The translations under genes were made by a program, and so were the position numbers. This document shows, in pieces, positions 1-64,000 of a stretch of DNA of 64,000 nucleotides; within the stretch, counting starts at the first letter, position 1; each line of letters opens with the position of its first letter. The notes below the pieces were generated by a model. The model was not told the origin of the DNA. It saw only the letters and a program-made list of their open reading frames with translations, and made no database searches. Source of the DNA: Candidatus Altimarinota bacterium (GTDB taxonomy: Bacteria > Patescibacteriota > Gracilibacteria > CAIRYL01); assembly GCA_965250085.1 (NCBI GenBank), contig OZ252287.1, positions 576,001-640,000 of the forward strand, given 5' to 3'.

Positions 1-4
1 CCAT

Positions 5-1171
5 ATGCTTTCTATGGGGGCGTTTAACGCTCTTCTGAAGACTTTAGAAGAACCCCCTGACTTTGTATATTTCATCTTAGCTACTACAGAACTTCACAAG
101 GTTCCAGAAACTATTCAGAGTAGGTGCCAAAAATTTTCTTTCAGACGGCTCACACAGAGCGACATTGTGCAAAGACTTTTGTTTATCGCAGAAAAAGAAA
201 ATATAACGGCAGAAAAAGAAGCCTTAGAGATTATTGCTTCCCAAGCAGGAGGCGGACTCAGAGATGCAATATCTTTGTTTGAACAACACTCAGTGAGTGG
301 AAAAATTACTGCAGATACCCTGAGAAATCAGATGGGGCTGGTTTCAGCAACAATTGTAGAAGAGTTTTTGGAAAAAATAGAATCCTCCGATGCTTCTGGA
401 GCACTAGAAAAACTTGATAACATAGTACGAGAAGGATTTTCTCTTTCTGAGTTTGTACGAAGTTTTTTGCTTCTTCTCAGGGAAAAAATATTGGAAGCAT
501 CTAAAAAGGATGAAGGAATTGCATCTTTTATAGAGCTTGCAGAGGTTTTTGATGAAGCTCAGCGAAAAATAAAATTCGCAGTCATCCCTCAATTACCTCT
601 TGAAATAGCTATCGTAAAAGCGACTATTTTGAGTAATAAAAAACCTGAAGATGATGGGAAAATTTTTGGTATTTTTGGGGGAGAGAAAAAAGAAAATGTT
701 CAAAAACAAAAAGATATACAAAAGAAAAAGGAAGAACAGGATTTGTCACAGGAAGATAAGACTCTTCCAGCAGAGAAAGATGAAAAAAAAGCTGATTTTA
801 TTGCTCCAGAACTAAATCTTAAAGGGATTAAATCTGCATGGCCACAGATTATTGAAAAAACTTCCGGTTCACTCCTGAGAATGTCCTTAAAAAACGCTAA
901 TATTACTGATTTTACAGAAAAAACCCTGACTCTTTCATTCCCAGCAGAAACATGGAAAGAGCAAGTAGAGAAGATCGAACATACGAGAGAGCTCCTGAAT
1001 GCGTTTCAAGAAGTTTTTTCTCAAGAAATACGAATCTCCTGCATACTTTCTGAAGTACAACTCGAACCGACCATCATGGAAGAACCTGAAGAAGATGACA
1101 AAAAAGAAGACCTGAGTCCATTGGAAGCGCTCCAAGAAATTATGGGAGTAACCGCAGAAAAGAAAGAATAA
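5..1171 (+). CDS. dnaX: DNA polymerase III subunit gamma/tau (5'-truncated by window edge)
   Basis: HMLSMGAFNALLKTLEEPP, ATTELHKVPETIQSRCQ and GGLRDAISL clamp-loader motifs. Confidence 0.95.
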   Translation: MLSMGAFNALLKTLEEPPDFVYFILATTELHKVPETIQSRCQKFSFRRLTQSDIVQRLLFIAEKENITAEKEALEIIASQAGGGLRDAISLFEQHSVSGKITADTLRNQMGLVSATIVEEFLEKIESSDASGALEKLDNIVREGFSLSEFVRSFLLLLREKILEASKKDEGIASFIELAEVFDEAQRKIKFAVIPQLPLEIAIVKATILSNKKPEDDGKIFGIFGGEKKENVQKQKDIQKKKEEQDLSQEDKTLPAEKDEKKADFIAPELNLKGIKSAWPQIIEKTSGSLLRMSLKNANITDFTEKTLTLSFPAETWKEQVEKIEHTRELLNAFQEVFSQEIRISCILSEVQLEPTIMEEPEEDDKKEDLSPLEALQEIMGVTAEKKE

Positions 1172-1182
1172 TCAGATCACTC

Positions 1183-2142
1183 TTAATATTGACCTGAATC
1201 TGGAAGGGTTGGCTCTCGAGAACCAACTTTTTTTCGTAGTTCAAGAGCGATATCTTCTGGAAGAACTCGATACACTTCTACTGAACTCCCGACATCAAAT
1301 TCGTTCCAAATAATCTGCATAGCTTCTGAAGGAGTATTTACACACCCATGTGATCCTCCCCATTTTCGCCAATCTACATTCCACATATAAGATTCGGTCC
1401 TCCAAGTTGCATCGTGAATAGCATAGTCTCCCGAATAGTAAAACGCCTTCGTAACATACCACTGTTGCTGCATATGATGAGGACCTCTTCTGTTGTATAC
1501 CTGAAAAGTTCCTGCCGGCGTTGGAGTAGTGTTTTTACCAGTTATAATTCGGGAGTATACTTCTAATCGACAATCCTTTACCCCATAAAGGAGTTGATTC
1601 TGTAAATCAACGATAATTTTATTTTCAGATATAACTTGTTTGGAGCAATTTTGATTTTGCTTCCAAAGCTCGAAGGAACAAAGTCTTTTGTTGTCATCGT
1701 TGGCAATAGTAGTGCAAATTTCTGAGGTAAGCGCCCCTGTTTTTGCACGCAAAAGAATTTCTTCTTTCTCATGAAAATACATATTTTGTCTTTTTAAGAC
1801 TTTATTACACAAATTTTTATCAGAGGTATTGGCAAGTTTCCGGCAAAACAGAAGTTTGAGATTGAGATTTTCTCCTTGTTGAAATATCTGTTTTTGAAGA
1901 AGAGATATGTTTCCCTGTCTCTTCAGAAGAGCAACGCAAGATCCCTTATTGTTAAATCTTTTCAGCTCTCCACAAAAATCTTCTTGAGTACCTTGTGAAA
2001 AAGAAGTTGTCTCTTCTGACGATACAATTCCATGCTTATACTGGTATCGATAGAGGCCCCTATTGGCAGATACACTTTGTGCTTGCCAGAGGGAAACACA
2101 AAATACCAAAACGCCGAGAGTGACAACAATATTTCTCTTCAT
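1183..2142 (-). CDS. Secreted L,D-transpeptidase (YkuD) family protein with Cys-repeat N-terminus
   Basis: Signal peptide; IIVDLQNQLL, TGKNTTPTPAG, YAIHDA and GSHGCVN catalytic motifs. Confidence 0.85.
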   Translation of the reverse strand: MKRNIVVTLGVLVFCVSLWQAQSVSANRGLYRYQYKHGIVSSEETTSFSQGTQEDFCGELKRFNNKGSCVALLKRQGNISLLQKQIFQQGENLNLKLLFCRKLANTSDKNLCNKVLKRQNMYFHEKEEILLRAKTGALTSEICTTIANDDNKRLCSFELWKQNQNCSKQVISENKIIVDLQNQLLYGVKDCRLEVYSRIITGKNTTPTPAGTFQVYNRRGPHHMQQQWYVTKAFYYSGDYAIHDATWRTESYMWNVDWRKWGGSHGCVNTPSEAMQIIWNEFDVGSSVEVYRVLPEDIALELRKKVGSREPTLPDSGQY

Positions 2143-2207
2143 AGAGAACAGAGCAAGAAAATCTTATGTATTATAATAACATAAGTATATACTTTTGTAA
2201 ATCCCTC

Positions 2208-2612
2208 TTATTTTTTCCTCCCTTTTTTCTCTTTTTGACCTTCTTCATTTTTTTCAGAAGAATCTTCCTCTGATATTTCTGACCCATCATCAGAATTCTC
2301 CTCTTCTTTTTGTTCGTCGTTTATTTTTTCTTGTTTGGATTCTTCATCTTTTTGGTCTTTTTCTTTTTTCGTCGCACTTTTTGGAGTCGTCGAAGGTGTT
2401 GATTCTGACCCATCTTGATCTTTAAATTTTGCCATAAATTTTTCTACACGTCCTTCGGTGTCTACCAACTTTTTCTTACCAGTATAATGCGGATGACACT
2501 TCATACAAATTTCTGTATGAAGCTTTTTTAGCGTTCCATTGATCGTGTATTTTGCACCACATGAACATGTGACCTGCGTCTGATGCTGAGTGGGATGAAT
2601 TCCTGTTTTCAT
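2208..2612 (-). CDS. rpmE: 50S ribosomal protein L31 with long charged C-terminal extension
   Basis: MKTGIHP, CSCG, CMKCHPHYTG, GRVEKF. Confidence 0.95.
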   Translation of the reverse strand: MKTGIHPTQHQTQVTCSCGAKYTINGTLKKLHTEICMKCHPHYTGKKKLVDTEGRVEKFMAKFKDQDGSESTPSTTPKSATKKEKDQKDEESKQEKINDEQKEEENSDDGSEISEEDSSEKNEEGQKEKKGRKK

Positions 2613-2709
2613 GGAAGAACAAAGCTCAAATTACGGGAGCAAAGTGTAGGCAAAACGATTGAGCAATGCAAGACTTCTTTTGAGTCGCCCTCTCTATGGT
2701 TTCTATAAA

Positions 2710-4101
2710 TTAGGTTTTTTTCGTCATCGTCTCGACTTTTATCCACTCGTGAAATTGTTTCTCTGTTACAAAACCACTTTTTATTGCCTCTTCCTGCAAA
2801 GTAGTTCCCTTTTTATGAGCCATATGAGCAATTTTTGCAGCTCTTTCGTAGCTAATGTGAGGCGCAAGTGCTGTCACAAGCATCAAAGAATTTTTCACAT
2901 GCTTTTGAATTACCTCTGTGTTTGCCTTCAATCCTCTTACACAATTTTTTTCAAAAGAATGTATCACATCTGTAAGAAGCTGAGCAGATTCTAGAAGTGT
3001 ATAGGCCATCAATGGCTTATAAGTGTTGAGTTCTAAATGTCCATTCGACCCGGCAATACTCATAGTGACATCATTTCCCATTACGCGTGTACATACCATT
3101 GTCAAAGCTTCACATTGAGTAGGATTTACTTTTCCTGGCATGATGGATGATCCTGGTTCATTCGCAGGAAGGATCAGCTCTCCTATTCCTGTTCGTGGTC
3201 CGGAAGCAAGGAGTCTGATGTCATTTGATATTTTGTTGAGTGCTACTGCTGCTTGTTTGAGGGCTGAGTGCGCTTTGACCAATGCATCATGAGATGCAAT
3301 AAGAGCAAATCTATTTTTTGCAGGTTTGAAGGGCATTTTGGTCATCCGGGCAATACATCGTATTGCCTTTGGGCCAAACTCTTTTGGAGCATTTATCCCC
3401 GTGCCCACGGCGGTTCCTCCAAGTGGAAGTTTTGCAAGGTTTGGAAGAGCTTCTTGGACTGTATTGAGAGCATCTTCCAGTTGGGCTGAATACCCGGAAA
3501 ATTCTTGACCAAGAGTCAAGGGGACGGCATCCATCAGGTGTGTGCGTCCTATTTTTACTACTTTCTGGAACTGTTTTGATTTTTTTTCACAGGTCTTCAG
3601 AAGACCTGTAAGAGCAGGTATGAATTGGTTCTTGAGTGCTGTATAAGAAGCAATATGCATTGCCGTTGGAAACGTATCATTGGAGGATTGTGAGGCATTT
3701 ACATCATCATTTGGATGCAGAATCTTTTCCTTATCAGAAAGTTTTCCGCCACTGAGTATGTGTGCTCTACTGGCAATTACTTCATTCATGTTCATATTTG
3801 TCTGTGTACCAGAGCCTGTTTGCCAAATAACCAAAGGAAACTCATTGTCCAATTTTCCCTCCCGTATTTCATTGCACACTCGAATGATCAGACGTGCTTT
3901 TGATTTAGGAATAATCCTGAGCTCTGCATTTGTCTCTGCAGCAGCAGATTTGATCACCGCATATGCCAAGATAATTGATTTTGGCATCAATTGATCTCCA
4001 ATTTGAAAGTTATGGAGTGAACGCTGAGTCTGAGCTCCCCAATAATGCTGAGAAGGAACGTGCACTTCTCCCAAACTGTCATGTTCTGTGCGGTATTTCA
4101 T
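2710..4101 (-). CDS. fumC: Fumarate hydratase class II
   Basis: WGAQTQRS, WQTGSGTQTNMN, GSSIMPGKVNPTQCEA signature. Confidence 0.95.
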   Translation of the reverse strand: MKYRTEHDSLGEVHVPSQHYWGAQTQRSLHNFQIGDQLMPKSIILAYAVIKSAAAETNAELRIIPKSKARLIIRVCNEIREGKLDNEFPLVIWQTGSGTQTNMNMNEVIASRAHILSGGKLSDKEKILHPNDDVNASQSSNDTFPTAMHIASYTALKNQFIPALTGLLKTCEKKSKQFQKVVKIGRTHLMDAVPLTLGQEFSGYSAQLEDALNTVQEALPNLAKLPLGGTAVGTGINAPKEFGPKAIRCIARMTKMPFKPAKNRFALIASHDALVKAHSALKQAAVALNKISNDIRLLASGPRTGIGELILPANEPGSSIMPGKVNPTQCEALTMVCTRVMGNDVTMSIAGSNGHLELNTYKPLMAYTLLESAQLLTDVIHSFEKNCVRGLKANTEVIQKHVKNSLMLVTALAPHISYERAAKIAHMAHKKGTTLQEEAIKSGFVTEKQFHEWIKVETMTKKT

Positions 4102-4256
4102 GCGAAGCTATTTTTGAGGATTTTGGAACAAAGAGCAAGGATAAGCAGTTTTTGAAGTGAAATATGCCACCAAGATGTCAATAAAAAACTGCGTTGAAAT
4201 TTGCGATTTCAATGTAAAGAGAATAGTATTTTGTCTGTTGTTTCTTTTAAGGATTT

Positions 4257-5393
4257 ATGTCAAAAATCAAAAGACTCTACGACGCTATCTCTACAGATGA
4301 GGTAGTGGATTCATACCTTTCGGCGGCGCAGAAAATCGCAGAAGATCGCGGCAGCATGGCTGCACTTGAAGAGAGTACATATGCGTTTTGTCGGGTAATA
4401 GGTGAAATCCTTGCCACTGAGGAAAATAAAGAACCAGATTCAGTTCTCTTGGCAGTACTTGATAATGAAGAACTTTCCTCAGAAGAAGATCAGATCTCAT
4501 TTTATCGAGAACAAATATCAAAGAAAATTAAAGGAGGCATCGAGCATTTAGTCCTTGGATTGTTGCCATTGCATGAAACAAGAGCGGATCTTCGGCGGAG
4601 GAAAGCTACACTTCGAGAATTGCAGCTTTTGGTTCCAAGAGAAGTGATACAAACTCTTCTTCCTTATCTTTCTGATGAAGCAAAAGAGAGAATTCAGGAA
4701 AGAATTGTTGGAATACGAAAAAAGATATATCTGCTCCGTTTGCCAGGTGCTGTGCTCACAGTTCATGACAATCTATTAGACGATCAACCACTGTTTATAC
4801 TGAGCAATAACGCCGCTAACCCACAAGACCGTGTAGAGCCGGAAGAAATCCCATCTTCAATCCTGGAGAGAGAAGCTATCGTCCCACATGAAACAACTTT
4901 ACTGCTCCCAAGGCATAAAGTGATAACAGCCATAAGTGAGACGGGAATGTTCATACAGAATCCAAGTGTTTCTCCTCAGGGAGAAACACAATCTTTGTCC
5001 GACAGTCTTGCTACTCTTGCTCCATATATACAAGATAGAGACAGAGAGATAGTAAAGAAGCATGCCTTATCTCATAAGAGACCTGATCGACGAAACCTTA
5101 TAGATGATATATGTGAAGCTGCCATTGAAAGAGTTGCGTCTGAATTTTGTGTAAATTTACCCGGACATTATGCTTCATATGACGATTTTATAGCCGACCC
5201 AAAAGGAGTTGAAGTCCTGAGAACAAAAAGCAACATATTTGAAGTTCTCAGAATGATGAGGGCAACAAGAAAAGAGATACAAGATGGAATAACAAGTGCT
5301 ATCTCTTTGAGCGGACTTCTCACTAATGAGAGCGTATCATTCAGGGATCAAGTAGCAGAAAGCGTTCTTGAACCCGAGCAAAAAGCTGCCTAA
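4257..5393 (+). CDS. Hypothetical protein
   Basis: 378-aa ORF, acidic and helical, no recognised motif. Confidence 0.7.
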   Translation: MSKIKRLYDAISTDEVVDSYLSAAQKIAEDRGSMAALEESTYAFCRVIGEILATEENKEPDSVLLAVLDNEELSSEEDQISFYREQISKKIKGGIEHLVLGLLPLHETRADLRRRKATLRELQLLVPREVIQTLLPYLSDEAKERIQERIVGIRKKIYLLRLPGAVLTVHDNLLDDQPLFILSNNAANPQDRVEPEEIPSSILEREAIVPHETTLLLPRHKVITAISETGMFIQNPSVSPQGETQSLSDSLATLAPYIQDRDREIVKKHALSHKRPDRRNLIDDICEAAIERVASEFCVNLPGHYASYDDFIADPKGVEVLRTKSNIFEVLRMMRATRKEIQDGITSAISLSGLLTNESVSFRDQVAESVLEPEQKAA

Positions 5394-5569
5394 TGTTTAC
5401 AAAAACTGATTCTTTAAAAGGCACATGGAATTTTCCTCGGTCCACAATATTGTGTGTCATACTTTATAAATATCTGAAACAAAGCATTGCCTCTGGGAAT
5501 TTATCAAAAACCACAATTTGACATGATGGGAATTTGTCAATAAAGTGTGGCACTTCTTGCTTTTTTCTC

Positions 5570-6028
5570 ATGCATCGAAGAAAAACACCATCCTCGCAAT
5601 CTCCTCTCAGTACACGAAAACCTCTATTAAGGGCATGGACACGATCACGCGACCTTGTAGTGCAGCACACTTACACTGAATATGGTTCTATCGCATCACC
5701 TCGAGATCCAAGAAAAACTCAGTTTCTTTTTGCAGATAAAAAAGAAGACTCTGAACTCTCGAGGCTCAATGATATATATGGTATTCATCTCAAAGATGAA
5801 ATATTTGAAGTAAAAACACTTGGTAGTTCCTTGACATTAGGAGAGATTTCAGAAGTAGCCAAAAAAGCAGGTGATTCATATATTTATATTGGAGGTATTG
5901 CTTTTCCTCACAGAAACATATTGTATATCGAATATGATGATGAAAAAAAACATCATTGCGCTGCTCTTCCTATTGCTCCTGAGTCGATTGTGATTTCTTT
6001 GATAAGGCACCGGCTCCAGTCTCTGTGA
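5570..6028 (+). CDS. Hypothetical protein
   Basis: ORF filling the gap before guaB; ATG start at 5570 inferred. Confidence 0.55.
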   Translation: MHRRKTPSSQSPLSTRKPLLRAWTRSRDLVVQHTYTEYGSIASPRDPRKTQFLFADKKEDSELSRLNDIYGIHLKDEIFEVKTLGSSLTLGEISEVAKKAGDSYIYIGGIAFPHRNILYIEYDDEKKHHCAALPIAPESIVISLIRHRLQSL

Positions 6029-6111
6029 GAGAAAAGTTAAAAACCATTTGCAAAACCCTAAAAAATGAGAGAAGATAGTCAAAAGTTCTCGATTTTTTTG
6101 AATTCCTGAAA

Positions 6112-7590
6112 ATGATAAATGATTTTCCGAAAAAACTAACATTTGATGACGTTCTTTTAGCTCCACAGTATTCGGAAATTTTGCCGAAAGATACAGATAC
6201 GTCTATAAAAATATCAAAATCTATTACCCTGCAAATCCCCTTTTTCTCTGCTGCCATGGACACTGTCACAGAGTCCAATATGGCGATCGAAATGGCTCTT
6301 GCAGGTGGAATAGGGGTTATTCACAAAAATCTATCTCCCGAAAATCAGGCAGATCAAGTCGCTATTGTCAAAAGATTTGAGAATGGATTTATCAAAGAGC
6401 CAGTGGTGCTTTCACCCGATGCTACTATTGAGGATGTGTATAACATTCGCAGAGATTGCGGATATAAGGCTGTACCTATCACGAAAAATGGAAAAGCAAG
6501 CGGCAAACTCATGGGGCTCGTAACAGCCAATGATTACTTTATTAATCGACACAGAAGCCAAAAAGTTACCAAACGCATGACACCTGTTGCCAAGCTCCTC
6601 ACTGCAGGAGAAGGAACTTCCTTAGAAAAAGCACATGAAATTTTGGAGGAATCCAAACACTCCAAGCTCCTTATAATTTCTCAGAATGAAGAACTTCGGG
6701 CTATGGTTACCAGAAGAGACTTGGAACGAAAGCAAGACTTTCCTCTTGCCTCACTGGACACAGAAAACAGATTGCTCTGCGCAGCAGCTGTCGGTCCAGC
6801 AAAAAATATGGAAGAAAGAGTAGAAAAACTGGTTTCAGCAGGAGTAGATATTCTGGTGGTAGATACTGCTCACGGACACTCCAGAGGAGTTGGTGATACC
6901 GTAAAATATATTAAGAAATATCATCCCAATATCACGGTAATTGGAGGAAATATTGCTACTCCAGAAGCTGTAGAATTTTTGGCAAAAGCTGGAGCAGATG
7001 GAGTAAAAGTCGGCATTGGACCTGGGTCTATCTGTACCACACGCATTATAGCTGGTGTGGGCATCCCTCAGTTTTCTGCTATTTCCGATTGTGCAAAAAC
7101 AGCGCAGAAAAAAGGACTATCACTTGTTGCAGATGGAGGCATTAAGTATTCTGGAGACGCAGTAAAAGCTCTGGCTGCAGGTGCAAATGCTGTCATGATC
7201 GGCTCACTCTTTGCTGGCACAGAAGAGAGTCCTGGAGAAATCATTTATTCCAATGGAAAAACGTACAAAAGCTATCGTGGCATGGGATCATTAGCAGCCA
7301 TGAAGGGTGGTGGAAATGAGCGCTATGGTCAGTCTGAAATACAGGAAGATACCAAGTTTGTTCCTGAGGGAGTTGAAGGACGAATCCTTTTTAAGGGTTC
7401 CGTTCGCAATGAGATTTACCAGCTCTCCGGAGGACTCAGATCATCTTTAGGATACCAGGGGTGCAAAAACCTTTCTGAACTTCAGAAAAATGCGAAATTC
7501 GTACAAATCAGTAATGCCTCACTGAAAGAAAGCCATCCGCATGACGTCGCTATTGCGCAACATGCTCCAAACTATCGAATGGAGAAATAA
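6112..7590 (+). CDS. guaB: IMP dehydrogenase
   Basis: [20 protein letters not shown] pair, [11 protein letters not shown] catalytic loop. Confidence 0.97.
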
Positions 7591-7694
7591 AATACTATTG
7601 GAGGGAAGTGTTTGACCGGAGTCAGTACCTAAGTTTCATTGATTTTTAGGCGTAAAAGAGATATAATGAAACGATATATTTTATATAAAAACAC

Positions 7695-8882
7695 ATGTCT
7701 TTTGATGACGACCTTTTCCTAGAGGATACTATTCCTTCCGCCATAAAAGAGATTGATATTACTCTACTCAGAAACCCAAGCGCTCAAAAGCAAACTGGAA
7801 AAAGTGAAGAGATAACAGATGTCCAGATTGAAGGGAATGCTGACAATATTGCCATGGATGATATTCTGGACGTTGCCATCAAAGACAAAGCCTCCGATGT
7901 CCATCTCAGCACAAATTCACGCATTGCACTTCGTATCAATGGAAATATTCACTTTGTGGACAACCTCCCAGAGCTCACAAAAGAGCAAGCAGAAAGGATT
8001 ATCTTCAGCATAATCCCTACTGATAACATGAAAGAGACTCTCATAAGGACGCGGGAATCTGACTTTAACTATGAACATTCAGATGGGACAGGGTTCCGTG
8101 TAAATTTGTTTTACAAGAGAAACAATCTTGCCGCTGTCATGAGACGTATCGAAACGGAAGCATTTACCATAGAAGAGCTTGGCATCCCTCATGCTATTAA
8201 CAAGCTTATTCAGTCACGTCAGGGGCTCATCCTTGTAACCGGTCCTACTGGATCTGGAAAATCAACTTCTATGCAAGCAATGCTTGAGCATATTAATAAG
8301 ACACGGGTGGAGCACATTATCACTATTGAAGATCCCATTGAATTTATTTTTGATCCCAAAAAATCAATTATTTCTCAGCGTGAAATCGGAAGCGATACGC
8401 TTTCTTTTGCCAATTCACTAAGAGCTGCTCTGCGTGAAGATCCTGATGTTATTATGATTGGTGAAATGCGTGATGCAGAAACAATGATGACTGCCATGAA
8501 CCTTGCAGAGACAGGGCATCTCGTTTTTTCCACATTACACACGTTCAATGCGACTCAAACGGTTTCTCGTATTGCCGCTGCTTTTCCACTTGATCAGCAA
8601 TCACAAATATTTGCACAGCTCTCAGACACATTGATCGGAGTCCTTTCTCAACGGTTAGCTCCTCGTATTGATCAGCCAGGGAGAGTTGCTATGTTTGAGC
8701 TCATGGTGGTAAACGCCGGAGTCCGAAACTTAATTCGAAGAGGAGAAGTTACACAAATTCCTAATGCGATTCAGGCAGGTGGGCATTTGGGAATGGTGCG
8801 TATGGAAAAATATGCAGAATACCTTTCTCTCAAAAAGATGGTTCGCAAAGAGGATTATGAGCACTTCTTTATTGAAGAGTAA
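7695..8882 (+). CDS. pilT: Type IV pilus retraction ATPase PilT/PilU family
   Basis: ASDVHL, GPTGSGKST, TIEDPIE, ALREDPDVIMIGEMRD, ETGHLVFSTLH, VRNLIR. Confidence 0.92.
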   Translation: MSFDDDLFLEDTIPSAIKEIDITLLRNPSAQKQTGKSEEITDVQIEGNADNIAMDDILDVAIKDKASDVHLSTNSRIALRINGNIHFVDNLPELTKEQAERIIFSIIPTDNMKETLIRTRESDFNYEHSDGTGFRVNLFYKRNNLAAVMRRIETEAFTIEELGIPHAINKLIQSRQGLILVTGPTGSGKSTSMQAMLEHINKTRVEHIITIEDPIEFIFDPKKSIISQREIGSDTLSFANSLRAALREDPDVIMIGEMRDAETMMTAMNLAETGHLVFSTLHTFNATQTVSRIAAAFPLDQQSQIFAQLSDTLIGVLSQRLAPRIDQPGRVAMFELMVVNAGVRNLIRRGEVTQIPNAIQAGGHLGMVRMEKYAEYLSLKKMVRKEDYEHFFIEE

Positions 8883-10580
8883 TTACTCTTTTCTCATTTG
8901 GAGAGCTGTGTGAATTCGGAAAAAAAGTGGAGTATTCACAATCTTTCCATAAATTTTTTCGAATGGAGGAAAAAGGGATCCTAAATTAGAAAATTTTGAA
9001 GAAAGAAAGTCTTCTGTAATGACAAAAACTTCTTCTGAAGATCCAGCAAATCGAAGAGGAAAATTTTGAAGTATGTCTGGGGTTTCTCTTTTTTGAAGAA
9101 TATTTTCTGATGCATTCTCGAAAGTTGAAAACATTAAAATCTTCCCTTTTTGAGCCAACACAAATTTTGTGCTTTGGTTTTCAAGATCTCTTAAGCCAAA
9201 AGAAATCATCCTTACTCCATCTTCTTCTGTGTCATTTACAGAAATATTTACCTCTTCGGGAAATATTTCTCGTATGGTGCTTCCATCTTCTAATGTATTT
9301 TCTATAATCCGAGGAAGGAATCTCGAAGACATCTTTTCAAGAGATACTTTAAATTTTTCCAGCTTGTTTGATGCAAATTCTGTATCAGAAACTCTCAAGA
9401 GAACAAAAATCTCTTGTGCCTTTTGGTCGCTTCCCACAACAAACTCACCCTCAAGGAGGGGAAGAATATCAAACGTCCAAGATATACCTTCACCAAAAAA
9501 TTGAGATATTTTTTGAGAAAGAATATTTTGAAATCTTTCACGAAAAGTACTATCGACCGAATCAAAATACGTAAGTCCCTGCAAAAAATCTTCTGTAAAA
9601 TCATTCCCCCATATGAAGGCATGGGCATTTCGAGGTATATAGGACAAGAGTGAGGGTGTTCCTCCTGTAAACTCAAGAGCTTCATTACTGAGATCTTTCT
9701 CTGGAGAGATCTCTTCCCGATACAGCAGTATATGTGATTCAAGAGCATTGTTTCTTCTGTTTTCAGTAAGAGCCATGCCTACTTCAGACGCTACTTGAAA
9801 GAGTGGCATCAGTGTCCGATATTCATTTGTTTGTATATGAGAAGTAAGAAATGGCTTACTTCTTATAAAGAGTCTCATAATGTGATTTCTCGGAAGCTCT
9901 GCAACTGTACGTTCAAAATCCTGACTCAAAAAAAGAGAAGACTCTGCTTCTTTTTGAGCACTCAAGAGCATGACAATGCTTTCTTTCTCTTGTGAACACG
10001 TGAAATATCCTTTCAAAACAAAGCAATATTGAGCTCGAGGGGAAGAAAGTGTGAGTATGGTGTGACCTGAGAAGTCTTCTCTTTCAACCCTTTTCTGAGA
10101 AGCAAGGTATTCAGAAAGCGCTTTTTTATTTCCTATAGAGACAAATGTAATTCGTGAGGGAGTGTTGCTGGAAGATCCATACACAGCGATTCCTCCTCTT
10201 TTCCCTCTCCATCTGATAATTTCGTCTGGATGGAAGTCAAAGAAAAATGCTTCTATTTTTTTAAGTGCCTGTTCCCATTCTGGGGAGGAATTTTGAGTTT
10301 CAGAAAAATTTTCAAATCTTTCGACATTCACAAAAGCAATCAAATCTTTTTCTGGAATAATTTTCTCGAGATCAGAAGGAACAAAAACTCTGTCAAAAAG
10401 CAGTAAAGCAGTAAAAATACACATCAAACCTCCCACCAGAAGAAACAACATTCCCGAAAGGAAGTTTGTTCTTTTTTTTGATTTTGTTTGTGCAGAAGAT
10501 TTCTTTTCTTTTGTTTTTTTCTGGCTTCGTTTTTTCTGTGGCTCCATCTTCTTCGCCAATATGCTCCAAAGTTTTTTCAT
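8883..10580 (-). CDS. Membrane-anchored DUF3352-like protein
   Basis: Basic N-terminus, single TM, large extracytoplasmic domain; family assignment by resemblance only. Confidence 0.55.
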   Translation of the reverse strand: MKKLWSILAKKMEPQKKRSQKKTKEKKSSAQTKSKKRTNFLSGMLFLLVGGLMCIFTALLLFDRVFVPSDLEKIIPEKDLIAFVNVERFENFSETQNSSPEWEQALKKIEAFFFDFHPDEIIRWRGKRGGIAVYGSSSNTPSRITFVSIGNKKALSEYLASQKRVEREDFSGHTILTLSSPRAQYCFVLKGYFTCSQEKESIVMLLSAQKEAESSLFLSQDFERTVAELPRNHIMRLFIRSKPFLTSHIQTNEYRTLMPLFQVASEVGMALTENRRNNALESHILLYREEISPEKDLSNEALEFTGGTPSLLSYIPRNAHAFIWGNDFTEDFLQGLTYFDSVDSTFRERFQNILSQKISQFFGEGISWTFDILPLLEGEFVVGSDQKAQEIFVLLRVSDTEFASNKLEKFKVSLEKMSSRFLPRIIENTLEDGSTIREIFPEEVNISVNDTEEDGVRMISFGLRDLENQSTKFVLAQKGKILMFSTFENASENILQKRETPDILQNFPLRFAGSSEEVFVITEDFLSSKFSNLGSLFPPFEKIYGKIVNTPLFFRIHTALQMRKE

Positions 10581-10717
10581 TTTTCAAGAAAGATCAAATA
10601 TACTTGAGCAGTATAGAAAAGATTTGATCTTCAATCGAGAGAAAATTTATTTTGTTTACTCTTCATTCCATATCTTCTGTTCATACGAAATTATGTGTAT
10701 ATTTTGAAAAAAGTGCT

Positions 10718-11188
10718 ATGAAAATCCATATTCTTGCCGTTGGGAAAACAAAAGAACCTTGGTGTCAAAAAGGAGAGATAACATATCTACATCTCCTTCA
10801 AAATATTTGTGATATACAATCTGCTGTGGTTCCTGAGGAAAAAATAACTCCTTCTGTTTCCAAAAGGGAAGTTCAAAAAAGAGAAGGTCTCTTTTTACTC
10901 AAAAAAATACCGCCAGATTCTCACGTTGTTGCACTTTCTCCTGACGGCACACAAATGTCTTCTCAGGAATTTTCAAAATTTTTAAAAAACATCAGAGATA
11001 TTGGAGGAGGGAAGGCATGCTTCCTTATTGGTGGTCCTCTGGGGCTTTCTCAGGAAGTTTTAGACACATCAGATCAGATTATCTCATTTTCATCTATGAC
11101 ATTTCCTCACGATTTATTTCGCATTATGCTTTTAGAACAACTGTATCGTGGACTCTCCATTCTCTTCGGAAAAAAATATCACAAGTAA
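10718..11188 (+). CDS. rlmH: 23S rRNA pseudouridine-1915 N3-methyltransferase
   Basis: MKIHILAVGK, FLIGGPLG, SFSSMTFPHDLFRIMLLEQLYRG, YHK. Confidence 0.95.
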   Translation: MKIHILAVGKTKEPWCQKGEITYLHLLQNICDIQSAVVPEEKITPSVSKREVQKREGLFLLKKIPPDSHVVALSPDGTQMSSQEFSKFLKNIRDIGGGKACFLIGGPLGLSQEVLDTSDQIISFSSMTFPHDLFRIMLLEQLYRGLSILFGKKYHK

Positions 11189-11257
11189 GAAGTGAAACCT
11201 CTTTTCATTTCCCCCCTTTTTTGAAACCATAGAACAGCTTTTGAGATATAGAGTATT

Positions 11258-12436
11258 ATGAACATTCTCGTTGATCTTAGATCTCTTCAAACCGAGCATG
11301 TCTCTGGGGTTACCGTGTTTGGAGAAAATTTAGTTCAGAACCTTTGTGAGCACTATCCAGAGGAGCGCTTTTATTTGTGGACAAACTCTTTGACTTCACT
11401 CCCAGAAAGCTTTTCTGACATTTCATTCCCTAATGCAACTCACATTCATACCAAAATTCCAAATATTATTCTCACGCTTTTATCTTCTCTTTTTCGCATT
11501 CCAAAAATCGATACTCTGGTCAAAAAACAAATAAAAAAGATGGATGGGGAGATAGTAGAGTTTGATATCGCCTTTATACCAGATCCCAGACCATTTCCTG
11601 TCTCGACTAAGTGCAAAAAAGTTTGTCTTTTTCATGATCTTTCTCCTTTGCATTTTCCACAAACATTTTCTCTCAAAACTCGTATATGGCATCGGTTGGT
11701 GCGCTTTACAAAAGAGGCGAGAGAATCAACTCACATCTTTACTCCATCTCGACATACAAAAGACGATATTGTCCAAGAATTGGGCGTCTCTTCAGAAAAA
11801 ATATCAGTCATTGGTGCCGGTGTTTCAGAAGCACTCAGACCCATTACGGACGATATGGAAAAAGAAGCAGTACGAAAAAAATATAAGCTTCCCGAAAATT
11901 TTTTTCTAACTCTTTCTACTTTAGAACCCCGTAAAAATATCTCCGCCCTCATAGAAGCATTTTGTCGATTCCAAAAAATACATGATACTGAAGATTTTTT
12001 TCTCGTCATTGCGGGAACTGCAGATCCTAAAATATTTGCTCACATGCATATTGCTGATCATCCGAACATCTTATTTCCCGGACATATCGAAGAAACTGAA
12101 AAGGCTGCTCTCTTTTCATCCGCAATAGCATTTGTGTATCCTTCACTCTTTGAAGGCTTTGGAATGCCAGTATTGGAAGCAATGGCATGTGGTGTTCCCG
12201 TTCTCAGTTCGCAAAAAGCTTCTCTTCCGGAAGTGTATGGAGATGCCGCTCTTTCTTTTGATCCTACTTCCATTTCAGATATGACGGATGCTCTTGAAAA
12301 CATGTACGTGAGAAAAAATATGCGAAAAGAATTGAGGGAAAAAGGGTTTCAAAGAGCGTCTTCTCCTCAGTTTCATTGGACAACTGTTGCTCGAAAAGTA
12401 ATGGCGATCTGTGCAGAGATTGAGGATATGTATTGA
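11258..12436 (+). CDS. Glycosyltransferase family 4 (GT-B)
   Basis: STLEPRKN, FVYPSLFEGFGMPVLEAMACGVP. Confidence 0.92.
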   Translation: MNILVDLRSLQTEHVSGVTVFGENLVQNLCEHYPEERFYLWTNSLTSLPESFSDISFPNATHIHTKIPNIILTLLSSLFRIPKIDTLVKKQIKKMDGEIVEFDIAFIPDPRPFPVSTKCKKVCLFHDLSPLHFPQTFSLKTRIWHRLVRFTKEARESTHIFTPSRHTKDDIVQELGVSSEKISVIGAGVSEALRPITDDMEKEAVRKKYKLPENFFLTLSTLEPRKNISALIEAFCRFQKIHDTEDFFLVIAGTADPKIFAHMHIADHPNILFPGHIEETEKAALFSSAIAFVYPSLFEGFGMPVLEAMACGVPVLSSQKASLPEVYGDAALSFDPTSISDMTDALENMYVRKNMRKELREKGFQRASSPQFHWTTVARKVMAICAEIEDMY

Positions 12437-12498
12437 TTTTTAAAATTTGCGCCTTAGTGTTTTCTCTTGTAGAATCGTCACACTTTTTTTTGAATATT

Positions 12499-13491
12499 AT
12501 GGATTTGCATCAAATACTACGAGGCATGTGTGCTCTCTTGTTTCTTTGCACTTTTTCATTCTCAACTGTCCAAGCGCAGAACACTCCAGAGCTTTGGGAT
12601 GAGTTCTTACGTCTCCAAGAAAACAGTATTCCAGAGTTGAATACTGCACGAGCGAATGTTCGGTTTAATGGCGTTGTGAAAGCAGAAAATATAAGAGGGA
12701 CCATGCGCGGCAGAATAACAGTACTGGTTGATGTCTTGAAAAAACATATTCAGGAACGATTTACCGTTTCTTTTTCTGGACAAAACTTCACAACAGGTGA
12801 AGAAGCCGATATTTCTGCGGATGCAGAGATACGTCTTTTTCCCGAAGATATGTATATGATCCTTCATGATTTTGAAATGTTTATTGGTGACGATGATACA
12901 GCTCCTCCTCCTTTCCTCCAGCAGTGGATGGTAATGTCTTTAGAAGAACTCGGCGAAGAGGGAGAAGACATTTTTCGCACTTGGCCAGAAAATGCTTCCC
13001 ACTTTGGATATGAGGATATGAAAACTCAACTCTTGCAGGATGAGGATTTGAGCGAAACTGATCGGGAAATGCTGACAATATTTTTTGAGTCATTGGAACA
13101 AGGTGAAATATTTACCCTTACAAAAAAAGAAATCTCTGAAACACGTACCGCCTATATTTTGAGACTTAACAAGTTGGGGACAATTAATTTATTGAAGAAA
13201 ATGGCAGAAATAGCAGATGATCCACTTGAGGTTCAGGCAATAAATGATATACAGGATTTCCTAAAAAAAATTACTCTGATCATCTCTGTAGTTGTAAATC
13301 CTCAGGATCCCAATACCACAAAAGCTCGTCTTTATTTTCGAGGTGCCAATCTCGCACCAGAGCTCTCTTTGATCTCTCTTAAAATGTTCGTAAGTGAATA
13401 CTTTAATGAGCCAATCAGCATTCAAAAACCAGTAGACGCCGTTTCCATGGATGAACTTCTTGAAATACCTCCCGCTGAAGAAATGCAATAA
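12499..13491 (+). CDS. Putative secreted hypothetical protein
   Basis: Signal-peptide-like N-terminus (..STVQA|QN); start inferred. Confidence 0.65.
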   Translation: MDLHQILRGMCALLFLCTFSFSTVQAQNTPELWDEFLRLQENSIPELNTARANVRFNGVVKAENIRGTMRGRITVLVDVLKKHIQERFTVSFSGQNFTTGEEADISADAEIRLFPEDMYMILHDFEMFIGDDDTAPPPFLQQWMVMSLEELGEEGEDIFRTWPENASHFGYEDMKTQLLQDEDLSETDREMLTIFFESLEQGEIFTLTKKEISETRTAYILRLNKLGTINLLKKMAEIADDPLEVQAINDIQDFLKKITLIISVVVNPQDPNTTKARLYFRGANLAPELSLISLKMFVSEYFNEPISIQKPVDAVSMDELLEIPPAEEMQ

Positions 13492-13520
13492 ATAAGAACA
13501 TATGAGATAAAAAATATAAA

Positions 13521-13550
13521 AGAGCAGCCATAATTAATGGCTGTTCTTTC
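13521..13550 (+). terminator. Putative intrinsic terminator
   Basis: AGAGCAGCCAT-aatta-ATGGCTGTTCT stem followed by T's and preceded by an A-tract, just after the stop at 13491. Confidence 0.55.
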
Positions 13551-13585
13551 CTATGTATACGGAAAATTATTTTTCAAAAATGGAG

Positions 13586-13634
13586 TTAGCACTCTCGGCT
13601 TGAGATTGACAAAAAGAAATCGGAAGGGTAGCAT
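13586..13634 (+). promoter_or_regulatory. CIRCE-like (HrcA) operator overlapping the sigma70 promoter of dnaJ
   Basis: TTAGCACTC-N9-GATTGACAA (consensus TTAGCACTC-N9-GAGTGCTAA); TTGACA 13606-13611, 17-bp spacer, TAGCAT 13629-13634. Confidence 0.7.
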
Positions 13635-13658
13635 GTACTGAGCTATTCTAAAATTTTG

Positions 13659-14762
13659 ATGAAAGATCTCTATGAAATTCTTGGCTTGAAAAAAGGAGCG
13701 TCTGAAGATGAAATAAAGCGTGCATATAGAAAACTTGCTGCTAAGTATCATCCTGATGTCAATAAAGAAGAAGGTGCTGTAGAGAAATTTAAAGAGATAC
13801 AAGGTGCCTATGAAATTCTTTCTGACGCCCAGAAAAAATCACAATATGACCAATTTGGAACTACCGGAAGCCCTTTTGGAGGAGGTTCTAATAGTGGATT
13901 TGGAGGATTTAATGGAGAAGAATTTGGTGGATTTGAAGATCTCGGTGATATTTTTGAAAGTTTTTTTGGAGGAGGAGGCCGAAAAAGAGGGCCTTCACGA
14001 GGAAGAGATATCAAAATACAAGTATCTCTCTCTTTTATGGAGAGTATTACTGGTATCCAAAAAGATATTGTTACTGACAGTTTTGAAACTTGCTCTTCCT
14101 GTGAAGGAAAAGCTGTTGAAAAAGGATCAAAGTTTGTAACATGTGCTACCTGTTCTGGCACTGGAAGTATTTCCAGAACCCAGCAAACACCGCTCGGAAA
14201 CATCAGAACAACTGCCACGTGTGCCCAATGCCAAGGAGAAGGTCGCACTCCAGAGAAACCGTGTAAAACCTGTAGCGGAACTGGTCGCACCAAAGAAAAA
14301 CGAACCCTCAGGGTAAACATTCCACCAGGTGTATATGACGACGCCCTTTTGAGGCTGGGGGGAAAGGGAGAGGCAGGAGAGAGAGGTACCCCATCAGGAG
14401 ATCTGTTGGTCTACATTCGTGTGACTGCTTCTAAAGATTTTGAGCGTGACGGGGATAATATCTTAAGCACAATACATATTCATGTTCTTCAGGCTATTTT
14501 GGGGGATGACATTGTGGTAAAAACAGTACATAGCACAGAGACGATTAAAATACCTCCTGGCACCCAAAGCGGTAAGGTTTTTCGTATTCGATACAAAGGA
14601 GCACCTGTCTTGGGAAAAAACAGTAATGGTGATCATTTGGTAACAATAATTATAGATATCCCAAAGAAAATTTCGACGAAGGAAAAAGAACATTACAAAG
14701 AACTGGCAAAAGAAGCCAAAATGAATGTGAAAGAAAAAGGATTCTTTGAGAAGTTGTTTTAG
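13659..14762 (+). CDS. dnaJ: Molecular chaperone DnaJ
   Basis: J-domain HPD, G/F-rich region, four CxxCxGxG-type Zn repeats. Confidence 0.97.
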
Positions 14763-15019
14763 AAAAAAAACTATAAGCTTTTAGCTCTTAAGTAATAGGA
14801 AAATAATTATTCCATCCTTTGCTGAATTCATAATTCTCCATTGGAATAAATTTAGTGAATATTCCTCACGAATAAAACGATAAAAATTGCATGTGGGAAG
14901 AATTGGAGGCTTGCAATTTTTGTGGAGTGAGTGAATGGGATATTCTAAATTTATTCCAATGGAGAAAGCTTTTTGGTTCTTTTTGGCATCAAAAAGAACA
15001 GGGAAGTTTTTATATCAGG

Positions 15020-15045
15020 TAACGGCGGAATTAATTCCGCCGTTA
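15020..15045. repeat. Perfect 26-bp palindrome (REP-like)
   Basis: TAACGGCGGAATTAATTCCGCCGTTA is its own reverse complement. Confidence 0.75.
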
Positions 15046-15173
15046 AAAACCTCAGCACAACAGCAAAAACCATCGCTAATTATAACTCTTCAACTATCTC
15101 TTTATTTCCGCAAGCCAACTTCCTTGGAGGAAAACATGATTTGAAGGAAAATGATCTCCTTGATTTGACATGA

Positions 15174-16169
15174 ATGGTATCTGAAAAAAGTATTATTGCG
15201 CAGGCAGGCAAAGCGATCACAAATGCCAAAAATATCCTGATTATTACACACCGAAATCCTGATGGAGATGCCATCGGTTCAGCGCTTGGTATGTATGAAA
15301 TGTTAGGTAAATTGAAAAAAAAACCAACATTTTTTTGCATCGATCAAATTCCCGAATCATTCTATTTTCTTCCCAATAGTGAAGAAGTAGTACATGAATT
15401 TGATCCTGGTAACTTTGACCTTGCCATCATGCTTGATTGCGGAGCTGACTATATGGCGGGAATCAAAGAAACCCATGGGGAAATATATGGGGGCACATAT
15501 CCTCTCATCAATATTGATCATCATCCTTCCAATGATCATTTTGGAAAATGGAACTTGGTCGATACTGAGTCAGCATCTACAACACAGATTCTCACAAACC
15601 TCTTTGATGAACTTAAGTGGAAGATTACTCCGCGCATTGCCACATGCCTTATGACAGGGCTTTATACTGACACTGGCTCTCTTAAGCACTCTAATGCAAC
15701 CGCAGATGTGCATCGCATCGCTTCCCAGCTTATGAAAAAAGGAGCACGACTCAAAGATATCATAGGCTATGTATTTAAAAACAATAGCGTAGATGTCTTG
15801 AGGCTTTGGGGCAGAGTTATGAAGCGTATTACTCAAACCCCGGAAAACATTACCATCTCTACCGTTTCTGATAGAGATTTTACAGAAACCAATACCAGTA
15901 AACCGGATTTAACAGGAGTGGTGGACTATCTCAACGCAGTACCTGATGCCAAATTTTCACTCCTCCTGACGGAAATAAATGGCCAAGTCAAAGGATCACT
16001 TCGGACCCTCAGAGACGATGTAGATCTCACGGAAATTGCGGGACGTTTGGGTGGAGGTGGCCACAAGAAAGCTTCTGGATTCACTATTCCCGGAAAATTG
16101 GAACTGCAAACACGATTTAAGATTGTTGGAGAGGAGAAAGAATTTGAGGATAGTGTCTTCAGCACTTAA
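15174..16169 (+). CDS. nrnA: DHH/DHHA1 nanoRNase / pAp phosphatase
   Basis: THRNPDGDAIGS, NIDHH, GLYTDTGS, GGGGHKKASG. Confidence 0.88.
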   Translation: MVSEKSIIAQAGKAITNAKNILIITHRNPDGDAIGSALGMYEMLGKLKKKPTFFCIDQIPESFYFLPNSEEVVHEFDPGNFDLAIMLDCGADYMAGIKETHGEIYGGTYPLINIDHHPSNDHFGKWNLVDTESASTTQILTNLFDELKWKITPRIATCLMTGLYTDTGSLKHSNATADVHRIASQLMKKGARLKDIIGYVFKNNSVDVLRLWGRVMKRITQTPENITISTVSDRDFTETNTSKPDLTGVVDYLNAVPDAKFSLLLTEINGQVKGSLRTLRDDVDLTEIAGRLGGGGHKKASGFTIPGKLELQTRFKIVGEEKEFEDSVFST

Positions 16170-16182
16170 AAATTCTGATCAT

Positions 16183-16506
16183 TTATTCGGCAGCTCTTCT
16201 TTCCACTTCCTCCTCCAACAAAGTATATAACCAATCTGGAAGAGCCGAGAAATCCTCCACTTTCCCTTCTTTTAAATTCGCTAAAATTGTTGGTCTATTA
16301 AAATCACAAGAACATCCTGCAAGATCGCCAGATACAAGTCTTATAGTATTATGAATACGCTCCTGTGTTGAACCTTGTAAAGCTTCTATTGTACAAGAAT
16401 TCATAATCGTTTCGAATTGTTCTCCAAATTCTCTTTTAAACATATCCCTTATGTGTTCTCCAAGATATTGTGTCTCTGACGCCATTTCTATGAAGTCCAT
16501 CGCCAT
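16183..16506 (-). CDS. Hypothetical protein
   Basis: 107-aa ORF preceded on the minus strand by TCGACA-17-TATAAT. Confidence 0.6.
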   Translation of the reverse strand: MAMDFIEMASETQYLGEHIRDMFKREFGEQFETIMNSCTIEALQGSTQERIHNTIRLVSGDLAGCSCDFNRPTILANLKEGKVEDFSALPDWLYTLLEEEVERRAAE

Positions 16507-16762
16507 TGTATTGTAAATAAAAAAGCATTAGTATTATAATCATAAATTTATTTTTTGTCGAGATTCCCTCTATAGACCCGAATATCTTTATCTTAAGATA
16601 AATTAAGTTCTGTAAAAACATACTTCAATTTAAAAAATTTAAGATAAAAGCAAATATTTGCAATCCAAGGTTTAGAGTTCTCCTTCAGGGAAGAATTCTT
16701 GTTGCCAAAAAAGTGAAAACAGAACACAATGCGTTGGAAAATTTTTTAGAAGTAAAAACCTA

Positions 16763-19700
16763 GTGTCGGCCAAAAAAAATCGCCGTTCGTTTCCTAAGAA
16801 GGTTCTCCTCCTGGGATCGGGCGCTCTTCAAATTGGACAAGCTGGTGAATTTGATTATTCCGGTTCTCAAGCTATCAAAGCCTTGCACGAAGAAGGCATT
16901 AAAGTCATCTTGGTAAACCCAAATATTGCCACCATACAGACCTCAGAAGGAGTTGCCGATAGAGTATATTTTCTCCCTATCACTCCAGAGGTGGTAACGC
17001 GTATTATCCAAAAAGAAAAACCAGACGGTATTATGCTGGCCTGGGGAGGACAAACAGCGCTTAATTGTGGTACTGCACTCAAGAGAAAAGGAATTCTGAA
17101 GAAACATAATGTTCGAGTGCTGGGGACACCTGTTGCAACCATTCAAAAAACAGAAGATCGGAAAAAATTTAACGAAGAACTTGATAAAATTGGAATTCAA
17201 TACCCAGTATCTATTGCCTGTAAAAACAAAACAGCAGCCAAAAAAGCTCTGAAAGAAATTGGATTTCCTGTAATTATTCGGGCCGCATATACCCTAGGAG
17301 GTGGAGGAAGTGGATTTGCCAACACCCAAAAGCAATTCGATACACTTATCAAAAACGCTTTTGCCTACTCTCCACAGATCTTGGTAGAAGAAAGCCTGAA
17401 AGGATGGAAAGAAATCGAATATGAAGTAGTGCGTGATGTTGCCGATAATTGCATCACCGTCTGCAACATGGAAAACTTTGATCCTTTGGGGATTCATACT
17501 GGAGAGTCCATTGTTATTGCTCCCTCACAAACGCTTAATAATCGTGAATATCAAAAATTAAGGACAATGGCCATTAAGGTCATTCGGCATTTAGGAATTA
17601 TAGGAGAATGCAATATTCAGTACGCACTTGATCCCCATTCAGAAGAGTATCGGGTAATAGAAGTCAATGCACGGCTTTCCAGATCATCTGCCCTCGCTTC
17701 AAAAGCCACGGGGTATCCGCTTGCATACATCGCTGCCAAGCTCGCCTTGGGATATCGACTTGATGAACTCAGAAATTCAGTTACCGAAGAAACTTCTGCT
17801 TTTTTTGAGCCAGCATTAGATTATGTTGCGCTCAAAATTCCCCGTTGGGATTTAAACAAATTTCGAAAAGTATCGCACTTTATCTCATCTGAAATGAAAA
17901 GTGTGGGAGAAATCATGGCTCTGGGAAGAAATTTTGAAGAAGTGCTTCAAAAAGGTCTCAGAATGCTTCAGATTGGAGCACATGGATTGACCCATCACCC
18001 CTTTGACATCGGGGATCTCAAAAAAGCTCTGAAAAATCCGACTCCTACACGTGTTTTTGCTATATACGAAGCGCTCAAAAAAGGAATGACCATACAGGAA
18101 ATCGCAAAGATTACAAAAATAGACGAATGGTTTTTGGGGAAAATCGAACGTATTTTGAGTACTGAGAAAAAAATAAAATCTCAAGGAGTGAAAAAATTAT
18201 TTGCAAAGCCTGGACTGCTTCAACATGTTAAAAAAGAAGGATTTTCTGATGCACAGATATCCAAGATTTTGGGAGAAGAAAAAATCTCTGAATCTGAAGT
18301 TCGGAAAAGACGAAAAGAGATGGGGATAGTTCCCATCGTAAAGCAAATTGACACTCTTGCCGGAGAATTTCCTGCAAAAACAAATTATCTCTATCTTACC
18401 TATCATGGAAGTGAAAGTGACACTTTGCCTGCATCAAAGCAAACAAAGAAGGCAATTGTCCTTGGCTCTGGTCCCTATTGCATTGGTTCTTCCGTGGAGT
18501 TTGACTGGAGCTGTGTAAACGCGGTGAATACTTTGAGAAAAAAGAAGTTTGAAACGATTATGATCAACTATAATCCTGAGACTGTTTCTACAGACTATGA
18601 TACTTGTGACAAGTTGTATTTCGATGAGCTTTCACTTGAGAGAGTGTTGGATATTTATGAATTAGAAAATCCTGAAGGAGTAGTCCCCTTTTGTGGTGGT
18701 CAAATTCCTAATAATCTTGCCAAAAAATTGGGAGAATCTCATGTAAAAATTTTTGGAACAACATGTGAAAGTATCCATCAAGCTGAATCTCGTCAAATTT
18801 TTTCAGCACTTCTGGACACATTAGAAATCGATCAGCCAAAGTGGAATGAATTTTCAAGCCTTGAAAGCGCCAAACACTTTTCCACAAAAGTGGGATACCC
18901 AGTACTTATTCGCCCAAGCTATGTTCTCTCAGGAGCAGCAATGGCGGTAGCTCGATCTGAAACAGAGCTTCAAAGCTATCTTTCCAAAGCGATAAAAATC
19001 ACCTCAGAAGCCCCTGTAGTAGTATCAAAATTTGAAGTAGGGGCAAGGGAGATTGAAATTGATGCTGTTGCAGGAAATGGAGAACTTCTCATCTATGCAA
19101 TTTCTGAACACGTAGAAAATGCAGGTGTCCATTCTGGTGACGCAACAGTGGTACTTCCTCCACAAAAGACCTATCTCGAAACTATTAGAAGAGTCAAATC
19201 TATTGCCAAAGAGCTTGCAAAAGAACTTAAAATTACTGGTCCATTTAACATTCAATTTTTAGCAAAAGATAACCATATTAAGGTAATAGAACTCAATCTC
19301 AGAGCATCTCGATCGTTTCCTTTCGTTTCGAAAGTGACTGGTCATAATTTTATTGATATTGCGATGAAGGCAGCTCTGGGAGAAGTAGAACCAAAGCAAA
19401 AACGAAAGAAGAAATATAATACTCTTGATTTAGATTTTGTAGGGGTGAAGGCTCCTCAATTTTCTTTTTCAAGGCTCCGAGGGGCAGATCCAGTTCTGTC
19501 GGTAGAAATGTCCTCTACCGGAGAAGTAGGATGCTTTGGAGAGACTCTAGAAGAAGCATTTCTCAAAGCCCTTATTTCTACTGGATTTCGCATTCCAAAA
19601 AAGAATATTTTTATTTCTATAGGGAATACTGAAGACAAAGTCGGATTTTTAGAGTCTGCAAAAAGACTTCAAAATATGGGATATGATCTTTTTGCCACAA

Positions 19701-20002
19701 GTGGCACTTCAGATTTTTTGAAGGATAAGGAAGTATCTGTCCAAACACTCTACAAAGAGTCGGAAGGGAAAAGGCCAACCACAATATCACATTTACAAGG
19801 AAGTAAGATCGACCTTGTTATTAATATTCCTAAGTCATATGCACATGAAGATATTACCGATGGATACCAAATGCGGCGTGCTGCTATTGATGGCAATATC
19901 CCACTGATCACCAACCTACAAGTTGCCAAACTCGTAGTAGTCTCTCTCCAAAAATGGAGAAATAAAGAGCTCCCTATTACTGACTGGAGTCATTTTCAAT
20001 AA
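16763..20002 (+). CDS. carB: Carbamoyl-phosphate synthase large subunit
   Basis: GSGALQIGQAGEFDYSG, duplicated ATP-grasp domains, C-terminal MGS domain. Confidence 0.97.
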   Translation: MSAKKNRRSFPKKVLLLGSGALQIGQAGEFDYSGSQAIKALHEEGIKVILVNPNIATIQTSEGVADRVYFLPITPEVVTRIIQKEKPDGIMLAWGGQTALNCGTALKRKGILKKHNVRVLGTPVATIQKTEDRKKFNEELDKIGIQYPVSIACKNKTAAKKALKEIGFPVIIRAAYTLGGGGSGFANTQKQFDTLIKNAFAYSPQILVEESLKGWKEIEYEVVRDVADNCITVCNMENFDPLGIHTGESIVIAPSQTLNNREYQKLRTMAIKVIRHLGIIGECNIQYALDPHSEEYRVIEVNARLSRSSALASKATGYPLAYIAAKLALGYRLDELRNSVTEETSAFFEPALDYVALKIPRWDLNKFRKVSHFISSEMKSVGEIMALGRNFEEVLQKGLRMLQIGAHGLTHHPFDIGDLKKALKNPTPTRVFAIYEALKKGMTIQEIAKITKIDEWFLGKIERILSTEKKIKSQGVKKLFAKPGLLQHVKKEGFSDAQISKILGEEKISESEVRKRRKEMGIVPIVKQIDTLAGEFPAKTNYLYLTYHGSESDTLPASKQTKKAIVLGSGPYCIGSSVEFDWSCVNAVNTLRKKKFETIMINYNPETVSTDYDTCDKLYFDELSLERVLDIYELENPEGVVPFCGGQIPNNLAKKLGESHVKIFGTTCESIHQAESRQIFSALLDTLEIDQPKWNEFSSLESAKHFSTKVGYPVLIRPSYVLSGAAMAVARSETELQSYLSKAIKITSEAPVVVSKFEVGAREIEIDAVAGNGELLIYAISEHVENAGVHSGDATVVLPPQKTYLETIRRVKSIAKELAKELKITGPFNIQFLAKDNHIKVIELNLRASRSFPFVSKVTGHNFIDIAMKAALGEVEPKQKRKKKYNTLDLDFVGVKAPQFSFSRLRGADPVLSVEMSSTGEVGCFGETLEEAFLKALISTGFRIPKKNIFISIGNTEDKVGFLESAKRLQNMGYDLFATSGTSDFLKDKEVSVQTLYKESEGKRPTTISHLQGSKIDLVINIPKSYAHEDITDGYQMRRAAIDGNIPLITNLQVAKLVVVSLQKWRNKELPITDWSHFQ

Positions 20003-20094
20003 TCAATTACTCAATGACAAATTACAAAATATATATACAATAATGTCCCTTTTGTGCTGATTACTTATTCACTGACAACGTACTACTTATTTTT

Positions 20095-20406
20095 ATGATT
20101 ACTTGTATTTTGAAGAACTCGGCCGGAGAAGAAATGGGGAGATTTACACCAAAAGGAGAAAAAAACCTTTTGGATGAAGCGGCTGACGCCGATATAGAAC
20201 TCCCCTTCTCTTGCCATGCCGGAGCATGCATGAGCTGTGCCGCACGAATCATTTCTGGAGCTGAGTTCTTTGATCAAAAAAAAGATGGCATGAAGTATAT
20301 TGATACTGATGACGATGTGGTGCTGACTTGCATAGGTGGAGTGAAAGATGAATTTGTGCAAGATAAAGAAGAGCACATTTTGGAGTTGGAGATCATTATG
20401 GATTAA
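20095..20406 (+). CDS. Plant-type 2Fe-2S ferredoxin
   Basis: LPFSCHAGACMSC...VLTC motif. Confidence 0.9.
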   Translation: MITCILKNSAGEEMGRFTPKGEKNLLDEAADADIELPFSCHAGACMSCAARIISGAEFFDQKKDGMKYIDTDDDVVLTCIGGVKDEFVQDKEEHILELEIIMD

Positions 20407-20463
20407 CTTTTCCCTCAAGAAAAACAAAGTTTCGTTCATGCTCTCATCACTAACAATCAAGAG

Positions 20464-20940
20464 CTACTTGCTCTTTTTTCTATTTATCCTCATATTGATC
20501 ACACACAAAATATTGATCATCATAAATGCTATAAATGCCAGAAATGGAATAGTGATAAATCCAAAATAATTGACATAGAACGCATCACATGGATTTCCCA
20601 GTGTACAGCCTTCTGATGTTGCCGTTGGGACTTTCTGAAGAAAGTAATGATAGACTTCTAAAAACATTCCTGGAATCGAAAGCGGCAAGATGTAATTGGT
20701 AAAATATGGATTCTTACGCCAAATACCAACCGCACTTATCGCCACAAGAGGATACATCATAATACGCGCCCACCAGCAGAGCCGGCAGGGATAAAATCCA
20801 GATCCCCAGGGAAACGGATATCCATCTATAATATTCAGTACCGGATCGCCAAAATTACTGAAATAGAGTGATCCGAGCATTGCCAGGAGTGCTTGCGTGA
20901 AAATAAGGTACCAGATGAGTTTTTGATGTTTGTGGGACAT
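20464..20940 (-). CDS. Disulfide bond formation protein B (BdbC/DsbB family)
   Basis: GSLYFS, PCRLCWWARIMMYP, second Cys pair, FGFITIP, 4 TM. Confidence 0.88.
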   Translation of the reverse strand: MSHKHQKLIWYLIFTQALLAMLGSLYFSNFGDPVLNIIDGYPFPWGSGFYPCRLCWWARIMMYPLVAISAVGIWRKNPYFTNYILPLSIPGMFLEVYHYFLQKVPTATSEGCTLGNPCDAFYVNYFGFITIPFLAFIAFMMINILCVINMRINRKKSK

Positions 20941-20948
20941 AAAGAGTT

Positions 20949-21641
20949 TTAAATATTCAGGGCGAATTTTACTGCTTTTTCACACTGAAGTTCTAGGGTA
21001 TTTAAGATCGGAATTTTATAGTTTTTAGCATTTATGATAAGTGGTAACTCCGTACAAGCCACCACTACGCCTTCGGCAGAATCATGTTCATCAATAAGTT
21101 CTTGTATCCACTTCTCTGAAGACTCTTCGATATTTCCTTTTGAAAGCTCATTCACAATTATAGTCTGTATTTTGTCTCTCAAAATTCTCTTAGGGATGAT
21201 TATTTCAAATCCCTCGTTTTCAAGTCTAGATTTATAAAATCCATCCTCAAGAAGGAACTTGGTTCCCAAAAGAAGAAGTTTCTTAATACCCCTCCTTTCT
21301 GCCTGTTCTATTACTCCATCAAGTATGTGTAATATTGGTAATGATCCTTTCATATGCTCTACAATATTGTCATAGACTTTATGAAGAGAATTATTACAAA
21401 TCAAAATACAATCTACTCCACATGATGAAAGTTTTTGGATTTCACTAAGCATTATGCCCTCAATTTTGTGCCAATCTCGATAGTCATACTGCTTTATATT
21501 TTCATAATCGATACTCCTCAGAACGATCTGCGCTGAATGACTTTTTTTAAGTTTTTTATGAACCAAGGAGTTGAGTAATCTGTAGTACTCAATTGTAGAC
21601 ACCCATGATGTACCACCAAGAAGACCTATTGTTTTCATCAT
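20949..21641 (-). CDS. Aspartate/glutamate racemase family protein
   Basis: KTIGLLGGTSWVST, ICNNSLH, LLLGT, VACTELP. Confidence 0.9.
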   Translation of the reverse strand: MMKTIGLLGGTSWVSTIEYYRLLNSLVHKKLKKSHSAQIVLRSIDYENIKQYDYRDWHKIEGIMLSEIQKLSSCGVDCILICNNSLHKVYDNIVEHMKGSLPILHILDGVIEQAERRGIKKLLLLGTKFLLEDGFYKSRLENEGFEIIIPKRILRDKIQTIIVNELSKGNIEESSEKWIQELIDEHDSAEGVVVACTELPLIINAKNYKIPILNTLELQCEKAVKFALNI

Positions 21642-21686
21642 ATGAGGATTATGTTTGTTCGAAATTTGATTAAAGAGGATCAAGAG

Positions 21687-21705
21687 TGGTGCTCAGAAAC
21701 GGACT
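21687..21705 (-). repeat. Degenerate copy of the tRNA-Leu 3' end (att-like scar)
   Basis: TGGTGCTCAGAAACGGACT vs TGGTGCCCAGAAGAGGACT at 22492-22510 (16/19 identical). Confidence 0.6.
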
Positions 21706-21879
21706 AGTGGCGAACCACTTAAAAATCCTGGAGAGCTTCTGTCAAATTTTAGCGCAATTGAAAAACTTGTTCAAACTTTAGAGGAATTTCTTGAAAAAAT
21801 GAACGATGTGATGATTATTGATGATTATTGATGCTTATCGAGAATTTATTAGGAATTACAGTATTCTGCTGTGCAATAT

Positions 21880-22425
21880 TTAGAAGCAGTTTTTTATCTG
21901 CTTATCAGGAAATGCGCTTTTAATAGTGAGAACATAGCCCATTTTGGCTTCTCTATCATCAGGGCATCTTACTCTATCTTCAGAAAGAGGTAGGAGTACA
22001 AAATAAACACCTTTGAAAGAGGTGTTTATTTTAGACAGTTTTTCTATCAGGGGTTCAGTATTAGTTGCAGTAGCACAATCAGACCAGATCAATAAAATTG
22101 TATCTTTTCTTATATCCTCAGGATAGTGTGCTTCTTTTTTCTTCATCGACCTGCTTATCGCGTCAAATAGCTCTAGATCAATATTGAAAAACACTTCGGG
22201 TTTTTCGGGTGCCTTTTTCTCTGTCTTACGTAAATCACTCTCACTCCAAACGATTTGTATTTTATGTTCTTTTTGAGATCCTGAGATCAAAAATCCATCA
22301 GCATCAGCATTTTCGTCATCACGCCCATAGATATAAGAAAGATCATGGCTTTTATTGAGTCGCATGACAAAAAATTCACCGCACTTTCTTTCTTCCTCGA
22401 TTGTCTTTTCGTCACCAGTTATCAT
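21880..22425 (-). CDS. Hypothetical protein, possible PD-(D/E)XK-like fold
   Basis: 181-aa ORF with DADGFLI...KIQIV; fold is inference. Confidence 0.55.
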   Translation of the reverse strand: MITGDEKTIEEERKCGEFFVMRLNKSHDLSYIYGRDDENADADGFLISGSQKEHKIQIVWSESDLRKTEKKAPEKPEVFFNIDLELFDAISRSMKKKEAHYPEDIRKDTILLIWSDCATATNTEPLIEKLSKINTSFKGVYFVLLPLSEDRVRCPDDREAKMGYVLTIKSAFPDKQIKNCF

Positions 22426-22491
22426 AAATCGTGTGGGAAAGAAAATTCGCCAAATCCTTTCTTAGGCAGAAGCGGACTCGAACCATGACCG

Positions 22492-22576
22492 TGGTGCCCA
22501 GAAGAGGACTTGAACCTCTACGCCTTACGGCACTAGCTCCTAAGGCTAGCGTGTCTACCAATTTCACCACCTGGGC
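22492..22576 (-). tRNA. tRNA-Leu(TAG)
   Basis: GCCCAGG..., anticodon arm CTAGC-CTTAGGA-GCTAG, long variable arm, GGTTCAAGTCC, encoded CCA. Confidence 0.95.
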
Positions 22577-22618
22577 TTGGTGGATAAGATTGTAGGAGAA
22601 TGCTACTCAGAAAAGCAA

Positions 22619-23660
22619 CCCGCATTCTGTGGTGAAGTGCACCACTTGGGATAAAAAGATATTAGAGATTGTTATAGAAGTCAAAGACATGGGTGGGAGT
22701 TCTAAAGCCGAGAACTTTCATGGGAGTGTTGTTAAGAGTATCAACAAAGGATTGTAACTGGTTTTGAGAGAAATTCTTGAGGTCAGCTTTCTTAGGGACA
22801 AATTTTCTAAGTTTTCCAATGGCGTTTTCTACAGAGCCTTTTTGCCAAGAAGAGTAGGGGTCACAAAAATAAATAGGGATTCTTAAGTCTTTATATCTTG
22901 TGTTTTCTACACCGTTGTCCAAGGTAAGTGAGTATGCAGGGAGTTGGTGCAGAATGTCTCCAAATCCCTGCATGGATTCTCTGAGCCGAGACACCTTCTT
23001 CACGAATATTTTACGAGAGAGTCGTTCTCTAACGATGACAAGAGTTTGTGGGGAAGCTTTCTTGGGTCTGCCCATGGTATCTCCTTCGTAGTGTCCAAAT
23101 CTTTTCTTCTGGTTGATATGCTGAGGTCTTTGGGCAATAAACACTCTATCTTTGATGATTTCATGCTTTGATTTCTTCTTTCTCCGTTTACGCTTCCTAT
23201 ATCTCTTGCGATAAAGAAGAGGACATAGGTCTTGTCCGTGTGCACTGTAGAGATATGTATAGATGGCATCTTTCCCAATACGAACTCTCTTCTCCAAGTA
23301 CAGTACTCCTGCAATCTTCTCTGGTGACCATTTTAACAACATCTTTTCTCGCATATACTTCTCTATCTCATCATCCTCACGTACCTTCATTCCTTGGTAT
23401 TTACTAAATCTTCTTTTGTTCTGTGCTTTTTGATGAGCCTTACACGCATCGTATCCTCCTCTCTTCATCTTCCGCTTGAGCTCTCTGATGATTGTAGAGT
23501 GACTCCTGTTCATCGCTTTGGCTATCGATCTCATCGAATACCCTTTGGAGTGGAGTATTAAGAGTTCTTGTCTCTCGCTCTTACTGAAGTGTTCATAGTT
23601 GTTCATGCACCTAGAGTATTAAATTCTTCCGAGGTGGTGCACTTCAAACTCGAATTGAGG
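22619..23660 (-). mobile_element. IS30-family insertion sequence, copy 1 (1042 bp, TSD CAA)
   Basis: Imperfect terminal IRs sharing TGAAGTGCACC; CAA at 22616-22618 and 23661-23663; same ends as the copy at 47552. Confidence 0.93.
22662..23606 (-). CDS. IS30-family transposase
   Basis: N-terminal HTH (STIIRELKR), WSPEKIA, GHYEGDT, LTLDNGVE, WQKGSVENAIG DDE motifs. Confidence 0.95.
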   Translation of the reverse strand: MNNYEHFSKSERQELLILHSKGYSMRSIAKAMNRSHSTIIRELKRKMKRGGYDACKAHQKAQNKRRFSKYQGMKVREDDEIEKYMREKMLLKWSPEKIAGVLYLEKRVRIGKDAIYTYLYSAHGQDLCPLLYRKRYRKRKRRKKKSKHEIIKDRVFIAQRPQHINQKKRFGHYEGDTMGRPKKASPQTLVIVRERLSRKIFVKKVSRLRESMQGFGDILHQLPAYSLTLDNGVENTRYKDLRIPIYFCDPYSSWQKGSVENAIGKLRKFVPKKADLKNFSQNQLQSFVDTLNNTPMKVLGFRTPTHVFDFYNNL

Positions 23661-23707
23661 CAAGATGAAGGCTTTTTACTTTCTTCTTTGAGCTTTATAA
23701 TCTCATT

Positions 23708-23959
23708 GTGCAAGATCAATTCAGAAAAGAATTTTTGGCCCAAAGATGTCTGTCCGTTCGAGTGATTCCAAATGCAAAGAAGAATCAAGTGGTAGGGAAA
23801 ATGGAAAACGGAGTTTGGAAAATTCGTATTTGTGCTCCTGCCAAAGAAGGAAGAGCCAATGCAGAACTTATCGATTTTATGAATCGAATTTGCGGAAAGA
23901 AATTTCGTATTCTCTCCGGCAAGACAAGTAGACTCAAGACAATTCAAATTTTTGATTAA
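23708..23959 (+). CDS. DUF167/YggU family protein
   Basis: VRVIPNAKK, IRICAPAKEGRANAELI, ILSGKTSRLK. Confidence 0.85.
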   Translation: MQDQFRKEFLAQRCLSVRVIPNAKKNQVVGKMENGVWKIRICAPAKEGRANAELIDFMNRICGKKFRILSGKTSRLKTIQIFD

Positions 23960-24001
23960 AGAAAAGAGTAATTTTTATTTTCCCCTAATGTATTGCGTAT
24001 C

Positions 24002-24922
24002 ATGAAGTTTTTAAAAATCTTCCAAAAGCAAAAATATTCTGCTGTGCTCAAAAAGCGAAAACAGAACTCATATTCACTGCTCTTGCGCAAAAAAAGACAA
24101 AAAGTCTCTCTCCAGAAATCAAGAATCTCATGGAAAAGAATATGGTCGCTCAATCTAAAAAAATATTCAAATATTGCTTTTGGGATACTCGTTGGATGCA
24201 CTATTTTTCTCATATTAGGAGGATTTTTCTTCTTCTCCAACTTTTTTACTATCAAAGATATTCTCCTGACAAGAAGAGATTTTCGAGTCAATGTGCAGGG
24301 TGTATCTTCTGTTTTAAAGACCTTACAAGGAGAAAACGTATTCTTAACCTCCAAGAAAGAAATCACTGAATCTTTATCTCAAAAATTTCCAGAAATTCAT
24401 ACTATCGAAATAACAAAAATACCCCCTAGTGCCATACGTATAACCGTGGCTACATTTCCTATCGTTGCAAAGTGGGAGTTTGAACTTGCTGAAAAAAGTG
24501 AAGATTTATCGGAAAATCTCATAGTATTTATCAATACATTGGGACAAGTGAGCCCCACAGAAGAAGGGGACGAAGAAACAGCATTTCATATTATTGAAAA
24601 ATCCAAAGTCATTCCTACTGGATTTGCATTTGGCACTTCAATTTACCCTCGTCAAAATTTAGAAAAAATATTGGAAACAAAGGAGCTTCTGGAAGCAGAA
24701 ATTCCTTATTCAATAGATTTGGTTCATGTATTTCGTGATGCTCAAGAGATTCATTTTATCACGAAAGATGGTCCTGAATTCTGGATGGATTTTGCAACCT
24801 TTTTGGAAGATCAGATTCAAAAGATACCATCTGCGCTTCAGGAAACTGATATCTTTGCCAAAAATATTCTCTATTTGGACTTGAGAATTCCTGATAAGAT
24901 CTTTATCAAAGAAAAATCATAA
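24002..24922 (+). CDS. FtsQ/DivIB-like cell division protein
   Basis: Basic N-tail, one TM, POTRA-like region, C-terminal YLDLRIPDKIFIK. Confidence 0.75.
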   Translation: MKFLKIFQKQKYSAVLKKRKQNSYSLLLRKKRQKVSLQKSRISWKRIWSLNLKKYSNIAFGILVGCTIFLILGGFFFFSNFFTIKDILLTRRDFRVNVQGVSSVLKTLQGENVFLTSKKEITESLSQKFPEIHTIEITKIPPSAIRITVATFPIVAKWEFELAEKSEDLSENLIVFINTLGQVSPTEEGDEETAFHIIEKSKVIPTGFAFGTSIYPRQNLEKILETKELLEAEIPYSIDLVHVFRDAQEIHFITKDGPEFWMDFATFLEDQIQKIPSALQETDIFAKNILYLDLRIPDKIFIKEKS

Positions 24923-24923
24923 A

Positions 24924-25784
24924 ATGGGTGAACTCTTTTCTCTCCTTGCGGCTGCTGTGTTATTTCAAGCCGATGTGTCTGGGTATGTGGATACTTCTTT
25001 TAGTGCTTCAAATCCTGCGCAGCAATTTGAAGTATCTTTGCTTCCTCAAGCATATCCCATTTTAGACCCTGCTATTACAGCATCTGCAGTAGTGATTGGC
25101 GATGTGAATTCTGGAACAACCCTCTGGACGCGTGCGGCAGATGAAACACGACCAATGGCAAGTCTCACCAAATTGATGACCGCATTACTTATCCTGGAAA
25201 ATCATAGTATGTCAGAAGTAGTGACAGTTCCCCCTGAGGCAACCACAGTAGAAGGTGCTCGTATGGGTATTCTTTCTGGTGAAAAAATAAGGGTTCAAGG
25301 TCTTCTCAAAGGACTTTTGATTCGCTCTGCAAATGATGCTGCTATTGCTCTGGCTGTCTTTCATTCGGGCTCAGAATCTGCATTTATAGAAGCAATGAAT
25401 CAACGGGCTGCATTCCTTTCTCTCAAAAATACGCATTTTATGAATCCTCACGGACTCGATGCAGAAAACCATTTCTCAAGTGCAAGAGATCTTTTTTTGC
25501 TCTCTAGAAAAGTTTTGGAATTTCCTCAGGTTCGTCAAATAGCAGAAATCAGGAAAACAGAGGTGACATCTCTCTATGGAACCTTTACTCATGAAATCGC
25601 AACTACAAACGCTCTTCTTGGATCAGGACTTCCCGTAAAAGGTCTCAAAACAGGCACTACAAAAAATGCGGGAGAGTGCCTCATTACTCTCGCAGAGAAT
25701 GGTAATTTTGAATCTCTCATTGTTGTTCTGGGAAGTGAAGCTCGATTTGCAGATACCAAAAAACTTCTTTCTTTTCTTTTATAG
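24924..25784 (+). CDS. D-alanyl-D-alanine carboxypeptidase (peptidase S11)
   Basis: ASLTKLMT (SxxK), SANDAA (SxN), GLKTGTT (KTG). Confidence 0.92.
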   Translation: MGELFSLLAAAVLFQADVSGYVDTSFSASNPAQQFEVSLLPQAYPILDPAITASAVVIGDVNSGTTLWTRAADETRPMASLTKLMTALLILENHSMSEVVTVPPEATTVEGARMGILSGEKIRVQGLLKGLLIRSANDAAIALAVFHSGSESAFIEAMNQRAAFLSLKNTHFMNPHGLDAENHFSSARDLFLLSRKVLEFPQVRQIAEIRKTEVTSLYGTFTHEIATTNALLGSGLPVKGLKTGTTKNAGECLITLAENGNFESLIVVLGSEARFADTKKLLSFLL

Positions 25785-25905
25785 GGTTGTACATTACAGG
25801 CAGTTTGTTCCATTGCTTTTCTCAATAAAAATCCGTACAATCCGCCGAGAGTTTGTAAAAAGGAGGGCTCTGTTAGAGATGAGGAAAGGCATGTTTTTAT
25901 CTTGA

Positions 25906-27021
25906 ATGAACGAAGAAAACGAGTTGTCTACCGTGAATAAATCTGTTCGGAAAGAAAGACATCAGCGTCTTAAGCTCATTTCTCCTCTTTTTAAAAGCTG
26001 GGCACGTATAGAAGGAGGTCTTTCTCCCAAGGAAAAAAAGATAGAACATTCATTTTTCTGGAGAGTGACTTCCCTTGGAACGCTCTTTTTCTTTGTTGCT
26101 TCTCTCTTTCCTCAATTTGTAACCACTGCAGAAGAGTTTTGGACACTTTCTGGGCAAGCAGAGATTCCTGTCCAGTTTGACCAAAACATTGGACTTGTAG
26201 CTGAAGGATTCCTCGTAAAACCAGAAATTATTGATGTGGGTCCAGAAGACAGGACCGGTATTACTGATATTCGGGAATACACAGTTGAGCCAGGCGACAC
26301 GATTTCACAAATCGCCGTGACACATGGGGTCACCACAAGAACTATTTTGCAAAATAATGAAATTCCAAATCCAAATGCCCTCAAAGCTGGACAAGTTCTT
26401 AAAATAATTCCTGTAGATGGAGTTCTTCATGAAGTAAAAAAAGGAGATACTCTTGCAAAGATTGGAACAAAATATAAAACAGAACAGGAAAAGATTATTG
26501 CTCAAAACGATCTCCTTGAAGATGAGCCTCTTGTCGAAGGAGATCATCTGATCATTCCTGGTGCAAAAAAGGAACTGCCCAAACCGGTATATGTTGCTCG
26601 TCCCACGTATTCAGGGACATATACTCCCCCATCTGGTGGTGGTGGATCTGCCCCTGGCAGACTCCTCAGGCCTACTTCTGGAAAATATACACAATATTTC
26701 CGATATGGACACTGGGCAGTGGATATCGCTGCTCCTGGCGGAACACCCATTTATGCGGCAGCAGGTGGTACTGTGATCAAAGCTTCATATGGATGGGGCG
26801 GTGGATATGGAAATCATCTCATTATTGATCATGGAGGTGGCTTGCAAACATTATATGCGCACAACAGCAAATTGTATGTCAATGCAGGACAGACAGTCAG
26901 TCAGGGGCAAGCAATTGCTGCCATGGGAAATACGGGACGAGTATATGGTCGCACTGGGATCCATTTGCACTTTGAGGTTAGAAGAAATGGAGTCAAGCAA
27001 AATCCTTTGGCGTATTTTTAA
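25906..27021 (+). CDS. LysM x2 + M23 peptidase
   Basis: Two LysM repeats; HWAVDIA, GYGN, TLYAH, HLHFEV. Confidence 0.92.
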   Translation: MNEENELSTVNKSVRKERHQRLKLISPLFKSWARIEGGLSPKEKKIEHSFFWRVTSLGTLFFFVASLFPQFVTTAEEFWTLSGQAEIPVQFDQNIGLVAEGFLVKPEIIDVGPEDRTGITDIREYTVEPGDTISQIAVTHGVTTRTILQNNEIPNPNALKAGQVLKIIPVDGVLHEVKKGDTLAKIGTKYKTEQEKIIAQNDLLEDEPLVEGDHLIIPGAKKELPKPVYVARPTYSGTYTPPSGGGGSAPGRLLRPTSGKYTQYFRYGHWAVDIAAPGGTPIYAAAGGTVIKASYGWGGGYGNHLIIDHGGGLQTLYAHNSKLYVNAGQTVSQGQAIAAMGNTGRVYGRTGIHLHFEVRRNGVKQNPLAYF

Positions 27022-27088
27022 AAAATCGACAAAGAATATAACTGGTGTTTCTTTATAAACTTTTTACTTTCAACTTTTAACTTGTTTC

Positions 27089-27165
27089 GGGGCATTAGCT
27101 CAGTTGGCTAGAGCGCACGCATGGCATGCGTGAGGTCATGGGTTCGAATCCCATATGCTCCACCA
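27089..27165 (+). tRNA. tRNA-Ala(GGC)
   Basis: GGGGCAT..., anticodon arm CACGC-ATGGCAT-GCGTG, GGTTCGAATCC, encoded CCA. Confidence 0.96.
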
Positions 27166-28658
27166 AACAGGATTCTTCATTCTTAGATTGCCTGAGGAGG
27201 CGGTACAGAAGCGAGAATTGAGCGGTTCGAAGTTCAGAATCTGGGTGATACGGAATAGGCGGGGTGAAGACGAGTTTCTGGATGATCTGGCGGCGGATCA
27301 GATCGCTGTTTTTCCAGGTCTATACGGGGTTTTGCAGAATATTTCTTCCACTGGTGAGCAGTGGTTCAAGAGAGTATGCGACCTCATCGTTTTCAGAGTG
27401 GGTGAGCCGATCGAGTTCGGCTTGCAGGGTTTCGATCCGTTTCTCATAGATTCGTCGGACAGCAGGCGTTGAGGCGTTCTCCAGTGCTTCCAGGCACGTA
27501 TCTCTTTTCTTCTGGATTGCTCCTTTTTCTTCTTGCTGAGCGGTTCGGTTGATGTCCCGCAAGGTCTGTTTGTTCTGGAAGGCATCGGTCAGGACGGTTT
27601 CGAGGAGTTTTACAGAGCCTGCAGAAGGCACGGCGTCGTGCAGACGCTCGAGAAACTGGTCCTCCATCTTCTCTTTCCGTAGATTGAAGCATCCGGGATT
27701 CGGGCACCCGTAGTAGGCGTATCGTTTGCTTCTTCCCTTGGCCCAATAGGAAGAGACCTGTCGATCACATCGAGTGCACCGCAGGAATCCTCGCAAGGGA
27801 AATTCTTCTCGTTTCTTGAGACACCTCACTCCCTTCGTTTTCTTCCGGTGATCGAGTCTGCTGAGAATCCTTCGATGGGTTTCTTCGCTAATAAGAGCCT
27901 TATGAATTCCCTTCACCCGCAGATTCCATTTGGTGCAGACACACCAGCCGGAATAGATCTCATTGCTGAGCAATCGACGTACGGTTTCTGCCGGGAATGA
28001 CCGGTGTGTTGATGAGTGCCGTAAGCACCCTTGTTGTTGGAGAAAGCATCCGACACTTCGCTGCGTGGGGAGTTTCTCCAGAAGCATACTTCTCCAGCGC
28101 GTCACGAAGCGCATCGCTTGTTGGAGGATCTGGAACAAGAATCTTCTGTCCTTGTTTCTTCCCATACCGATATCCGAGTGGAGGACCGAAGACCCAGTAC
28201 CCGGCCATGAAGCGTGCCTTCATCCGACGAATAACTTGCCGTCTGTTCTGTTTGCGTTCGAGTTCAGCCGTAGCCGCAATGACCGTTTCTACAAACGCCC
28301 CTTCTGGAGAATCATCAAACCGGAACGTCGGGCAAAGGGGATAGGCGTTTCTTGCAGCCAGTTCTTGCCGCAGTTTTAGGTGAAACACCGTGTCGCGGGC
28401 AAATCTCTTAATGTCATCAAAGATAACGGCATATTTCTTCTCTTCCTGTTCTTCGAGGAATGCAAGGAGCTGACAGATCCCCGGCCGTTTCCAGAAATCA
28501 CCTCCTCCGGAAGCATCATCGGTAAAAACACGAGCAACCGTAAACCCTTGTTCTCGAGCGTATTGCCGGCAAGTCGCTTCCTGGGAACTGAGCCCATGTC
28601 CTTCACGAACTTGTTTCTGGCTGGAGACCCGGCAGTAGAGCACGGCGCATGGCATCAA
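27095..28658 (-). pseudogene. Large serine recombinase, disrupted (frameshift near 28074, in-frame TAG at 27320-27322)
   Basis: YCRVSS catalytic motif and RFAR in ORF 27960-28658; recombinase, CxxC Zn-ribbon and coiled-coil in ORF 27320-28165; same frame continues past the TAG to TAA at 27095. Confidence 0.85.
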
Positions 28659-28712
28659 TGAGGAGGAAACAGGAAGACAAAAAAGAGAGATCGGGAAGGA
28701 ACAGATGTACCG

Positions 28713-28859
28713 TCACTGTAATCCTCCTCTCTCCTGCAGATCAAGCAGATCGTTGGCAAGAGCGTACAGGGCTTCCAGCATCTGCTGGATATCGTCATCG
28801 GAGAGAAGATCCGCTTCTGCGCCGAGAATCTGCCGTGCTTCGGAGACCGTTACTGCCAT
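28713..28859 (-). CDS. Small protein upstream of the serine recombinase
   Basis: MAVTVSEARQILGAEADLLSDDDIQQMLEALYALA; co-oriented just upstream of the recombinase. Confidence 0.55.
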   Translation of the reverse strand: MAVTVSEARQILGAEADLLSDDDIQQMLEALYALANDLLDLQERGGLQ

Positions 28860-29050
28860 CAATGGATCGAGAAAGAGGGAAGAGGAAGAGAAAGCGTCTC
28901 TTCCATTCTCCGATGACACGGCATCGTGTCCAGGTTCTCAGTTGCCGATCGTGAAGCCGGAGCGCCGGATTTTCTTCCTTCAAGAAACGAACTGGTTCAG
29001 TTCTTGACAGCACGGATTAGGCAGCATGGCCGCCGGTGTGCGTGTGTGTG

Positions 29051-29150
29051 CCTCAAATTTTCAGGGAAATTTTGAGGGGTGCAAGATTGCAATTGGGCAT
29101 CCGAGCACAGCTCTGCCCAATTGCAGCATCAGCCCCGCACGGCCGGGCTG
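29051..29150. repeat. Three tandem inverted repeats
   Basis: CCTCAAATTTTC/GAAATTTTGAGG (29051-29077); TGCAATTGGGCA/TGCCCAATTGCA (29088-29125); CAGCCC/GGGCTG (about 29130-29150). Confidence 0.65.
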
Positions 29151-29264
29151 CCTCCGGTGTGTGGTGCGAGGGATGGGAGCCGTGAATGGACGATAAGAAA
29201 GGGCGACCAGAAGGTCGCTCTTTCTTGTTTTACGCCCTGCCACTTCGGAGCTCACCTTTGTTTG

Positions 29265-30794
29265 CTAGTCAATCACCTCCATTCGGAATTCACATCGGGT
29301 CGTGCCGCCCTCGCTTTCATTGACGACTCCATTCTTGATACCTTCGGTGAAACTCGGAATACAAGTTGCTAGGCCAAAGGGCCCTTCGGGGGTCGGGGGA
29401 TGTGTCACGATCCGCTGGTCGCAATCGTGTACCCAGGGAATGAGATCGGGCCAGAACTCCAAGTTCTCACCGTCCATCCATATCCGAATCTCTCTTCCTA
29501 ACGCAACCGTCCCAGTGAATTCGTTACTGCTGCAGTCGGCACTTCCGATTAATTGCCAGTCGCCAAGTTCATTCCGTTGCTGAATCGTAACCCGATCCAT
29601 ACTCGGGGTTGGGGCGTAGTAGATGCTCACATTGTCGATTCGGAAGGTTGTGGGATTGGCTCCGTCAGAAGTACCTTCGAACCATAGTCGCGCTGGATGA
29701 CCCGCGACATGTTCTACCCTGAATCCGTGGCTGACGTATTCTTCTGACCTATCGCCGTTGTCGAAGGTCTCATCCCACCACGTCATGGAATTACTCAGAT
29801 CCGTGATTGATACAGAGAAGATGTCTCTTCTCGGCTCTGGCTGAACGTCTGGCTCCTCTGATTCCACCTGGAGCCAAAATCGCAACAGGGCCGAGTCTGC
29901 ATCGGCGGGAATCGTGAACGACTGCGAGATAGAACCCACAGCTCCGTCCTTGGGCGATCCCGATGCATCCACGCCAACTGCGGCATATCCGGGACTAGTC
30001 CGAAACAACTGCAGGTTCGTTCCGGCCCAGGCATCCCCTACCACGTCCCACTCCGCATCGCCCTCCGTAAAGCTGCCGTTCAGAATTACGTCGTCGAGCC
30101 CAACGGGCGCAGAAGGAACCGGTGGGCATTCGGTAAAGAGATGATTCGCCCCGCAGGTACCGCCATTTTCGGGAGGGTACTCAGAACGCTTTTTCCTTGC
30201 CGAGGAATCTCTCGTTATGTCGTAAGGATCCACCCCTAGTCCTGCCCCGTATCTTCCTCGAAACACTTCCCAATGGAGGTGAATACATTCTTGCTCCGGA
30301 GGCTCGGACTCACAGCTGTCATAGCCCGTGTTTAATGCGTTTGCGAGGTGGTCACCTCGTTTCACTCGAATTCCCGAAGTGAATGGGTCGTTGCTCTTGC
30401 GATATGCCTCCGGGTACCGAAGATATGCTTCGTTCGACTCTAGATGGGCGAAGAGCGAAATGAAATGGTTTCCACTAGCATCAGTCTGATCATGCTTGAG
30501 CAACAAAATATTTCCGTAACCTTTATTTCCAGTGCCTTCCTTATCTCGAATGACCAGACCCGATGCCGGAGCCCTGACCGAAAAAGACAACCACTGGTTG
30601 GCGTTTGAATACTGCCCAAGATAATAGTCGAACGGGAATTCCCCATATCCCCGGTGCGGACCCCAGGAACCATCGTATTGTGTGCCAGCACTCATCCTCA
30701 CATCAGGATCTGCCCATGGGAGAGTGAGGAACTGCTGCGCTACCGTCTCCTGACCTATTAAAAGTGAAATACAAGCGATTAATTGGTGCTTCAT
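29265..30794 (-). CDS. Secreted M23-like peptidase with C-terminal beta-sandwich domains
   Basis: Signal peptide; GYGN, SLFAHL, HLHWEV; NGSFTEG...FRIDNVSI jelly-roll-like domain. Confidence 0.75.
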   Translation of the reverse strand: MKHQLIACISLLIGQETVAQQFLTLPWADPDVRMSAGTQYDGSWGPHRGYGEFPFDYYLGQYSNANQWLSFSVRAPASGLVIRDKEGTGNKGYGNILLLKHDQTDASGNHFISLFAHLESNEAYLRYPEAYRKSNDPFTSGIRVKRGDHLANALNTGYDSCESEPPEQECIHLHWEVFRGRYGAGLGVDPYDITRDSSARKKRSEYPPENGGTCGANHLFTECPPVPSAPVGLDDVILNGSFTEGDAEWDVVGDAWAGTNLQLFRTSPGYAAVGVDASGSPKDGAVGSISQSFTIPADADSALLRFWLQVESEEPDVQPEPRRDIFSVSITDLSNSMTWWDETFDNGDRSEEYVSHGFRVEHVAGHPARLWFEGTSDGANPTTFRIDNVSIYYAPTPSMDRVTIQQRNELGDWQLIGSADCSSNEFTGTVALGREIRIWMDGENLEFWPDLIPWVHDCDQRIVTHPPTPEGPFGLATCIPSFTEGIKNGVVNESEGGTTRCEFRMEVID

Positions 30795-30821
30795 TCAGAC
30801 ACCTCCTTCGGATTTACAAAT

Positions 30822-31610
30822 TTAGTGGAAAGAAAGGCTGTCAATGATGCGCGCGAAGTCAGCGGATTCCATAGTTGTGATATGAGCGGTGACTTCGAGA
30901 AAGAGGGTGCGGTCAGAGTTGAGAAAGAGTCGATGCGCCCCTGTCATAGTGTCAGCGCGAACAAGCAAAGATCCGTCGGCAAACATCTGATCGGAGTCTA
31001 TGTAGTCGTAGCGGCTCACACTTATTGCCCTGAGAGCTTCTTCGCGACTAGAGTCAGGGTAAGGGTTTGCCTCTATCTCGAAGTCTGCATACACCCCCCA
31101 AGGATCTGTACCGCCAACTGTGACTTGATTCTCCCCAGGGGTAGCTCCTTGAAGTAGCTCAGGTGGGAGCCAGAATTCCAGATCGCCAAACTCGACGCGC
31201 CCCCAGTCCGGAATGAGATCTATTGTGATCGGCACCGGTCCCGAATGCGTCCTGCCCTTCTTTCCCGGAAGGTACTCGCGGACATGAAACGTGAAGTCGA
31301 GGGACGCGTGAGGATCATCCTCAGGTATGAGGAAGTTGATCTCGTACGTAATGCTGTCTCCCTTCATAGCCTCGGTCGGACCGTTGGGCTCGATATGGGT
31401 GATGTAGGGCTGACCCTCCGAGCTGACCCACGGATGAGTAAGACCAAGATCTCGTGTGGCCGTGCATGTAATCGTTTCGGTCATCTCCTGACCGAGAACC
31501 GGCTCTAGTTCCAACTTCCTCGGCTCACATTCCATGGCCGGCTTTGCGCTCAGCACTCCTGAGAACAGGGTGAGGATGAGTCCGCTGGCGACAATTGCGA
31601 GTTTTGTCAT
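30822..31610 (-). CDS. Secreted protein with N-terminal Ig-like domain
   Basis: GGAG RBS before MTKLAIV; signal peptide; N-domain resembles that of 32343-33176. Confidence 0.65.
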   Translation of the reverse strand: MTKLAIVASGLILTLFSGVLSAKPAMECEPRKLELEPVLGQEMTETITCTATRDLGLTHPWVSSEGQPYITHIEPNGPTEAMKGDSITYEINFLIPEDDPHASLDFTFHVREYLPGKKGRTHSGPVPITIDLIPDWGRVEFGDLEFWLPPELLQGATPGENQVTVGGTDPWGVYADFEIEANPYPDSSREEALRAISVSRYDYIDSDQMFADGSLLVRADTMTGAHRLFLNSDRTLFLEVTAHITTMESADFARIIDSLSFH

Positions 31611-31757
31611 GTTGTGTCTCCAAGAAAACAGGTCTGGAATTGGTTGCTTTGCGGCATCGGTTATCTCCGTAGATGGCATCGTAGGATACAATGCGGTGAA
31701 TTGTCAATGCAATGGCGAAACAGATTTGCATCATGGCGGTAGGATAAACTCCGCCAT

Positions 31758-32273
31758 ATGAGTGATGAGCACACAGACACAGACCAAGAGCCGGTCGAAG
31801 AGTTGTTCCCGGAACTCAGTGAAAAGGAGCTGCAGCTATTGGCGCTTCTTCTGTTTGATGATCTTTCGCAGGCAGAGTTGGCAAGGCGACTGGAAGCTGC
31901 TGGTCAGACCGGCGATGATCCAAGAGGGGTCAGCCAAGCCACCGTGTCTCGCATGGTCTCCAAGCTGGTGGATCGGTTTGGTCTCCAGAAGCGCTGGACA
32001 GGAGAGTTTTCAGAAAAACACGAAGAGAAGCTCAGAGAGATCTGCGATGGAGTCCTGCGCCATCGAGAGCGTGAGATCTCTTTGGTCGACAAGCTGAAGG
32101 AATTGCAGGAGCCCAAATCAAGACGTCCAGGTTCTCTTCGAGCCGTTCATATTGCTCCTGTGGATGGAGGGGGGAAGAAGGATACGGCATTCAAAGCGGC
32201 TGAAGTAGTCGCTTGGCTGATGAGAAACCAGCCTCAGGTCGTCGGAGTCACTTGGGGCGAGACACCCCAATAA
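31758..32273 (+). pseudogene. Truncated SorC-family sugar-binding transcriptional regulator
   Basis: LSQAELARRL...VSQATVSRMV HTH and VVGVTWGET motif, then stops at 171 aa without the ligand-binding domain. Confidence 0.6.
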
Positions 32274-32342
32274 CACCACGTGGCGCGCCATAAAGAGTTC
32301 CATTTACGCCCAAGAACAGTATGATCAAACAGAGGATACGAT

Positions 32343-33176
32343 TCATAGAACACCTCCGGCCCAAAAGCCGCATGACTCTAAAGTAAGACCGGGCATATAG
32401 AGCCTCATATCCGGAGCCTCTTCCTGAAAGGAACGATATGCGATGGCTCTCGGGTCGGTGTCACGTACGCGGCTGACAATTTCAAACATTGGTGTGGCAG
32501 TACTATCTGGATGCAGGGCCGCTCGAACGCATGCGTCAGCGTTTACCCATTCTTGAGGCGTCGCTTGATGCAGGAGAACTTTCTCTAGCATAGCGGCATA
32601 CCCCAAGAGCGCTTCCCTCTCCAGCGGCTCGGTCCAGTTGAGTTTGATGTAGCGCTCCACATCGTCTCGCACCCCATCCCCATTCGAGTCAACCCCTTCC
32701 AGCGTTGCGTTGTTTAACTCTGGATCTGGCTCTGGAGGCAAACTCTCTTCAAGGGTCGCGACGCCCGTAATTACGAAGGGCAGCGGCTTCGAGAAGACCT
32801 TGGGCTTCTTTGATTTCTTCCCAGCACCTCGACTCTTCGGGCTCGCCTCTCGGATTTTCAACGTCCCATCTTGAATGCCGACGAACGGTGCCGAGAGAAC
32901 GCAGTCGATCGTAACTTCAGTCCCCGCACTCAAGACCGGAAGTTCGTTCGGTGTACAAGCAGTCCACTCATCGAGACTCGGTGTCACTTCGACAATCGTC
33001 TTTGGAAGATGCTCCAGAACATGTAGCGTCAGACGTACCGGCACACGATCACCAACTGCCAAGACGCGATTCACTTCTTTTGGCTCCCAGTCCACATATT
33101 GACTTGCCAGAAGAGGTATTGCCACCAGGGCCAGTGCCGCAAGAGTGAATCCGATTGAGATGATAGTTCTTCGCAT
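32343..33176 (-). CDS. Secreted protein: Ig-like domain plus PDP...GVDSNGDGVRDDVE domain
   Basis: GGAG RBS, signal peptide, DxNxDGxRDD Ca-binding-like motif. Confidence 0.7.
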   Translation of the reverse strand: MRRTIISIGFTLAALALVAIPLLASQYVDWEPKEVNRVLAVGDRVPVRLTLHVLEHLPKTIVEVTPSLDEWTACTPNELPVLSAGTEVTIDCVLSAPFVGIQDGTLKIREASPKSRGAGKKSKKPKVFSKPLPFVITGVATLEESLPPEPDPELNNATLEGVDSNGDGVRDDVERYIKLNWTEPLEREALLGYAAMLEKVLLHQATPQEWVNADACVRAALHPDSTATPMFEIVSRVRDTDPRAIAYRSFQEEAPDMRLYMPGLTLESCGFWAGGVL

Positions 33177-33395
33177 ATTCAGTCTCCTTATTCTCAGGAT
33201 GGACTATATGCTAGCAGAGCACAAATATAGTGTCAACTGAGTCAGCATGCATAAGTATGATTACACATCTATGCTTGCAGCACACACCGACCGCCACGGG
33301 AGTCTTAGCGATGGAAATCACCAGCAATACATGATGCGGAGAAAAACTCCGAAGTTCGCCGACTAGCAGATCGGCTGCGAGAGATGGAAGGAGTC

Positions 33396-34052
33396 TTACT
33401 CCGCTTTCTTGGCTGCCCAGCGCGTTTCAGCTGCCTTTTTCGCAATCTCACTTCTTCTCTTAGGAGTCAAACTGCTTGCGCGAATGCTGCCGCCAAGGCT
33501 TTGAACACTTGAAGATTTCTCATTGACGAGCGAATAGAGACGTCGCCCGATCACGCCAGGGTTTCCATCGTAGCCGCACCAAAACTTCTCCCAGGTACCC
33601 TCGGAGACTCGACCTTCATTACGAGGAGAAAAAAGCTTTTGGGAGCGCACCTCAGCGTATTTCTCATACCGATCGATCGTAACCTTAAACCAAGTAATCG
33701 TATGCTTGGAAAGAGGTTTGTCGATCAGTCGAGCGATCTCATCTGCTGGAGGCTCTCGGCGACTTCGTATGTGGAGCATTCCCAACAGGCTTCGGTCTGC
33801 TTGAGTTAGCTCATTATCTGCATCCAAGACATATCGAACACACTTCTTCCAGCCGTCATAGGTCGCAAGTGAAGCTGGTTTCGTTTCTGCATCAGAAAGC
33901 TCGACTGGTGAATCAGAGTAGAGTAAAACCCAGGTGTCTAGTTGATCGAGAATAGCATCTGCTCGACCAACCAAGTCTTCGAGATGAACGGTAACTTCGT
34001 ACCTGTACTTTCGAAGATTATCCAGCTTTTTGGTGTGTTTGGGCATACTCAT
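33396..34052 (-). CDS. Hypothetical protein with C-terminal GG..RA..L...RR.EIA..AA..RW module
   Basis: Long ORF; start inferred; the basic tail is typical of mobile-element proteins. Confidence 0.6.
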   Translation of the reverse strand: MSMPKHTKKLDNLRKYRYEVTVHLEDLVGRADAILDQLDTWVLLYSDSPVELSDAETKPASLATYDGWKKCVRYVLDADNELTQADRSLLGMLHIRSRREPPADEIARLIDKPLSKHTITWFKVTIDRYEKYAEVRSQKLFSPRNEGRVSEGTWEKFWCGYDGNPGVIGRRLYSLVNEKSSSVQSLGGSIRASSLTPKRRSEIAKKAAETRWAAKKAE

Positions 34053-34799
34053 CCTTCCGATATGTCCGGCGTTCGATAGCAAGATTTCGGCGTTTCCCAA
34101 TCTGGAAATCAGATCCAAATGCCAAAATTTATCGTGCTTTACAACATGGACTTGATCGTGATACCACTGCTTGCTCCCGCGCCCTGCGCAAGATTCCAAT
34201 CAAGTTTAGCATGCTTCTTCTACGGAACATCTTTGACCTTACCGTACAGACACCAAAGGCTTCTACCCACCACTAGTTTCATCGAAGCAAGCATCACCCC
34301 CGCATGCACAACCTGACATTGTGCAAAGAGTTTCCGTCCTTCCGACAAGTCAGGAGAACTCCAACTTTGCACGAATGCTGTGTTGTGCTCAGCGCCCAGA
34401 AAAATTGGAACGCGACTCCGCTAGCCTTCTGCGCGAAGACGCCAGAAGGTCAATATTATCTACCGCCATCCTCCCCGCCACCAACCATCAGCCTCGGCTG
34501 ACAGGTCTTCCACGGTTGACAAGTCTCTCTCGGCTACCAGCCTCTTCACCGACTCTTCCTTCGTGCGCTTCTTCCTGAATTCCTGCAGTCTTCATGAGTT
34601 CCTTTTCTGGTGCACCTTCAAAAGAAAAATTAGAGAACGCGAAGAATCTGGAAGTCACTTGTTTCTAAAGCTTTAGAGCTTCAGGATCTACCCGCTCACC
34701 CCACCCGCTTCCCATATCCGAGTGACGGACACTGCATACGGGTACCCCATGCGGATACCAGAAGAAACACTTCACTCTCCAAACTCCAGACTCCCTCCC

Positions 34800-35987
34800 T
34801 CACCTCTGATGAAGAGCAGCCAATAATTCATCACCGACGAGATCGACCGCACGCCTTACCGGATCATTCGCTAAGTGTGCATATCGAGCCGTGGTTGATG
34901 CTTGTGTATGTCCCAGCATTTTTCCAATAAGTGGAAGTGATAATCCAGCACCAGCTCCGAAGCTGGCATAGGTATGCCGCAAATCATGCAGCCGGACATC
35001 TGCGAGATTCGCTCTCTTCCGGATACGCCCCCAGGGCTTCGAGAGATTCACCAGATGCTGACCTTCTCTGGCTCCCGCAATCACATACGGGTTTCCTTTA
35101 ACACATTCCATCTTCTCCAGAACTGAGAAAACTCCTTCACTGACCACGACTATTCGTTTCCCTGTTTTACTGTCCGGTAAATAGAAACACCGATTGACCT
35201 CATCGATATCTTCCCAACGAAGACGCAGAATCTCATTGAGACGACAGCCGGTGAGAAGGAGGAGACGCAGAGCGGGGACAACACCAGGAAGCTCGGTGGC
35301 TTCCCGTTCCACTTCATCCAGCACGGCACCCAATCGTTTGAGTTCCTCCACGCTCAGAAATCGTTCCCGCTTTTCTTCCGTATATTTCTGGATATGCCGG
35401 CACGGATTTGTACTGTCCTGACGCCAACCCCAAACCTCTGCCAAGTGAAGAGATTTTGAGAGAAGGGCAAGTGTTCTGTTGGCCGCGTAGGGCGTGTCCT
35501 TCATGCCTGTATGCAGACGATCAATATCTTCTCGCGTAATGGCAGACACTTTCCGGCTTCCGAGACGCGGCAATATATGTAGTTCCCACATTCGCTCATC
35601 TGTTTTCGCACTACTCGCTTTTTTCTTCGGCGCATGATCGGACAGATACCGCTTCGCCAAATCCGACATTGTTGGAGACTTCAGCAAATCCATTCGCTCA
35701 CGACTCGGATCTCTTCCGTCCGTTACTTTCCCCAGAACCTTGCGGGCTTTTTTGCGGGCTTCGTCCAGCGTGAGAACTCCGTATTTGCCGAGCACCATGA
35801 TCCGTTTGCGACCCTGAACCCGGTACGACACCACAAACGATTTCTTCCCGCTTCGATAAATCCTCACACCAAAACCGGGCATAGCGTCATCCCATCGGTA
35901 ATCCGGTGTGTTGTTGTTCGAGGAAGCAGAAGAAACAGATGATGGCGAATACGTCATCGCATCAATGGCTCGCTTTGTCAGCTTCAT
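34800..35987 (-). CDS. Tyrosine recombinase/integrase with N-terminal arm-binding domain
   Basis: WDDAMPGFGVRI arm domain; TGCRLNE, DSKTG, HDLRHT, LGH, TARY catalytic residues intact; purine-rich RBS. Confidence 0.93.
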   Translation of the reverse strand: MKLTKRAIDAMTYSPSSVSSASSNNNTPDYRWDDAMPGFGVRIYRSGKKSFVVSYRVQGRKRIMVLGKYGVLTLDEARKKARKVLGKVTDGRDPSRERMDLLKSPTMSDLAKRYLSDHAPKKKASSAKTDERMWELHILPRLGSRKVSAITREDIDRLHTGMKDTPYAANRTLALLSKSLHLAEVWGWRQDSTNPCRHIQKYTEEKRERFLSVEELKRLGAVLDEVEREATELPGVVPALRLLLLTGCRLNEILRLRWEDIDEVNRCFYLPDSKTGKRIVVVSEGVFSVLEKMECVKGNPYVIAGAREGQHLVNLSKPWGRIRKRANLADVRLHDLRHTYASFGAGAGLSLPLIGKMLGHTQASTTARYAHLANDPVRRAVDLVGDELLAALHQR

Positions 35988-36030
35988 TTCCTTCCTCTCT
36001 TCTCCACGCTTTGATCCGAGTTCTGGCAAA

Positions 36031-36303
36031 AAGTAACCACTGAGTAACCACGAGGAATGATCTCACAGCGTTTTCTATCGTAGCATGTGATTTCACTAAG
36101 GACCGATAACACCTTGTTTTATTGAGAGTTATCGCACCGTATCGTATCAAATCGAAGAAAGAAGAATAGGGAAATACCTGATTCGTAATCAATAGGTCAG
36201 CGGTTCAAATCCGCTCGTCGGCTCCATTTTTCTTCTTTAGAATCAAGATCTTATAAAATATCTCCAAAAGATAGGAAAGAGTGAAGTAACCACTGAGTAA
36301 CCA
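36031..36303 (+). other. attP-like site: 20-bp arm repeats flanking a tRNA-Thr(CGT) 3'-half core, with IHF-like boxes
   Basis: AAGTAACCACTGAGTAACCA at 36031-36050 and 36284-36303; TGATTCGTAATCAATAGGTCAGCGGTTCAAATCCGCTCGTCGGCTCCA at 36179-36226; AATCAAGATCTTA (WATCAANNNNTTR) at 36241. Confidence 0.8.
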
Positions 36304-36636
36304 TTCTCCATGGACTTCCATGGTACTCAAGCGTAGTCTGGAGAACGTCCTCGGTCTTCCCGCTGCCGGTCTACAAACCAGATTCAGGCGGCCGGTTTCT
36401 CTCCTCGCAGCACGATTTCCCATCGCCGCAACTCCTCGGCTACCGGGTTTAGCTGCGACGTTACAAGGTCCACCATTCGACTCGTTACTGCTTCGCAGTA
36501 ACTCTCTCACGGCAAGGTACTCCTTTGCCATCAAATTGAAGAGTCGAATGACTCTGAGTGAGCCCAGCGAATCGAAGAGCCACATTTGAATTCGAGATGA
36601 TCTCGATCAAAGATCGAGAAAATCCGAAGATACTGT

Positions 36637-36671
36637 GTCCCGCCTATGAGCGAAGCGGATAGTGGCGGGAC
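36637..36671. repeat. REP-like hairpin upstream of the GIY-YIG gene
   Basis: GTCCCGCC...GAGCGAAGCG...GGCGGGAC. Confidence 0.55.
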
Positions 36672-36693
36672 TAAATTCTTTCTTTGTATCCTT

Positions 36694-36957
36694 ATGTACT
36701 ACACCTACCTCGCTCGTTGTTCAGATGATACCCTCTATACGGGATATTCTCGTGATGTTTGGAAACGAGAAGCTCGTCATAATGCGGGAGAAGGTGCTGC
36801 ATATACTAGGTCACGGTTACCGGTTGAAGTTGTCTATTGTGAATCCTTTCCTTCACGAAGTGAAGCAATGAAACGAGAATTCCAAATAAAAAAATGGACG
36901 CGTGCGGAGAAGGAGAACCTCGTAAAATCTGGATGCCCAAGTAAAAGACCTTCTTGA
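36694..36957 (+). CDS. Small GIY-YIG nuclease (YhbQ/UPF0213-like)
   Basis: YTYLARCSDDTLYTGYS, RHNAGEGAAYT, EAMKREFQIKK. Confidence 0.9.
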   Translation: MYYTYLARCSDDTLYTGYSRDVWKREARHNAGEGAAYTRSRLPVEVVYCESFPSRSEAMKREFQIKKWTRAEKENLVKSGCPSKRPS

Positions 36958-37082
36958 TTACAAATGTTCTTTCCAGCAACTTGAGCTCGACTCCTTTGAC
37001 AAGAAAATAAAATAATAATACCCTCAGTGCTGGGAAATATCTCAACGTAACTTTTAAATTTTAAAACATTATATAAACGCCC

Positions 37083-37445
37083 ATGAGTACAAAAAAGGAC
37101 ACAATAATTTACTACCTCGCCACAGGCCTCATAACCGCACTCATGCTCATGTCCGCAGGGATGTATATATTAAATAATGGAATGGTACGCGAAGCTTTTA
37201 CCGCATTAGGATATCCAATATATATTATTTATCCCTTGGCAACCGCTAAAATTTTGGGACTGATAGCCATCTGGACAAAAAAATCAAAACTTTTGAAGGA
37301 ATGGGCATATGCTGGATTTTTCTTTACCTTGGCTCTTGCCGTATCAGCCCATCTCGTTGTAAATGATGGAGGATTTGCACCTGCTCTCGTGGGGATTATC
37401 TTACTATTGGTATCATATGTATATGACAAGAAGATATATAAATAA
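37083..37445 (+). CDS. DoxX-like membrane protein
   Basis: LGYPIY, AKILG, LKEWAYAGFFF, AVSAH. Confidence 0.85.
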   Translation: MSTKKDTIIYYLATGLITALMLMSAGMYILNNGMVREAFTALGYPIYIIYPLATAKILGLIAIWTKKSKLLKEWAYAGFFFTLALAVSAHLVVNDGGFAPALVGIILLLVSYVYDKKIYK

Positions 37446-37493
37446 CAACTAACGAATTTCTTAATTTATAATTTAAAATCTATAATTTTTATA

Positions 37494-38114
37494 GTGTTTT
37501 TTCAACAGCTCCAACTCGGCCCCATGCAAAACTTTTGCTATCTCTTGGGATGCGCAGAGACCAAAGAATGTGCTGTCATCGACTGTGGATTTGAGCATGA
37601 AAAGCTTCTTCAGAAAGCAACAAGCAATGGATACAAGATTACCAAAATATTTCTTACCCATTTTCATTACGACCATTCTGCAGAAACGGAAGCACTTGCA
37701 GAACAAACTGGTGCAAAAATATTCGGCCACGAGAGTGCGGAAGGAAAAAGTGAAATGGGAGGACTTTTTGTGATCCCAGAGAAAATTGCTTTTTTGAGAG
37801 ATGACCAGGAGATCAGTATTGGTAACATACAAGGAGTGGCATTACACACACCAGGTCACGAAAGTAGCCATATGGTCTATATTTTTGACGATATGTATTT
37901 TTTTACTGGAGATTGTCTGTTTATTGGCAAAAGTGGACGTACTGACCTTCCTGATTCCAATCCAGAAGATATGCAGAAGTCATTAGAGCGTATCAAAAAC
38001 CTCCCTGATGAACTAATTGTCTATCCGGGCCACGATTATGGCGAAGTTCCCTTTCGCACACTTGGAGAGGAAAAAGAGCTTAACCCGTATTTAAAAGGAG
38101 AGATGAGAAGGTAA
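37494..38114 (+). CDS. MBL-fold metallo-hydrolase (glyoxalase II-like)
   Basis: THFHYDH, HTPGH, FTGDCLF, VYPGHDYG. Confidence 0.9.
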   Translation: MFFQQLQLGPMQNFCYLLGCAETKECAVIDCGFEHEKLLQKATSNGYKITKIFLTHFHYDHSAETEALAEQTGAKIFGHESAEGKSEMGGLFVIPEKIAFLRDDQEISIGNIQGVALHTPGHESSHMVYIFDDMYFFTGDCLFIGKSGRTDLPDSNPEDMQKSLERIKNLPDELIVYPGHDYGEVPFRTLGEEKELNPYLKGEMRR

Positions 38115-38145
38115 TGACGAATTTCTCAATTACGAGTTACGAATG

Positions 38146-38258
38146 ATCCCCCCTTTGAAAAAGGGGGTTAGGGGGATTTGTTTTTCTAATTAAGCACGCG
38201 TTGCACTTGTCCGCTTGTCTGCCGTAGGCATGGCTTGTGGTGAAAATGTGCGCTAGTG
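38146..38258. repeat. REP-like palindrome cluster 1
   Basis: CCCCCTTTGAAAAAGGGGGTTAGGGGGATT followed by AGCACGCG...GTGCGCTAG. Confidence 0.55.
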
Positions 38259-38276
38259 TGGGATAGAATCGTCCAT

Positions 38277-38966
38277 TTATTTGGCAAATGGATCTATGAT
38301 CTCATCAATAGAGGTGACTGTAGTATTACTCATAATTTTGTTTACTAACACTTCAATGTCTTGAATTAGTTCGAGCAATAAATCCCATGTACCAAAGTCA
38401 ATCGCATTTCCAATTACAAATGAATATTCTTCACCCTTGTAAGACAATTTATAATTTTTATTGGATTTATGAAAATAAACACCATTATTGTGAAGAGAAT
38501 TTCGTATTAGCCTTAGTAAATCCAAAAGAACAGGAAAATCATATTTTTTTGATAGTTTTAACTTATTAAAAAGATGATCATATATATTCTTGAAATCAGC
38601 TGTGCCCTTTGAGCAAGCATTAGGATCAAGAGTCTTGAGAAGGAGCCGGAATGAGCTTTCCACAGAACTAAATATAAATTGGAGCAATCCAAGTTTAAGA
38701 AACATATCATACTCATTTGCATATATTTTTCTATCAGCTATGGATATTGATTCTTTTGCAGTTTTCTCCCACCAAGTATTATTTAGTAAACATTGATTAA
38801 TAAAACTTGAACCTAATAAAGCGCTGTTCAAGACGTTGATTATCTTAGAAAAGGCTGTAACCCTTACATCATTTTTATTATATTTTGCACTAGAAGTTAC
38901 TTTCAGTGTGCTGAATGAATCTCTTATTTCCTGAATTTTTTGAATTCTTTTTATAATCATTATCAT
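38277..38966 (-). CDS. Hypothetical AT-rich protein, possibly HEPN-like
   Basis: 229-aa helical ORF with RLIRNSLHNNG. Confidence 0.6.
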   Translation of the reverse strand: MIMIIKRIQKIQEIRDSFSTLKVTSSAKYNKNDVRVTAFSKIINVLNSALLGSSFINQCLLNNTWWEKTAKESISIADRKIYANEYDMFLKLGLLQFIFSSVESSFRLLLKTLDPNACSKGTADFKNIYDHLFNKLKLSKKYDFPVLLDLLRLIRNSLHNNGVYFHKSNKNYKLSYKGEEYSFVIGNAIDFGTWDLLLELIQDIEVLVNKIMSNTTVTSIDEIIDPFAK

Positions 38967-39014
38967 TCTGTGGATCAGTATAAAAAAATTTGAGGTGAAT
39001 CTTAGGAATCATCA

Positions 39015-40799
39015 TCATTTTACCGTAACACTCTTCGCCAAATTCCTCGGCATATCCGGATCAATGCCACGAGCAACAGCAAGCGAATACGCAAAGAGCT
39101 GAATGGGGATGAGATTGACGATTGGCGATGCCACTCCGCTCTCCGGCGCATACATCCACTCATCAAACACATCTTCATTTTCTGGCCCAATGCCAATGAT
39201 CTTGGCTCCACGGGCTTTGAGCTCCATAGCATTAGAAATCGTTTCCTTTCTGGATTCTTCATCCCCAATCAGCACCAAACACGGAGTCCCCTTTTGAATA
39301 AGGGCAATAGGTCCATGCTTGAGCTCCCCCCCTGCAAAACCTTCGGCATGGATGTAGGAAACCTCTTGTATCTTAATCGCCGCCTCCAGTGCCAGTGGAT
39401 AGTTGGCTCCACGACCAATAATAAACAGATCATTGGTGTACTGAAATTTTTGTGCAATTTCTTCAATATGTTCCAGATATCGGGGATTGAGGAGATCATT
39501 GATCTTAGAAGCCGTCTCCGCCAGCAGTGTTTTTCCTTCTGTGATGTTTCCGGCACAGCAGTATGCGAGCAAAAGCAAAAGTGAAATCTGACTGGTCGCC
39601 GCCTTGGTAGAGGCTACTGCTTTTTCTGGTCCAGCCTTAATAAGAAATGAATAGTCACTCATGCGCGCAATAGAAGATCCCTGCACATTAATAAGTGCAG
39701 CGATCGTAGAATTTGCCTCCTGTCCCACTTCCAGTGCTTCCAGCACATCTGCGGTCTCTCCACTTTGAGAAATAGCAAAGACCAGTGTTTCTGGCTTGAG
39801 AAAATGGTGAAAAAGGCTAAATTCACTCGCTGGTGCAAAATTGACATGACGTTTGGCGATGCTCGCAAAAAAATACTCGCCAATCTGTGCCACTTTACCA
39901 GCCGTCCCACATCCGATAAGAAACACTCCGTTCGCCTTGAGGATCAAGTCCGCAAACTGACAAATCTCTTTTTCATCTTGATTGATCGCTCTGAGGATAC
40001 TGTCCTTTTGATCAAAAATTTCCTTGAGCATAAAATGCTCAAACTCCCCTTTTTCGGCATCTTCGCTCTGCCAGTCTATCGTCACCAGTCTCTTTTGCAC
40101 CTCCTTTCCAGAAGACAAAGAAAAGAATGTCGCTCCCTCGGCAGTGATTTCTACCATTTCACCATCATCCAAATAGTTGACCGTATTGGTAGATTCCAGA
40201 AATGCGGGGATATCAGAAGCGATAAATGTTTCCTGGTCTCCAATGCCAACAATAAGCGGTGCACCACGACGTACCGCAGTAATGCTGTGAGTTTCGAGTT
40301 CAAAAAGGACAAAAGCAAAACGACCTTCAAATTGCTTTGCAGCTTTGCGAGCGGCATCATGCAGAGATGCTCCTTCTTTGCGAAGTACGGCAATCAGTTG
40401 GACACAGACCTCTGTATCCGTTTCAGTGAGAAATTTGATCCCTTTGGCTTCCAGTTCTTTTTTGACTTCAGCAAAATTTTCAAAGATCCCATTATGTACC
40501 AGTGCTATTTTTTGCTCTGTATCCCAATGTGGATGTGCGTTTTCATTGGTCACTCCTCCATGCGTTGCCCATCTGGAATGCCCAATCGCTAAGTTGGCTG
40601 GAGGCAAGTGTCCCACTCCTTCCGATTCAGAAATCTTCCCCACCTGTTTGTGCACGTGCAGAGCAATTTTTCCTTCTTTCTCGCCAGGTATTGCTACTCC
40701 CCATGAATCATATCCCCGATATTCAAGTTTCTTGAGACCTTCTACTACTACTTCTGCTGCGGTGTTTTTTTTTCCTATATATCCAAATATTCCGCACAT
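39015..40799 (-). CDS. glmS: Glutamine-fructose-6-phosphate aminotransferase
   Basis: MCGIFG, LEYRGYDS, HSRWATHG, ELKHGP, PRNLAKSVTV. Confidence 0.97.
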   Translation of the reverse strand: MCGIFGYIGKKNTAAEVVVEGLKKLEYRGYDSWGVAIPGEKEGKIALHVHKQVGKISESEGVGHLPPANLAIGHSRWATHGGVTNENAHPHWDTEQKIALVHNGIFENFAEVKKELEAKGIKFLTETDTEVCVQLIAVLRKEGASLHDAARKAAKQFEGRFAFVLFELETHSITAVRRGAPLIVGIGDQETFIASDIPAFLESTNTVNYLDDGEMVEITAEGATFFSLSSGKEVQKRLVTIDWQSEDAEKGEFEHFMLKEIFDQKDSILRAINQDEKEICQFADLILKANGVFLIGCGTAGKVAQIGEYFFASIAKRHVNFAPASEFSLFHHFLKPETLVFAISQSGETADVLEALEVGQEANSTIAALINVQGSSIARMSDYSFLIKAGPEKAVASTKAATSQISLLLLLAYCCAGNITEGKTLLAETASKINDLLNPRYLEHIEEIAQKFQYTNDLFIIGRGANYPLALEAAIKIQEVSYIHAEGFAGGELKHGPIALIQKGTPCLVLIGDEESRKETISNAMELKARGAKIIGIGPENEDVFDEWMYAPESGVASPIVNLIPIQLFAYSLAVARGIDPDMPRNLAKSVTVK

Positions 40800-40981
40800 A
40801 AAAATTGTTTTCTAAAATGCATAAAGTTTTGCAAGTCTTTCTCTATATAAAAAAAGCTCCATGCTCCCCGACTCCCTTTTCCGAACTCTGGTAGTATGCG
40901 GGAAAAAGGAAGGATTTTAAAGTTTTTTATACAAAAACGAAAGATGTTGCTCCTCGGTTCCTTTTACGACATTATTTCTCA

Positions 40982-41314
40982 TTATTTTTTTCCAGATTTT
41001 TTTGAAGGAGTTTTTTTTGGTGCGCTTGCCTGCACCTTTTCAGTAGTTTTGATCCCTGCTGCTTCCATAGCCTTTGCTATTTGAGACTTCTTGTGAGCAG
41101 CGTTATTTTTGTGGATCAGATTTTTTTTTGCAGCCATATCTATGGCTTTTTGTGCTTCAGGAAACGTGCGTTCTGCTTTTTGCTTCTCTCCGCTTTTTGT
41201 CCAAAGAAGAATATTTTTTACCAATGAGCGCATATGGTTTGCTGCTGCACGGTTTCGTTCCGCTTTTTTTCTCTGTTGTCGTACCCGTTTAATGGCAGAT
41301 TTTATAATTGGCAT
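40982..41314 (-). CDS. rpsT: 30S ribosomal protein S20 with basic C-terminal extension
   Basis: MPIIKSAIKRVRQ, IDMAAKKNLIHKNNAA. Confidence 0.93.
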   Translation of the reverse strand: MPIIKSAIKRVRQQRKKAERNRAAANHMRSLVKNILLWTKSGEKQKAERTFPEAQKAIDMAAKKNLIHKNNAAHKKSQIAKAMEAAGIKTTEKVQASAPKKTPSKKSGKK

Positions 41315-41392
41315 CTTGTTATGAAATTAGTAAAAAAACAAAAACGCGCAGGAGATTGTATGGGTCTGCACTGCGTCTGTCAAAGCTTTTTT

Positions 41393-41749
41393 CTAGAGAT
41401 CCAGAGATTCTATCGCTTCTTTGAGACTCTCATGATGTTCTACGAGGTTTGTGAATCCTACAAGGGTCAAAATATCTAAAATATGCTCGTTTCCTTCCGC
41501 GAGCATAAGTTTTTTATTTTTCTCTCTCAATTCAGAATACATCCCTGCAAAGTATCCGATCACCATAGAGTTGATGAATTGTAAGTCACGAATATGCATT
41601 ATATATGTCTCCACTTCTTCTTCTTCAAGAAGAGGGGCGAATTCTTTTTTAAACTCTCCAAGATTTGACTCATCAATCTCCCCTGAGAGATAAATTACTT
41701 TCAAATTATTCTTTTCTGGCACATCAATTTTGGAAACTTGATAACTCAT
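41393..41749 (-). CDS. STAS-domain anti-sigma-factor antagonist
   Basis: LSGEIDESN, LQFINSMVIG, ILTLVGF. Confidence 0.8.
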   Translation of the reverse strand: MSYQVSKIDVPEKNNLKVIYLSGEIDESNLGEFKKEFAPLLEEEEVETYIMHIRDLQFINSMVIGYFAGMYSELREKNKKLMLAEGNEHILDILTLVGFTNLVEHHESLKEAIESLDL

Positions 41750-41797
41750 ATATGGTCAAAAAAAGCGATTACAATGTAGTTGGTTTCCATATATTCG

Positions 41798-42343
41798 TCA
41801 ATTATTTTGGTCTGTATCTTGTGAGTAAAAAGAATTGTCATAAACATTCTGTCCCAGAATTTCACGAGCAACTTCTTCATAACGCTGGAGTATATTGCGA
41901 ATTTTTTTTTGTAGTGTTCCATCGCTAGTGTCTCCTGCATGAGTAAAGATCTCTTTAATAACATCCGTAATTTCTTGAGGATATGAATTATCAGAATATC
42001 CATAAGAAAAGTATCTAAAAATTCTCTCAAGCGCTTCACAACACTGACATTCTTCTTGAGACGATATATGTGCTCCATGCTTGAGGGTCATTTTTGTGTG
42101 TTGCAAAACATTTACATCATCTTCTACAGTGGATGTTCTATTTTCTGTTCCTTCTCCTTCTCGATCATGATTTTCTATATCTCTAAGAAATTCTTGTGGT
42201 GTTTGTCCTCTGTATTGTATCCATTGTTCTGGTGGTGCATTGGGGGCATCTAAAGGTGGTCTGAGTTCTGTTTTCAAATTTCCAAAAAGTTCATGCACCC
42301 ACCTATCAGATGCTATCCAACTACCGGAGCGTTTGTTTACCAT
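41798..42343 (-). CDS. Hypothetical protein
   Basis: 181-aa ORF preceded by a consensus promoter. Confidence 0.6.
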   Translation of the reverse strand: MVNKRSGSWIASDRWVHELFGNLKTELRPPLDAPNAPPEQWIQYRGQTPQEFLRDIENHDREGEGTENRTSTVEDDVNVLQHTKMTLKHGAHISSQEECQCCEALERIFRYFSYGYSDNSYPQEITDVIKEIFTHAGDTSDGTLQKKIRNILQRYEEVAREILGQNVYDNSFYSQDTDQNN

Positions 42344-42363
42344 AGGAAATCATTTATATTCTT

Positions 42364-42391
42364 ATTATAAATATATTTATATATTTGTCAA
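42364..42391 (-). promoter_or_regulatory. Consensus sigma70 promoter for 41798-42343
   Basis: TTGACA-16 bp-TATAAT on the minus strand. Confidence 0.65.
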
Positions 42392-42409
42392 ATATGTTCT
42401 GTAGCTTTT

Positions 42410-44281
42410 TTATGATTTCTTTCTCACAGGTAACTTTTTCAGAAAAAGTGCTTCAAATTCTTTTTGATCCAATGTTTCATTTTTGAGCAACGCTTTTGCT
42501 ACCGTATCCAAAGTTTTTCGATGTTTTTTGAGAATTGTTTCTGCCTTTTTCTCAGCCTTTTTGAGTAGCTTTTGAACCTCAGCATCTACCTTGGCGGCAA
42601 ATTCTTCAGAATATGCCCTATTGGACCCTGCTTCAACTCCAAATACTCCATATTCATTTTCACCAAACTCCATAGGTCCTATCTCACTCATTCCAAATCG
42701 CATCACCATATTACGAGCAATGCTCGTAGCCTGATGAATATCTCCAGAAGTACCAGAAGTAGTATCACCAAAAACAATTTTTTCTGCTATTCGTCCTCCC
42801 ATTGCCATGCACAGGTCTGCAAAATATTTTTTTGAATACTGAGCATATGTCACCTCGTCTGGTGCAGAGTACGTGACTCCAAGTGCTCGTCCACGAGGAA
42901 TAATTGTCACCTTTTTTATGGGATCTCCTTCGGGAATAATATGGGAAATTATGGCATGTCCGGCTTCGTGATAGGCGGTGTTTCTTTTTTCTTCGTCAGT
43001 AAGAATCAGTGATCTTTTTTCTGGTCCTAAAATTGTCTTTTCATGCGCAGAATGTAAATGCTTCATAGAAATTGTTTTTTTATTTTCTCGAGCGGCAAGA
43101 ATAGCGGCTTCATTGAGGAGGTTTTCCAAATCTGCTCCAGAAAACCCTGGGGTAATGCGAGCAATGTCTTTGAGGTTTGCGTTCTTGGCAATTGGCTTTC
43201 CCTTAGAATGGAGCTGCAAAATCTTTGTTCGTGCATCTATTTGTGGCAAATCAATAGTTACTCGACGATCAAATCTCCCGGGACGAAGAAGTGCTTTATC
43301 CAGTACATCAGGTCTGTTGGTCGCCGCCATGACAATTACATTCGTTTGATTATCAAATCCATCCATTTCTGTAAGAATCTGATTGAGTGTTTGTTCCCGT
43401 TCATCATGCCCACCACCAAGGCCTTGTCCACGCTGCTTTCCTACGGCGTCAATCTCGTCAATAAAAATAATTGCTGGAGCATTCTTTTTGGCCTTTTGAA
43501 ACAGATCTCTCACACGACTTGCTCCTACTCCTACAAACATCTCTACAAACTCTGATCCGGAAATAGAAAAAAATGGAACATGTGCTTCTCCTGCTACTGC
43601 ACGTGCCAAGAGAGTTTTTCCAGTTCCAGGAGGTCCAATGAGCAAAACTCCTTTTGGGATCTTTGCTCCCATCTTCGTAAACTTTTTTGGACTTTTAAGA
43701 AATTCAACGACTTCTTCCAATTCTTTTTTCGGTTCATCGCATCCCGCTACATCAGAAAATCGCGTTCTCCCCTGACCTTTATTGAAGAGTTTGTCTTTGG
43801 ATTTTCCAAAAGAAAATGCACCATTAGCTCCCTTAGAAAAGGCTCGCATCATAAAGAAAAATACGAGAATTATTAGGAAAAATGGGATAATGCGAGAAAG
43901 AAGGTCTGCCCAAAATTCTGAAGACTTTGTAGAAATATATTTGACTTCCGTATTCTGATTGATGAGAGGATTGTCAAATCCAAGATCAGAAATACTTTCT
44001 CGAGGATGAATAATCGCGAATATCTTTTTTTCATCTGTTTCCTTGAGAGATGCTTCTGCTTCTTCATTTTTTATTTCAATGCTACTGAGTTTTCCGAGTG
44101 AATACATCGACTGAAGTTCTGAGAGTGGAATTTCTTCTCTCTCAACCTGTTCCGTAAAGATCTCTTCACTAAAAGCAAATGTAATTGCTGTCAGTACAAG
44201 GAGGACAAGAAGAAAGTTTCTCCATGTTTTCTTGGAATTTGGGGCTTTACGTGGCATTCGTGGTGGAAGCGGACCTTGCAT
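42410..44281 (-). CDS. ftsH: ATP-dependent zinc metalloprotease FtsH
   Basis: 2 [20 protein letters not shown] (RPGRFDR), HEAGH. Confidence 0.97.
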
Positions 44282-44356
44282 TGAAGAAGAGAAATGGAAA
44301 AAGCTGATCTATTGTAAGAGACCAAACTTTAAGTTGCAAAAGATTTTCCTGATTTC

Positions 44357-45157
44357 CTAGCTTTTTCCAAGCTTGGTCACATCCCACGACCGAAAAGAAA
44401 TATCCTCAAGTTCCTCATAAGTATCAAATTCCTGATGATCAAAAACATGTATTTTGAAAAAATTATATTTTTGTTGGAGTGCAGAATTCTCTTGGGCAAA
44501 TTGACGAAATACGTTCCCGTGCATTCTATAGAGGAGCAAACTTTCAGCGAAATCCTCAAAAGGATCTGTCATAGCATATCCTCCTACAAAATCTTGAGCT
44601 GTTATTCCCTCTTTTATCTGAGATTCATTTTCCCAAGAAATGCGATAAAATTGGAAACTAAGGTCATTTTTAAAAATCGGAAGATGTCCATCTTTAAATT
44701 CACTTTTTTCTGCTCTTGGGTCACCCCTGAGTCCTCCCAAGTCAATTACATGAGCAAATTCATGAAGCAGAAGTGTTTCGATTTCAGGCTTTGAAAACAC
44801 ATCACTTCTCAGTTTTAAGATGGAACGACCAGAAAGTGCTCGTGGCATATTCGGATCTTCAATAACTTCTATGGTTTTGAGACTTTGCAAAAGATTACAG
44901 GGGAATTTTTGTAAAGCAGCTTCAAAAACATGAGTATACACATCGTCTTTCCAAGGATACCCAGCAGGAATATGACATTCAAGATCGTCTGTAGCCTTAG
45001 ATGGTGATGCCTTTTGGAACGAAGAAATCCTGTGAGAAGCAATTGATGTTGATATTTCTTCTCCTGCACTGGAAAATTGTCGCTCTTCCTCAGATAAGGC
45101 TTCAGGGAAAACGAAGAAAAGCAAAACGCTGATAAAGAGAGAAAAGAAGTGCTTCAT
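44357..45157 (-). CDS. Secreted putative zinc metallopeptidase
   Basis: Signal peptide; HEFAH plus YAMTDPFEDFAES. Confidence 0.7.
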   Translation of the reverse strand: MKHFFSLFISVLLFFVFPEALSEEERQFSSAGEEISTSIASHRISSFQKASPSKATDDLECHIPAGYPWKDDVYTHVFEAALQKFPCNLLQSLKTIEVIEDPNMPRALSGRSILKLRSDVFSKPEIETLLLHEFAHVIDLGGLRGDPRAEKSEFKDGHLPIFKNDLSFQFYRISWENESQIKEGITAQDFVGGYAMTDPFEDFAESLLLYRMHGNVFRQFAQENSALQQKYNFFKIHVFDHQEFDTYEELEDISFRSWDVTKLGKS

Positions 45158-45267
45158 AATATGCTGTCCTTGATACTTAGAGAGAGAAAGAAAAAAAGCA
45201 AGGGGATGATAATTTCATATTTTTATATATCTGTCAAGTAGACATCGTGTATTTTCTCAGAAACAAT

Positions 45268-46353
45268 ATGTACATGGATTTACATGCTATGCATCGTGCC
45301 ACAAAACTTGCCATCAGAGGAATCGGATACACAAAGTCCAATCCTTTGGTAGGGTGTGTTCTTAAGAAGAATAAAAAAATTATTGGCGAGGGTTGGCATG
45401 AGCAATTTGGAACGTCTCACGCGGAAATAAATGCTCTTCAAAATGCGGAAAAGAAAGGACACTCTGCTAAAAATTCTGAAGTCTTTCTCACTTTAGAACC
45501 ATGTTTTCATACCGGTAAAACTCCTCCTTGTGTTGATGTGCTCATAAAAAAACAGGTGAAGTCTGTTCATGTTCTTTTTTCAGACCCAAATCCAGAAACA
45601 CAGGGGAATTCACTTCAGAAACTACAAGAACACGGAATTGAAGTTTTTGAGAACTACGATCACCTGAATCGGCAATATGAATATATCTATGAAGATTTTT
45701 TCCACTGGATCACACAAAAAAAACCATTTATGACCCTGAAGATGGCACTGGATACTGGAGGATATATTTCTGATGGAAGCAACGAGAAGCTTTGTATCAC
45801 TGGAAAAGAAGCAAAGAAGTATACTCATTTTTTGAGACAAAAACACGAAGCCGTTCTCGTTGGAGTCCAAACCATCTGCACCGACAATCCTCATTTGGGT
45901 GTCCGACATGGAGATTTTTATCAAGGGTACAGAGATCCACTCAGAATTATTTTTGATCCGCACTGCAGATCTCCTCAAGACGCAACTGTGTTTCGGGATG
46001 AAAACTTTCTCATCATAGTAGCACCAGAGTCAGAGCAGAAGGCACAAAGAATATTTGGGAAAAGGATTCACACTCTTCCACTGTTGGAAAATAATATGTT
46101 TGACTTACCTCAATTTCAAAAAGATATGTGGGGTCTTAAAATTCCCAGTATTTTGGTAGAAGGAGGCAAAAAAACAAATAGAGAATTTCTGAAACAAAAA
46201 TGTGTCAATAAAGGGGTGCTCTACGTTTCTCCAAAAACCCTTGTAAAAGAAGGGCTCAAAGGAATTGATTTTCGAGATACTCCCGAGTTTGAACAACAAC
46301 GAACTGAAAAATTGAGCGAAGATACTCTTTTTGAAGGAAGATTCATATTCTAG
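45268..46353 (+). CDS. ribD: Riboflavin biosynthesis deaminase/reductase
   Basis: NPLVGCV, HAEINAL, TLEPCFHTGKTPPC, DNPHL, SILVEGG. Confidence 0.93.
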   Translation: MYMDLHAMHRATKLAIRGIGYTKSNPLVGCVLKKNKKIIGEGWHEQFGTSHAEINALQNAEKKGHSAKNSEVFLTLEPCFHTGKTPPCVDVLIKKQVKSVHVLFSDPNPETQGNSLQKLQEHGIEVFENYDHLNRQYEYIYEDFFHWITQKKPFMTLKMALDTGGYISDGSNEKLCITGKEAKKYTHFLRQKHEAVLVGVQTICTDNPHLGVRHGDFYQGYRDPLRIIFDPHCRSPQDATVFRDENFLIIVAPESEQKAQRIFGKRIHTLPLLENNMFDLPQFQKDMWGLKIPSILVEGGKKTNREFLKQKCVNKGVLYVSPKTLVKEGLKGIDFRDTPEFEQQRTEKLSEDTLFEGRFIF

Positions 46354-46460
46354 CGCCTCCCTTGAAAAGGGAGATTGGGTGGATTTAATAAACCTCTTTT
46401 AATTTCCCCTTTCCCCATCCGATTCTGATACTCATGGACAGAAACAGACGCGCGCTAGCG
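46350..46460. repeat. REP-like palindrome cluster 2
   Basis: CTCCCTTGAAAAGGGGAG...GGATTT and GCGCGCTAGCG, related to the cluster at 38146. Confidence 0.5.
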
Positions 46461-46486
46461 AAAAAAGAATAAAGAAAAGAGAAAAA

Positions 46487-47533
46487 TCAATTCTCAATAT
46501 CCCCCCTTACCGCGGCACGAACCCGCGTGTACTCATACTGAAGATCCAAAATAACACTGTCGAGATAAACATAGCGAAGATCAGATCTCCAGGCACCATC
46601 GGCAACTTGGTCCCATCTGTGTATTTCAGGAAGCAAGGTGTATGTTTCTGCATCAACAGGTTCCCCATTTTTCATCTTTCGCATCTGTAAAAGAATATAG
46701 TCAGCATACTCAAGTCCACTCATGTTCTTAGGACCAAAATGAGCCCTAAAGCTCTCAATACGCTCTCTGTTCGTGGGAACATACTCTTCATCATTTCTTT
46801 TCCATGTCCTTTCATTCCACTCACCTTGATCAGTCATTTCTGTGGCTCCGTCTGTGATGCAAAACCGCCATTTGAGTACCTTCCCGATTTTAAAACGCTG
46901 CACATCTTCTTGTGGGAGTTCTGATTTTTTGATCCTGTCTGCTTCCAAGGCAAATGATTTTTCTGGAAAATCAAGAAACGCAGCTTCATTCGCATTGCTT
47001 GGTTCTCTGCAAGCAGGAGAATTGATTGCTTGCTTAAAACGAGAAAGATTTGCCACAGGTACGAGCTGCAATGTAGGTTCTCTGAAATTTCGTATCTCTT
47101 CCCATTGAACTGAGGTTACAGAAGCAAGTACTGCCCTCTTCACCGCATCAACATCTGGAAGAGGTATGTCCCCTAACTCTGAGTCTACTTCAAACATTTG
47201 CGCTGTAGATAATGCCTCAGAATACTGTTGATCCACAAATGTCGACGGCTCTTCTAAGCCAGATGGTGTGTCTTGAGCATATTCGACTTTCAGATTCAAA
47301 TTTCGAATTGCGCTGGAAACTCCTATTTGAATCACTTTAAAAGCTTCCCCTTTCATAAACTGCATCACTTCCTCTGGAATTTGATCTTCAGGAGTTCCAA
47401 AGTTTTTATAAATATCGGTGAGACCCTCTCTTAACTGATTCTCATCAGAAGCAGAGGAAAGGAGCCTCTCAATTTCGCTTTTAAGGTCAGGATGACTCTC
47501 TCTAATAGGTTTTTCAGAAGATACTTCTGTCAT
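46487..47533 (-). CDS. Hypothetical protein with CLec-like (DGR-target-like) C-terminus
   Basis: C-terminus VADGAWRSDLRYVYLDSVILDLQYEYTRVRAAVRG; fold is inference. Confidence 0.65.
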   Translation of the reverse strand: MTEVSSEKPIRESHPDLKSEIERLLSSASDENQLREGLTDIYKNFGTPEDQIPEEVMQFMKGEAFKVIQIGVSSAIRNLNLKVEYAQDTPSGLEEPSTFVDQQYSEALSTAQMFEVDSELGDIPLPDVDAVKRAVLASVTSVQWEEIRNFREPTLQLVPVANLSRFKQAINSPACREPSNANEAAFLDFPEKSFALEADRIKKSELPQEDVQRFKIGKVLKWRFCITDGATEMTDQGEWNERTWKRNDEEYVPTNRERIESFRAHFGPKNMSGLEYADYILLQMRKMKNGEPVDAETYTLLPEIHRWDQVADGAWRSDLRYVYLDSVILDLQYEYTRVRAAVRGDIEN

Positions 47534-47551
47534 GTGTAAATAGAATTATAT

Positions 47552-48593
47552 CCTCAATTCGAGTTTGAAGTGCACCACCTCGGAAGAATTTAATACTCTA
47601 GGTGCATGAACAACTATGAACACTTCAGTAAGAGCGAGAGACAAGAACTCTTAATACTCCACTCCAAAGGGTATTCGATGAGATCGATAGCCAAAGCGAT
47701 GAACAGGAGTCACTCTACAATCATCAGAGAGCTCAAGCGGAAGATGAAGAGAGGAGGATACGATGCGTGTAAGGCTCATCAAAAAGCACAGAACAAAAGA
47801 AGATTTAGTAAATACCAAGGAATGAAGGTACGTGAGGATGATGAGATAGAGAAGTATATGCGAGAAAAGATGTTGTTAAAATGGTCACCAGAGAAGATTG
47901 CAGGAGTACTGTACTTGGAGAAGAGAGTTCGTATTGGGAAAGATGCCATCTATACATATCTCTACAGTGCACACGGACAAGACCTATGTCCTCTTCTTTA
48001 TCGCAAGAGATATAGGAAGCGTAAACGGAGAAAGAAGAAATCAAAGCATGAAATCATCAAAGATAGAGTGTTTATTGCCCAAAGACCTCAGCATATCAAC
48101 CAGAAGAAAAGATTTGGACACTACGAAGGAGATACCATGGGCAGACCCAAGAAAGCTTCCCCACAAACTCTTGTCATCGTTAGAGAACGACTCTCTCGTA
48201 AAATATTCGTGAAGAAGGTGTCTCGGCTCAGAGAATCCATGCAGGGATTTGGAGACATTCTGCACCAACTCCCTGCATACTCACTTACCTTGGACAACGG
48301 TGTAGAAAACACAAGATATAAAGACTTAAGAATCCCTATTTATTTTTGTGACCCCTACTCTTCTTGGCAAAAAGGCTCTGTAGAAAACGCCATTGGAAAA
48401 CTTAGAAAATTTGTCCCTAAGAAAGCTGACCTCAAGAATTTCTCTCAAAACCAGTTACAATCCTTTGTTGATACTCTTAACAACACTCCCATGAAAGTTC
48501 TCGGCTTTAGAACTCCCACCCATGTCTTTGACTTCTATAACAATCTCTAATATCTTTTTATCCCAAGTGGTGCACTTCACCACAGAATGCGGG
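47552..48593 (+). mobile_element. IS30-family insertion sequence, copy 2 (1042 bp, TSD TAT)
   Basis: Same ends and transposase as copy 1; TAT at 47549-47551 and 48594-48596. Confidence 0.93.
47606..48550 (+). CDS. IS30-family transposase
   Basis: Protein identical to 22662-23606. Confidence 0.95.
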   Translation: MNNYEHFSKSERQELLILHSKGYSMRSIAKAMNRSHSTIIRELKRKMKRGGYDACKAHQKAQNKRRFSKYQGMKVREDDEIEKYMREKMLLKWSPEKIAGVLYLEKRVRIGKDAIYTYLYSAHGQDLCPLLYRKRYRKRKRRKKKSKHEIIKDRVFIAQRPQHINQKKRFGHYEGDTMGRPKKASPQTLVIVRERLSRKIFVKKVSRLRESMQGFGDILHQLPAYSLTLDNGVENTRYKDLRIPIYFCDPYSSWQKGSVENAIGKLRKFVPKKADLKNFSQNQLQSFVDTLNNTPMKVLGFRTPTHVFDFYNNL

Positions 48594-48757
48594 TATCCAA
48601 AAAGGCGATTATAATACGCGCTTATGTTTATTTGTCAAGAAAAATTTTGACAAAATACTCCAGAACAGGGGATTAACCTTATGAAAAACAATTTACAAAG
48701 AATCTTTTTTGAGCTACACTTCCCTCCTTCATTCACGCATATTGCACACATAATAAT

Positions 48758-49564
48758 ATGAAGCAACTCATCACTCTTTTTGGCATTCTCAGTATCTTGT
48801 TTGCCAACACCGCGTATGCAGAAAATATTCAGCTTACTCCAAGCATAGAGCAATATACCGAATCTATTGATATGGATGATCTGCTGGCATCAGAAACAAA
48901 AATACTTGTCCTCGATTCCTCCAAAAATGCATATGATGAATATGCATTTACCAGAGAAGAAATTGCCTTTCTTCAAGATCAAGGAAAGGTGGTATTGGCC
49001 TCTCTTACTCTTACCGAAGCAGAGATTTGGAGATTTTATTGGAATGATCAGTGGGAAGTGGCCTCTCTCAGTGTTCCCTGCTATGAAACCTACATTCGAA
49101 AAACACGAAATATCTTTGATTGGAGGCGATGTAACACAGATCTTCAAAAACCCCAGTGGTTAGGCCCTCAAAATCCAAGAAATGGAAAATATCGAGTGCG
49201 ATATTGGCAGCAAGACTGGTTTGAAGATGCTCTGCTTCCCTCTCTCGAACGCATTGCTTCCGCTGGATTTGATGGTGTGTATTTGGAAACAAATGAAGAT
49301 ATTGGATTTTGGAAGAGCTCCACAGGAAACTCAAAGTATTCCGTCACGTTTTTGACAGATCAAATGATGAGGCTTGTCTCTAGAATAAAAAATAATGGCA
49401 TGCAGTTTTCAGGTCAGAATGAATTTTTTGTAACAATTGATATTGCTGACTTCCTCTTGAATCGAAATAAAAAGGGAAAGAAGTATCGCCACAATGAAAA
49501 TTTTTACTTTGCAGAAAATATCGATACATTTGCAGAAATTCTGGAAAAACATTTTGACTCCTAA
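48758..49564 (+). CDS. Secreted GH114 / MJ1477-TM1410-like glycoside hydrolase (divergent)
   Basis: EAEIWRFYW, YRVRYWQQDW, RIASAGFDGVYLE. Confidence 0.7.
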   Translation: MKQLITLFGILSILFANTAYAENIQLTPSIEQYTESIDMDDLLASETKILVLDSSKNAYDEYAFTREEIAFLQDQGKVVLASLTLTEAEIWRFYWNDQWEVASLSVPCYETYIRKTRNIFDWRRCNTDLQKPQWLGPQNPRNGKYRVRYWQQDWFEDALLPSLERIASAGFDGVYLETNEDIGFWKSSTGNSKYSVTFLTDQMMRLVSRIKNNGMQFSGQNEFFVTIDIADFLLNRNKKGKKYRHNENFYFAENIDTFAEILEKHFDS

Positions 49565-49722
49565 CCTTTGAGATTTTACAATTACTTCCGAAATGAAGAT
49601 TCTTTCATCCATTCAGGCGCCATATTATTTTTTCTTTGAATAGTCTCCAAGGAAAGTGCTCGCATATCACATTTACTAAAAAGCGCTTTCCTCATGAGGG
49701 TGTTATTTTTTTATATACCTCT

Positions 49723-51429
49723 ATGAAACATTGCACAGTTGGCATTATCGGTGGAAAAGGGAAAATGGGGCAATTTTTTGCCAGATTTTTTGAACACAAT
49801 GGATGCCAAGTTCTCATTTCTGATAAACGAACAAAACTCACAAATACACAAGTGGCGAGAAAGTCTGACATTGTAATCATTTCTGTCCCCATGGACAAAG
49901 TAGAGCACGTCATAGAAGAAGTAGGTCCTCATATGAAAAAAAGGGATTTGCTCATGGATGTAAATTCTATAAAGGAACCAGTACTCAAAAAGATGCTTGA
50001 ATGCTCAAAGAGTGCCGTACTGGGATGTCATCCACTTTTTGGACCAACAAATGTACTCCAAGGACAGGTTTGTGTGTTTTGTTCAGGGAGAGGTAAAAAG
50101 TGGGAAACTCTTATGAAGGACCTCTTTGAACAAAATGGTGCAGAAGTTCGATTTTTGAAAGCTCGTGAACATGATGAGCTTATGACTATTGTGCAGGGCC
50201 TTATGCACTTTTTGGATATTGCCGCTACAAAAACGCTACAAAGTACTCGGGTTCCTATCAAAAAATACTTTGATTTTCGCTCTCCTTCATATCGTCTGAA
50301 GCTTGATCTTATGGGTCGCACACTTTTTCAAGATGCAAATCTTTATGGCAATATTCAAATGCAAAACCCTCAAACAGTAGCAGTTCTCAAAAAGTTTTTT
50401 CACAATGCACACGAACTTCTCAGTATTATTGAAGAAAATAATATGAAGGAATTTCAAAAATATTGGACTGAATGCCAGAAGTACCTAGGGGATATGGCTG
50501 AGGTGTGTCAGGCTGAGTCAGATGAGATTATTGACTTTCTTTCTGCTGCATCTGCTTCACATGACGACACGTGGATCCAAGACGAACGAGTAGGTAATCT
50601 TGGGGTTTTGGGTCCGGAAAATACATTTTCTCATCTGGCAGCACAAAAATTTTTTCCAAAAGAAAAATCACTGGTGTTTTTTCGAACAATTCCAGAAATG
50701 TTTTTGACCTTTGAAAAAAAGAAAGTGCAAAATGTATTTCTCCCTGTAGAAAATAAGATACACGGAACTGTAGGAGAAACATTGGATGGACTTTTTGAGT
50801 CATCCGGGAAAATTCAAGCCATGTTTTCACTTCCAATTCACCTTACACTCGCCGGACTACATGGGAGTAAGCTCAAAAAAATTCAAAAAATATCCTCTCA
50901 TCCCCAAGCACTGGCCCAGTGCTCTGATGTGCTTAAAAAAATACTTCCGCATGCGGAGCTTGTCCCCGCGTCTTCAACTGCGATTGCTCTCCATGAGATT
51001 CTTAAAAAATCAGACCCATGTCATGCAGTAATTTGTGCTACCCAAGCAGCACAAAACATGGGACTAAATATTCTTGCCACAGATATTTCAAATACTCAGG
51101 AAAATGAGACGCGTTTTATTCTTCTCTCGCATGAAAAAGATAAAATTCTCTCGGCATCATCAAAATTTCAAAGCTCCGTTGTGTTCTACTTTGACCATGA
51201 CTCTCCCGGATCATTGGCTTCTGTGCTCAGCGACTTTTCAGGAGCAAATATTAACCTTACTAAAATAGAATCAAGGCCAGCAGGAAGAAATTTTGGAGAA
51301 TACTTATTCTTCCTCGACTTTGAAGGAAAAATCTACAATGACGCTGTTCAGGAAGTCCTCACAAAAGTAGAACACAAAGTAGCAATGCTCAAGGTTTTGG
51401 GATCGTATCCATTAATTTCGAAGGCATAA
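49723..51429 (+). CDS. Prephenate dehydrogenase / prephenate dehydratase-ACT fusion (TyrA-PheA)
   Basis: GIIGGKGKMG, DVNSIK, GCHPLFGP, EHDELM; then LGPENTFSH, PVENKIHG, SHPQALAQC, NETRF, NLTKIESRP. Confidence 0.9.
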   Translation: MKHCTVGIIGGKGKMGQFFARFFEHNGCQVLISDKRTKLTNTQVARKSDIVIISVPMDKVEHVIEEVGPHMKKRDLLMDVNSIKEPVLKKMLECSKSAVLGCHPLFGPTNVLQGQVCVFCSGRGKKWETLMKDLFEQNGAEVRFLKAREHDELMTIVQGLMHFLDIAATKTLQSTRVPIKKYFDFRSPSYRLKLDLMGRTLFQDANLYGNIQMQNPQTVAVLKKFFHNAHELLSIIEENNMKEFQKYWTECQKYLGDMAEVCQAESDEIIDFLSAASASHDDTWIQDERVGNLGVLGPENTFSHLAAQKFFPKEKSLVFFRTIPEMFLTFEKKKVQNVFLPVENKIHGTVGETLDGLFESSGKIQAMFSLPIHLTLAGLHGSKLKKIQKISSHPQALAQCSDVLKKILPHAELVPASSTAIALHEILKKSDPCHAVICATQAAQNMGLNILATDISNTQENETRFILLSHEKDKILSASSKFQSSVVFYFDHDSPGSLASVLSDFSGANINLTKIESRPAGRNFGEYLFFLDFEGKIYNDAVQEVLTKVEHKVAMLKVLGSYPLISKA

Positions 51430-51436
51430 AAATATA

Positions 51437-51916
51437 CTATTTTTTGTCCAAAGACGGTTGTCCAACAAGCACGCCTGGATCCCTTTGAATGCTCCCTAAA
51501 CATGTCTCATCATCATGAAACAGTGTAAGGAGTTTTTCTTGCTCTAAGGGAGAGAAAGGCTCTTTCCCTGCAATTTCATCCCATAATGATTCCAATTGTT
51601 CATTTTCATCCTCACTGCATTCATCTCTGCCAAGAACATATTTCATGAGCCCCATATAAAAAGGGCGATATCTTTCTTCTAGAGAGGAAAATATACGAGC
51701 TAATTCTGGATCGAGGCTGTATTCAGCAGGTGAATATGATTCTCCTTGAGTCTGCCCCCTAAGGCACATTGTGGAGCCTCCTCCTTCAGTCAAGCTGGGC
51801 AAGATGGCGATGAATGCCGTGAGAGTAATCCTACGTACTTTTCTTACGGCTCTTGATTTTATTGGAGGGCTCAAAGTTGTTTCCCGTGTACTTTTGTAAC
51901 GATCCAAGGAAGTCAT
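51437..51916 (-). CDS. Hypothetical protein
   Basis: 159-aa ORF with a hydrophobic stretch. Confidence 0.55.
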   Translation of the reverse strand: MTSLDRYKSTRETTLSPPIKSRAVRKVRRITLTAFIAILPSLTEGGGSTMCLRGQTQGESYSPAEYSLDPELARIFSSLEERYRPFYMGLMKYVLGRDECSEDENEQLESLWDEIAGKEPFSPLEQEKLLTLFHDDETCLGSIQRDPGVLVGQPSLDKK

Positions 51917-51989
51917 ACTCTTTAAAAAGAATTGTATGATATTTTGAATGTTAATTTATATTTTGTCAATATTTTATCTGCTTTCTCGA

Positions 51990-52724
51990 TCATCGCATTC
52001 CTTCAGTAATTTCCATCCGCCGTTTGCCTGCTTGTTGAGCAAGATGAGCAATATCTCCATCTCCTGTTGACTCCACATATGCAATGGTTTGATTAATTTT
52101 TGCAAGCCTCTGCTGAACATAGTATATTTCCTGTTCAGAACCTCGTGACTCTTCTCCTTCTAAAAAAATAAGTTTCTCTTTCATAAGTTCTGCATATTTT
52201 TTAAGGATATTCAGGTTACGTGGGCTTTTGAAAAGTAATTTTTTTGCTTTTTTCTCTTCATCATCAAAATGTTGTACCTGAAATCTGTACGCTGTTTTTT
52301 GTATTTCTATTTCTAAATCTCGTAGCTTGTTGACGAGGTATTCTTTTCCATTCACATCACTATGATTTACTGCCACTCGAATCAATTGGCGTATTTCTTC
52401 AGGTGATTGAGCTTTAGAAAAAACTTCTTGAGCTCTTGCCCGCTGATCCATAGTATACAAAACATTTACCAGAGCTGGTTCAAGATTTTGAGTATTGTTA
52501 TTGCTTTGAATACCAGCAATACGCCGGCAAACAGATATGGCCTGGAGTGGTTGTATGCGAAATAAAATTTTTGCTTTCTCTTGAAGAAGTGGTACATCAT
52601 CAGGACATTGCTGCAGACGCTGATCTATCGACTGTAACCTTGAGCCAGGTGCCAGATTGTCCCTGGGAAGATTTCCTATGTTGTCGAGACTTCCAAGGTT
52701 ATTGAGTCCTTTAATCCTTTTCAT
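51990..52724 (-). CDS. Hypothetical helical (TPR-like) protein
   Basis: 244-aa ORF with AGGAG RBS. Confidence 0.6.
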   Translation of the reverse strand: MKRIKGLNNLGSLDNIGNLPRDNLAPGSRLQSIDQRLQQCPDDVPLLQEKAKILFRIQPLQAISVCRRIAGIQSNNNTQNLEPALVNVLYTMDQRARAQEVFSKAQSPEEIRQLIRVAVNHSDVNGKEYLVNKLRDLEIEIQKTAYRFQVQHFDDEEKKAKKLLFKSPRNLNILKKYAELMKEKLIFLEGEESRGSEQEIYYVQQRLAKINQTIAYVESTGDGDIAHLAQQAGKRRMEITEGMR

Positions 52725-52815
52725 TCTCCTTTGTTGGTTAACGTTAAAATAGTCTTGCTATATTAAGACATGACTTATTTTACCTATTTTTATTATTTAG
52801 TCAAATGTCCTCGTC

Positions 52816-55800
52816 TTATTCTGTTAAAAATTCAAATACTCCTTCTTTTGCATCGTCTCCCCAAATATTCTTTGGAGTAAAGTCCAAGTTTTGAATTCGT
52901 TTCCAGACCAGTCGAATCTCTTCTTTGAGACTTTCTTTTTCTTGTTCGGTGATCTCAAACGAAAGCTTTTTAAATGCTCCTGAGGTGTTGGGAATGAGAA
53001 AATCGATCTCAAAGATTTCTGCTCTATACTCAAATCGTGGAGAAAGATCACAAAGTAGTGAATAAAATACAAGCTGACGAAAATATCTTCCGGCAGTAAT
53101 ATCATTTGCATCTGACTCGCGTATTCCACGTATTTGATTTTCTGATTTTGGGGAAGTGGCTTTGTAATCAATCACTTTTACCGTCTTGTTTTGCTCAGAA
53201 ATCCATTCGATCTTATCGAGCTTACCCGTAAGCGGAATACCGCCATCCAGCATGACCTGGTGTGATCTGAAATTCATTTCTGTTTTGAGTGCTGGCATAA
53301 AGCTTCCCGTGTATTCAGTGAGATAATTTTTGAGAATCTCTTTTCCTTCTTCCTCAATTCGATTTCTATCTTCTGTACTCAGGACTTGTCTCTTGAGTGC
53401 GCCAAAAAATATACTTTCAGCTTCATCAGAATCTTCTTTCGGAAGATGCTGCACAAAAGCCTCAAGAGCCCTGTGTAGTGCTGTACCAAGCACTGCCGCA
53501 GGATGTTTGACCTCAGGAATTCTGAGAATATATTCCCAGAGGAATTTTTGTGGATTTTCTCGATAGCTTTCAAAGGCACTATGAGAGAGGAGAAAATTCT
53601 CTGGTTGGAGTGACCGTTCTATAAATTCTTTTGGAAATACAGAAGATTTGGGAGAAGACATCATTTGGTTTTTTATAATTTCAAATGCCGTATTAGATTC
53701 TTCAGATACTGATTCGACTTGCTCGACTGCATCTGGAGGAATTTCTGAAAAAAATCGAGATTCAGATTTCTCTCTATTTTGACCATCAAACTGACTTCGA
53801 GACAGAAATAAGAATTTCTTTGCACGGGTGCAGGCTGTGTAAAAAAGCCTGCGCTCTTCTTCATTTTCATCCCTTTCATGTTCAAATTGTAAAATTTCTT
53901 CTGGCACATGGATTTTGGATATTTTTCGCCTATCTCCCCATTTTCCCTTTTGTCCATGAAGGAGAAACACTGCTTCAAACTCGAGTCCCTTGGCCCTATG
54001 TGCTGTTAAAATCTGCACTGATTCTGCAGAAGAAATCACATCACGTTCGCTCAGCGGAAGCCCAAACTCCTCTCTGAGTTCTATTCTTTGGAGAAATCCT
54101 GCAAGTGAAGCATTTTTATTCTTTTGACAAAAATTTTTGAGATCCATAAAAAGCGCATTGAGATGGTTCAAATTCTGTATGTGTTCTGAAGAGAGAGATG
54201 TGCTCGTTTTTTCTGCGGTAACCATGTCCAGGATTCCGCTTTCGGTAAGCATTACTTGAAACCATTCGAGCAATGACAGTTCTTTCAAGCTTTTTTGCCA
54301 TTTGAGTATATGATCAAAAAATATAGTGAATCCATTTGAAACTTCGCGTGTTGCAGAAGAAAAATATTGCCAAAACTTTCCAGAGTCTTTTACTTCATCT
54401 CGCACTTCTCTCCAAAGATTCCAAATATCCTTCATTTCTAATGAAAAAAATGGATAGTGGAGGCATTCAAAAAATAAGGTGTCATTTTCTGGATTGAGCA
54501 CAAGTTTCAAAAGATTCAATACTTGCCTCGTGATCTGGCTCTGAAGTGCATTGCCTCTACCAGAGAAAATTGCCGGCACTTTTCGCTTTTTGAGGAGATC
54601 AAGAATTTCAAATCCTTCTGCGTTTGTACGGACGAGAATTGCTATTTCTGAATATGAGATGTCTTCTTCTGTACAAAGTTCTTCGATTTTTTGTACGACA
54701 AAGTTATGTTCCTGCTCTTCATGAGAAAATATGTGCATTTGTGGAAGTTCTTTTTCCTTTCGAAGTGCAGCAGAAATATTTTTTGTGACTTCTGGTATTT
54801 GAATCTCAAGTCTTTCAGTATTATTTTGAATCACTGCTGATGCAAGATTTAAAATGGACTGTGTACTTCGATAGTTTTTGGTAAGACAAATTATTTTGGC
54901 AGAAAGAAATTTTTGACGAAAAGAAAGAATGTTCTCGAGTGATGCTCCTTGAAATCGATAAATTGACTGGTCATCATCTCCCACAGCAAAAATATTGGGG
55001 CTCTCTTCGTCTCCGACAAAAAGCTTCAAGAGTCTCATTTGTGCTCCATTGGTATCTTGTAATTCATCTGCGAGCACAAAAAGGTATCTCTCACGAAGTG
55101 TCCAGAGGAGATCTTCATCTTCCTGAAGCAGCTGTAAAACAAACAGAATCATGTCGTCAAAGTCGTACTGACCCTCTCTTTCGAGAAGTTCCTGATACTC
55201 AGTGTAGACTTTGTGTAATTCCACGCTTTTTTGCACATTTTTCTCTTGTTTCAAGTATTTCCCCTTCATTTTTCCTGTTTTGATATTTATTTTTTCTGAC
55301 TCTGGAATATTTTCAAATTCTTTTTGTTCCTGGAGGGCAAGATTTTTGAAAACACCTGGGTCAATACCCTCTTTTTTGAGATGAGAAATAGTAGACGCAA
55401 TTTCACGTAGGAAAAAATTTGGATTGTAGAGTGGTTTTAAATATTTGAGGTTTAGCGAGGTAAGTATTTTCTTGAGTATCTGAAGTTTTTCCAGTTCATC
55501 CAGCACTTCTAGATTTTTGGCAAAAAAGAATTTCTCTGGAAATTCAGAAATTATTTCCTGGCAAAATCCATGAAATGTAGCGATGTGAACTGAATGTGCG
55601 GTACTGCCAATAAAATCTGTGAGGCGTTTGCGCATGGCGATTGCCCCACTTTCTGTAAATGTGAGTGCGAGTATGCTGCGCGGATCAGTATCTGTTTTTT
55701 GCAGAATATTTGCGATCCTCAGGGCCAGTACCTGTGTCTTTCCTGTTCCAGGACCAGCTACTACGAGCACTGGACCATGAAGCGTTTCCACTGCTTTTTC

Positions 55801-55857
55801 TTGTGCAGTATTGAGTGCCTCAAATGCCTGCTGAAACTTTTGTGTATCAGAACTCAT
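52816..55857 (-). CDS. UvrD/PcrA-family helicase fused to a C-terminal PD-(D/E)XK nuclease
   Basis: AGPGTGKT, DELQDTN, VGDDDQSIYRFQGA, AKGLEF, EERRLFY; GKLDKIE...VIDYKA. Confidence 0.9.
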   Translation of the reverse strand: MSSDTQKFQQAFEALNTAQEKAVETLHGPVLVVAGPGTGKTQVLALRIANILQKTDTDPRSILALTFTESGAIAMRKRLTDFIGSTAHSVHIATFHGFCQEIISEFPEKFFFAKNLEVLDELEKLQILKKILTSLNLKYLKPLYNPNFFLREIASTISHLKKEGIDPGVFKNLALQEQKEFENIPESEKINIKTGKMKGKYLKQEKNVQKSVELHKVYTEYQELLEREGQYDFDDMILFVLQLLQEDEDLLWTLRERYLFVLADELQDTNGAQMRLLKLFVGDEESPNIFAVGDDDQSIYRFQGASLENILSFRQKFLSAKIICLTKNYRSTQSILNLASAVIQNNTERLEIQIPEVTKNISAALRKEKELPQMHIFSHEEQEHNFVVQKIEELCTEEDISYSEIAILVRTNAEGFEILDLLKKRKVPAIFSGRGNALQSQITRQVLNLLKLVLNPENDTLFFECLHYPFFSLEMKDIWNLWREVRDEVKDSGKFWQYFSSATREVSNGFTIFFDHILKWQKSLKELSLLEWFQVMLTESGILDMVTAEKTSTSLSSEHIQNLNHLNALFMDLKNFCQKNKNASLAGFLQRIELREEFGLPLSERDVISSAESVQILTAHRAKGLEFEAVFLLHGQKGKWGDRRKISKIHVPEEILQFEHERDENEEERRLFYTACTRAKKFLFLSRSQFDGQNREKSESRFFSEIPPDAVEQVESVSEESNTAFEIIKNQMMSSPKSSVFPKEFIERSLQPENFLLSHSAFESYRENPQKFLWEYILRIPEVKHPAAVLGTALHRALEAFVQHLPKEDSDEAESIFFGALKRQVLSTEDRNRIEEEGKEILKNYLTEYTGSFMPALKTEMNFRSHQVMLDGGIPLTGKLDKIEWISEQNKTVKVIDYKATSPKSENQIRGIRESDANDITAGRYFRQLVFYSLLCDLSPRFEYRAEIFEIDFLIPNTSGAFKKLSFEITEQEKESLKEEIRLVWKRIQNLDFTPKNIWGDDAKEGVFEFLTE

Positions 55858-55956
55858 GAGTACGGGGAGTATACTTATTTTGTGGTCAGAAATGAAGAAA
55901 CTCATTGCTGAGTACTTACTTTTTCCTTAGAATCCTAAGCGTTTTCGCATCATATA

Positions 55957-57219
55957 ATGCTTGATATTAAAGCAATCCGAACAAGCCCTGATGATTTTAA
56001 AAAATCTTTGAAACGCAAGGGGGTTGATTCTCAAAAAATTGGCGAGCTCTTAACGGCAGACGAACAACGAAGAAGATTGCTACAAGAAGTAGAAGTAGCA
56101 AGTGCTCAACAAAACGAGGTTTCTAAAAAAATTCCCAATCTTTCTGGAAAAGAAAAAGAGAAAGTGCTTGGAGAAATGAAATCTCTTTCTGATGCAAAGA
56201 AGCAAAAGGAAGAGGAGCTTGAAAAGATTGAAATAAAATATATAGCTCTCCTCGAATCTCTGCCAAATCCTCCCGATGCTTCTGCTCCCGATGGCAAAAG
56301 CGAAGAAGATAATGTGGTCCTCAGAAAAGAAGGTGATATGCCTCAGTTTGATTTTGAACCAAAAGAGCATTGGGAACTTGCAGAAGATCTTGAGCTTCTT
56401 GATATGGAGCGTGGTGCAAAGGTCAGTGGAGCTCGTTTCTTTTTTATGAGAAATGAACTCGCTATTCTTCAGATGGCACTCATGAATTGGGCTTTTCTCC
56501 GTGTTGCAGAAAAGGGGTTTTCCCCAACTATTCCTCCATTTATGACACGAAAAGATGCAATTTATGGTACTGGGTTTTTGGAAAAAGATGAGAATTACAT
56601 AGTAAATCCTGGTGAAGATGATCTGTATCTTATCGGCACTTCTGAAGTGCCATTGACGAGTTTTCATGCAGGTGAGATTTTGAACGAGAAGAATCTGCCG
56701 ATAAAACTCGCTGGGTATTCACCATGTTTTCGGCGTGAAGCCGGATCATATGGAAAAGATATGAAAGGGATTCTAAGGGTTCATCAGTTTGAAAAAATTG
56801 AAATGGTCATTCTCTGCACACCAGAGCAAAGCACACAGATGCACGAACTCATTCGCGAAACTGAGGAAGAGCTTATGAAAGAGCTCGGCATCCCCTATCA
56901 GGTAGTCAATGTGTGTGCAGGCGATCTTGGAAGTTCAGCAATAAAAAAATACGATCTGGAGGCATGGTTGCCTGGGCAGGGAAAATACAGGGAAATGACT
57001 TCAACTTCGACTTGTACTGATTATCAAACAAGACGTCTTGGTATTAGATATCGAACTCAGTCAGGAAAAACAGAGTTCGCCCATAGTCTCAATGGTACTG
57101 CTGTTTCTTCTAGGCCTCTTATAGCTATTTTGGAAAACTTTCAACACAAAGATGGATCTATTGATATCCCAAAATGTCTTATCCCTTTTACCGGGTTCCA
57201 AAAAATAGAGAAAAAATAG
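55957..57219 (+). CDS. serS: Serine-tRNA ligase
   Basis: N-terminal coiled coil, LIGTSEVPL, CFRREAGS, RVHQFEKIE, KYDLEAW, HSLNGT. Confidence 0.97.
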   Translation: MLDIKAIRTSPDDFKKSLKRKGVDSQKIGELLTADEQRRRLLQEVEVASAQQNEVSKKIPNLSGKEKEKVLGEMKSLSDAKKQKEEELEKIEIKYIALLESLPNPPDASAPDGKSEEDNVVLRKEGDMPQFDFEPKEHWELAEDLELLDMERGAKVSGARFFFMRNELAILQMALMNWAFLRVAEKGFSPTIPPFMTRKDAIYGTGFLEKDENYIVNPGEDDLYLIGTSEVPLTSFHAGEILNEKNLPIKLAGYSPCFRREAGSYGKDMKGILRVHQFEKIEMVILCTPEQSTQMHELIRETEEELMKELGIPYQVVNVCAGDLGSSAIKKYDLEAWLPGQGKYREMTSTSTCTDYQTRRLGIRYRTQSGKTEFAHSLNGTAVSSRPLIAILENFQHKDGSIDIPKCLIPFTGFQKIEKK

Positions 57220-57256
57220 AAGATCGCATCATGTTTCTAAATGATATTATTCTAGA

Positions 57257-57982
57257 TTACGCTTTTTGCTTTTTGGGGATTTTTGTACTCTCCCACATGT
57301 ATCCTCTTTCTCGAATGGTTCTTAGATGTGTTGAGATTTCTTTTCCGAGAAGTTTTTTCAAGTGTGTCATGTGTACTCTCAATTTATTCTTTTGATCTTC
57401 TTCTCGAGAATTGTCTTCACCCCATACATACGAAATAAGACTTTGATATGTCAAAGGTATATCGGGTTTTTGTAAAAATCTTTTTAGGAGAGTAAAGAGT
57501 ATGTTGCTGGGATACATTTCACGATCTCCAATAATAACCTTACGAAGATCTAAATCCATTTTAACTCCATCATGTTCAAGTACATTTGTGGAATTTTTAT
57601 CACAATGGAATCCTCTTCTTGCAGCCGCTTTTATACGAGCAATAACCTCCTTTGGCTTCCATGGTTTTTTAATAAAATCATCTCCACCAACATCAAGTGC
57701 ATCCCATGGAGTAATTTCATCTATTTTGCGTGCTGTAAGAAAAATAACTGGTGTTTGAATATTTTCTTTCCGTATCTCTTTTATAAGATGGATGCCTTGT
57801 TTCGCATTTTTTTCAGAAGAAAGATAATAATCACATACAATAACATCAAAATTGTCTTTTGTGAGTTTTTGTTTCGCTTCATCGTATGTTTCTGCGGTAT
57901 CGATATCCCATCCTTGCTTCTCAAGATACAACTTTATATTGCGCAAAACAGAAGGCTGATCGTCAATAACAAATACTTTCAT
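57257..57982 (-). CDS. OmpR-family response regulator
   Basis: VIDD, VIVCD, FLTA, KKPW; winged helix (LRVHMTHLKK, TIRERGY). Confidence 0.9.
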   Translation of the reverse strand: MKVFVIDDQPSVLRNIKLYLEKQGWDIDTAETYDEAKQKLTKDNFDVIVCDYYLSSEKNAKQGIHLIKEIRKENIQTPVIFLTARKIDEITPWDALDVGGDDFIKKPWKPKEVIARIKAAARRGFHCDKNSTNVLEHDGVKMDLDLRKVIIGDREMYPSNILFTLLKRFLQKPDIPLTYQSLISYVWGEDNSREEDQKNKLRVHMTHLKKLLGKEISTHLRTIRERGYMWESTKIPKKQKA

Positions 57983-58084
57983 GGAAATAGGGGGTAAAAA
58001 CTTCTGTTTATTATAGAAGCATCTCTCCCAAATTTGCAAATATTAAGACTTTGTTAATATGAACTTTCTATTGGTATTCTACAA

Positions 58085-58663
58085 TTATAGTTCAACTTCA
58101 ATAAACTTTTGCACAAAAGTAACTTTTTTTTCTTCCGCGCCAAAAAGATAGAGCCCTATTTGATATGCGAGTTCTCCATTGTAAAGATTTTCTTTTTGGA
58201 GGCTTTGAGAAATATTTTTGGGCATGAGTTCCTTTTTTGGAGAAAAGTCATGCTGAACGATCAACTTGCAAGGCTCTTTTACAGAGATTCTTACAAAAGA
58301 TGATTTTTGAAAGAGTTTTTGCAGAATATACCTCAGAGCTGTCTCAAAGTAATGACGATCCACAGTAACTTCTACTGTAGGATCGATGTCGACAGTAAGT
58401 TGTATGTAATGAGAAATGATGGTGTCTTCAAGTCCGACGAGAAGAATATCTATGATTTCTCGAAGACACTGCTTTTGTGGAAAGTATTCTGGTTTCTCTC
58501 CGAGTAATATTTCTTCATGCTCAATAAGGACCACTGCAGCCTCAATCAACGGTTGAATTTTTTCTTTACTTCCTGAGAAATGATCGTTTTCTTCACAAAC
58601 CAAAGAAAGAATTGTGCAAATATTGAGAAGTTCATGACGGATAAACTGTTTAGAATCATTCAT
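58085..58663 (-). CDS. Degenerate histidine kinase-like protein (putative His-phosphotransferase)
   Basis: H-box-like FIRHELLN retained; no sensor domain; N, G1 and G2 boxes not recognisable. Confidence 0.6.
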   Translation of the reverse strand: MNDSKQFIRHELLNICTILSLVCEENDHFSGSKEKIQPLIEAAVVLIEHEEILLGEKPEYFPQKQCLREIIDILLVGLEDTIISHYIQLTVDIDPTVEVTVDRHYFETALRYILQKLFQKSSFVRISVKEPCKLIVQHDFSPKKELMPKNISQSLQKENLYNGELAYQIGLYLFGAEEKKVTFVQKFIEVEL

Positions 58664-58790
58664 ACAGAGAATATATGGGATTCTCTTTAAAAAAACTAGT
58701 ATTTGACTTTGTCTATGATCATGAATGTTAGATATTGTGTTTTTAAGCGGTTTAGATGTATATTGCATTCATACAACTCCATATGCAAAT

Positions 58791-59498
58791 ATGAATATTC
58801 TTATCGTGGAAGACGAGGTACCTATAGCACTCTTCGTTCAGAGGATTCTCAAAAAAGTTTCTGTGAGTAATCTTATTGATACCGCTCAGGGTTTCCAGGA
58901 AGCTTTTTCAAAGTTGTTTTCTGATATTTTTGATGTCGTTATCATTGATATTGATTTGGGAAAAGAAAAGCGAACTGGCATTGATCTTTGTGAAATCATC
59001 AGGTCTCGAGATAAATATATCCCAATAATCATTCTTACTGGATTTCACTCTCTTTCGTATATAGAAAAATCTTTTCTTGCGGGTGCAAATGATTACATCA
59101 CAAAGCCATTTCGTCCACGAGAATTAGAATTGAGGGTAGAAAGATGGAAAAAAATTTCGAACCGTAAAAAAGTTGAACAAAACATGGAGTATGAAGAACT
59201 CTCCTATGATATACAAAAAAACGAATTTTTTTTTAAGCATGAAAAACTGAATCTCACAAAAAGAAATAAAGAATTGCTTCTCTTATTTCTCAAAAACCCA
59301 GAAAGCATGCTTTCCTCCCAGTATATCAGAGCAAAATTCTGGGGGGATTCATATGACACGCAAAAGTCACGAAATCTTCGTTCTAATATTCATCTCTTAA
59401 GAAATTCCTTGGAAAACAAATGTGGAAACTGGATTCATACTACGAGGGGTGAGGGATACATATTACAAAAAAACTTTAGCAAATATAATTTTTCTTAA
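58791..59498 (+). CDS. OmpR-family response regulator
   Basis: IVEDE, VVIID, ILTG, GANDYITKPF; TTRGEGY. Confidence 0.9.
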   Translation: MNILIVEDEVPIALFVQRILKKVSVSNLIDTAQGFQEAFSKLFSDIFDVVIIDIDLGKEKRTGIDLCEIIRSRDKYIPIIILTGFHSLSYIEKSFLAGANDYITKPFRPRELELRVERWKKISNRKKVEQNMEYEELSYDIQKNEFFFKHEKLNLTKRNKELLLLFLKNPESMLSSQYIRAKFWGDSYDTQKSRNLRSNIHLLRNSLENKCGNWIHTTRGEGYILQKNFSKYNFS

Positions 59499-59582
59499 AA
59501 AAATATTAAAAATATGAGGATTTGAATGCATTTAGGTTCAATAGTGCTCTATAGTGCTTGAGGGGAGGACTTACTAAGGTCT

Positions 59583-59972
59583 ATGAATCAAAATACTCTC
59601 AAGCACAAAATACTCATTATCGAAGACGACTCCGTCTTCTGCAAAGAGTGCTGTCAGGTGTTTTCGTCTCAAGAATTTGAAGTACAAGCGAGTACTACGA
59701 GTATGGGTGGTATTGTAAAAGCAGTGGAATTTCGTCCTGATGTGATTCTCTTGGATATCGTGATGCCTGAAGTAGATGGATATGAAATTATTGATGCACT
59801 GAGAAATAATTCAAATATGAATGTCATCATAATCGCCTATAGTAACATTACAGAAAACCTTCAAATACATCGTGCTCTTCAGCTTGGGGCAGATGATTTC
59901 TTTTCGAAAAGCACATGTCCGCCTAGTCAGGCTGTGCAGAAAGTCCAGCATATTTTATCTCAAAAAGCATAA
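59583..59972 (+). CDS. Single-domain response regulator (REC)
   Basis: IIEDD, PDVILLDIVMP, YSN, GADDFFSK. Confidence 0.9.
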   Translation: MNQNTLKHKILIIEDDSVFCKECCQVFSSQEFEVQASTTSMGGIVKAVEFRPDVILLDIVMPEVDGYEIIDALRNNSNMNVIIIAYSNITENLQIHRALQLGADDFFSKSTCPPSQAVQKVQHILSQKA

Positions 59973-59991
59973 TATTCATTTTTCATCAAAA

Positions 59992-60354
59992 ATGACAAAA
60001 ATTTTATTTTTGGAAGATGAAAAAACCATTGGCCAAATGTACACAGATGCTTTTAAAAAGGCAGGGCATGATATTCTTTGGGTTACAAATGCAGAAGATG
60101 CTGCACTCAAAGCACGTGAATTCTTTGCCGATGTTGTTATTGCAGATTATGGCATTCAGGGTCATAAAATCTCTGGGCTTGATGTTATCCCTCATATTCG
60201 CAAAAATCTTCCTAACGCCCAAATCATCATGCTTTCAAATTATGGAAAATCTCAAATGGAAGAAGATTGTCTGACCGCCGGGGCAAATCATTATCTTCTC
60301 AAAATAGATACCCCACCTAAAAAATTGGTAGAGTATATTGATCACCTCGTCTGA
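59992..60354 (+). CDS. Single-domain response regulator (REC)
   Basis: FLEDE, VVIAD, MLSN, GANHYLLK. Confidence 0.88.
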   Translation: MTKILFLEDEKTIGQMYTDAFKKAGHDILWVTNAEDAALKAREFFADVVIADYGIQGHKISGLDVIPHIRKNLPNAQIIMLSNYGKSQMEEDCLTAGANHYLLKIDTPPKKLVEYIDHLV

Positions 60355-60363
60355 AATATGCCA

Positions 60364-62493
60364 TTATGAGGGGATTAAAAAGCATACAGTAGCTCCTCCC
60401 CCTGGAGTATTTTCCGCCCAAATCTTGCCACTATGGAGTTTTATTATCTTCTTGCAAAGGTAGAGACCCAGTCCTATCCCCATGCCCATGGTGGCATTTG
60501 TGGTCTGAAACTTATCAAAAACGCTTTCTTTATCTCCATCTGTTATTCCATTTCCATTATCTTGAACACAAATCTTTATGTGATTTTTTTCTTTCGAAAG
60601 CACAAGGTTGATTTTTCCGCCTGAAGGAGTAAATTTCATAGCATTTCCCAAAAGATTGTGAAGCACTTGTCGAATCTGTTCTACATCAATAGAGAGAGTC
60701 TGTTTTTTCTTAAGATTATCTTTAAAAGAAAACTTGTAGGACTTTTCCTTCATCAGAGAAGTAAATTCTTCCGTAATTTCCTGAAGAAAATGAGCGATAT
60801 CAATTTCTTGTGAGAAATATTGTATTTTTCCAAGTTCATACTGTTGTACTTCAAAAAATTTTTCTGTGAGATTTTTGAGATCTTCCAACGCACGAGAAAT
60901 AGTTTTTGTGTCTGAGATAAATTCCGTATCTTCCTCATGTGTATCAATTACATCTTGTAGCTTAAATATTGCAATACTCAGAGGTGTCCTGAGCTCATGT
61001 GCCGCAAGAGTCATAAAATCAGACTGTTGCCTTACCAGTGTTTTTAGTTTTTCTGTTTTTTCTCGGATAATGAATTTGAGCATATCTTTTTCTTCTTCAA
61101 AATTATTCTGGAGAAGAATATTCATGAATGTTGTTTCTAGATTTGGAATGCATTCAAGAATGCTCTCAATTTCTTCCTTTGTGTAAGATGCATCTTTTTC
61201 TTTGTATCCCAGTATAAATATTCCAATAAGCTTTTCTTCTGCAAACAGTGGAAAGCAGAGAGCAACATCGAGCTTTTTGAGAGCAAAGAGTTCAACCTCT
61301 CTTCTTTTTTTTGAGACTGGATTTTTCAGAAAGATTTCCTCTGCCACAAGGACTTTCTTCTTCTTTGTTAACCCTTTTGTAAATTGATTTTTCACATAGA
61401 CAGGAACAGCTATGTTTTTTTTCGTATTTCTGAGTACAAAAACTCTTGCATTTGGAATGTTGAGTTTCATTTCAAAAGTTTGATCCAATAAAGATTGGAG
61501 GTGTTTATATGTGGTGCATGCATATATTTTTGTTCGAAACTTTCGAAGAGCGTTTTTAAAATTTCGAAGGTCAGAAGGAAGAAATTGTGGAAATATTTTG
61601 GAAACTTCTACAAAAGCCCCAAGGGCGATCAGCCCACTGATAATATCTCTAAAAACATGGCTCTTCATGAGAGAAAACATACTGATGCCCTGGTACATAA
61701 GGTAGAAGATAACAAGAAATACACTAAGTAATATGATTTTTCTCACAATATTAAGAGTAATGCTGGAGAGATTAAAGAATCTATACCTATGAATTGAATA
61801 AAAACAAGAGATAACAATAGGGGTTATCCAAACATAGCTATAGATAAATTGAGATTGTATGCCAAAAACGGGGAGTATCCCGTTGCTAACAATCAGAATG
61901 CTAATTGCTATAATAAAGACCCAGAAAGCATTTTCAAATTTCAATTTTTCTAAACCTTGTAAGGAATTCATTTTTTTGAATCCAAGAAAAAAGGTGGTAA
62001 TTAGATAAATAAAAACGTGACTCATATAGATCCAGTATGCTTCTCCAAGTTCTACGTTTGGACCTGCCTCTGTCATAACCTCATTTTTATCTACAAGGGG
62101 TGTAAGCGTTGTGAGGATGGAAAACAATATGACCTCTGCAAACACCACCTTCTTGAGCAAAGGCGAGAATTTAATGGTTTCACGGGGAAAATTGTAGAAA
62201 AATAAAGGAAGACCAAAGAAAAAGAACAGACCTACTGCATAGTTGAGTCTGCCTACGAGCAAAAGATGATCTCCCAAATCGAGATATATGTACATGTACA
62301 GTGTTACTGTCCATAGCAACAAGCCAGCAGAGAATATGGCAAAAGATCTATTGATCCATGCTTTCTTGTTTTGCACTAGAGTAATAACAAGCAACACTAG
62401 ATACAAAATAGTCGTAATGATGTATCCAAGTTTCACCATCTTCTTTGGGTAACGATGATAGGCGAATTGTATCAATTCAAACGGAAAACTCAA
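60364..62493 (-). CDS. Sensor histidine kinase: multi-TM (HisKA_7TM-like) + GAF + HisKA + HATPase
   Basis: Many TM segments; LCFPLFAEEKLIGIFILG GAF; AAHELRTPL, NLLGNAMKF, DNGNGI, GIGLGL; start may be 62439. Confidence 0.92.
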   Translation of the reverse strand: MSFPFELIQFAYHRYPKKMVKLGYIITTILYLVLLVITLVQNKKAWINRSFAIFSAGLLLWTVTLYMYIYLDLGDHLLLVGRLNYAVGLFFFFGLPLFFYNFPRETIKFSPLLKKVVFAEVILFSILTTLTPLVDKNEVMTEAGPNVELGEAYWIYMSHVFIYLITTFFLGFKKMNSLQGLEKLKFENAFWVFIIAISILIVSNGILPVFGIQSQFIYSYVWITPIVISCFYSIHRYRFFNLSSITLNIVRKIILLSVFLVIFYLMYQGISMFSLMKSHVFRDIISGLIALGAFVEVSKIFPQFLPSDLRNFKNALRKFRTKIYACTTYKHLQSLLDQTFEMKLNIPNARVFVLRNTKKNIAVPVYVKNQFTKGLTKKKKVLVAEEIFLKNPVSKKRREVELFALKKLDVALCFPLFAEEKLIGIFILGYKEKDASYTKEEIESILECIPNLETTFMNILLQNNFEEEKDMLKFIIREKTEKLKTLVRQQSDFMTLAAHELRTPLSIAIFKLQDVIDTHEEDTEFISDTKTISRALEDLKNLTEKFFEVQQYELGKIQYFSQEIDIAHFLQEITEEFTSLMKEKSYKFSFKDNLKKKQTLSIDVEQIRQVLHNLLGNAMKFTPSGGKINLVLSKEKNHIKICVQDNGNGITDGDKESVFDKFQTTNATMGMGIGLGLYLCKKIIKLHSGKIWAENTPGGGATVCFLIPS

Positions 62494-62525
62494 TTGAAGA
62501 ATTTTCTGTCTGAATATTTGCTCTT

Positions 62526-63287
62526 TTAAAAATCTTGAAAAACAATGTCGGTGATTTTTAAATGATTTCTTGTAAATTCTATAGCCTTTTCAGGTGTGAA
62601 GTGCTTACACGTATAAATGTCGACAGCAAATCTACTGGTATCCCAATGGGCGATAGTTCCTGAGGTTTCCCAGTGCATCCATGCGGTTAGATTATGGATA
62701 ATGGGATCCGATAGTTTATCCATAAAAAGAACTTTGCATAAACTTTGCATATAATCTCTTATTTGTGCTTCAGAGATTGATTCGCTGAGAATGCCTGCTA
62801 TTGATAATCGCTGTCTCAATATATGAGGTGCCAACTCTCTCCAAGTTTCAGCTCCTGGATTCTGCATCGTTTTATGGACAGTGGTTTCACTTGGAGCGCC
62901 AAAAAAACTCCTAGTATGATCAACGACGGAGGGAATATTTGGAAGTGAAGCAGGTGTAGAAATGTCCACGCTCACAAAAGGGTATGTTTCTTTCTCCTCT
63001 TCATCCCAGGCATAAAGATGGATAGCAGATTGATCTTCTAATGGTACCCAACCCGAAAGTCCATATTTTGGAGAGAGATGAGTTTCTGGAATTCGTATTG
63101 GTTGAATATTTAAGGTGTCGGAAAGCTCTTTTAAATATCTTTGAATTTTTTCAACGCTAGTATCCCCAGAGCTCACGGGCTCTGGGAAAGTAGCTTCTAT
63201 TACGAGCGTGTCCCTCGGGAATGGCGATATCCCTTTTGCAGATTCTGCTTCTTTTGCCGTAGGGATATCTGTTGTATTTTGTGTCAT
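62526..63287 (-). CDS. Tandem S-adenosylmethionine decarboxylase (SpeD)-like protein
   Basis: Two repeats: GLSGWVPLEDQSAIHLYAW...VSVDIST and AWMHWETSG...FAVDIYTCKHF. Confidence 0.7.
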   Translation of the reverse strand: MTQNTTDIPTAKEAESAKGISPFPRDTLVIEATFPEPVSSGDTSVEKIQRYLKELSDTLNIQPIRIPETHLSPKYGLSGWVPLEDQSAIHLYAWDEEEKETYPFVSVDISTPASLPNIPSVVDHTRSFFGAPSETTVHKTMQNPGAETWRELAPHILRQRLSIAGILSESISEAQIRDYMQSLCKVLFMDKLSDPIIHNLTAWMHWETSGTIAHWDTSRFAVDIYTCKHFTPEKAIEFTRNHLKITDIVFQDF

Positions 63288-63313
63288 AAAGGAATTTTAT
63301 TTTCTTATCAAAA

Positions 63314-64000
63314 TCAAGCTGTAGACAGAGTAATTTGATTCACAGGTGGCATCATTCCTTCAACAAACTTTCTTAAATTTTGAAAAGTTATTACTGTTTT
63401 CGTATTTTTATCTGCATATACATCTTGAAAGCCCCAAGCAGACCCCATGATCTTATGTGCCTTGCTTCCCAAAGATGTATAGTTAATGGCGGGAGGATCC
63501 TCTCCTTCCATTTCTTGCAATGCACGGGAAAGCATACTGTGAGCAAGTGGTATAGCCATGCCTGAGCTCCTATGGGGCAATGCAATGCCCCATTCTGACA
63601 TATAAAATACCTGAGATTCATCAGAAATATCGTCATCCGTGCAATCACTCACTTTTTGTAAATATGTTTCGTATTCCAATCCAGGAAACATATCTGCAAG
63701 TTTATCTTCCCAAATCTGTTGAAAGTTTGTATACCAACCATAACAAAATCCAACGAGTGATTGTTGTTGTCTGGAAAAAAGAAAGATAGCGAATATCTGT
63801 TTCTGAAAACTCTCAATAATGCTCTGTAATGTTTTTTGTATAGGGTAAAATAAGCCCATGGGCTCAGAGCATGCTGGACATAAATAATCAGAGGGATTTA
63901 CCGGCCTCGTTCTTTCTAATTCAACCAAGGATGAGTTTTGTTGGCTTAGTGAAATATAAACATCCGATATACCAAGTACTTCTGAGCAACTTCTACGAAC
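63314..64000 (-). CDS. GNAT-fold acyltransferase-like protein with a Cys motif (5' end beyond window)
   Basis: LVGFCYG, FYMSEWGIALPHRSSGMA (motif A-like), WGF; CPAC; frame open to the window end. Confidence 0.6.
   Translation of the reverse strand, partial: VRRSCSEVLGISDVYISLSQQNSSLVELERTRPVNPSDYLCPACSEPMGLFYPIQKTLQSIIESFQKQIFAIFLFSRQQQSLVGFCYGWYTNFQQIWEDKLADMFPGLEYETYLQKVSDCTDDDISDESQVFYMSEWGIALPHRSSGMAIPLAHSMLSRALQEMEGEDPPAINYTSLGSKAHKIMGSAWGFQDVYADKNTKTVITFQNLRKFVEGMMPPVNQITLSTA

What the first reader, a model, noticed from the sequence alone, without database searches (positions are those of the whole stretch)
57257..64000. Candidate signal-synthase + multi-step phosphorelay locus (putative communication system)
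Seen: eight contiguous genes. A GNAT-like protein, a tandem AdoMetDC-like protein and a multi-TM/GAF histidine kinase are co-oriented with gaps of about 25-90 bp. Next to them are two single-domain receivers, two OmpR-type regulators and a kinase-dead His protein. All four receivers keep the acidic pocket, phospho-Asp, Thr/Ser and Lys. Known: Bacillus KinA-Spo0F-Spo0B-Spo0A and Caulobacter CckA-ChpT-CtrA/CpdR use this kind of parts list; LuxI and FeeM signal synthases are GNAT-fold. Inference: a decarboxylase and an acyltransferase make an N-acyl amine that the adjacent kinase senses, and the relay splits to two transcription factors. That would be an elaborate quorum- or host-sensing switch for a small-genome organism.
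Basis: partly seen in the sequence, partly recalled or inferred. Interest (0 to 1): 0.85.

Follow-up and report, generated by a model that had tools for sequence, protein, structure and literature searches.

The report
Enzyme pair wired to sensor-kinase relay
A small-genome bacterium carries an uncharacterised two-enzyme module (a decarboxylase-like protein and an acyltransferase-fold protein) in one operon with a membrane sensor kinase and beside a probable multi-step phosphorelay; relatives keep this linkage, so it is a good but untested candidate for a home-made signal and its receptor.

Summary
Window 57257-64000 carries eight contiguous genes:
- two OmpR-type regulators;
- two single-domain receivers;
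- a 192-aa kinase-core-like protein that keeps a His box but lacks ATP-binding motifs;
- a multi-TM HisKA kinase;
- a tandem SpeD/AdoMetDC-like protein;
- a protein cut by the window end (316 aa in full), whose confident model is GNAT-fold with an inserted four-Cys ribbon.

New evidence:
- **The two enzymes form a unit.** They are adjacent in 5 of 5 genome loci that hold the tandem SpeD-like gene, and fused into one polypeptide in two database proteins.
- **The unit is linked to the kinase.** It precedes an orthologous multi-TM kinase and a receiver in two CPR relatives. One of these also keeps the kinase-dead protein and one OmpR regulator.
- **A sister cassette shows the same pattern.** A single-domain SpeD-like gene sits beside a different, weakly FeeM/LuxI-like acyltransferase. 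In two further CPR genomes this cassette lies before a 7TM-GAF kinase. In other phyla it lies beside multi-TM GGDEF-EAL proteins.

The chemistry, the sensing of the product and the relay order remain inferred. I found no paper describing the cassette. Verdict: real, a new variant of a known kind, and a moderately high-interest hypothesis.

The parts
63314..64000 (-). ORF8: GNAT-fold protein with an inserted four-Cys ribbon. It is cut by the window end; the full protein P0031 is 316 aa, so by arithmetic the start lies about 264 nt beyond the window.
   Evidence: ORF; full length. No Pfam or NCBIfam hit. AlphaFold model pLDDT 90.6, pTM 0.88. Foldseek against PDB gives 160 matches at E<=1e-3; those listed are almost all GNAT-superfamily acyltransferases, such as Naa60, arylalkylamine N-acetyltransferase, TacT, and FeeM at rank 32. 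The family has 77 representatives at E<=1e-3 among 1.84 billion. Conserved residues: R74, W82, E84, Y85, C88, C93, C129, C132, G172, R232.
62526..63287 (-). ORF7: tandem (pseudo-dimeric) SpeD/AdoMetDC-like protein, 253 aa. The C-terminal half carries the invariant HWETSG and IYTCK motifs. The N-terminal half has lost both.
   Evidence: Pfam AdoMet_dc 41 bits (cut-off 25), 2 stretches. Family alignment A1 has 27 sequences, with invariant H205-W-E-T-S-G210 and I224-Y-T-C227. Both halves are homologous to the 113-aa single-domain family: C half Prob 100, 47% identity; N half Prob 99.8, 38% identity. No sequence match to any solved structure.
60364..62493 (-). Sensor histidine kinase. It has about 7 hydrophobic segments in the first 290 residues, then a GAF-like region, then HisKA (His499) and HATPase_c. 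The probable start is Met19 at 62439.
   Evidence: Pfam and NCBIfam. Hydropathy scan. Alignment A4 with the kinases of L002 (40% identity), L015, L008 and L019 has invariant H499, N613, N617 and G672/674/676, plus invariant residues in the membrane part. HisKA_7TM and GAF are found in the L008 and L019 kinases.
59992..60354 (+). REC2: single-domain receiver, convergent with the kinase. Its orthologue is kept next to the kinase in L002 and L015.
   Evidence: Pfam Response_reg E 3.9e-15. phmmer to the L002 receiver E 2.7e-33 and to the L015 receiver E 2.3e-20. Conserved D, D, S, K.
59583..59972 (+). REC1: single-domain receiver. No counterpart was seen in L002 or L015.
   Evidence: Pfam Response_reg E 1.6e-19. 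Conserved D, D, S, K. Best locus matches are the L008 and L019 receivers, E 2.7e-17 and 1.5e-15.
58791..59498 (+). RR2: OmpR-type response regulator, first gene of the RR2-REC1-REC2 run and divergent from psHK. Not seen in L002.
   Evidence: Pfam Response_reg E 3.2e-21 and Trans_reg_C E 6.4e-14. It matches many OmpR-family NCBIfam models, all below their cut-offs.
58085..58663 (-). psHK: 192-aa kinase-core-like protein (helical hairpin plus alpha/beta domain). It keeps a His box (FIRHELLN) but has no N, G1 or G2 ATP-binding motifs. It is a candidate His phosphotransferase or phosphatase. The ORF extends to 58768.
   Evidence: No Pfam, NCBIfam or PDB sequence hit. Only two relatives were found, P0109 and L002:14440-15042. 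Alignment A3 has the His invariant in 3 of 3. The model has pLDDT 58. Foldseek gives 182 matches at E<=1e-3; those listed are overwhelmingly DHp+CA kinase cores, including ZraS, RetS, HK853 and DivL. hhalign places residues 57-183 on the kinase CA domain with the Asn and Gly boxes replaced; this is weak, Prob 17.5%, E 1.4e-3. Atlas neighbours include clusters where 19% of members carry HisKA or 26% carry HATPase_c.
57257..57982 (-). RR1: OmpR-type response regulator, co-oriented directly downstream of psHK. The same psHK->RR1 pair occurs in L002. The ORF extends to 58039.
   Evidence: Pfam Response_reg E 4.1e-23 and Trans_reg_C E 7.2e-11. phmmer to L002:15147-15848 E 1.8e-52.

Best explanation
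The locus couples a two-enzyme small-molecule module to a dedicated membrane sensor kinase and a branched phosphorelay.

Shown:
- ORF8 (GNAT fold with a Zn-ribbon-like insert) and ORF7 (a pseudo-dimeric SpeD-like protein) are a functional unit. They are always adjacent, and in some organisms they are one polypeptide.
- In CPR relatives this unit lies immediately upstream of, and on the same strand as, an orthologous multi-TM kinase that has a receiver beside it.

Inferred mechanism:
1. ORF7 is a pyruvoyl-type decarboxylase with a single composite active site. The C half would supply Ser209 of HWETSG as the pyruvoyl precursor and Cys227 of IYTCK. The N half would supply the complementary face, which it alone retains (THLSxKYGxSGW, HxYAWD, FxSVD).
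2. ORF7 would turn an amino acid or S-adenosylmethionine into an amine, and ORF8 would N-acylate or N-acetylate that amine.
3. The co-transcribed kinase would detect this product, or its precursor, through its membrane domain or GAF-like region, and autophosphorylate on His499.
4. The phosphoryl group would pass to the conserved receiver REC2, then to the His of the kinase-dead psHK, then to RR1. This follows Spo0F/Spo0B/Spo0A logic.
5. RR2 and REC1 would be a lineage-specific second output or a phosphate sink.

Whether the molecule acts between cells (autoinducer-like) or only inside the producer is open.
For: **Enzyme unit**
- The A2 profile of ORF8 hits exactly the 5 loci, of 45, that hold a tandem SpeD-like gene, always beside it.
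- P0043 (525 aa) and P0034 (583 aa) are ORF8-like N-termini fused to ORF7-like C-termini, 40% and 45% identical to ORF7 over about 230 residues.

**Fold and family**.

**Complementary degeneration of the two ORF7 halves**. The Ser is kept when Thr varies: P0043 has HWESSG.

**Linkage to signalling**
- L002 (Peribacteria): SpeD-like -> ORF8-like -> kinase (E 1e-160), then REC2-like, psHK-like, RR1-like.
- L015 (Patescibacteria): SpeD-like -> ORF8-like -> kinase (E 2e-111), then a receiver.
- The sister cassette, in L008 (Saccharibacteria) and L019, runs receiver | SpeD-like -> acyltransferase-like -> 7TM-GAF-HisKA kinase.
- Signalling proteins lie within about 4 kb in 4 of 5 tandem loci and in at least 11 of 40 single-domain loci. 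These include seven GGDEF and/or EAL proteins; four of them share one multi-TM N-terminus.
- In the window, 0 of 54 other ORFs carry two-component domains.

**Sister-cassette partner**: it resembles FeeM/LuxI-type acyltransferases, but only weakly. Acetyltransf_5 scores E 0.007-0.08 in 3 of 8, and TIGR03694 scores E 6e-6 to 0.2 in 5 of 6. The Atlas features search gives leads at 0.93-0.96.

**Relay**
- psHK has the kinase-core fold and a conserved His, without ATP-binding motifs.
- The receivers are competent.
- The four parts HK, REC2, psHK and RR1 are kept together in L002.

**Operon**: no terminator-like site lies on the minus strand between ORF8, ORF7 and the kinase.
Against: - No activity is shown for either enzyme.
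- ORF7 and its family have E-T-S where canonical SpeD has E-S. My placing of the Ser on the canonical cleavage Ser rests on a recalled motif, not on a tool alignment. No profile search reached a solved SpeD, so the family is very diverged and could be non-catalytic.
- ORF8 has no GNAT HMM hit. Of the classic CoA-binding R/Q-x-x-G-x-G/A motif, only the Arg is conserved in the family.
- The ORF8 family and the 270-aa partner family are not detectably homologous (Prob 0.7%).
- The linkage is not universal. L001 has the pair with no signalling neighbour. About 29 of 45 loci showed none, and 8 of 40 single-domain loci lack the acyltransferase-like partner.
- No formal background rate was computed, and my gene calls in the loci were crude.
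- The psHK evidence is weak: 3 sequences, model pLDDT 58, hhalign probability 17.5%.
- RR2 and REC1 are not conserved in L002, and L015, L008 and L019 have no psHK or DNA-binding regulator nearby.
- The membrane domains of the kinases and of the GGDEF-EAL proteins are not homologous.
- Co-transcription of enzymes with a kinase also fits plain regulation of the enzymes.
Confidence: 0.45

Rival explanations
1. Regulator and target. The kinase senses an external cue unrelated to the enzymes, and the two-component system simply controls expression of the enzyme pair. The pair would then have a metabolic or stress function, such as making or inactivating a polyamine or biogenic amine by decarboxylation and N-acetylation.
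For: - SpeD homologues are known to act as arginine or ornithine decarboxylases in CPR and other phyla (PMC10407285, abstract and passages seen).
- The fold hits of ORF8 include amine N-acetyltransferases, such as arylalkylamine and spermine N-acetyltransferases at ranks 5, 6 and 41.
- OmpR-type regulators are present.
- Structural genes co-transcribed with their own sensor genes are common; this is general knowledge, recalled.
Against: - In other phyla the same cassette sits beside GGDEF-EAL proteins, a hemerythrin-receiver or single-domain receivers, none of which carries a DNA-binding domain. That fits poorly with plain transcriptional control.
- L008, L015 and L019 have no DNA-binding regulator near the cassette.
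- No spermidine synthase or other polyamine gene was found in the window or beside the 5 tandem loci.
Confidence: 0.27
2. Macromolecule-modifying module. ORF8 acetylates a protein (for example a receiver or the kinase) or a tRNA rather than a small amine. ORF7 is a non-catalytic SAM- or amine-binding regulatory subunit.
For: - The best fold matches of ORF8 are tRNA-acetylating GNAT toxins and protein N-terminal acetyltransferases: 7byy, TacT, Naa60, NatD.
- ORF8 has a four-Cys ribbon of the kind that often contacts macromolecules.
- ORF7 lacks the canonical E-S site.
Against: - ORF7 keeps a strictly invariant motif set (HWETSG, IYTC) typical of an active site rather than a decayed one.
- There is no hit to defence or toxin models and no antitoxin-like partner.
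- Fold ranks among GNATs at TM 0.3-0.4 do not discriminate between substrates.
Confidence: 0.12
3. No four-step relay. psHK is a dedicated phosphatase or inhibitor (a pseudo-kinase like RetS or DivL) acting on RR1. The kinase phosphorylates the OmpR regulators directly, and the single-domain receivers are phosphate sinks or protein-binding outputs. This rival concerns the relay part only.
For: - RetS and DivL are among the top fold matches.
- psHK keeps H-E-x-x-N, which I recall as the HisKA phosphatase motif; this is recalled, not tested.
- L015, L008 and L019 have the kinase and a receiver but no psHK.
Against: - The exact four-part set of kinase, REC2, psHK and RR1 is kept in L002.
- A non-hybrid kinase with an adjacent stand-alone receiver and a DHp-type His protein is the Spo0F/Spo0B parts list (recalled).
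Confidence: 0.35
4. The adjacency of the enzymes and the signalling genes is fortuitous.
For: About 29 of 45 loci showed no signalling neighbour, and no formal background control was run.
Against: - The same order of enzymes followed by a multi-TM kinase, on one strand with gaps of 0-117 bp, recurs in five CPR genomes counting the window.
- It recurs with two non-homologous acyltransferase partners, and the kinases are only 22-40% identical.
Confidence: 0.04

Closest known systems
Bacillus subtilis sporulation phosphorelay (KinA - Spo0F - Spo0B - Spo0A); recalled
   Same: A non-hybrid sensor kinase, a stand-alone receiver, a His-carrying helical-hairpin protein with a degenerate ATP-lid domain, and a DNA-binding response regulator.
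   Different: The outputs here are OmpR-type. psHK shows no sequence similarity to Spo0B (no Pfam hit). There are two receivers and two regulators. No phosphotransfer has been measured.
Caulobacter CckA - ChpT - CtrA/CpdR; recalled
   Same: ChpT is a DHp plus CA-like pseudo-kinase that feeds both an OmpR-family regulator and a single-domain receiver. The branching parts list is similar.
   Different: CckA is a hybrid kinase with its own receiver, whereas here the receiver is a separate gene. No homology to ChpT was shown; the fold search listed ordinary kinases and the pseudo-kinases RetS and DivL.
Synthase-receptor operons with multi-TM kinases (agrBDCA, comQXPA, LuxM/LuxN, CqsA/CqsS); recalled
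   Same: Biosynthetic gene(s) lie directly upstream of, or beside, a polytopic sensor kinase, with a receiver protein next to it.
   Different: The enzyme families are different (SpeD-like plus GNAT). The product is unknown, there is no peptide precursor gene, and sensing of the product is not shown.
SpeD1-SpeD2 fusion proteins and eukaryotic class 2 AdoMetDC (Li et al. 2023, PMC10407285; passages seen)
   Same: Two SpeD-fold halves sit in one chain, and in some of these proteins one half is degenerate.
   Different: - In those proteins the N-terminal half is the bona fide AdoMetDC, and the gene lies upstream of speE.
- Here the N half has lost the Ser and Cys motifs and the C half keeps them.
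- The motif here is E-T-S.
- The partner is a GNAT, and no speE is nearby.
FeeM-type N-acyl amino acid synthases and LuxI-type AHL synthases (GNAT-fold signal synthases)
   Same: - GNAT fold: FeeM 2g0b is fold match rank 32, E 1.2e-4.
- The partner gene of the sister cassette gives weak Acetyltransf_5 and TIGR03694 hits, and FeeM and Autoind_synth neighbours in the Atlas features search.
   Different: ORF8 itself has no HMM hit to these families. It carries a four-Cys insert, and it is not detectably homologous to the sister-cassette partner.
Arylalkylamine and polyamine N-acetyltransferases
   Same: They N-acetylate amines made by amino-acid decarboxylases (recalled). They are among the top fold matches: 4fd6/4fd5 at ranks 5-6, 5yag at rank 41.
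   Different: Sequence identity is 8-13%. TM-scores of 0.35-0.41 over the query do not single them out among GNATs.

Membership tests
AdoMetDC/SpeD superfamily (Pfam PF02675) | Sequence match to the family model above its gathering score | tested here: met
   ORF7 scores 41.0 bits against a cut-off of 25, in two stretches. Single-domain relatives score E 8e-10 to 2e-12.
AdoMetDC/SpeD superfamily (Pfam PF02675) | Internal Ser at the self-cleavage site that becomes the pyruvoyl group (canonical Glu-Ser) | tested here: inconclusive
   - An invariant Ser exists in HWETSG (27 of 27 sequences in A1, 10 of 10 in A5), but it is preceded by Thr (Ser in P0043).
- Its equivalence to the canonical Ser rests on a recalled motif spacing.
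- No tool alignment to a solved SpeD was obtained.
- Fig. S5 of PMC10407285, which may bear on this, was not seen.
Bona fide AdoMetDC (spermidine pathway) | Genomic association with spermidine synthase (speE) or another aminopropyltransferase | tested here: not met
   No spermidine-synthase domain was found among 54 window ORFs or among the neighbours of the 5 tandem loci. The rest of the genome was not visible.
GNAT acyltransferase superfamily | GNAT fold (mixed beta-sheet with the beta4-alpha3 cofactor site) | tested here: met
   Model pLDDT 90.6. 160 PDB matches at E<=1e-3; the listed ones are almost all GNAT-superfamily acyltransferases.
GNAT acyltransferase superfamily | Sequence match to a GNAT Pfam model, and the R/Q-x-x-G-x-G/A acyl-CoA motif | tested here: not met
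   - P0031 has no Pfam hit at E<=0.01.
- One relative, P0080, has Acetyltransf_1 at E 8.4e-4, below the cut-off.
- In the window protein the motif reads R-S-S-G-M-A, but only the Arg is conserved across the family.
LuxI-type AHL synthase / FeeM-type N-acyl amino acid synthase | Match to Autoind_synth, FeeM or Acetyltransf_5 models | tested here: not met
   ORF8 has none. Only the non-homologous partner of the sister cassette shows weak hits.
HisKA-type sensor histidine kinase | H box, and N, G1 and G2 boxes in HATPase_c | tested here: met
   HATPase_c E 6.5e-27. HisKA scores 22.2 bits, below its cut-off of 26.9. HELRTPL with His499, N613/N617 and G672/674/676 are invariant in 5 kinases.
7TM-GAF sensor kinases (HisKA_7TM, GAF) | Match to HisKA_7TM and GAF models | tested here: inconclusive
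   The window kinase has GAF_2 at E 6.4e-3 (17 bits, cut-off 28.6) and no HisKA_7TM hit. About 7 hydrophobic segments are present. The aligned kinases of L008 and L019 carry both domains.
Spo0B/ChpT-like histidine phosphotransferase | DHp-like helical hairpin with a conserved His, plus a CA-like domain without ATP-binding motifs | tested here: inconclusive
   - The His is invariant in 3 of 3 sequences.
- The fold matches are kinase cores, but the model has pLDDT 58.
- hhalign to the CA domain is weak, Prob 17.5%.
- The Asn and Gly boxes are absent in that alignment.
Spo0B/ChpT-like histidine phosphotransferase | Reversible phosphotransfer between two receiver domains | not testable with these tools
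   This needs in vitro phosphotransfer profiling.
Classical HPt domain (PF01627) | Match to the Hpt model | tested here: not met
   psHK has no Pfam hit.
OmpR-family response regulators | Receiver plus winged-helix Trans_reg_C, and receiver catalytic residues | tested here: met
   No NCBIfam equivalog cut-off was reached, so no specific orthologue name applies.

The most novel reading that the evidence does not exclude
The SpeD-like/GNAT pair is a new class of signal synthase. It would make an amino-acid- or SAM-derived N-acyl amine that is released and read by the co-transcribed multi-TM kinase. That would be an autoinducer system native to CPR/Patescibacteria, with sister versions wired to c-di-GMP enzymes in Actinomycetota and Acidobacteriota.
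Probability: 0.22. Interest if true: 0.9.

Novelty: new variant of a known kind. Interest (0 to 1): 0.68.

Why it matters
- **A possible signalling system in CPR bacteria.** These bacteria have tiny genomes and few regulators. In this window all the two-component genes sit at this one locus. Six full-text searches found no description of a self-made signal and its receptor in these organisms, nor of this cassette.
- **A new use of the SpeD fold.** The enzyme pair is a diverged, internally duplicated SpeD-fold protein whose two halves appear to have lost complementary parts of the active site. It is joined to an unannotated GNAT. That would extend the known neofunctionalisations of AdoMetDC beyond polyamine synthesis.
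- **A general pattern.** The repeated pairing of the cassette with different sensor-output proteins (kinases, GGDEF-EAL) in several phyla suggests a general, unrecognised small-molecule signalling module.
- **It can be tested.** Heterologous expression and LC-MS make the hypothesis directly testable.

Tried and rejected
- **Complex prediction of ORF8 with ORF7** (alignments A2 and A1): verdict 'no answer', score 0.00. It carries no weight either way.
- **Sequence and profile searches of the SpeD-like proteins against solved structures**: no SpeD was reached. The only hits were chance-level ones (OXA beta-lactamases, RRM proteins at E 0.0075 or weaker), which I discard.
- **Profile search of psHK against solved structures**: only chance hits.
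- **hhalign of the kinase membrane domain against the GGDEF-EAL membrane domain**: Prob 0.2%, not homologous.
- **hhalign of the ORF8 family against the 270-aa partner family**: Prob 0.7%, not demonstrably homologous.
- **PADLOC defence models**: none for ORF8, ORF7, psHK or the sister-cassette genes. The kinase gave only a generic HATPase match.
- **Promoter and terminator scan**: counts are no higher than in shuffles (19 against 23.1 +/- 5.0 promoters; 5 against 3.8 +/- 2.0 terminators). I use it only to note that no minus-strand terminator lies inside the ORF8-ORF7-HK run.
- **Rfam and tRNA scans**: nothing in the locus.
- **Rejected ideas.** A GNAT toxin-antitoxin pair: there is no small antitoxin, ORF8 is 316 aa, and PADLOC gave no hit. 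A canonical polyamine operon: no speE.
- **Not checked.**
  - The DNA beyond 64000 was not seen.
  - The rest of the genome was not seen, so the presence of acyl-CoA or acyl-ACP supply, speE or further two-component genes is unknown.
  - No third structure prediction was available for ORF7.

Full report
**1. What is in the sequence**

Window 57257-64000 holds eight contiguous open frames. With the likeliest starts they are:

| Gene | Coordinates | Strand |
|---|---|---|
| RR1 | 57257-57982 | - |
| psHK | 58085-58663 | - |
| RR2 | 58791-59498 | + |
| REC1 | 59583-59972 | + |
| REC2 | 59992-60354 | + |
| HK | 60364-62439/62493 | - |
| ORF7 | 62526-63287 | - |
| ORF8 | 63314 to beyond the window | - |

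- Pfam and NCBIfam confirm two OmpR-type regulators and two single-domain receivers.
- They also confirm a HisKA/HATPase_c kinase, with HATPase_c at E 6.5e-27. Its HisKA (E 1.5e-4) and GAF_2 (E 6.4e-3) hits fall below their gathering scores.
- ORF7 matches AdoMet_dc in two stretches (41 bits, cut-off 25).
- psHK and ORF8 have no family hit.
- An alignment of eight receivers shows that all four window receivers keep the acidic residue, the phospho-Asp, Thr/Ser and Lys.
- ORF8 to ORF7 is 26 bp. ORF7 to HK is 32 bp, or 86 bp from Met19.
- Elsewhere in the window, 0 of 54 ORFs carry a two-component domain. The rest is housekeeping genes plus a mobile island.
Its full product, P0031, is 316 aa.

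**2. ORF8 is GNAT-fold**

- A search of 1.84 billion cluster representatives found 77 relatives at E<=1e-3 (39 at <=1e-10, 8 at <=1e-30), so the family is rare.
- I aligned 43 of these 77 sequences, choosing near-full-length ones, as A2. Conserved residues are R74, W82, E84, Y85, G172 and R232, plus four Cys (C88, C93, C129, C132) that look like a zinc ribbon.
- The AlphaFold model built on A2 is confident: pLDDT 90.6, pTM 0.88.
- Foldseek against the PDB returns 160 matches at E<=1e-3, and those listed are almost all GNAT-superfamily acyltransferases. They include tRNA-acetylating toxins, Naa60, arylalkylamine N-acetyltransferases, and FeeM at rank 32.
- The fold claim holds. The sequence-level GNAT criteria are not met: there is no Pfam hit, and only the Arg of the CoA motif is conserved.

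**3. ORF7 is an internally duplicated, diverged SpeD-like protein**

- Its family numbers 30 proteins at E<=1e-3 among 366 candidates. I aligned 27 of them as A1.
- The invariant motifs H205-W-E-T-S-G210 and I224-Y-T-C227 both lie in the C-terminal half.
- A genome scan with the motif found 45 loci (57 pattern matches, 45 confirmed).
- Five loci carry the tandem form. Forty carry a form I take as single-domain; in the cleanly called loci it is about 113 aa, and longer ORF calls in high-GC loci are probably start over-extensions.
- hhalign shows that both halves of ORF7 are homologous to the single-domain family. The C half scores Prob 100 at 47% identity. The N half scores Prob 99.8 at 38% identity.
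- The single-domain protein carries all of THxSxxYGWxGW, HWETSG, HFYAWD, FFSVD and IYTCK.
- The tandem N half keeps the first, third and fourth of these motifs. The C half keeps the second and fifth.
- From this I infer a pseudo-heterodimer with one composite active site.
- By the spacing of the canonical SpeD motif as I recall it, Ser209 sits where the pyruvoyl-forming Ser sits, preceded by Thr rather than Glu. This rests on recall, not on a tool result. Profile searches never reached a solved SpeD.
- Tandem SpeD fusions are already described (Li et al. 2023, PMC10407285, passages seen). Those have the active AdoMetDC in the N half and lie upstream of speE. Neither is true here.

**4. The two enzymes are one unit**

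- The A2 profile of ORF8 hits exactly the five loci, of 45, that hold a tandem SpeD-like gene, each time next to it. These are L001, L002, L003, L004 and L015. In L003 the two genes are divergent; in the other four they are co-oriented.
- Two database proteins are fusions with the ORF8-like part at the N-terminus and the tandem SpeD-like part at the C-terminus. These are P0043 (525 aa) and P0034 (583 aa).
- They are 40% and 45% identical to ORF7 over about 230 residues.
- This domain order matches the gene order in the window.
- P0043 has HWESSG, so the Thr can vary while the Ser stays.

**5. Linkage to signalling**

Tandem-type loci:
- L002 (Candidatus Peribacteria) has SpeD-like -> ORF8-like -> kinase (phmmer E 1e-160, 40% identity). 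A REC2-like receiver (E 3e-33), a psHK-like protein (E 1.5e-19) and an RR1-like regulator (E 2e-52) follow.
- L015 (Patescibacteria group) has SpeD-like -> ORF8-like -> kinase (E 2e-111), then a receiver.
- L004 has a hemerythrin-receiver protein 114 bp downstream of the pair.
- L003 has a hybrid kinase 1.2 kb away.
- L001 has no signalling neighbour.
- That makes 4 of 5 tandem loci.

Single-domain loci:
- In 30 of 40, the SpeD-like gene is directly followed by a conserved protein of about 270 aa: 28 are clean, and 2 are cut or split (L021, L036). Two more loci have a copy about 2.1-2.9 kb upstream, and 8 have none.
- That partner is not detectably homologous to ORF8 (Prob 0.7%).
- It gives weak hits to Acetyltransf_5 (3 of 8) and to TIGR03694 (5 of 6).
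- Its nearest neighbours in the Atlas features search are GNAT, FeeM and AHL-synthase clusters, scoring 0.93-0.96. This is a lead only.
- In L008 (Saccharibacteria) and L019 the sister cassette is flanked by a divergent receiver and followed by a 7TM-GAF-HisKA kinase.
- The L008 and L019 kinases align with the window kinase. The membrane part has invariant residues, including a conserved hydrophilic loop.
- Other single-domain loci also have signalling neighbours:
  - L024 has an adjacent HAMP kinase and an OmpR regulator.
  - L011 has a protein carrying HATPase_c.
  - L014, L017, L032, L033, L040 and L044 have GGDEF-EAL proteins, and L045 has an EAL protein.
- Four of the GGDEF-EAL proteins, from different lineages, share one multi-TM N-terminal domain. 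It is not homologous to the kinase's membrane domain.
- In total, at least 15 of 45 loci have a signalling protein within about 4 kb.

Caveats:
- My gene calls were crude (longest non-overlapping ORFs).
- Several contigs are short.
- Five long ORFs were left out.
- I computed no matched background.
- About 29 loci showed no signalling neighbour.

**6. psHK**

- Only two relatives were found.
- In the three-sequence alignment A3, the His of FIRHELLN is invariant.
- The model is of low confidence (pLDDT 58). Its topology is two long helices followed by an alpha/beta domain.
- Foldseek returns 182 matches at E<=1e-3, and those listed are overwhelmingly kinase DHp+CA cores. The pseudo-kinases RetS and DivL are among them.
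- hhalign places residues 57-183 on the CA domain of the kinase family. The N-box Asn and the G1/G2 glycines are replaced. The match is weak: Prob 17.5%, E 1.4e-3.
- Atlas neighbours are small hypothetical proteins, some of which carry HisKA or HATPase_c.
- 'Kinase-dead His protein' is therefore reasonable but only moderately supported.
- Whether it is a ChpT/Spo0B-like phosphotransferase or a phosphatase/pseudo-kinase cannot be told from sequence.
- L002 keeps kinase, REC2, psHK and RR1 together, which favours a four-part relay. RR2 and REC1 are not kept there.

**7. Most likely working**

- Shown: the eight genes and their folds; the enzyme pair as a unit; and conserved co-orientation of the pair with a multi-TM kinase and a receiver in four other CPR genomes, two of each cassette type.
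- Inferred:
  - decarboxylation by ORF7 and N-acylation by ORF8;
  - sensing of the product, or the precursor, by the kinase;
  - transfer HK His499 -> REC2 -> psHK His -> RR1, with RR2 and REC1 as a branch or sink.
- The order of enzymes, then polytopic kinase, then receiver resembles agr, comQXPA, LuxM/N and CqsA/S operons (recalled).
- The pairing of the sister cassette with GGDEF-EAL proteins argues for 'ligand maker plus sensor' rather than 'regulator plus target genes'.
- Plain regulation of a metabolic enzyme pair remains a serious rival (0.27). A macromolecule-acetylating reading is also possible (0.12).

**8. Novelty**

- Six full-text searches found no paper on a SpeD-like/GNAT cassette or on its link to two-component systems in CPR.
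- The Peribacteria genome paper PMC4736985 (passages searched) does not mention two-component systems or decarboxylases.
- Subscription-journal papers are not covered by these searches.
- I class the finding as a new variant of a known kind. The signalling hardware is familiar. It is joined to an uncharacterised enzyme pair that recurs across phyla.

**9. Not checked**

- The DNA beyond 64000 and the rest of the genome.
- The supplementary figures of PMC10407285 that show SpeD active-site alignments.

Noticed in passing
window 27089-36100: A high-GC island (GC 0.47-0.54 against about 0.38 elsewhere) begins right after tRNA-Ala (27089-27165). It holds a recombinase-like ORF (27320-28165), a tyrosine integrase (34800-36029) and several ORFs with no Pfam hit. 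It is probably an integrated mobile element from a donor of different base composition.
   Followed up: partly
window 22618-23660 and 47552-48594: Two 1043-nt copies, 100% identical and in inverted orientation, each encode a 314-aa HTH_38 (IS30-like) protein. They bracket 23.9 kb that includes the high-GC island. This could be a composite-transposon-like arrangement or an inversion substrate.
   Followed up: partly
L017:11199-13529, L032:13798-16140, L044:7265-9610, L040:3354-5753: GGDEF-EAL proteins lie next to the single-domain SpeD-like cassette in Acidobacteria, Thermoleophilia, Acidimicrobiales and Ferrimicrobium. They share a homologous, unannotated N-terminal domain of about 330 aa with many hydrophobic segments (phmmer E 1e-21 to 1e-71).
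   Followed up: partly
L020:11545-13986, L027:11715-14306, L030:6481-8967: A conserved soluble protein of about 820 aa with no Pfam hit lies directly downstream of the cassette in three loci (phmmer E 1e-20 to 1e-38 over the N-terminal 340 aa).
   Followed up: no
L015:7354-9756: Divergent from the cassette in the Patescibacteria locus are a CHASE2-adenylate/guanylate cyclase and a small cNMP-binding protein. This is a second signalling module at the same spot.
   Followed up: no
L043:14959-15870: In Angustibacter sp. an AfsA-type (A-factor biosynthesis) gene lies about 4.5 kb from the SpeD-like cassette, with TetR and IclR regulators nearby. This may be coincidence.
   Followed up: no
L012:9965-12358 and L013:10387-11001: Where the 270-aa partner is missing, the SpeD-like gene is followed by other genes. 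In L012 these are a 367-aa protein with no hit and then a class I/II aminotransferase. In L013 it is a 204-aa protein with a marginal ATP-grasp match.
   Followed up: no
window 41393-42343: A STAS-domain protein (anti-sigma-antagonist type) at 41393-41749 lies next to a 181-aa ORF with no hit. It is the only other regulator-like gene noticed in the window.
   Followed up: no
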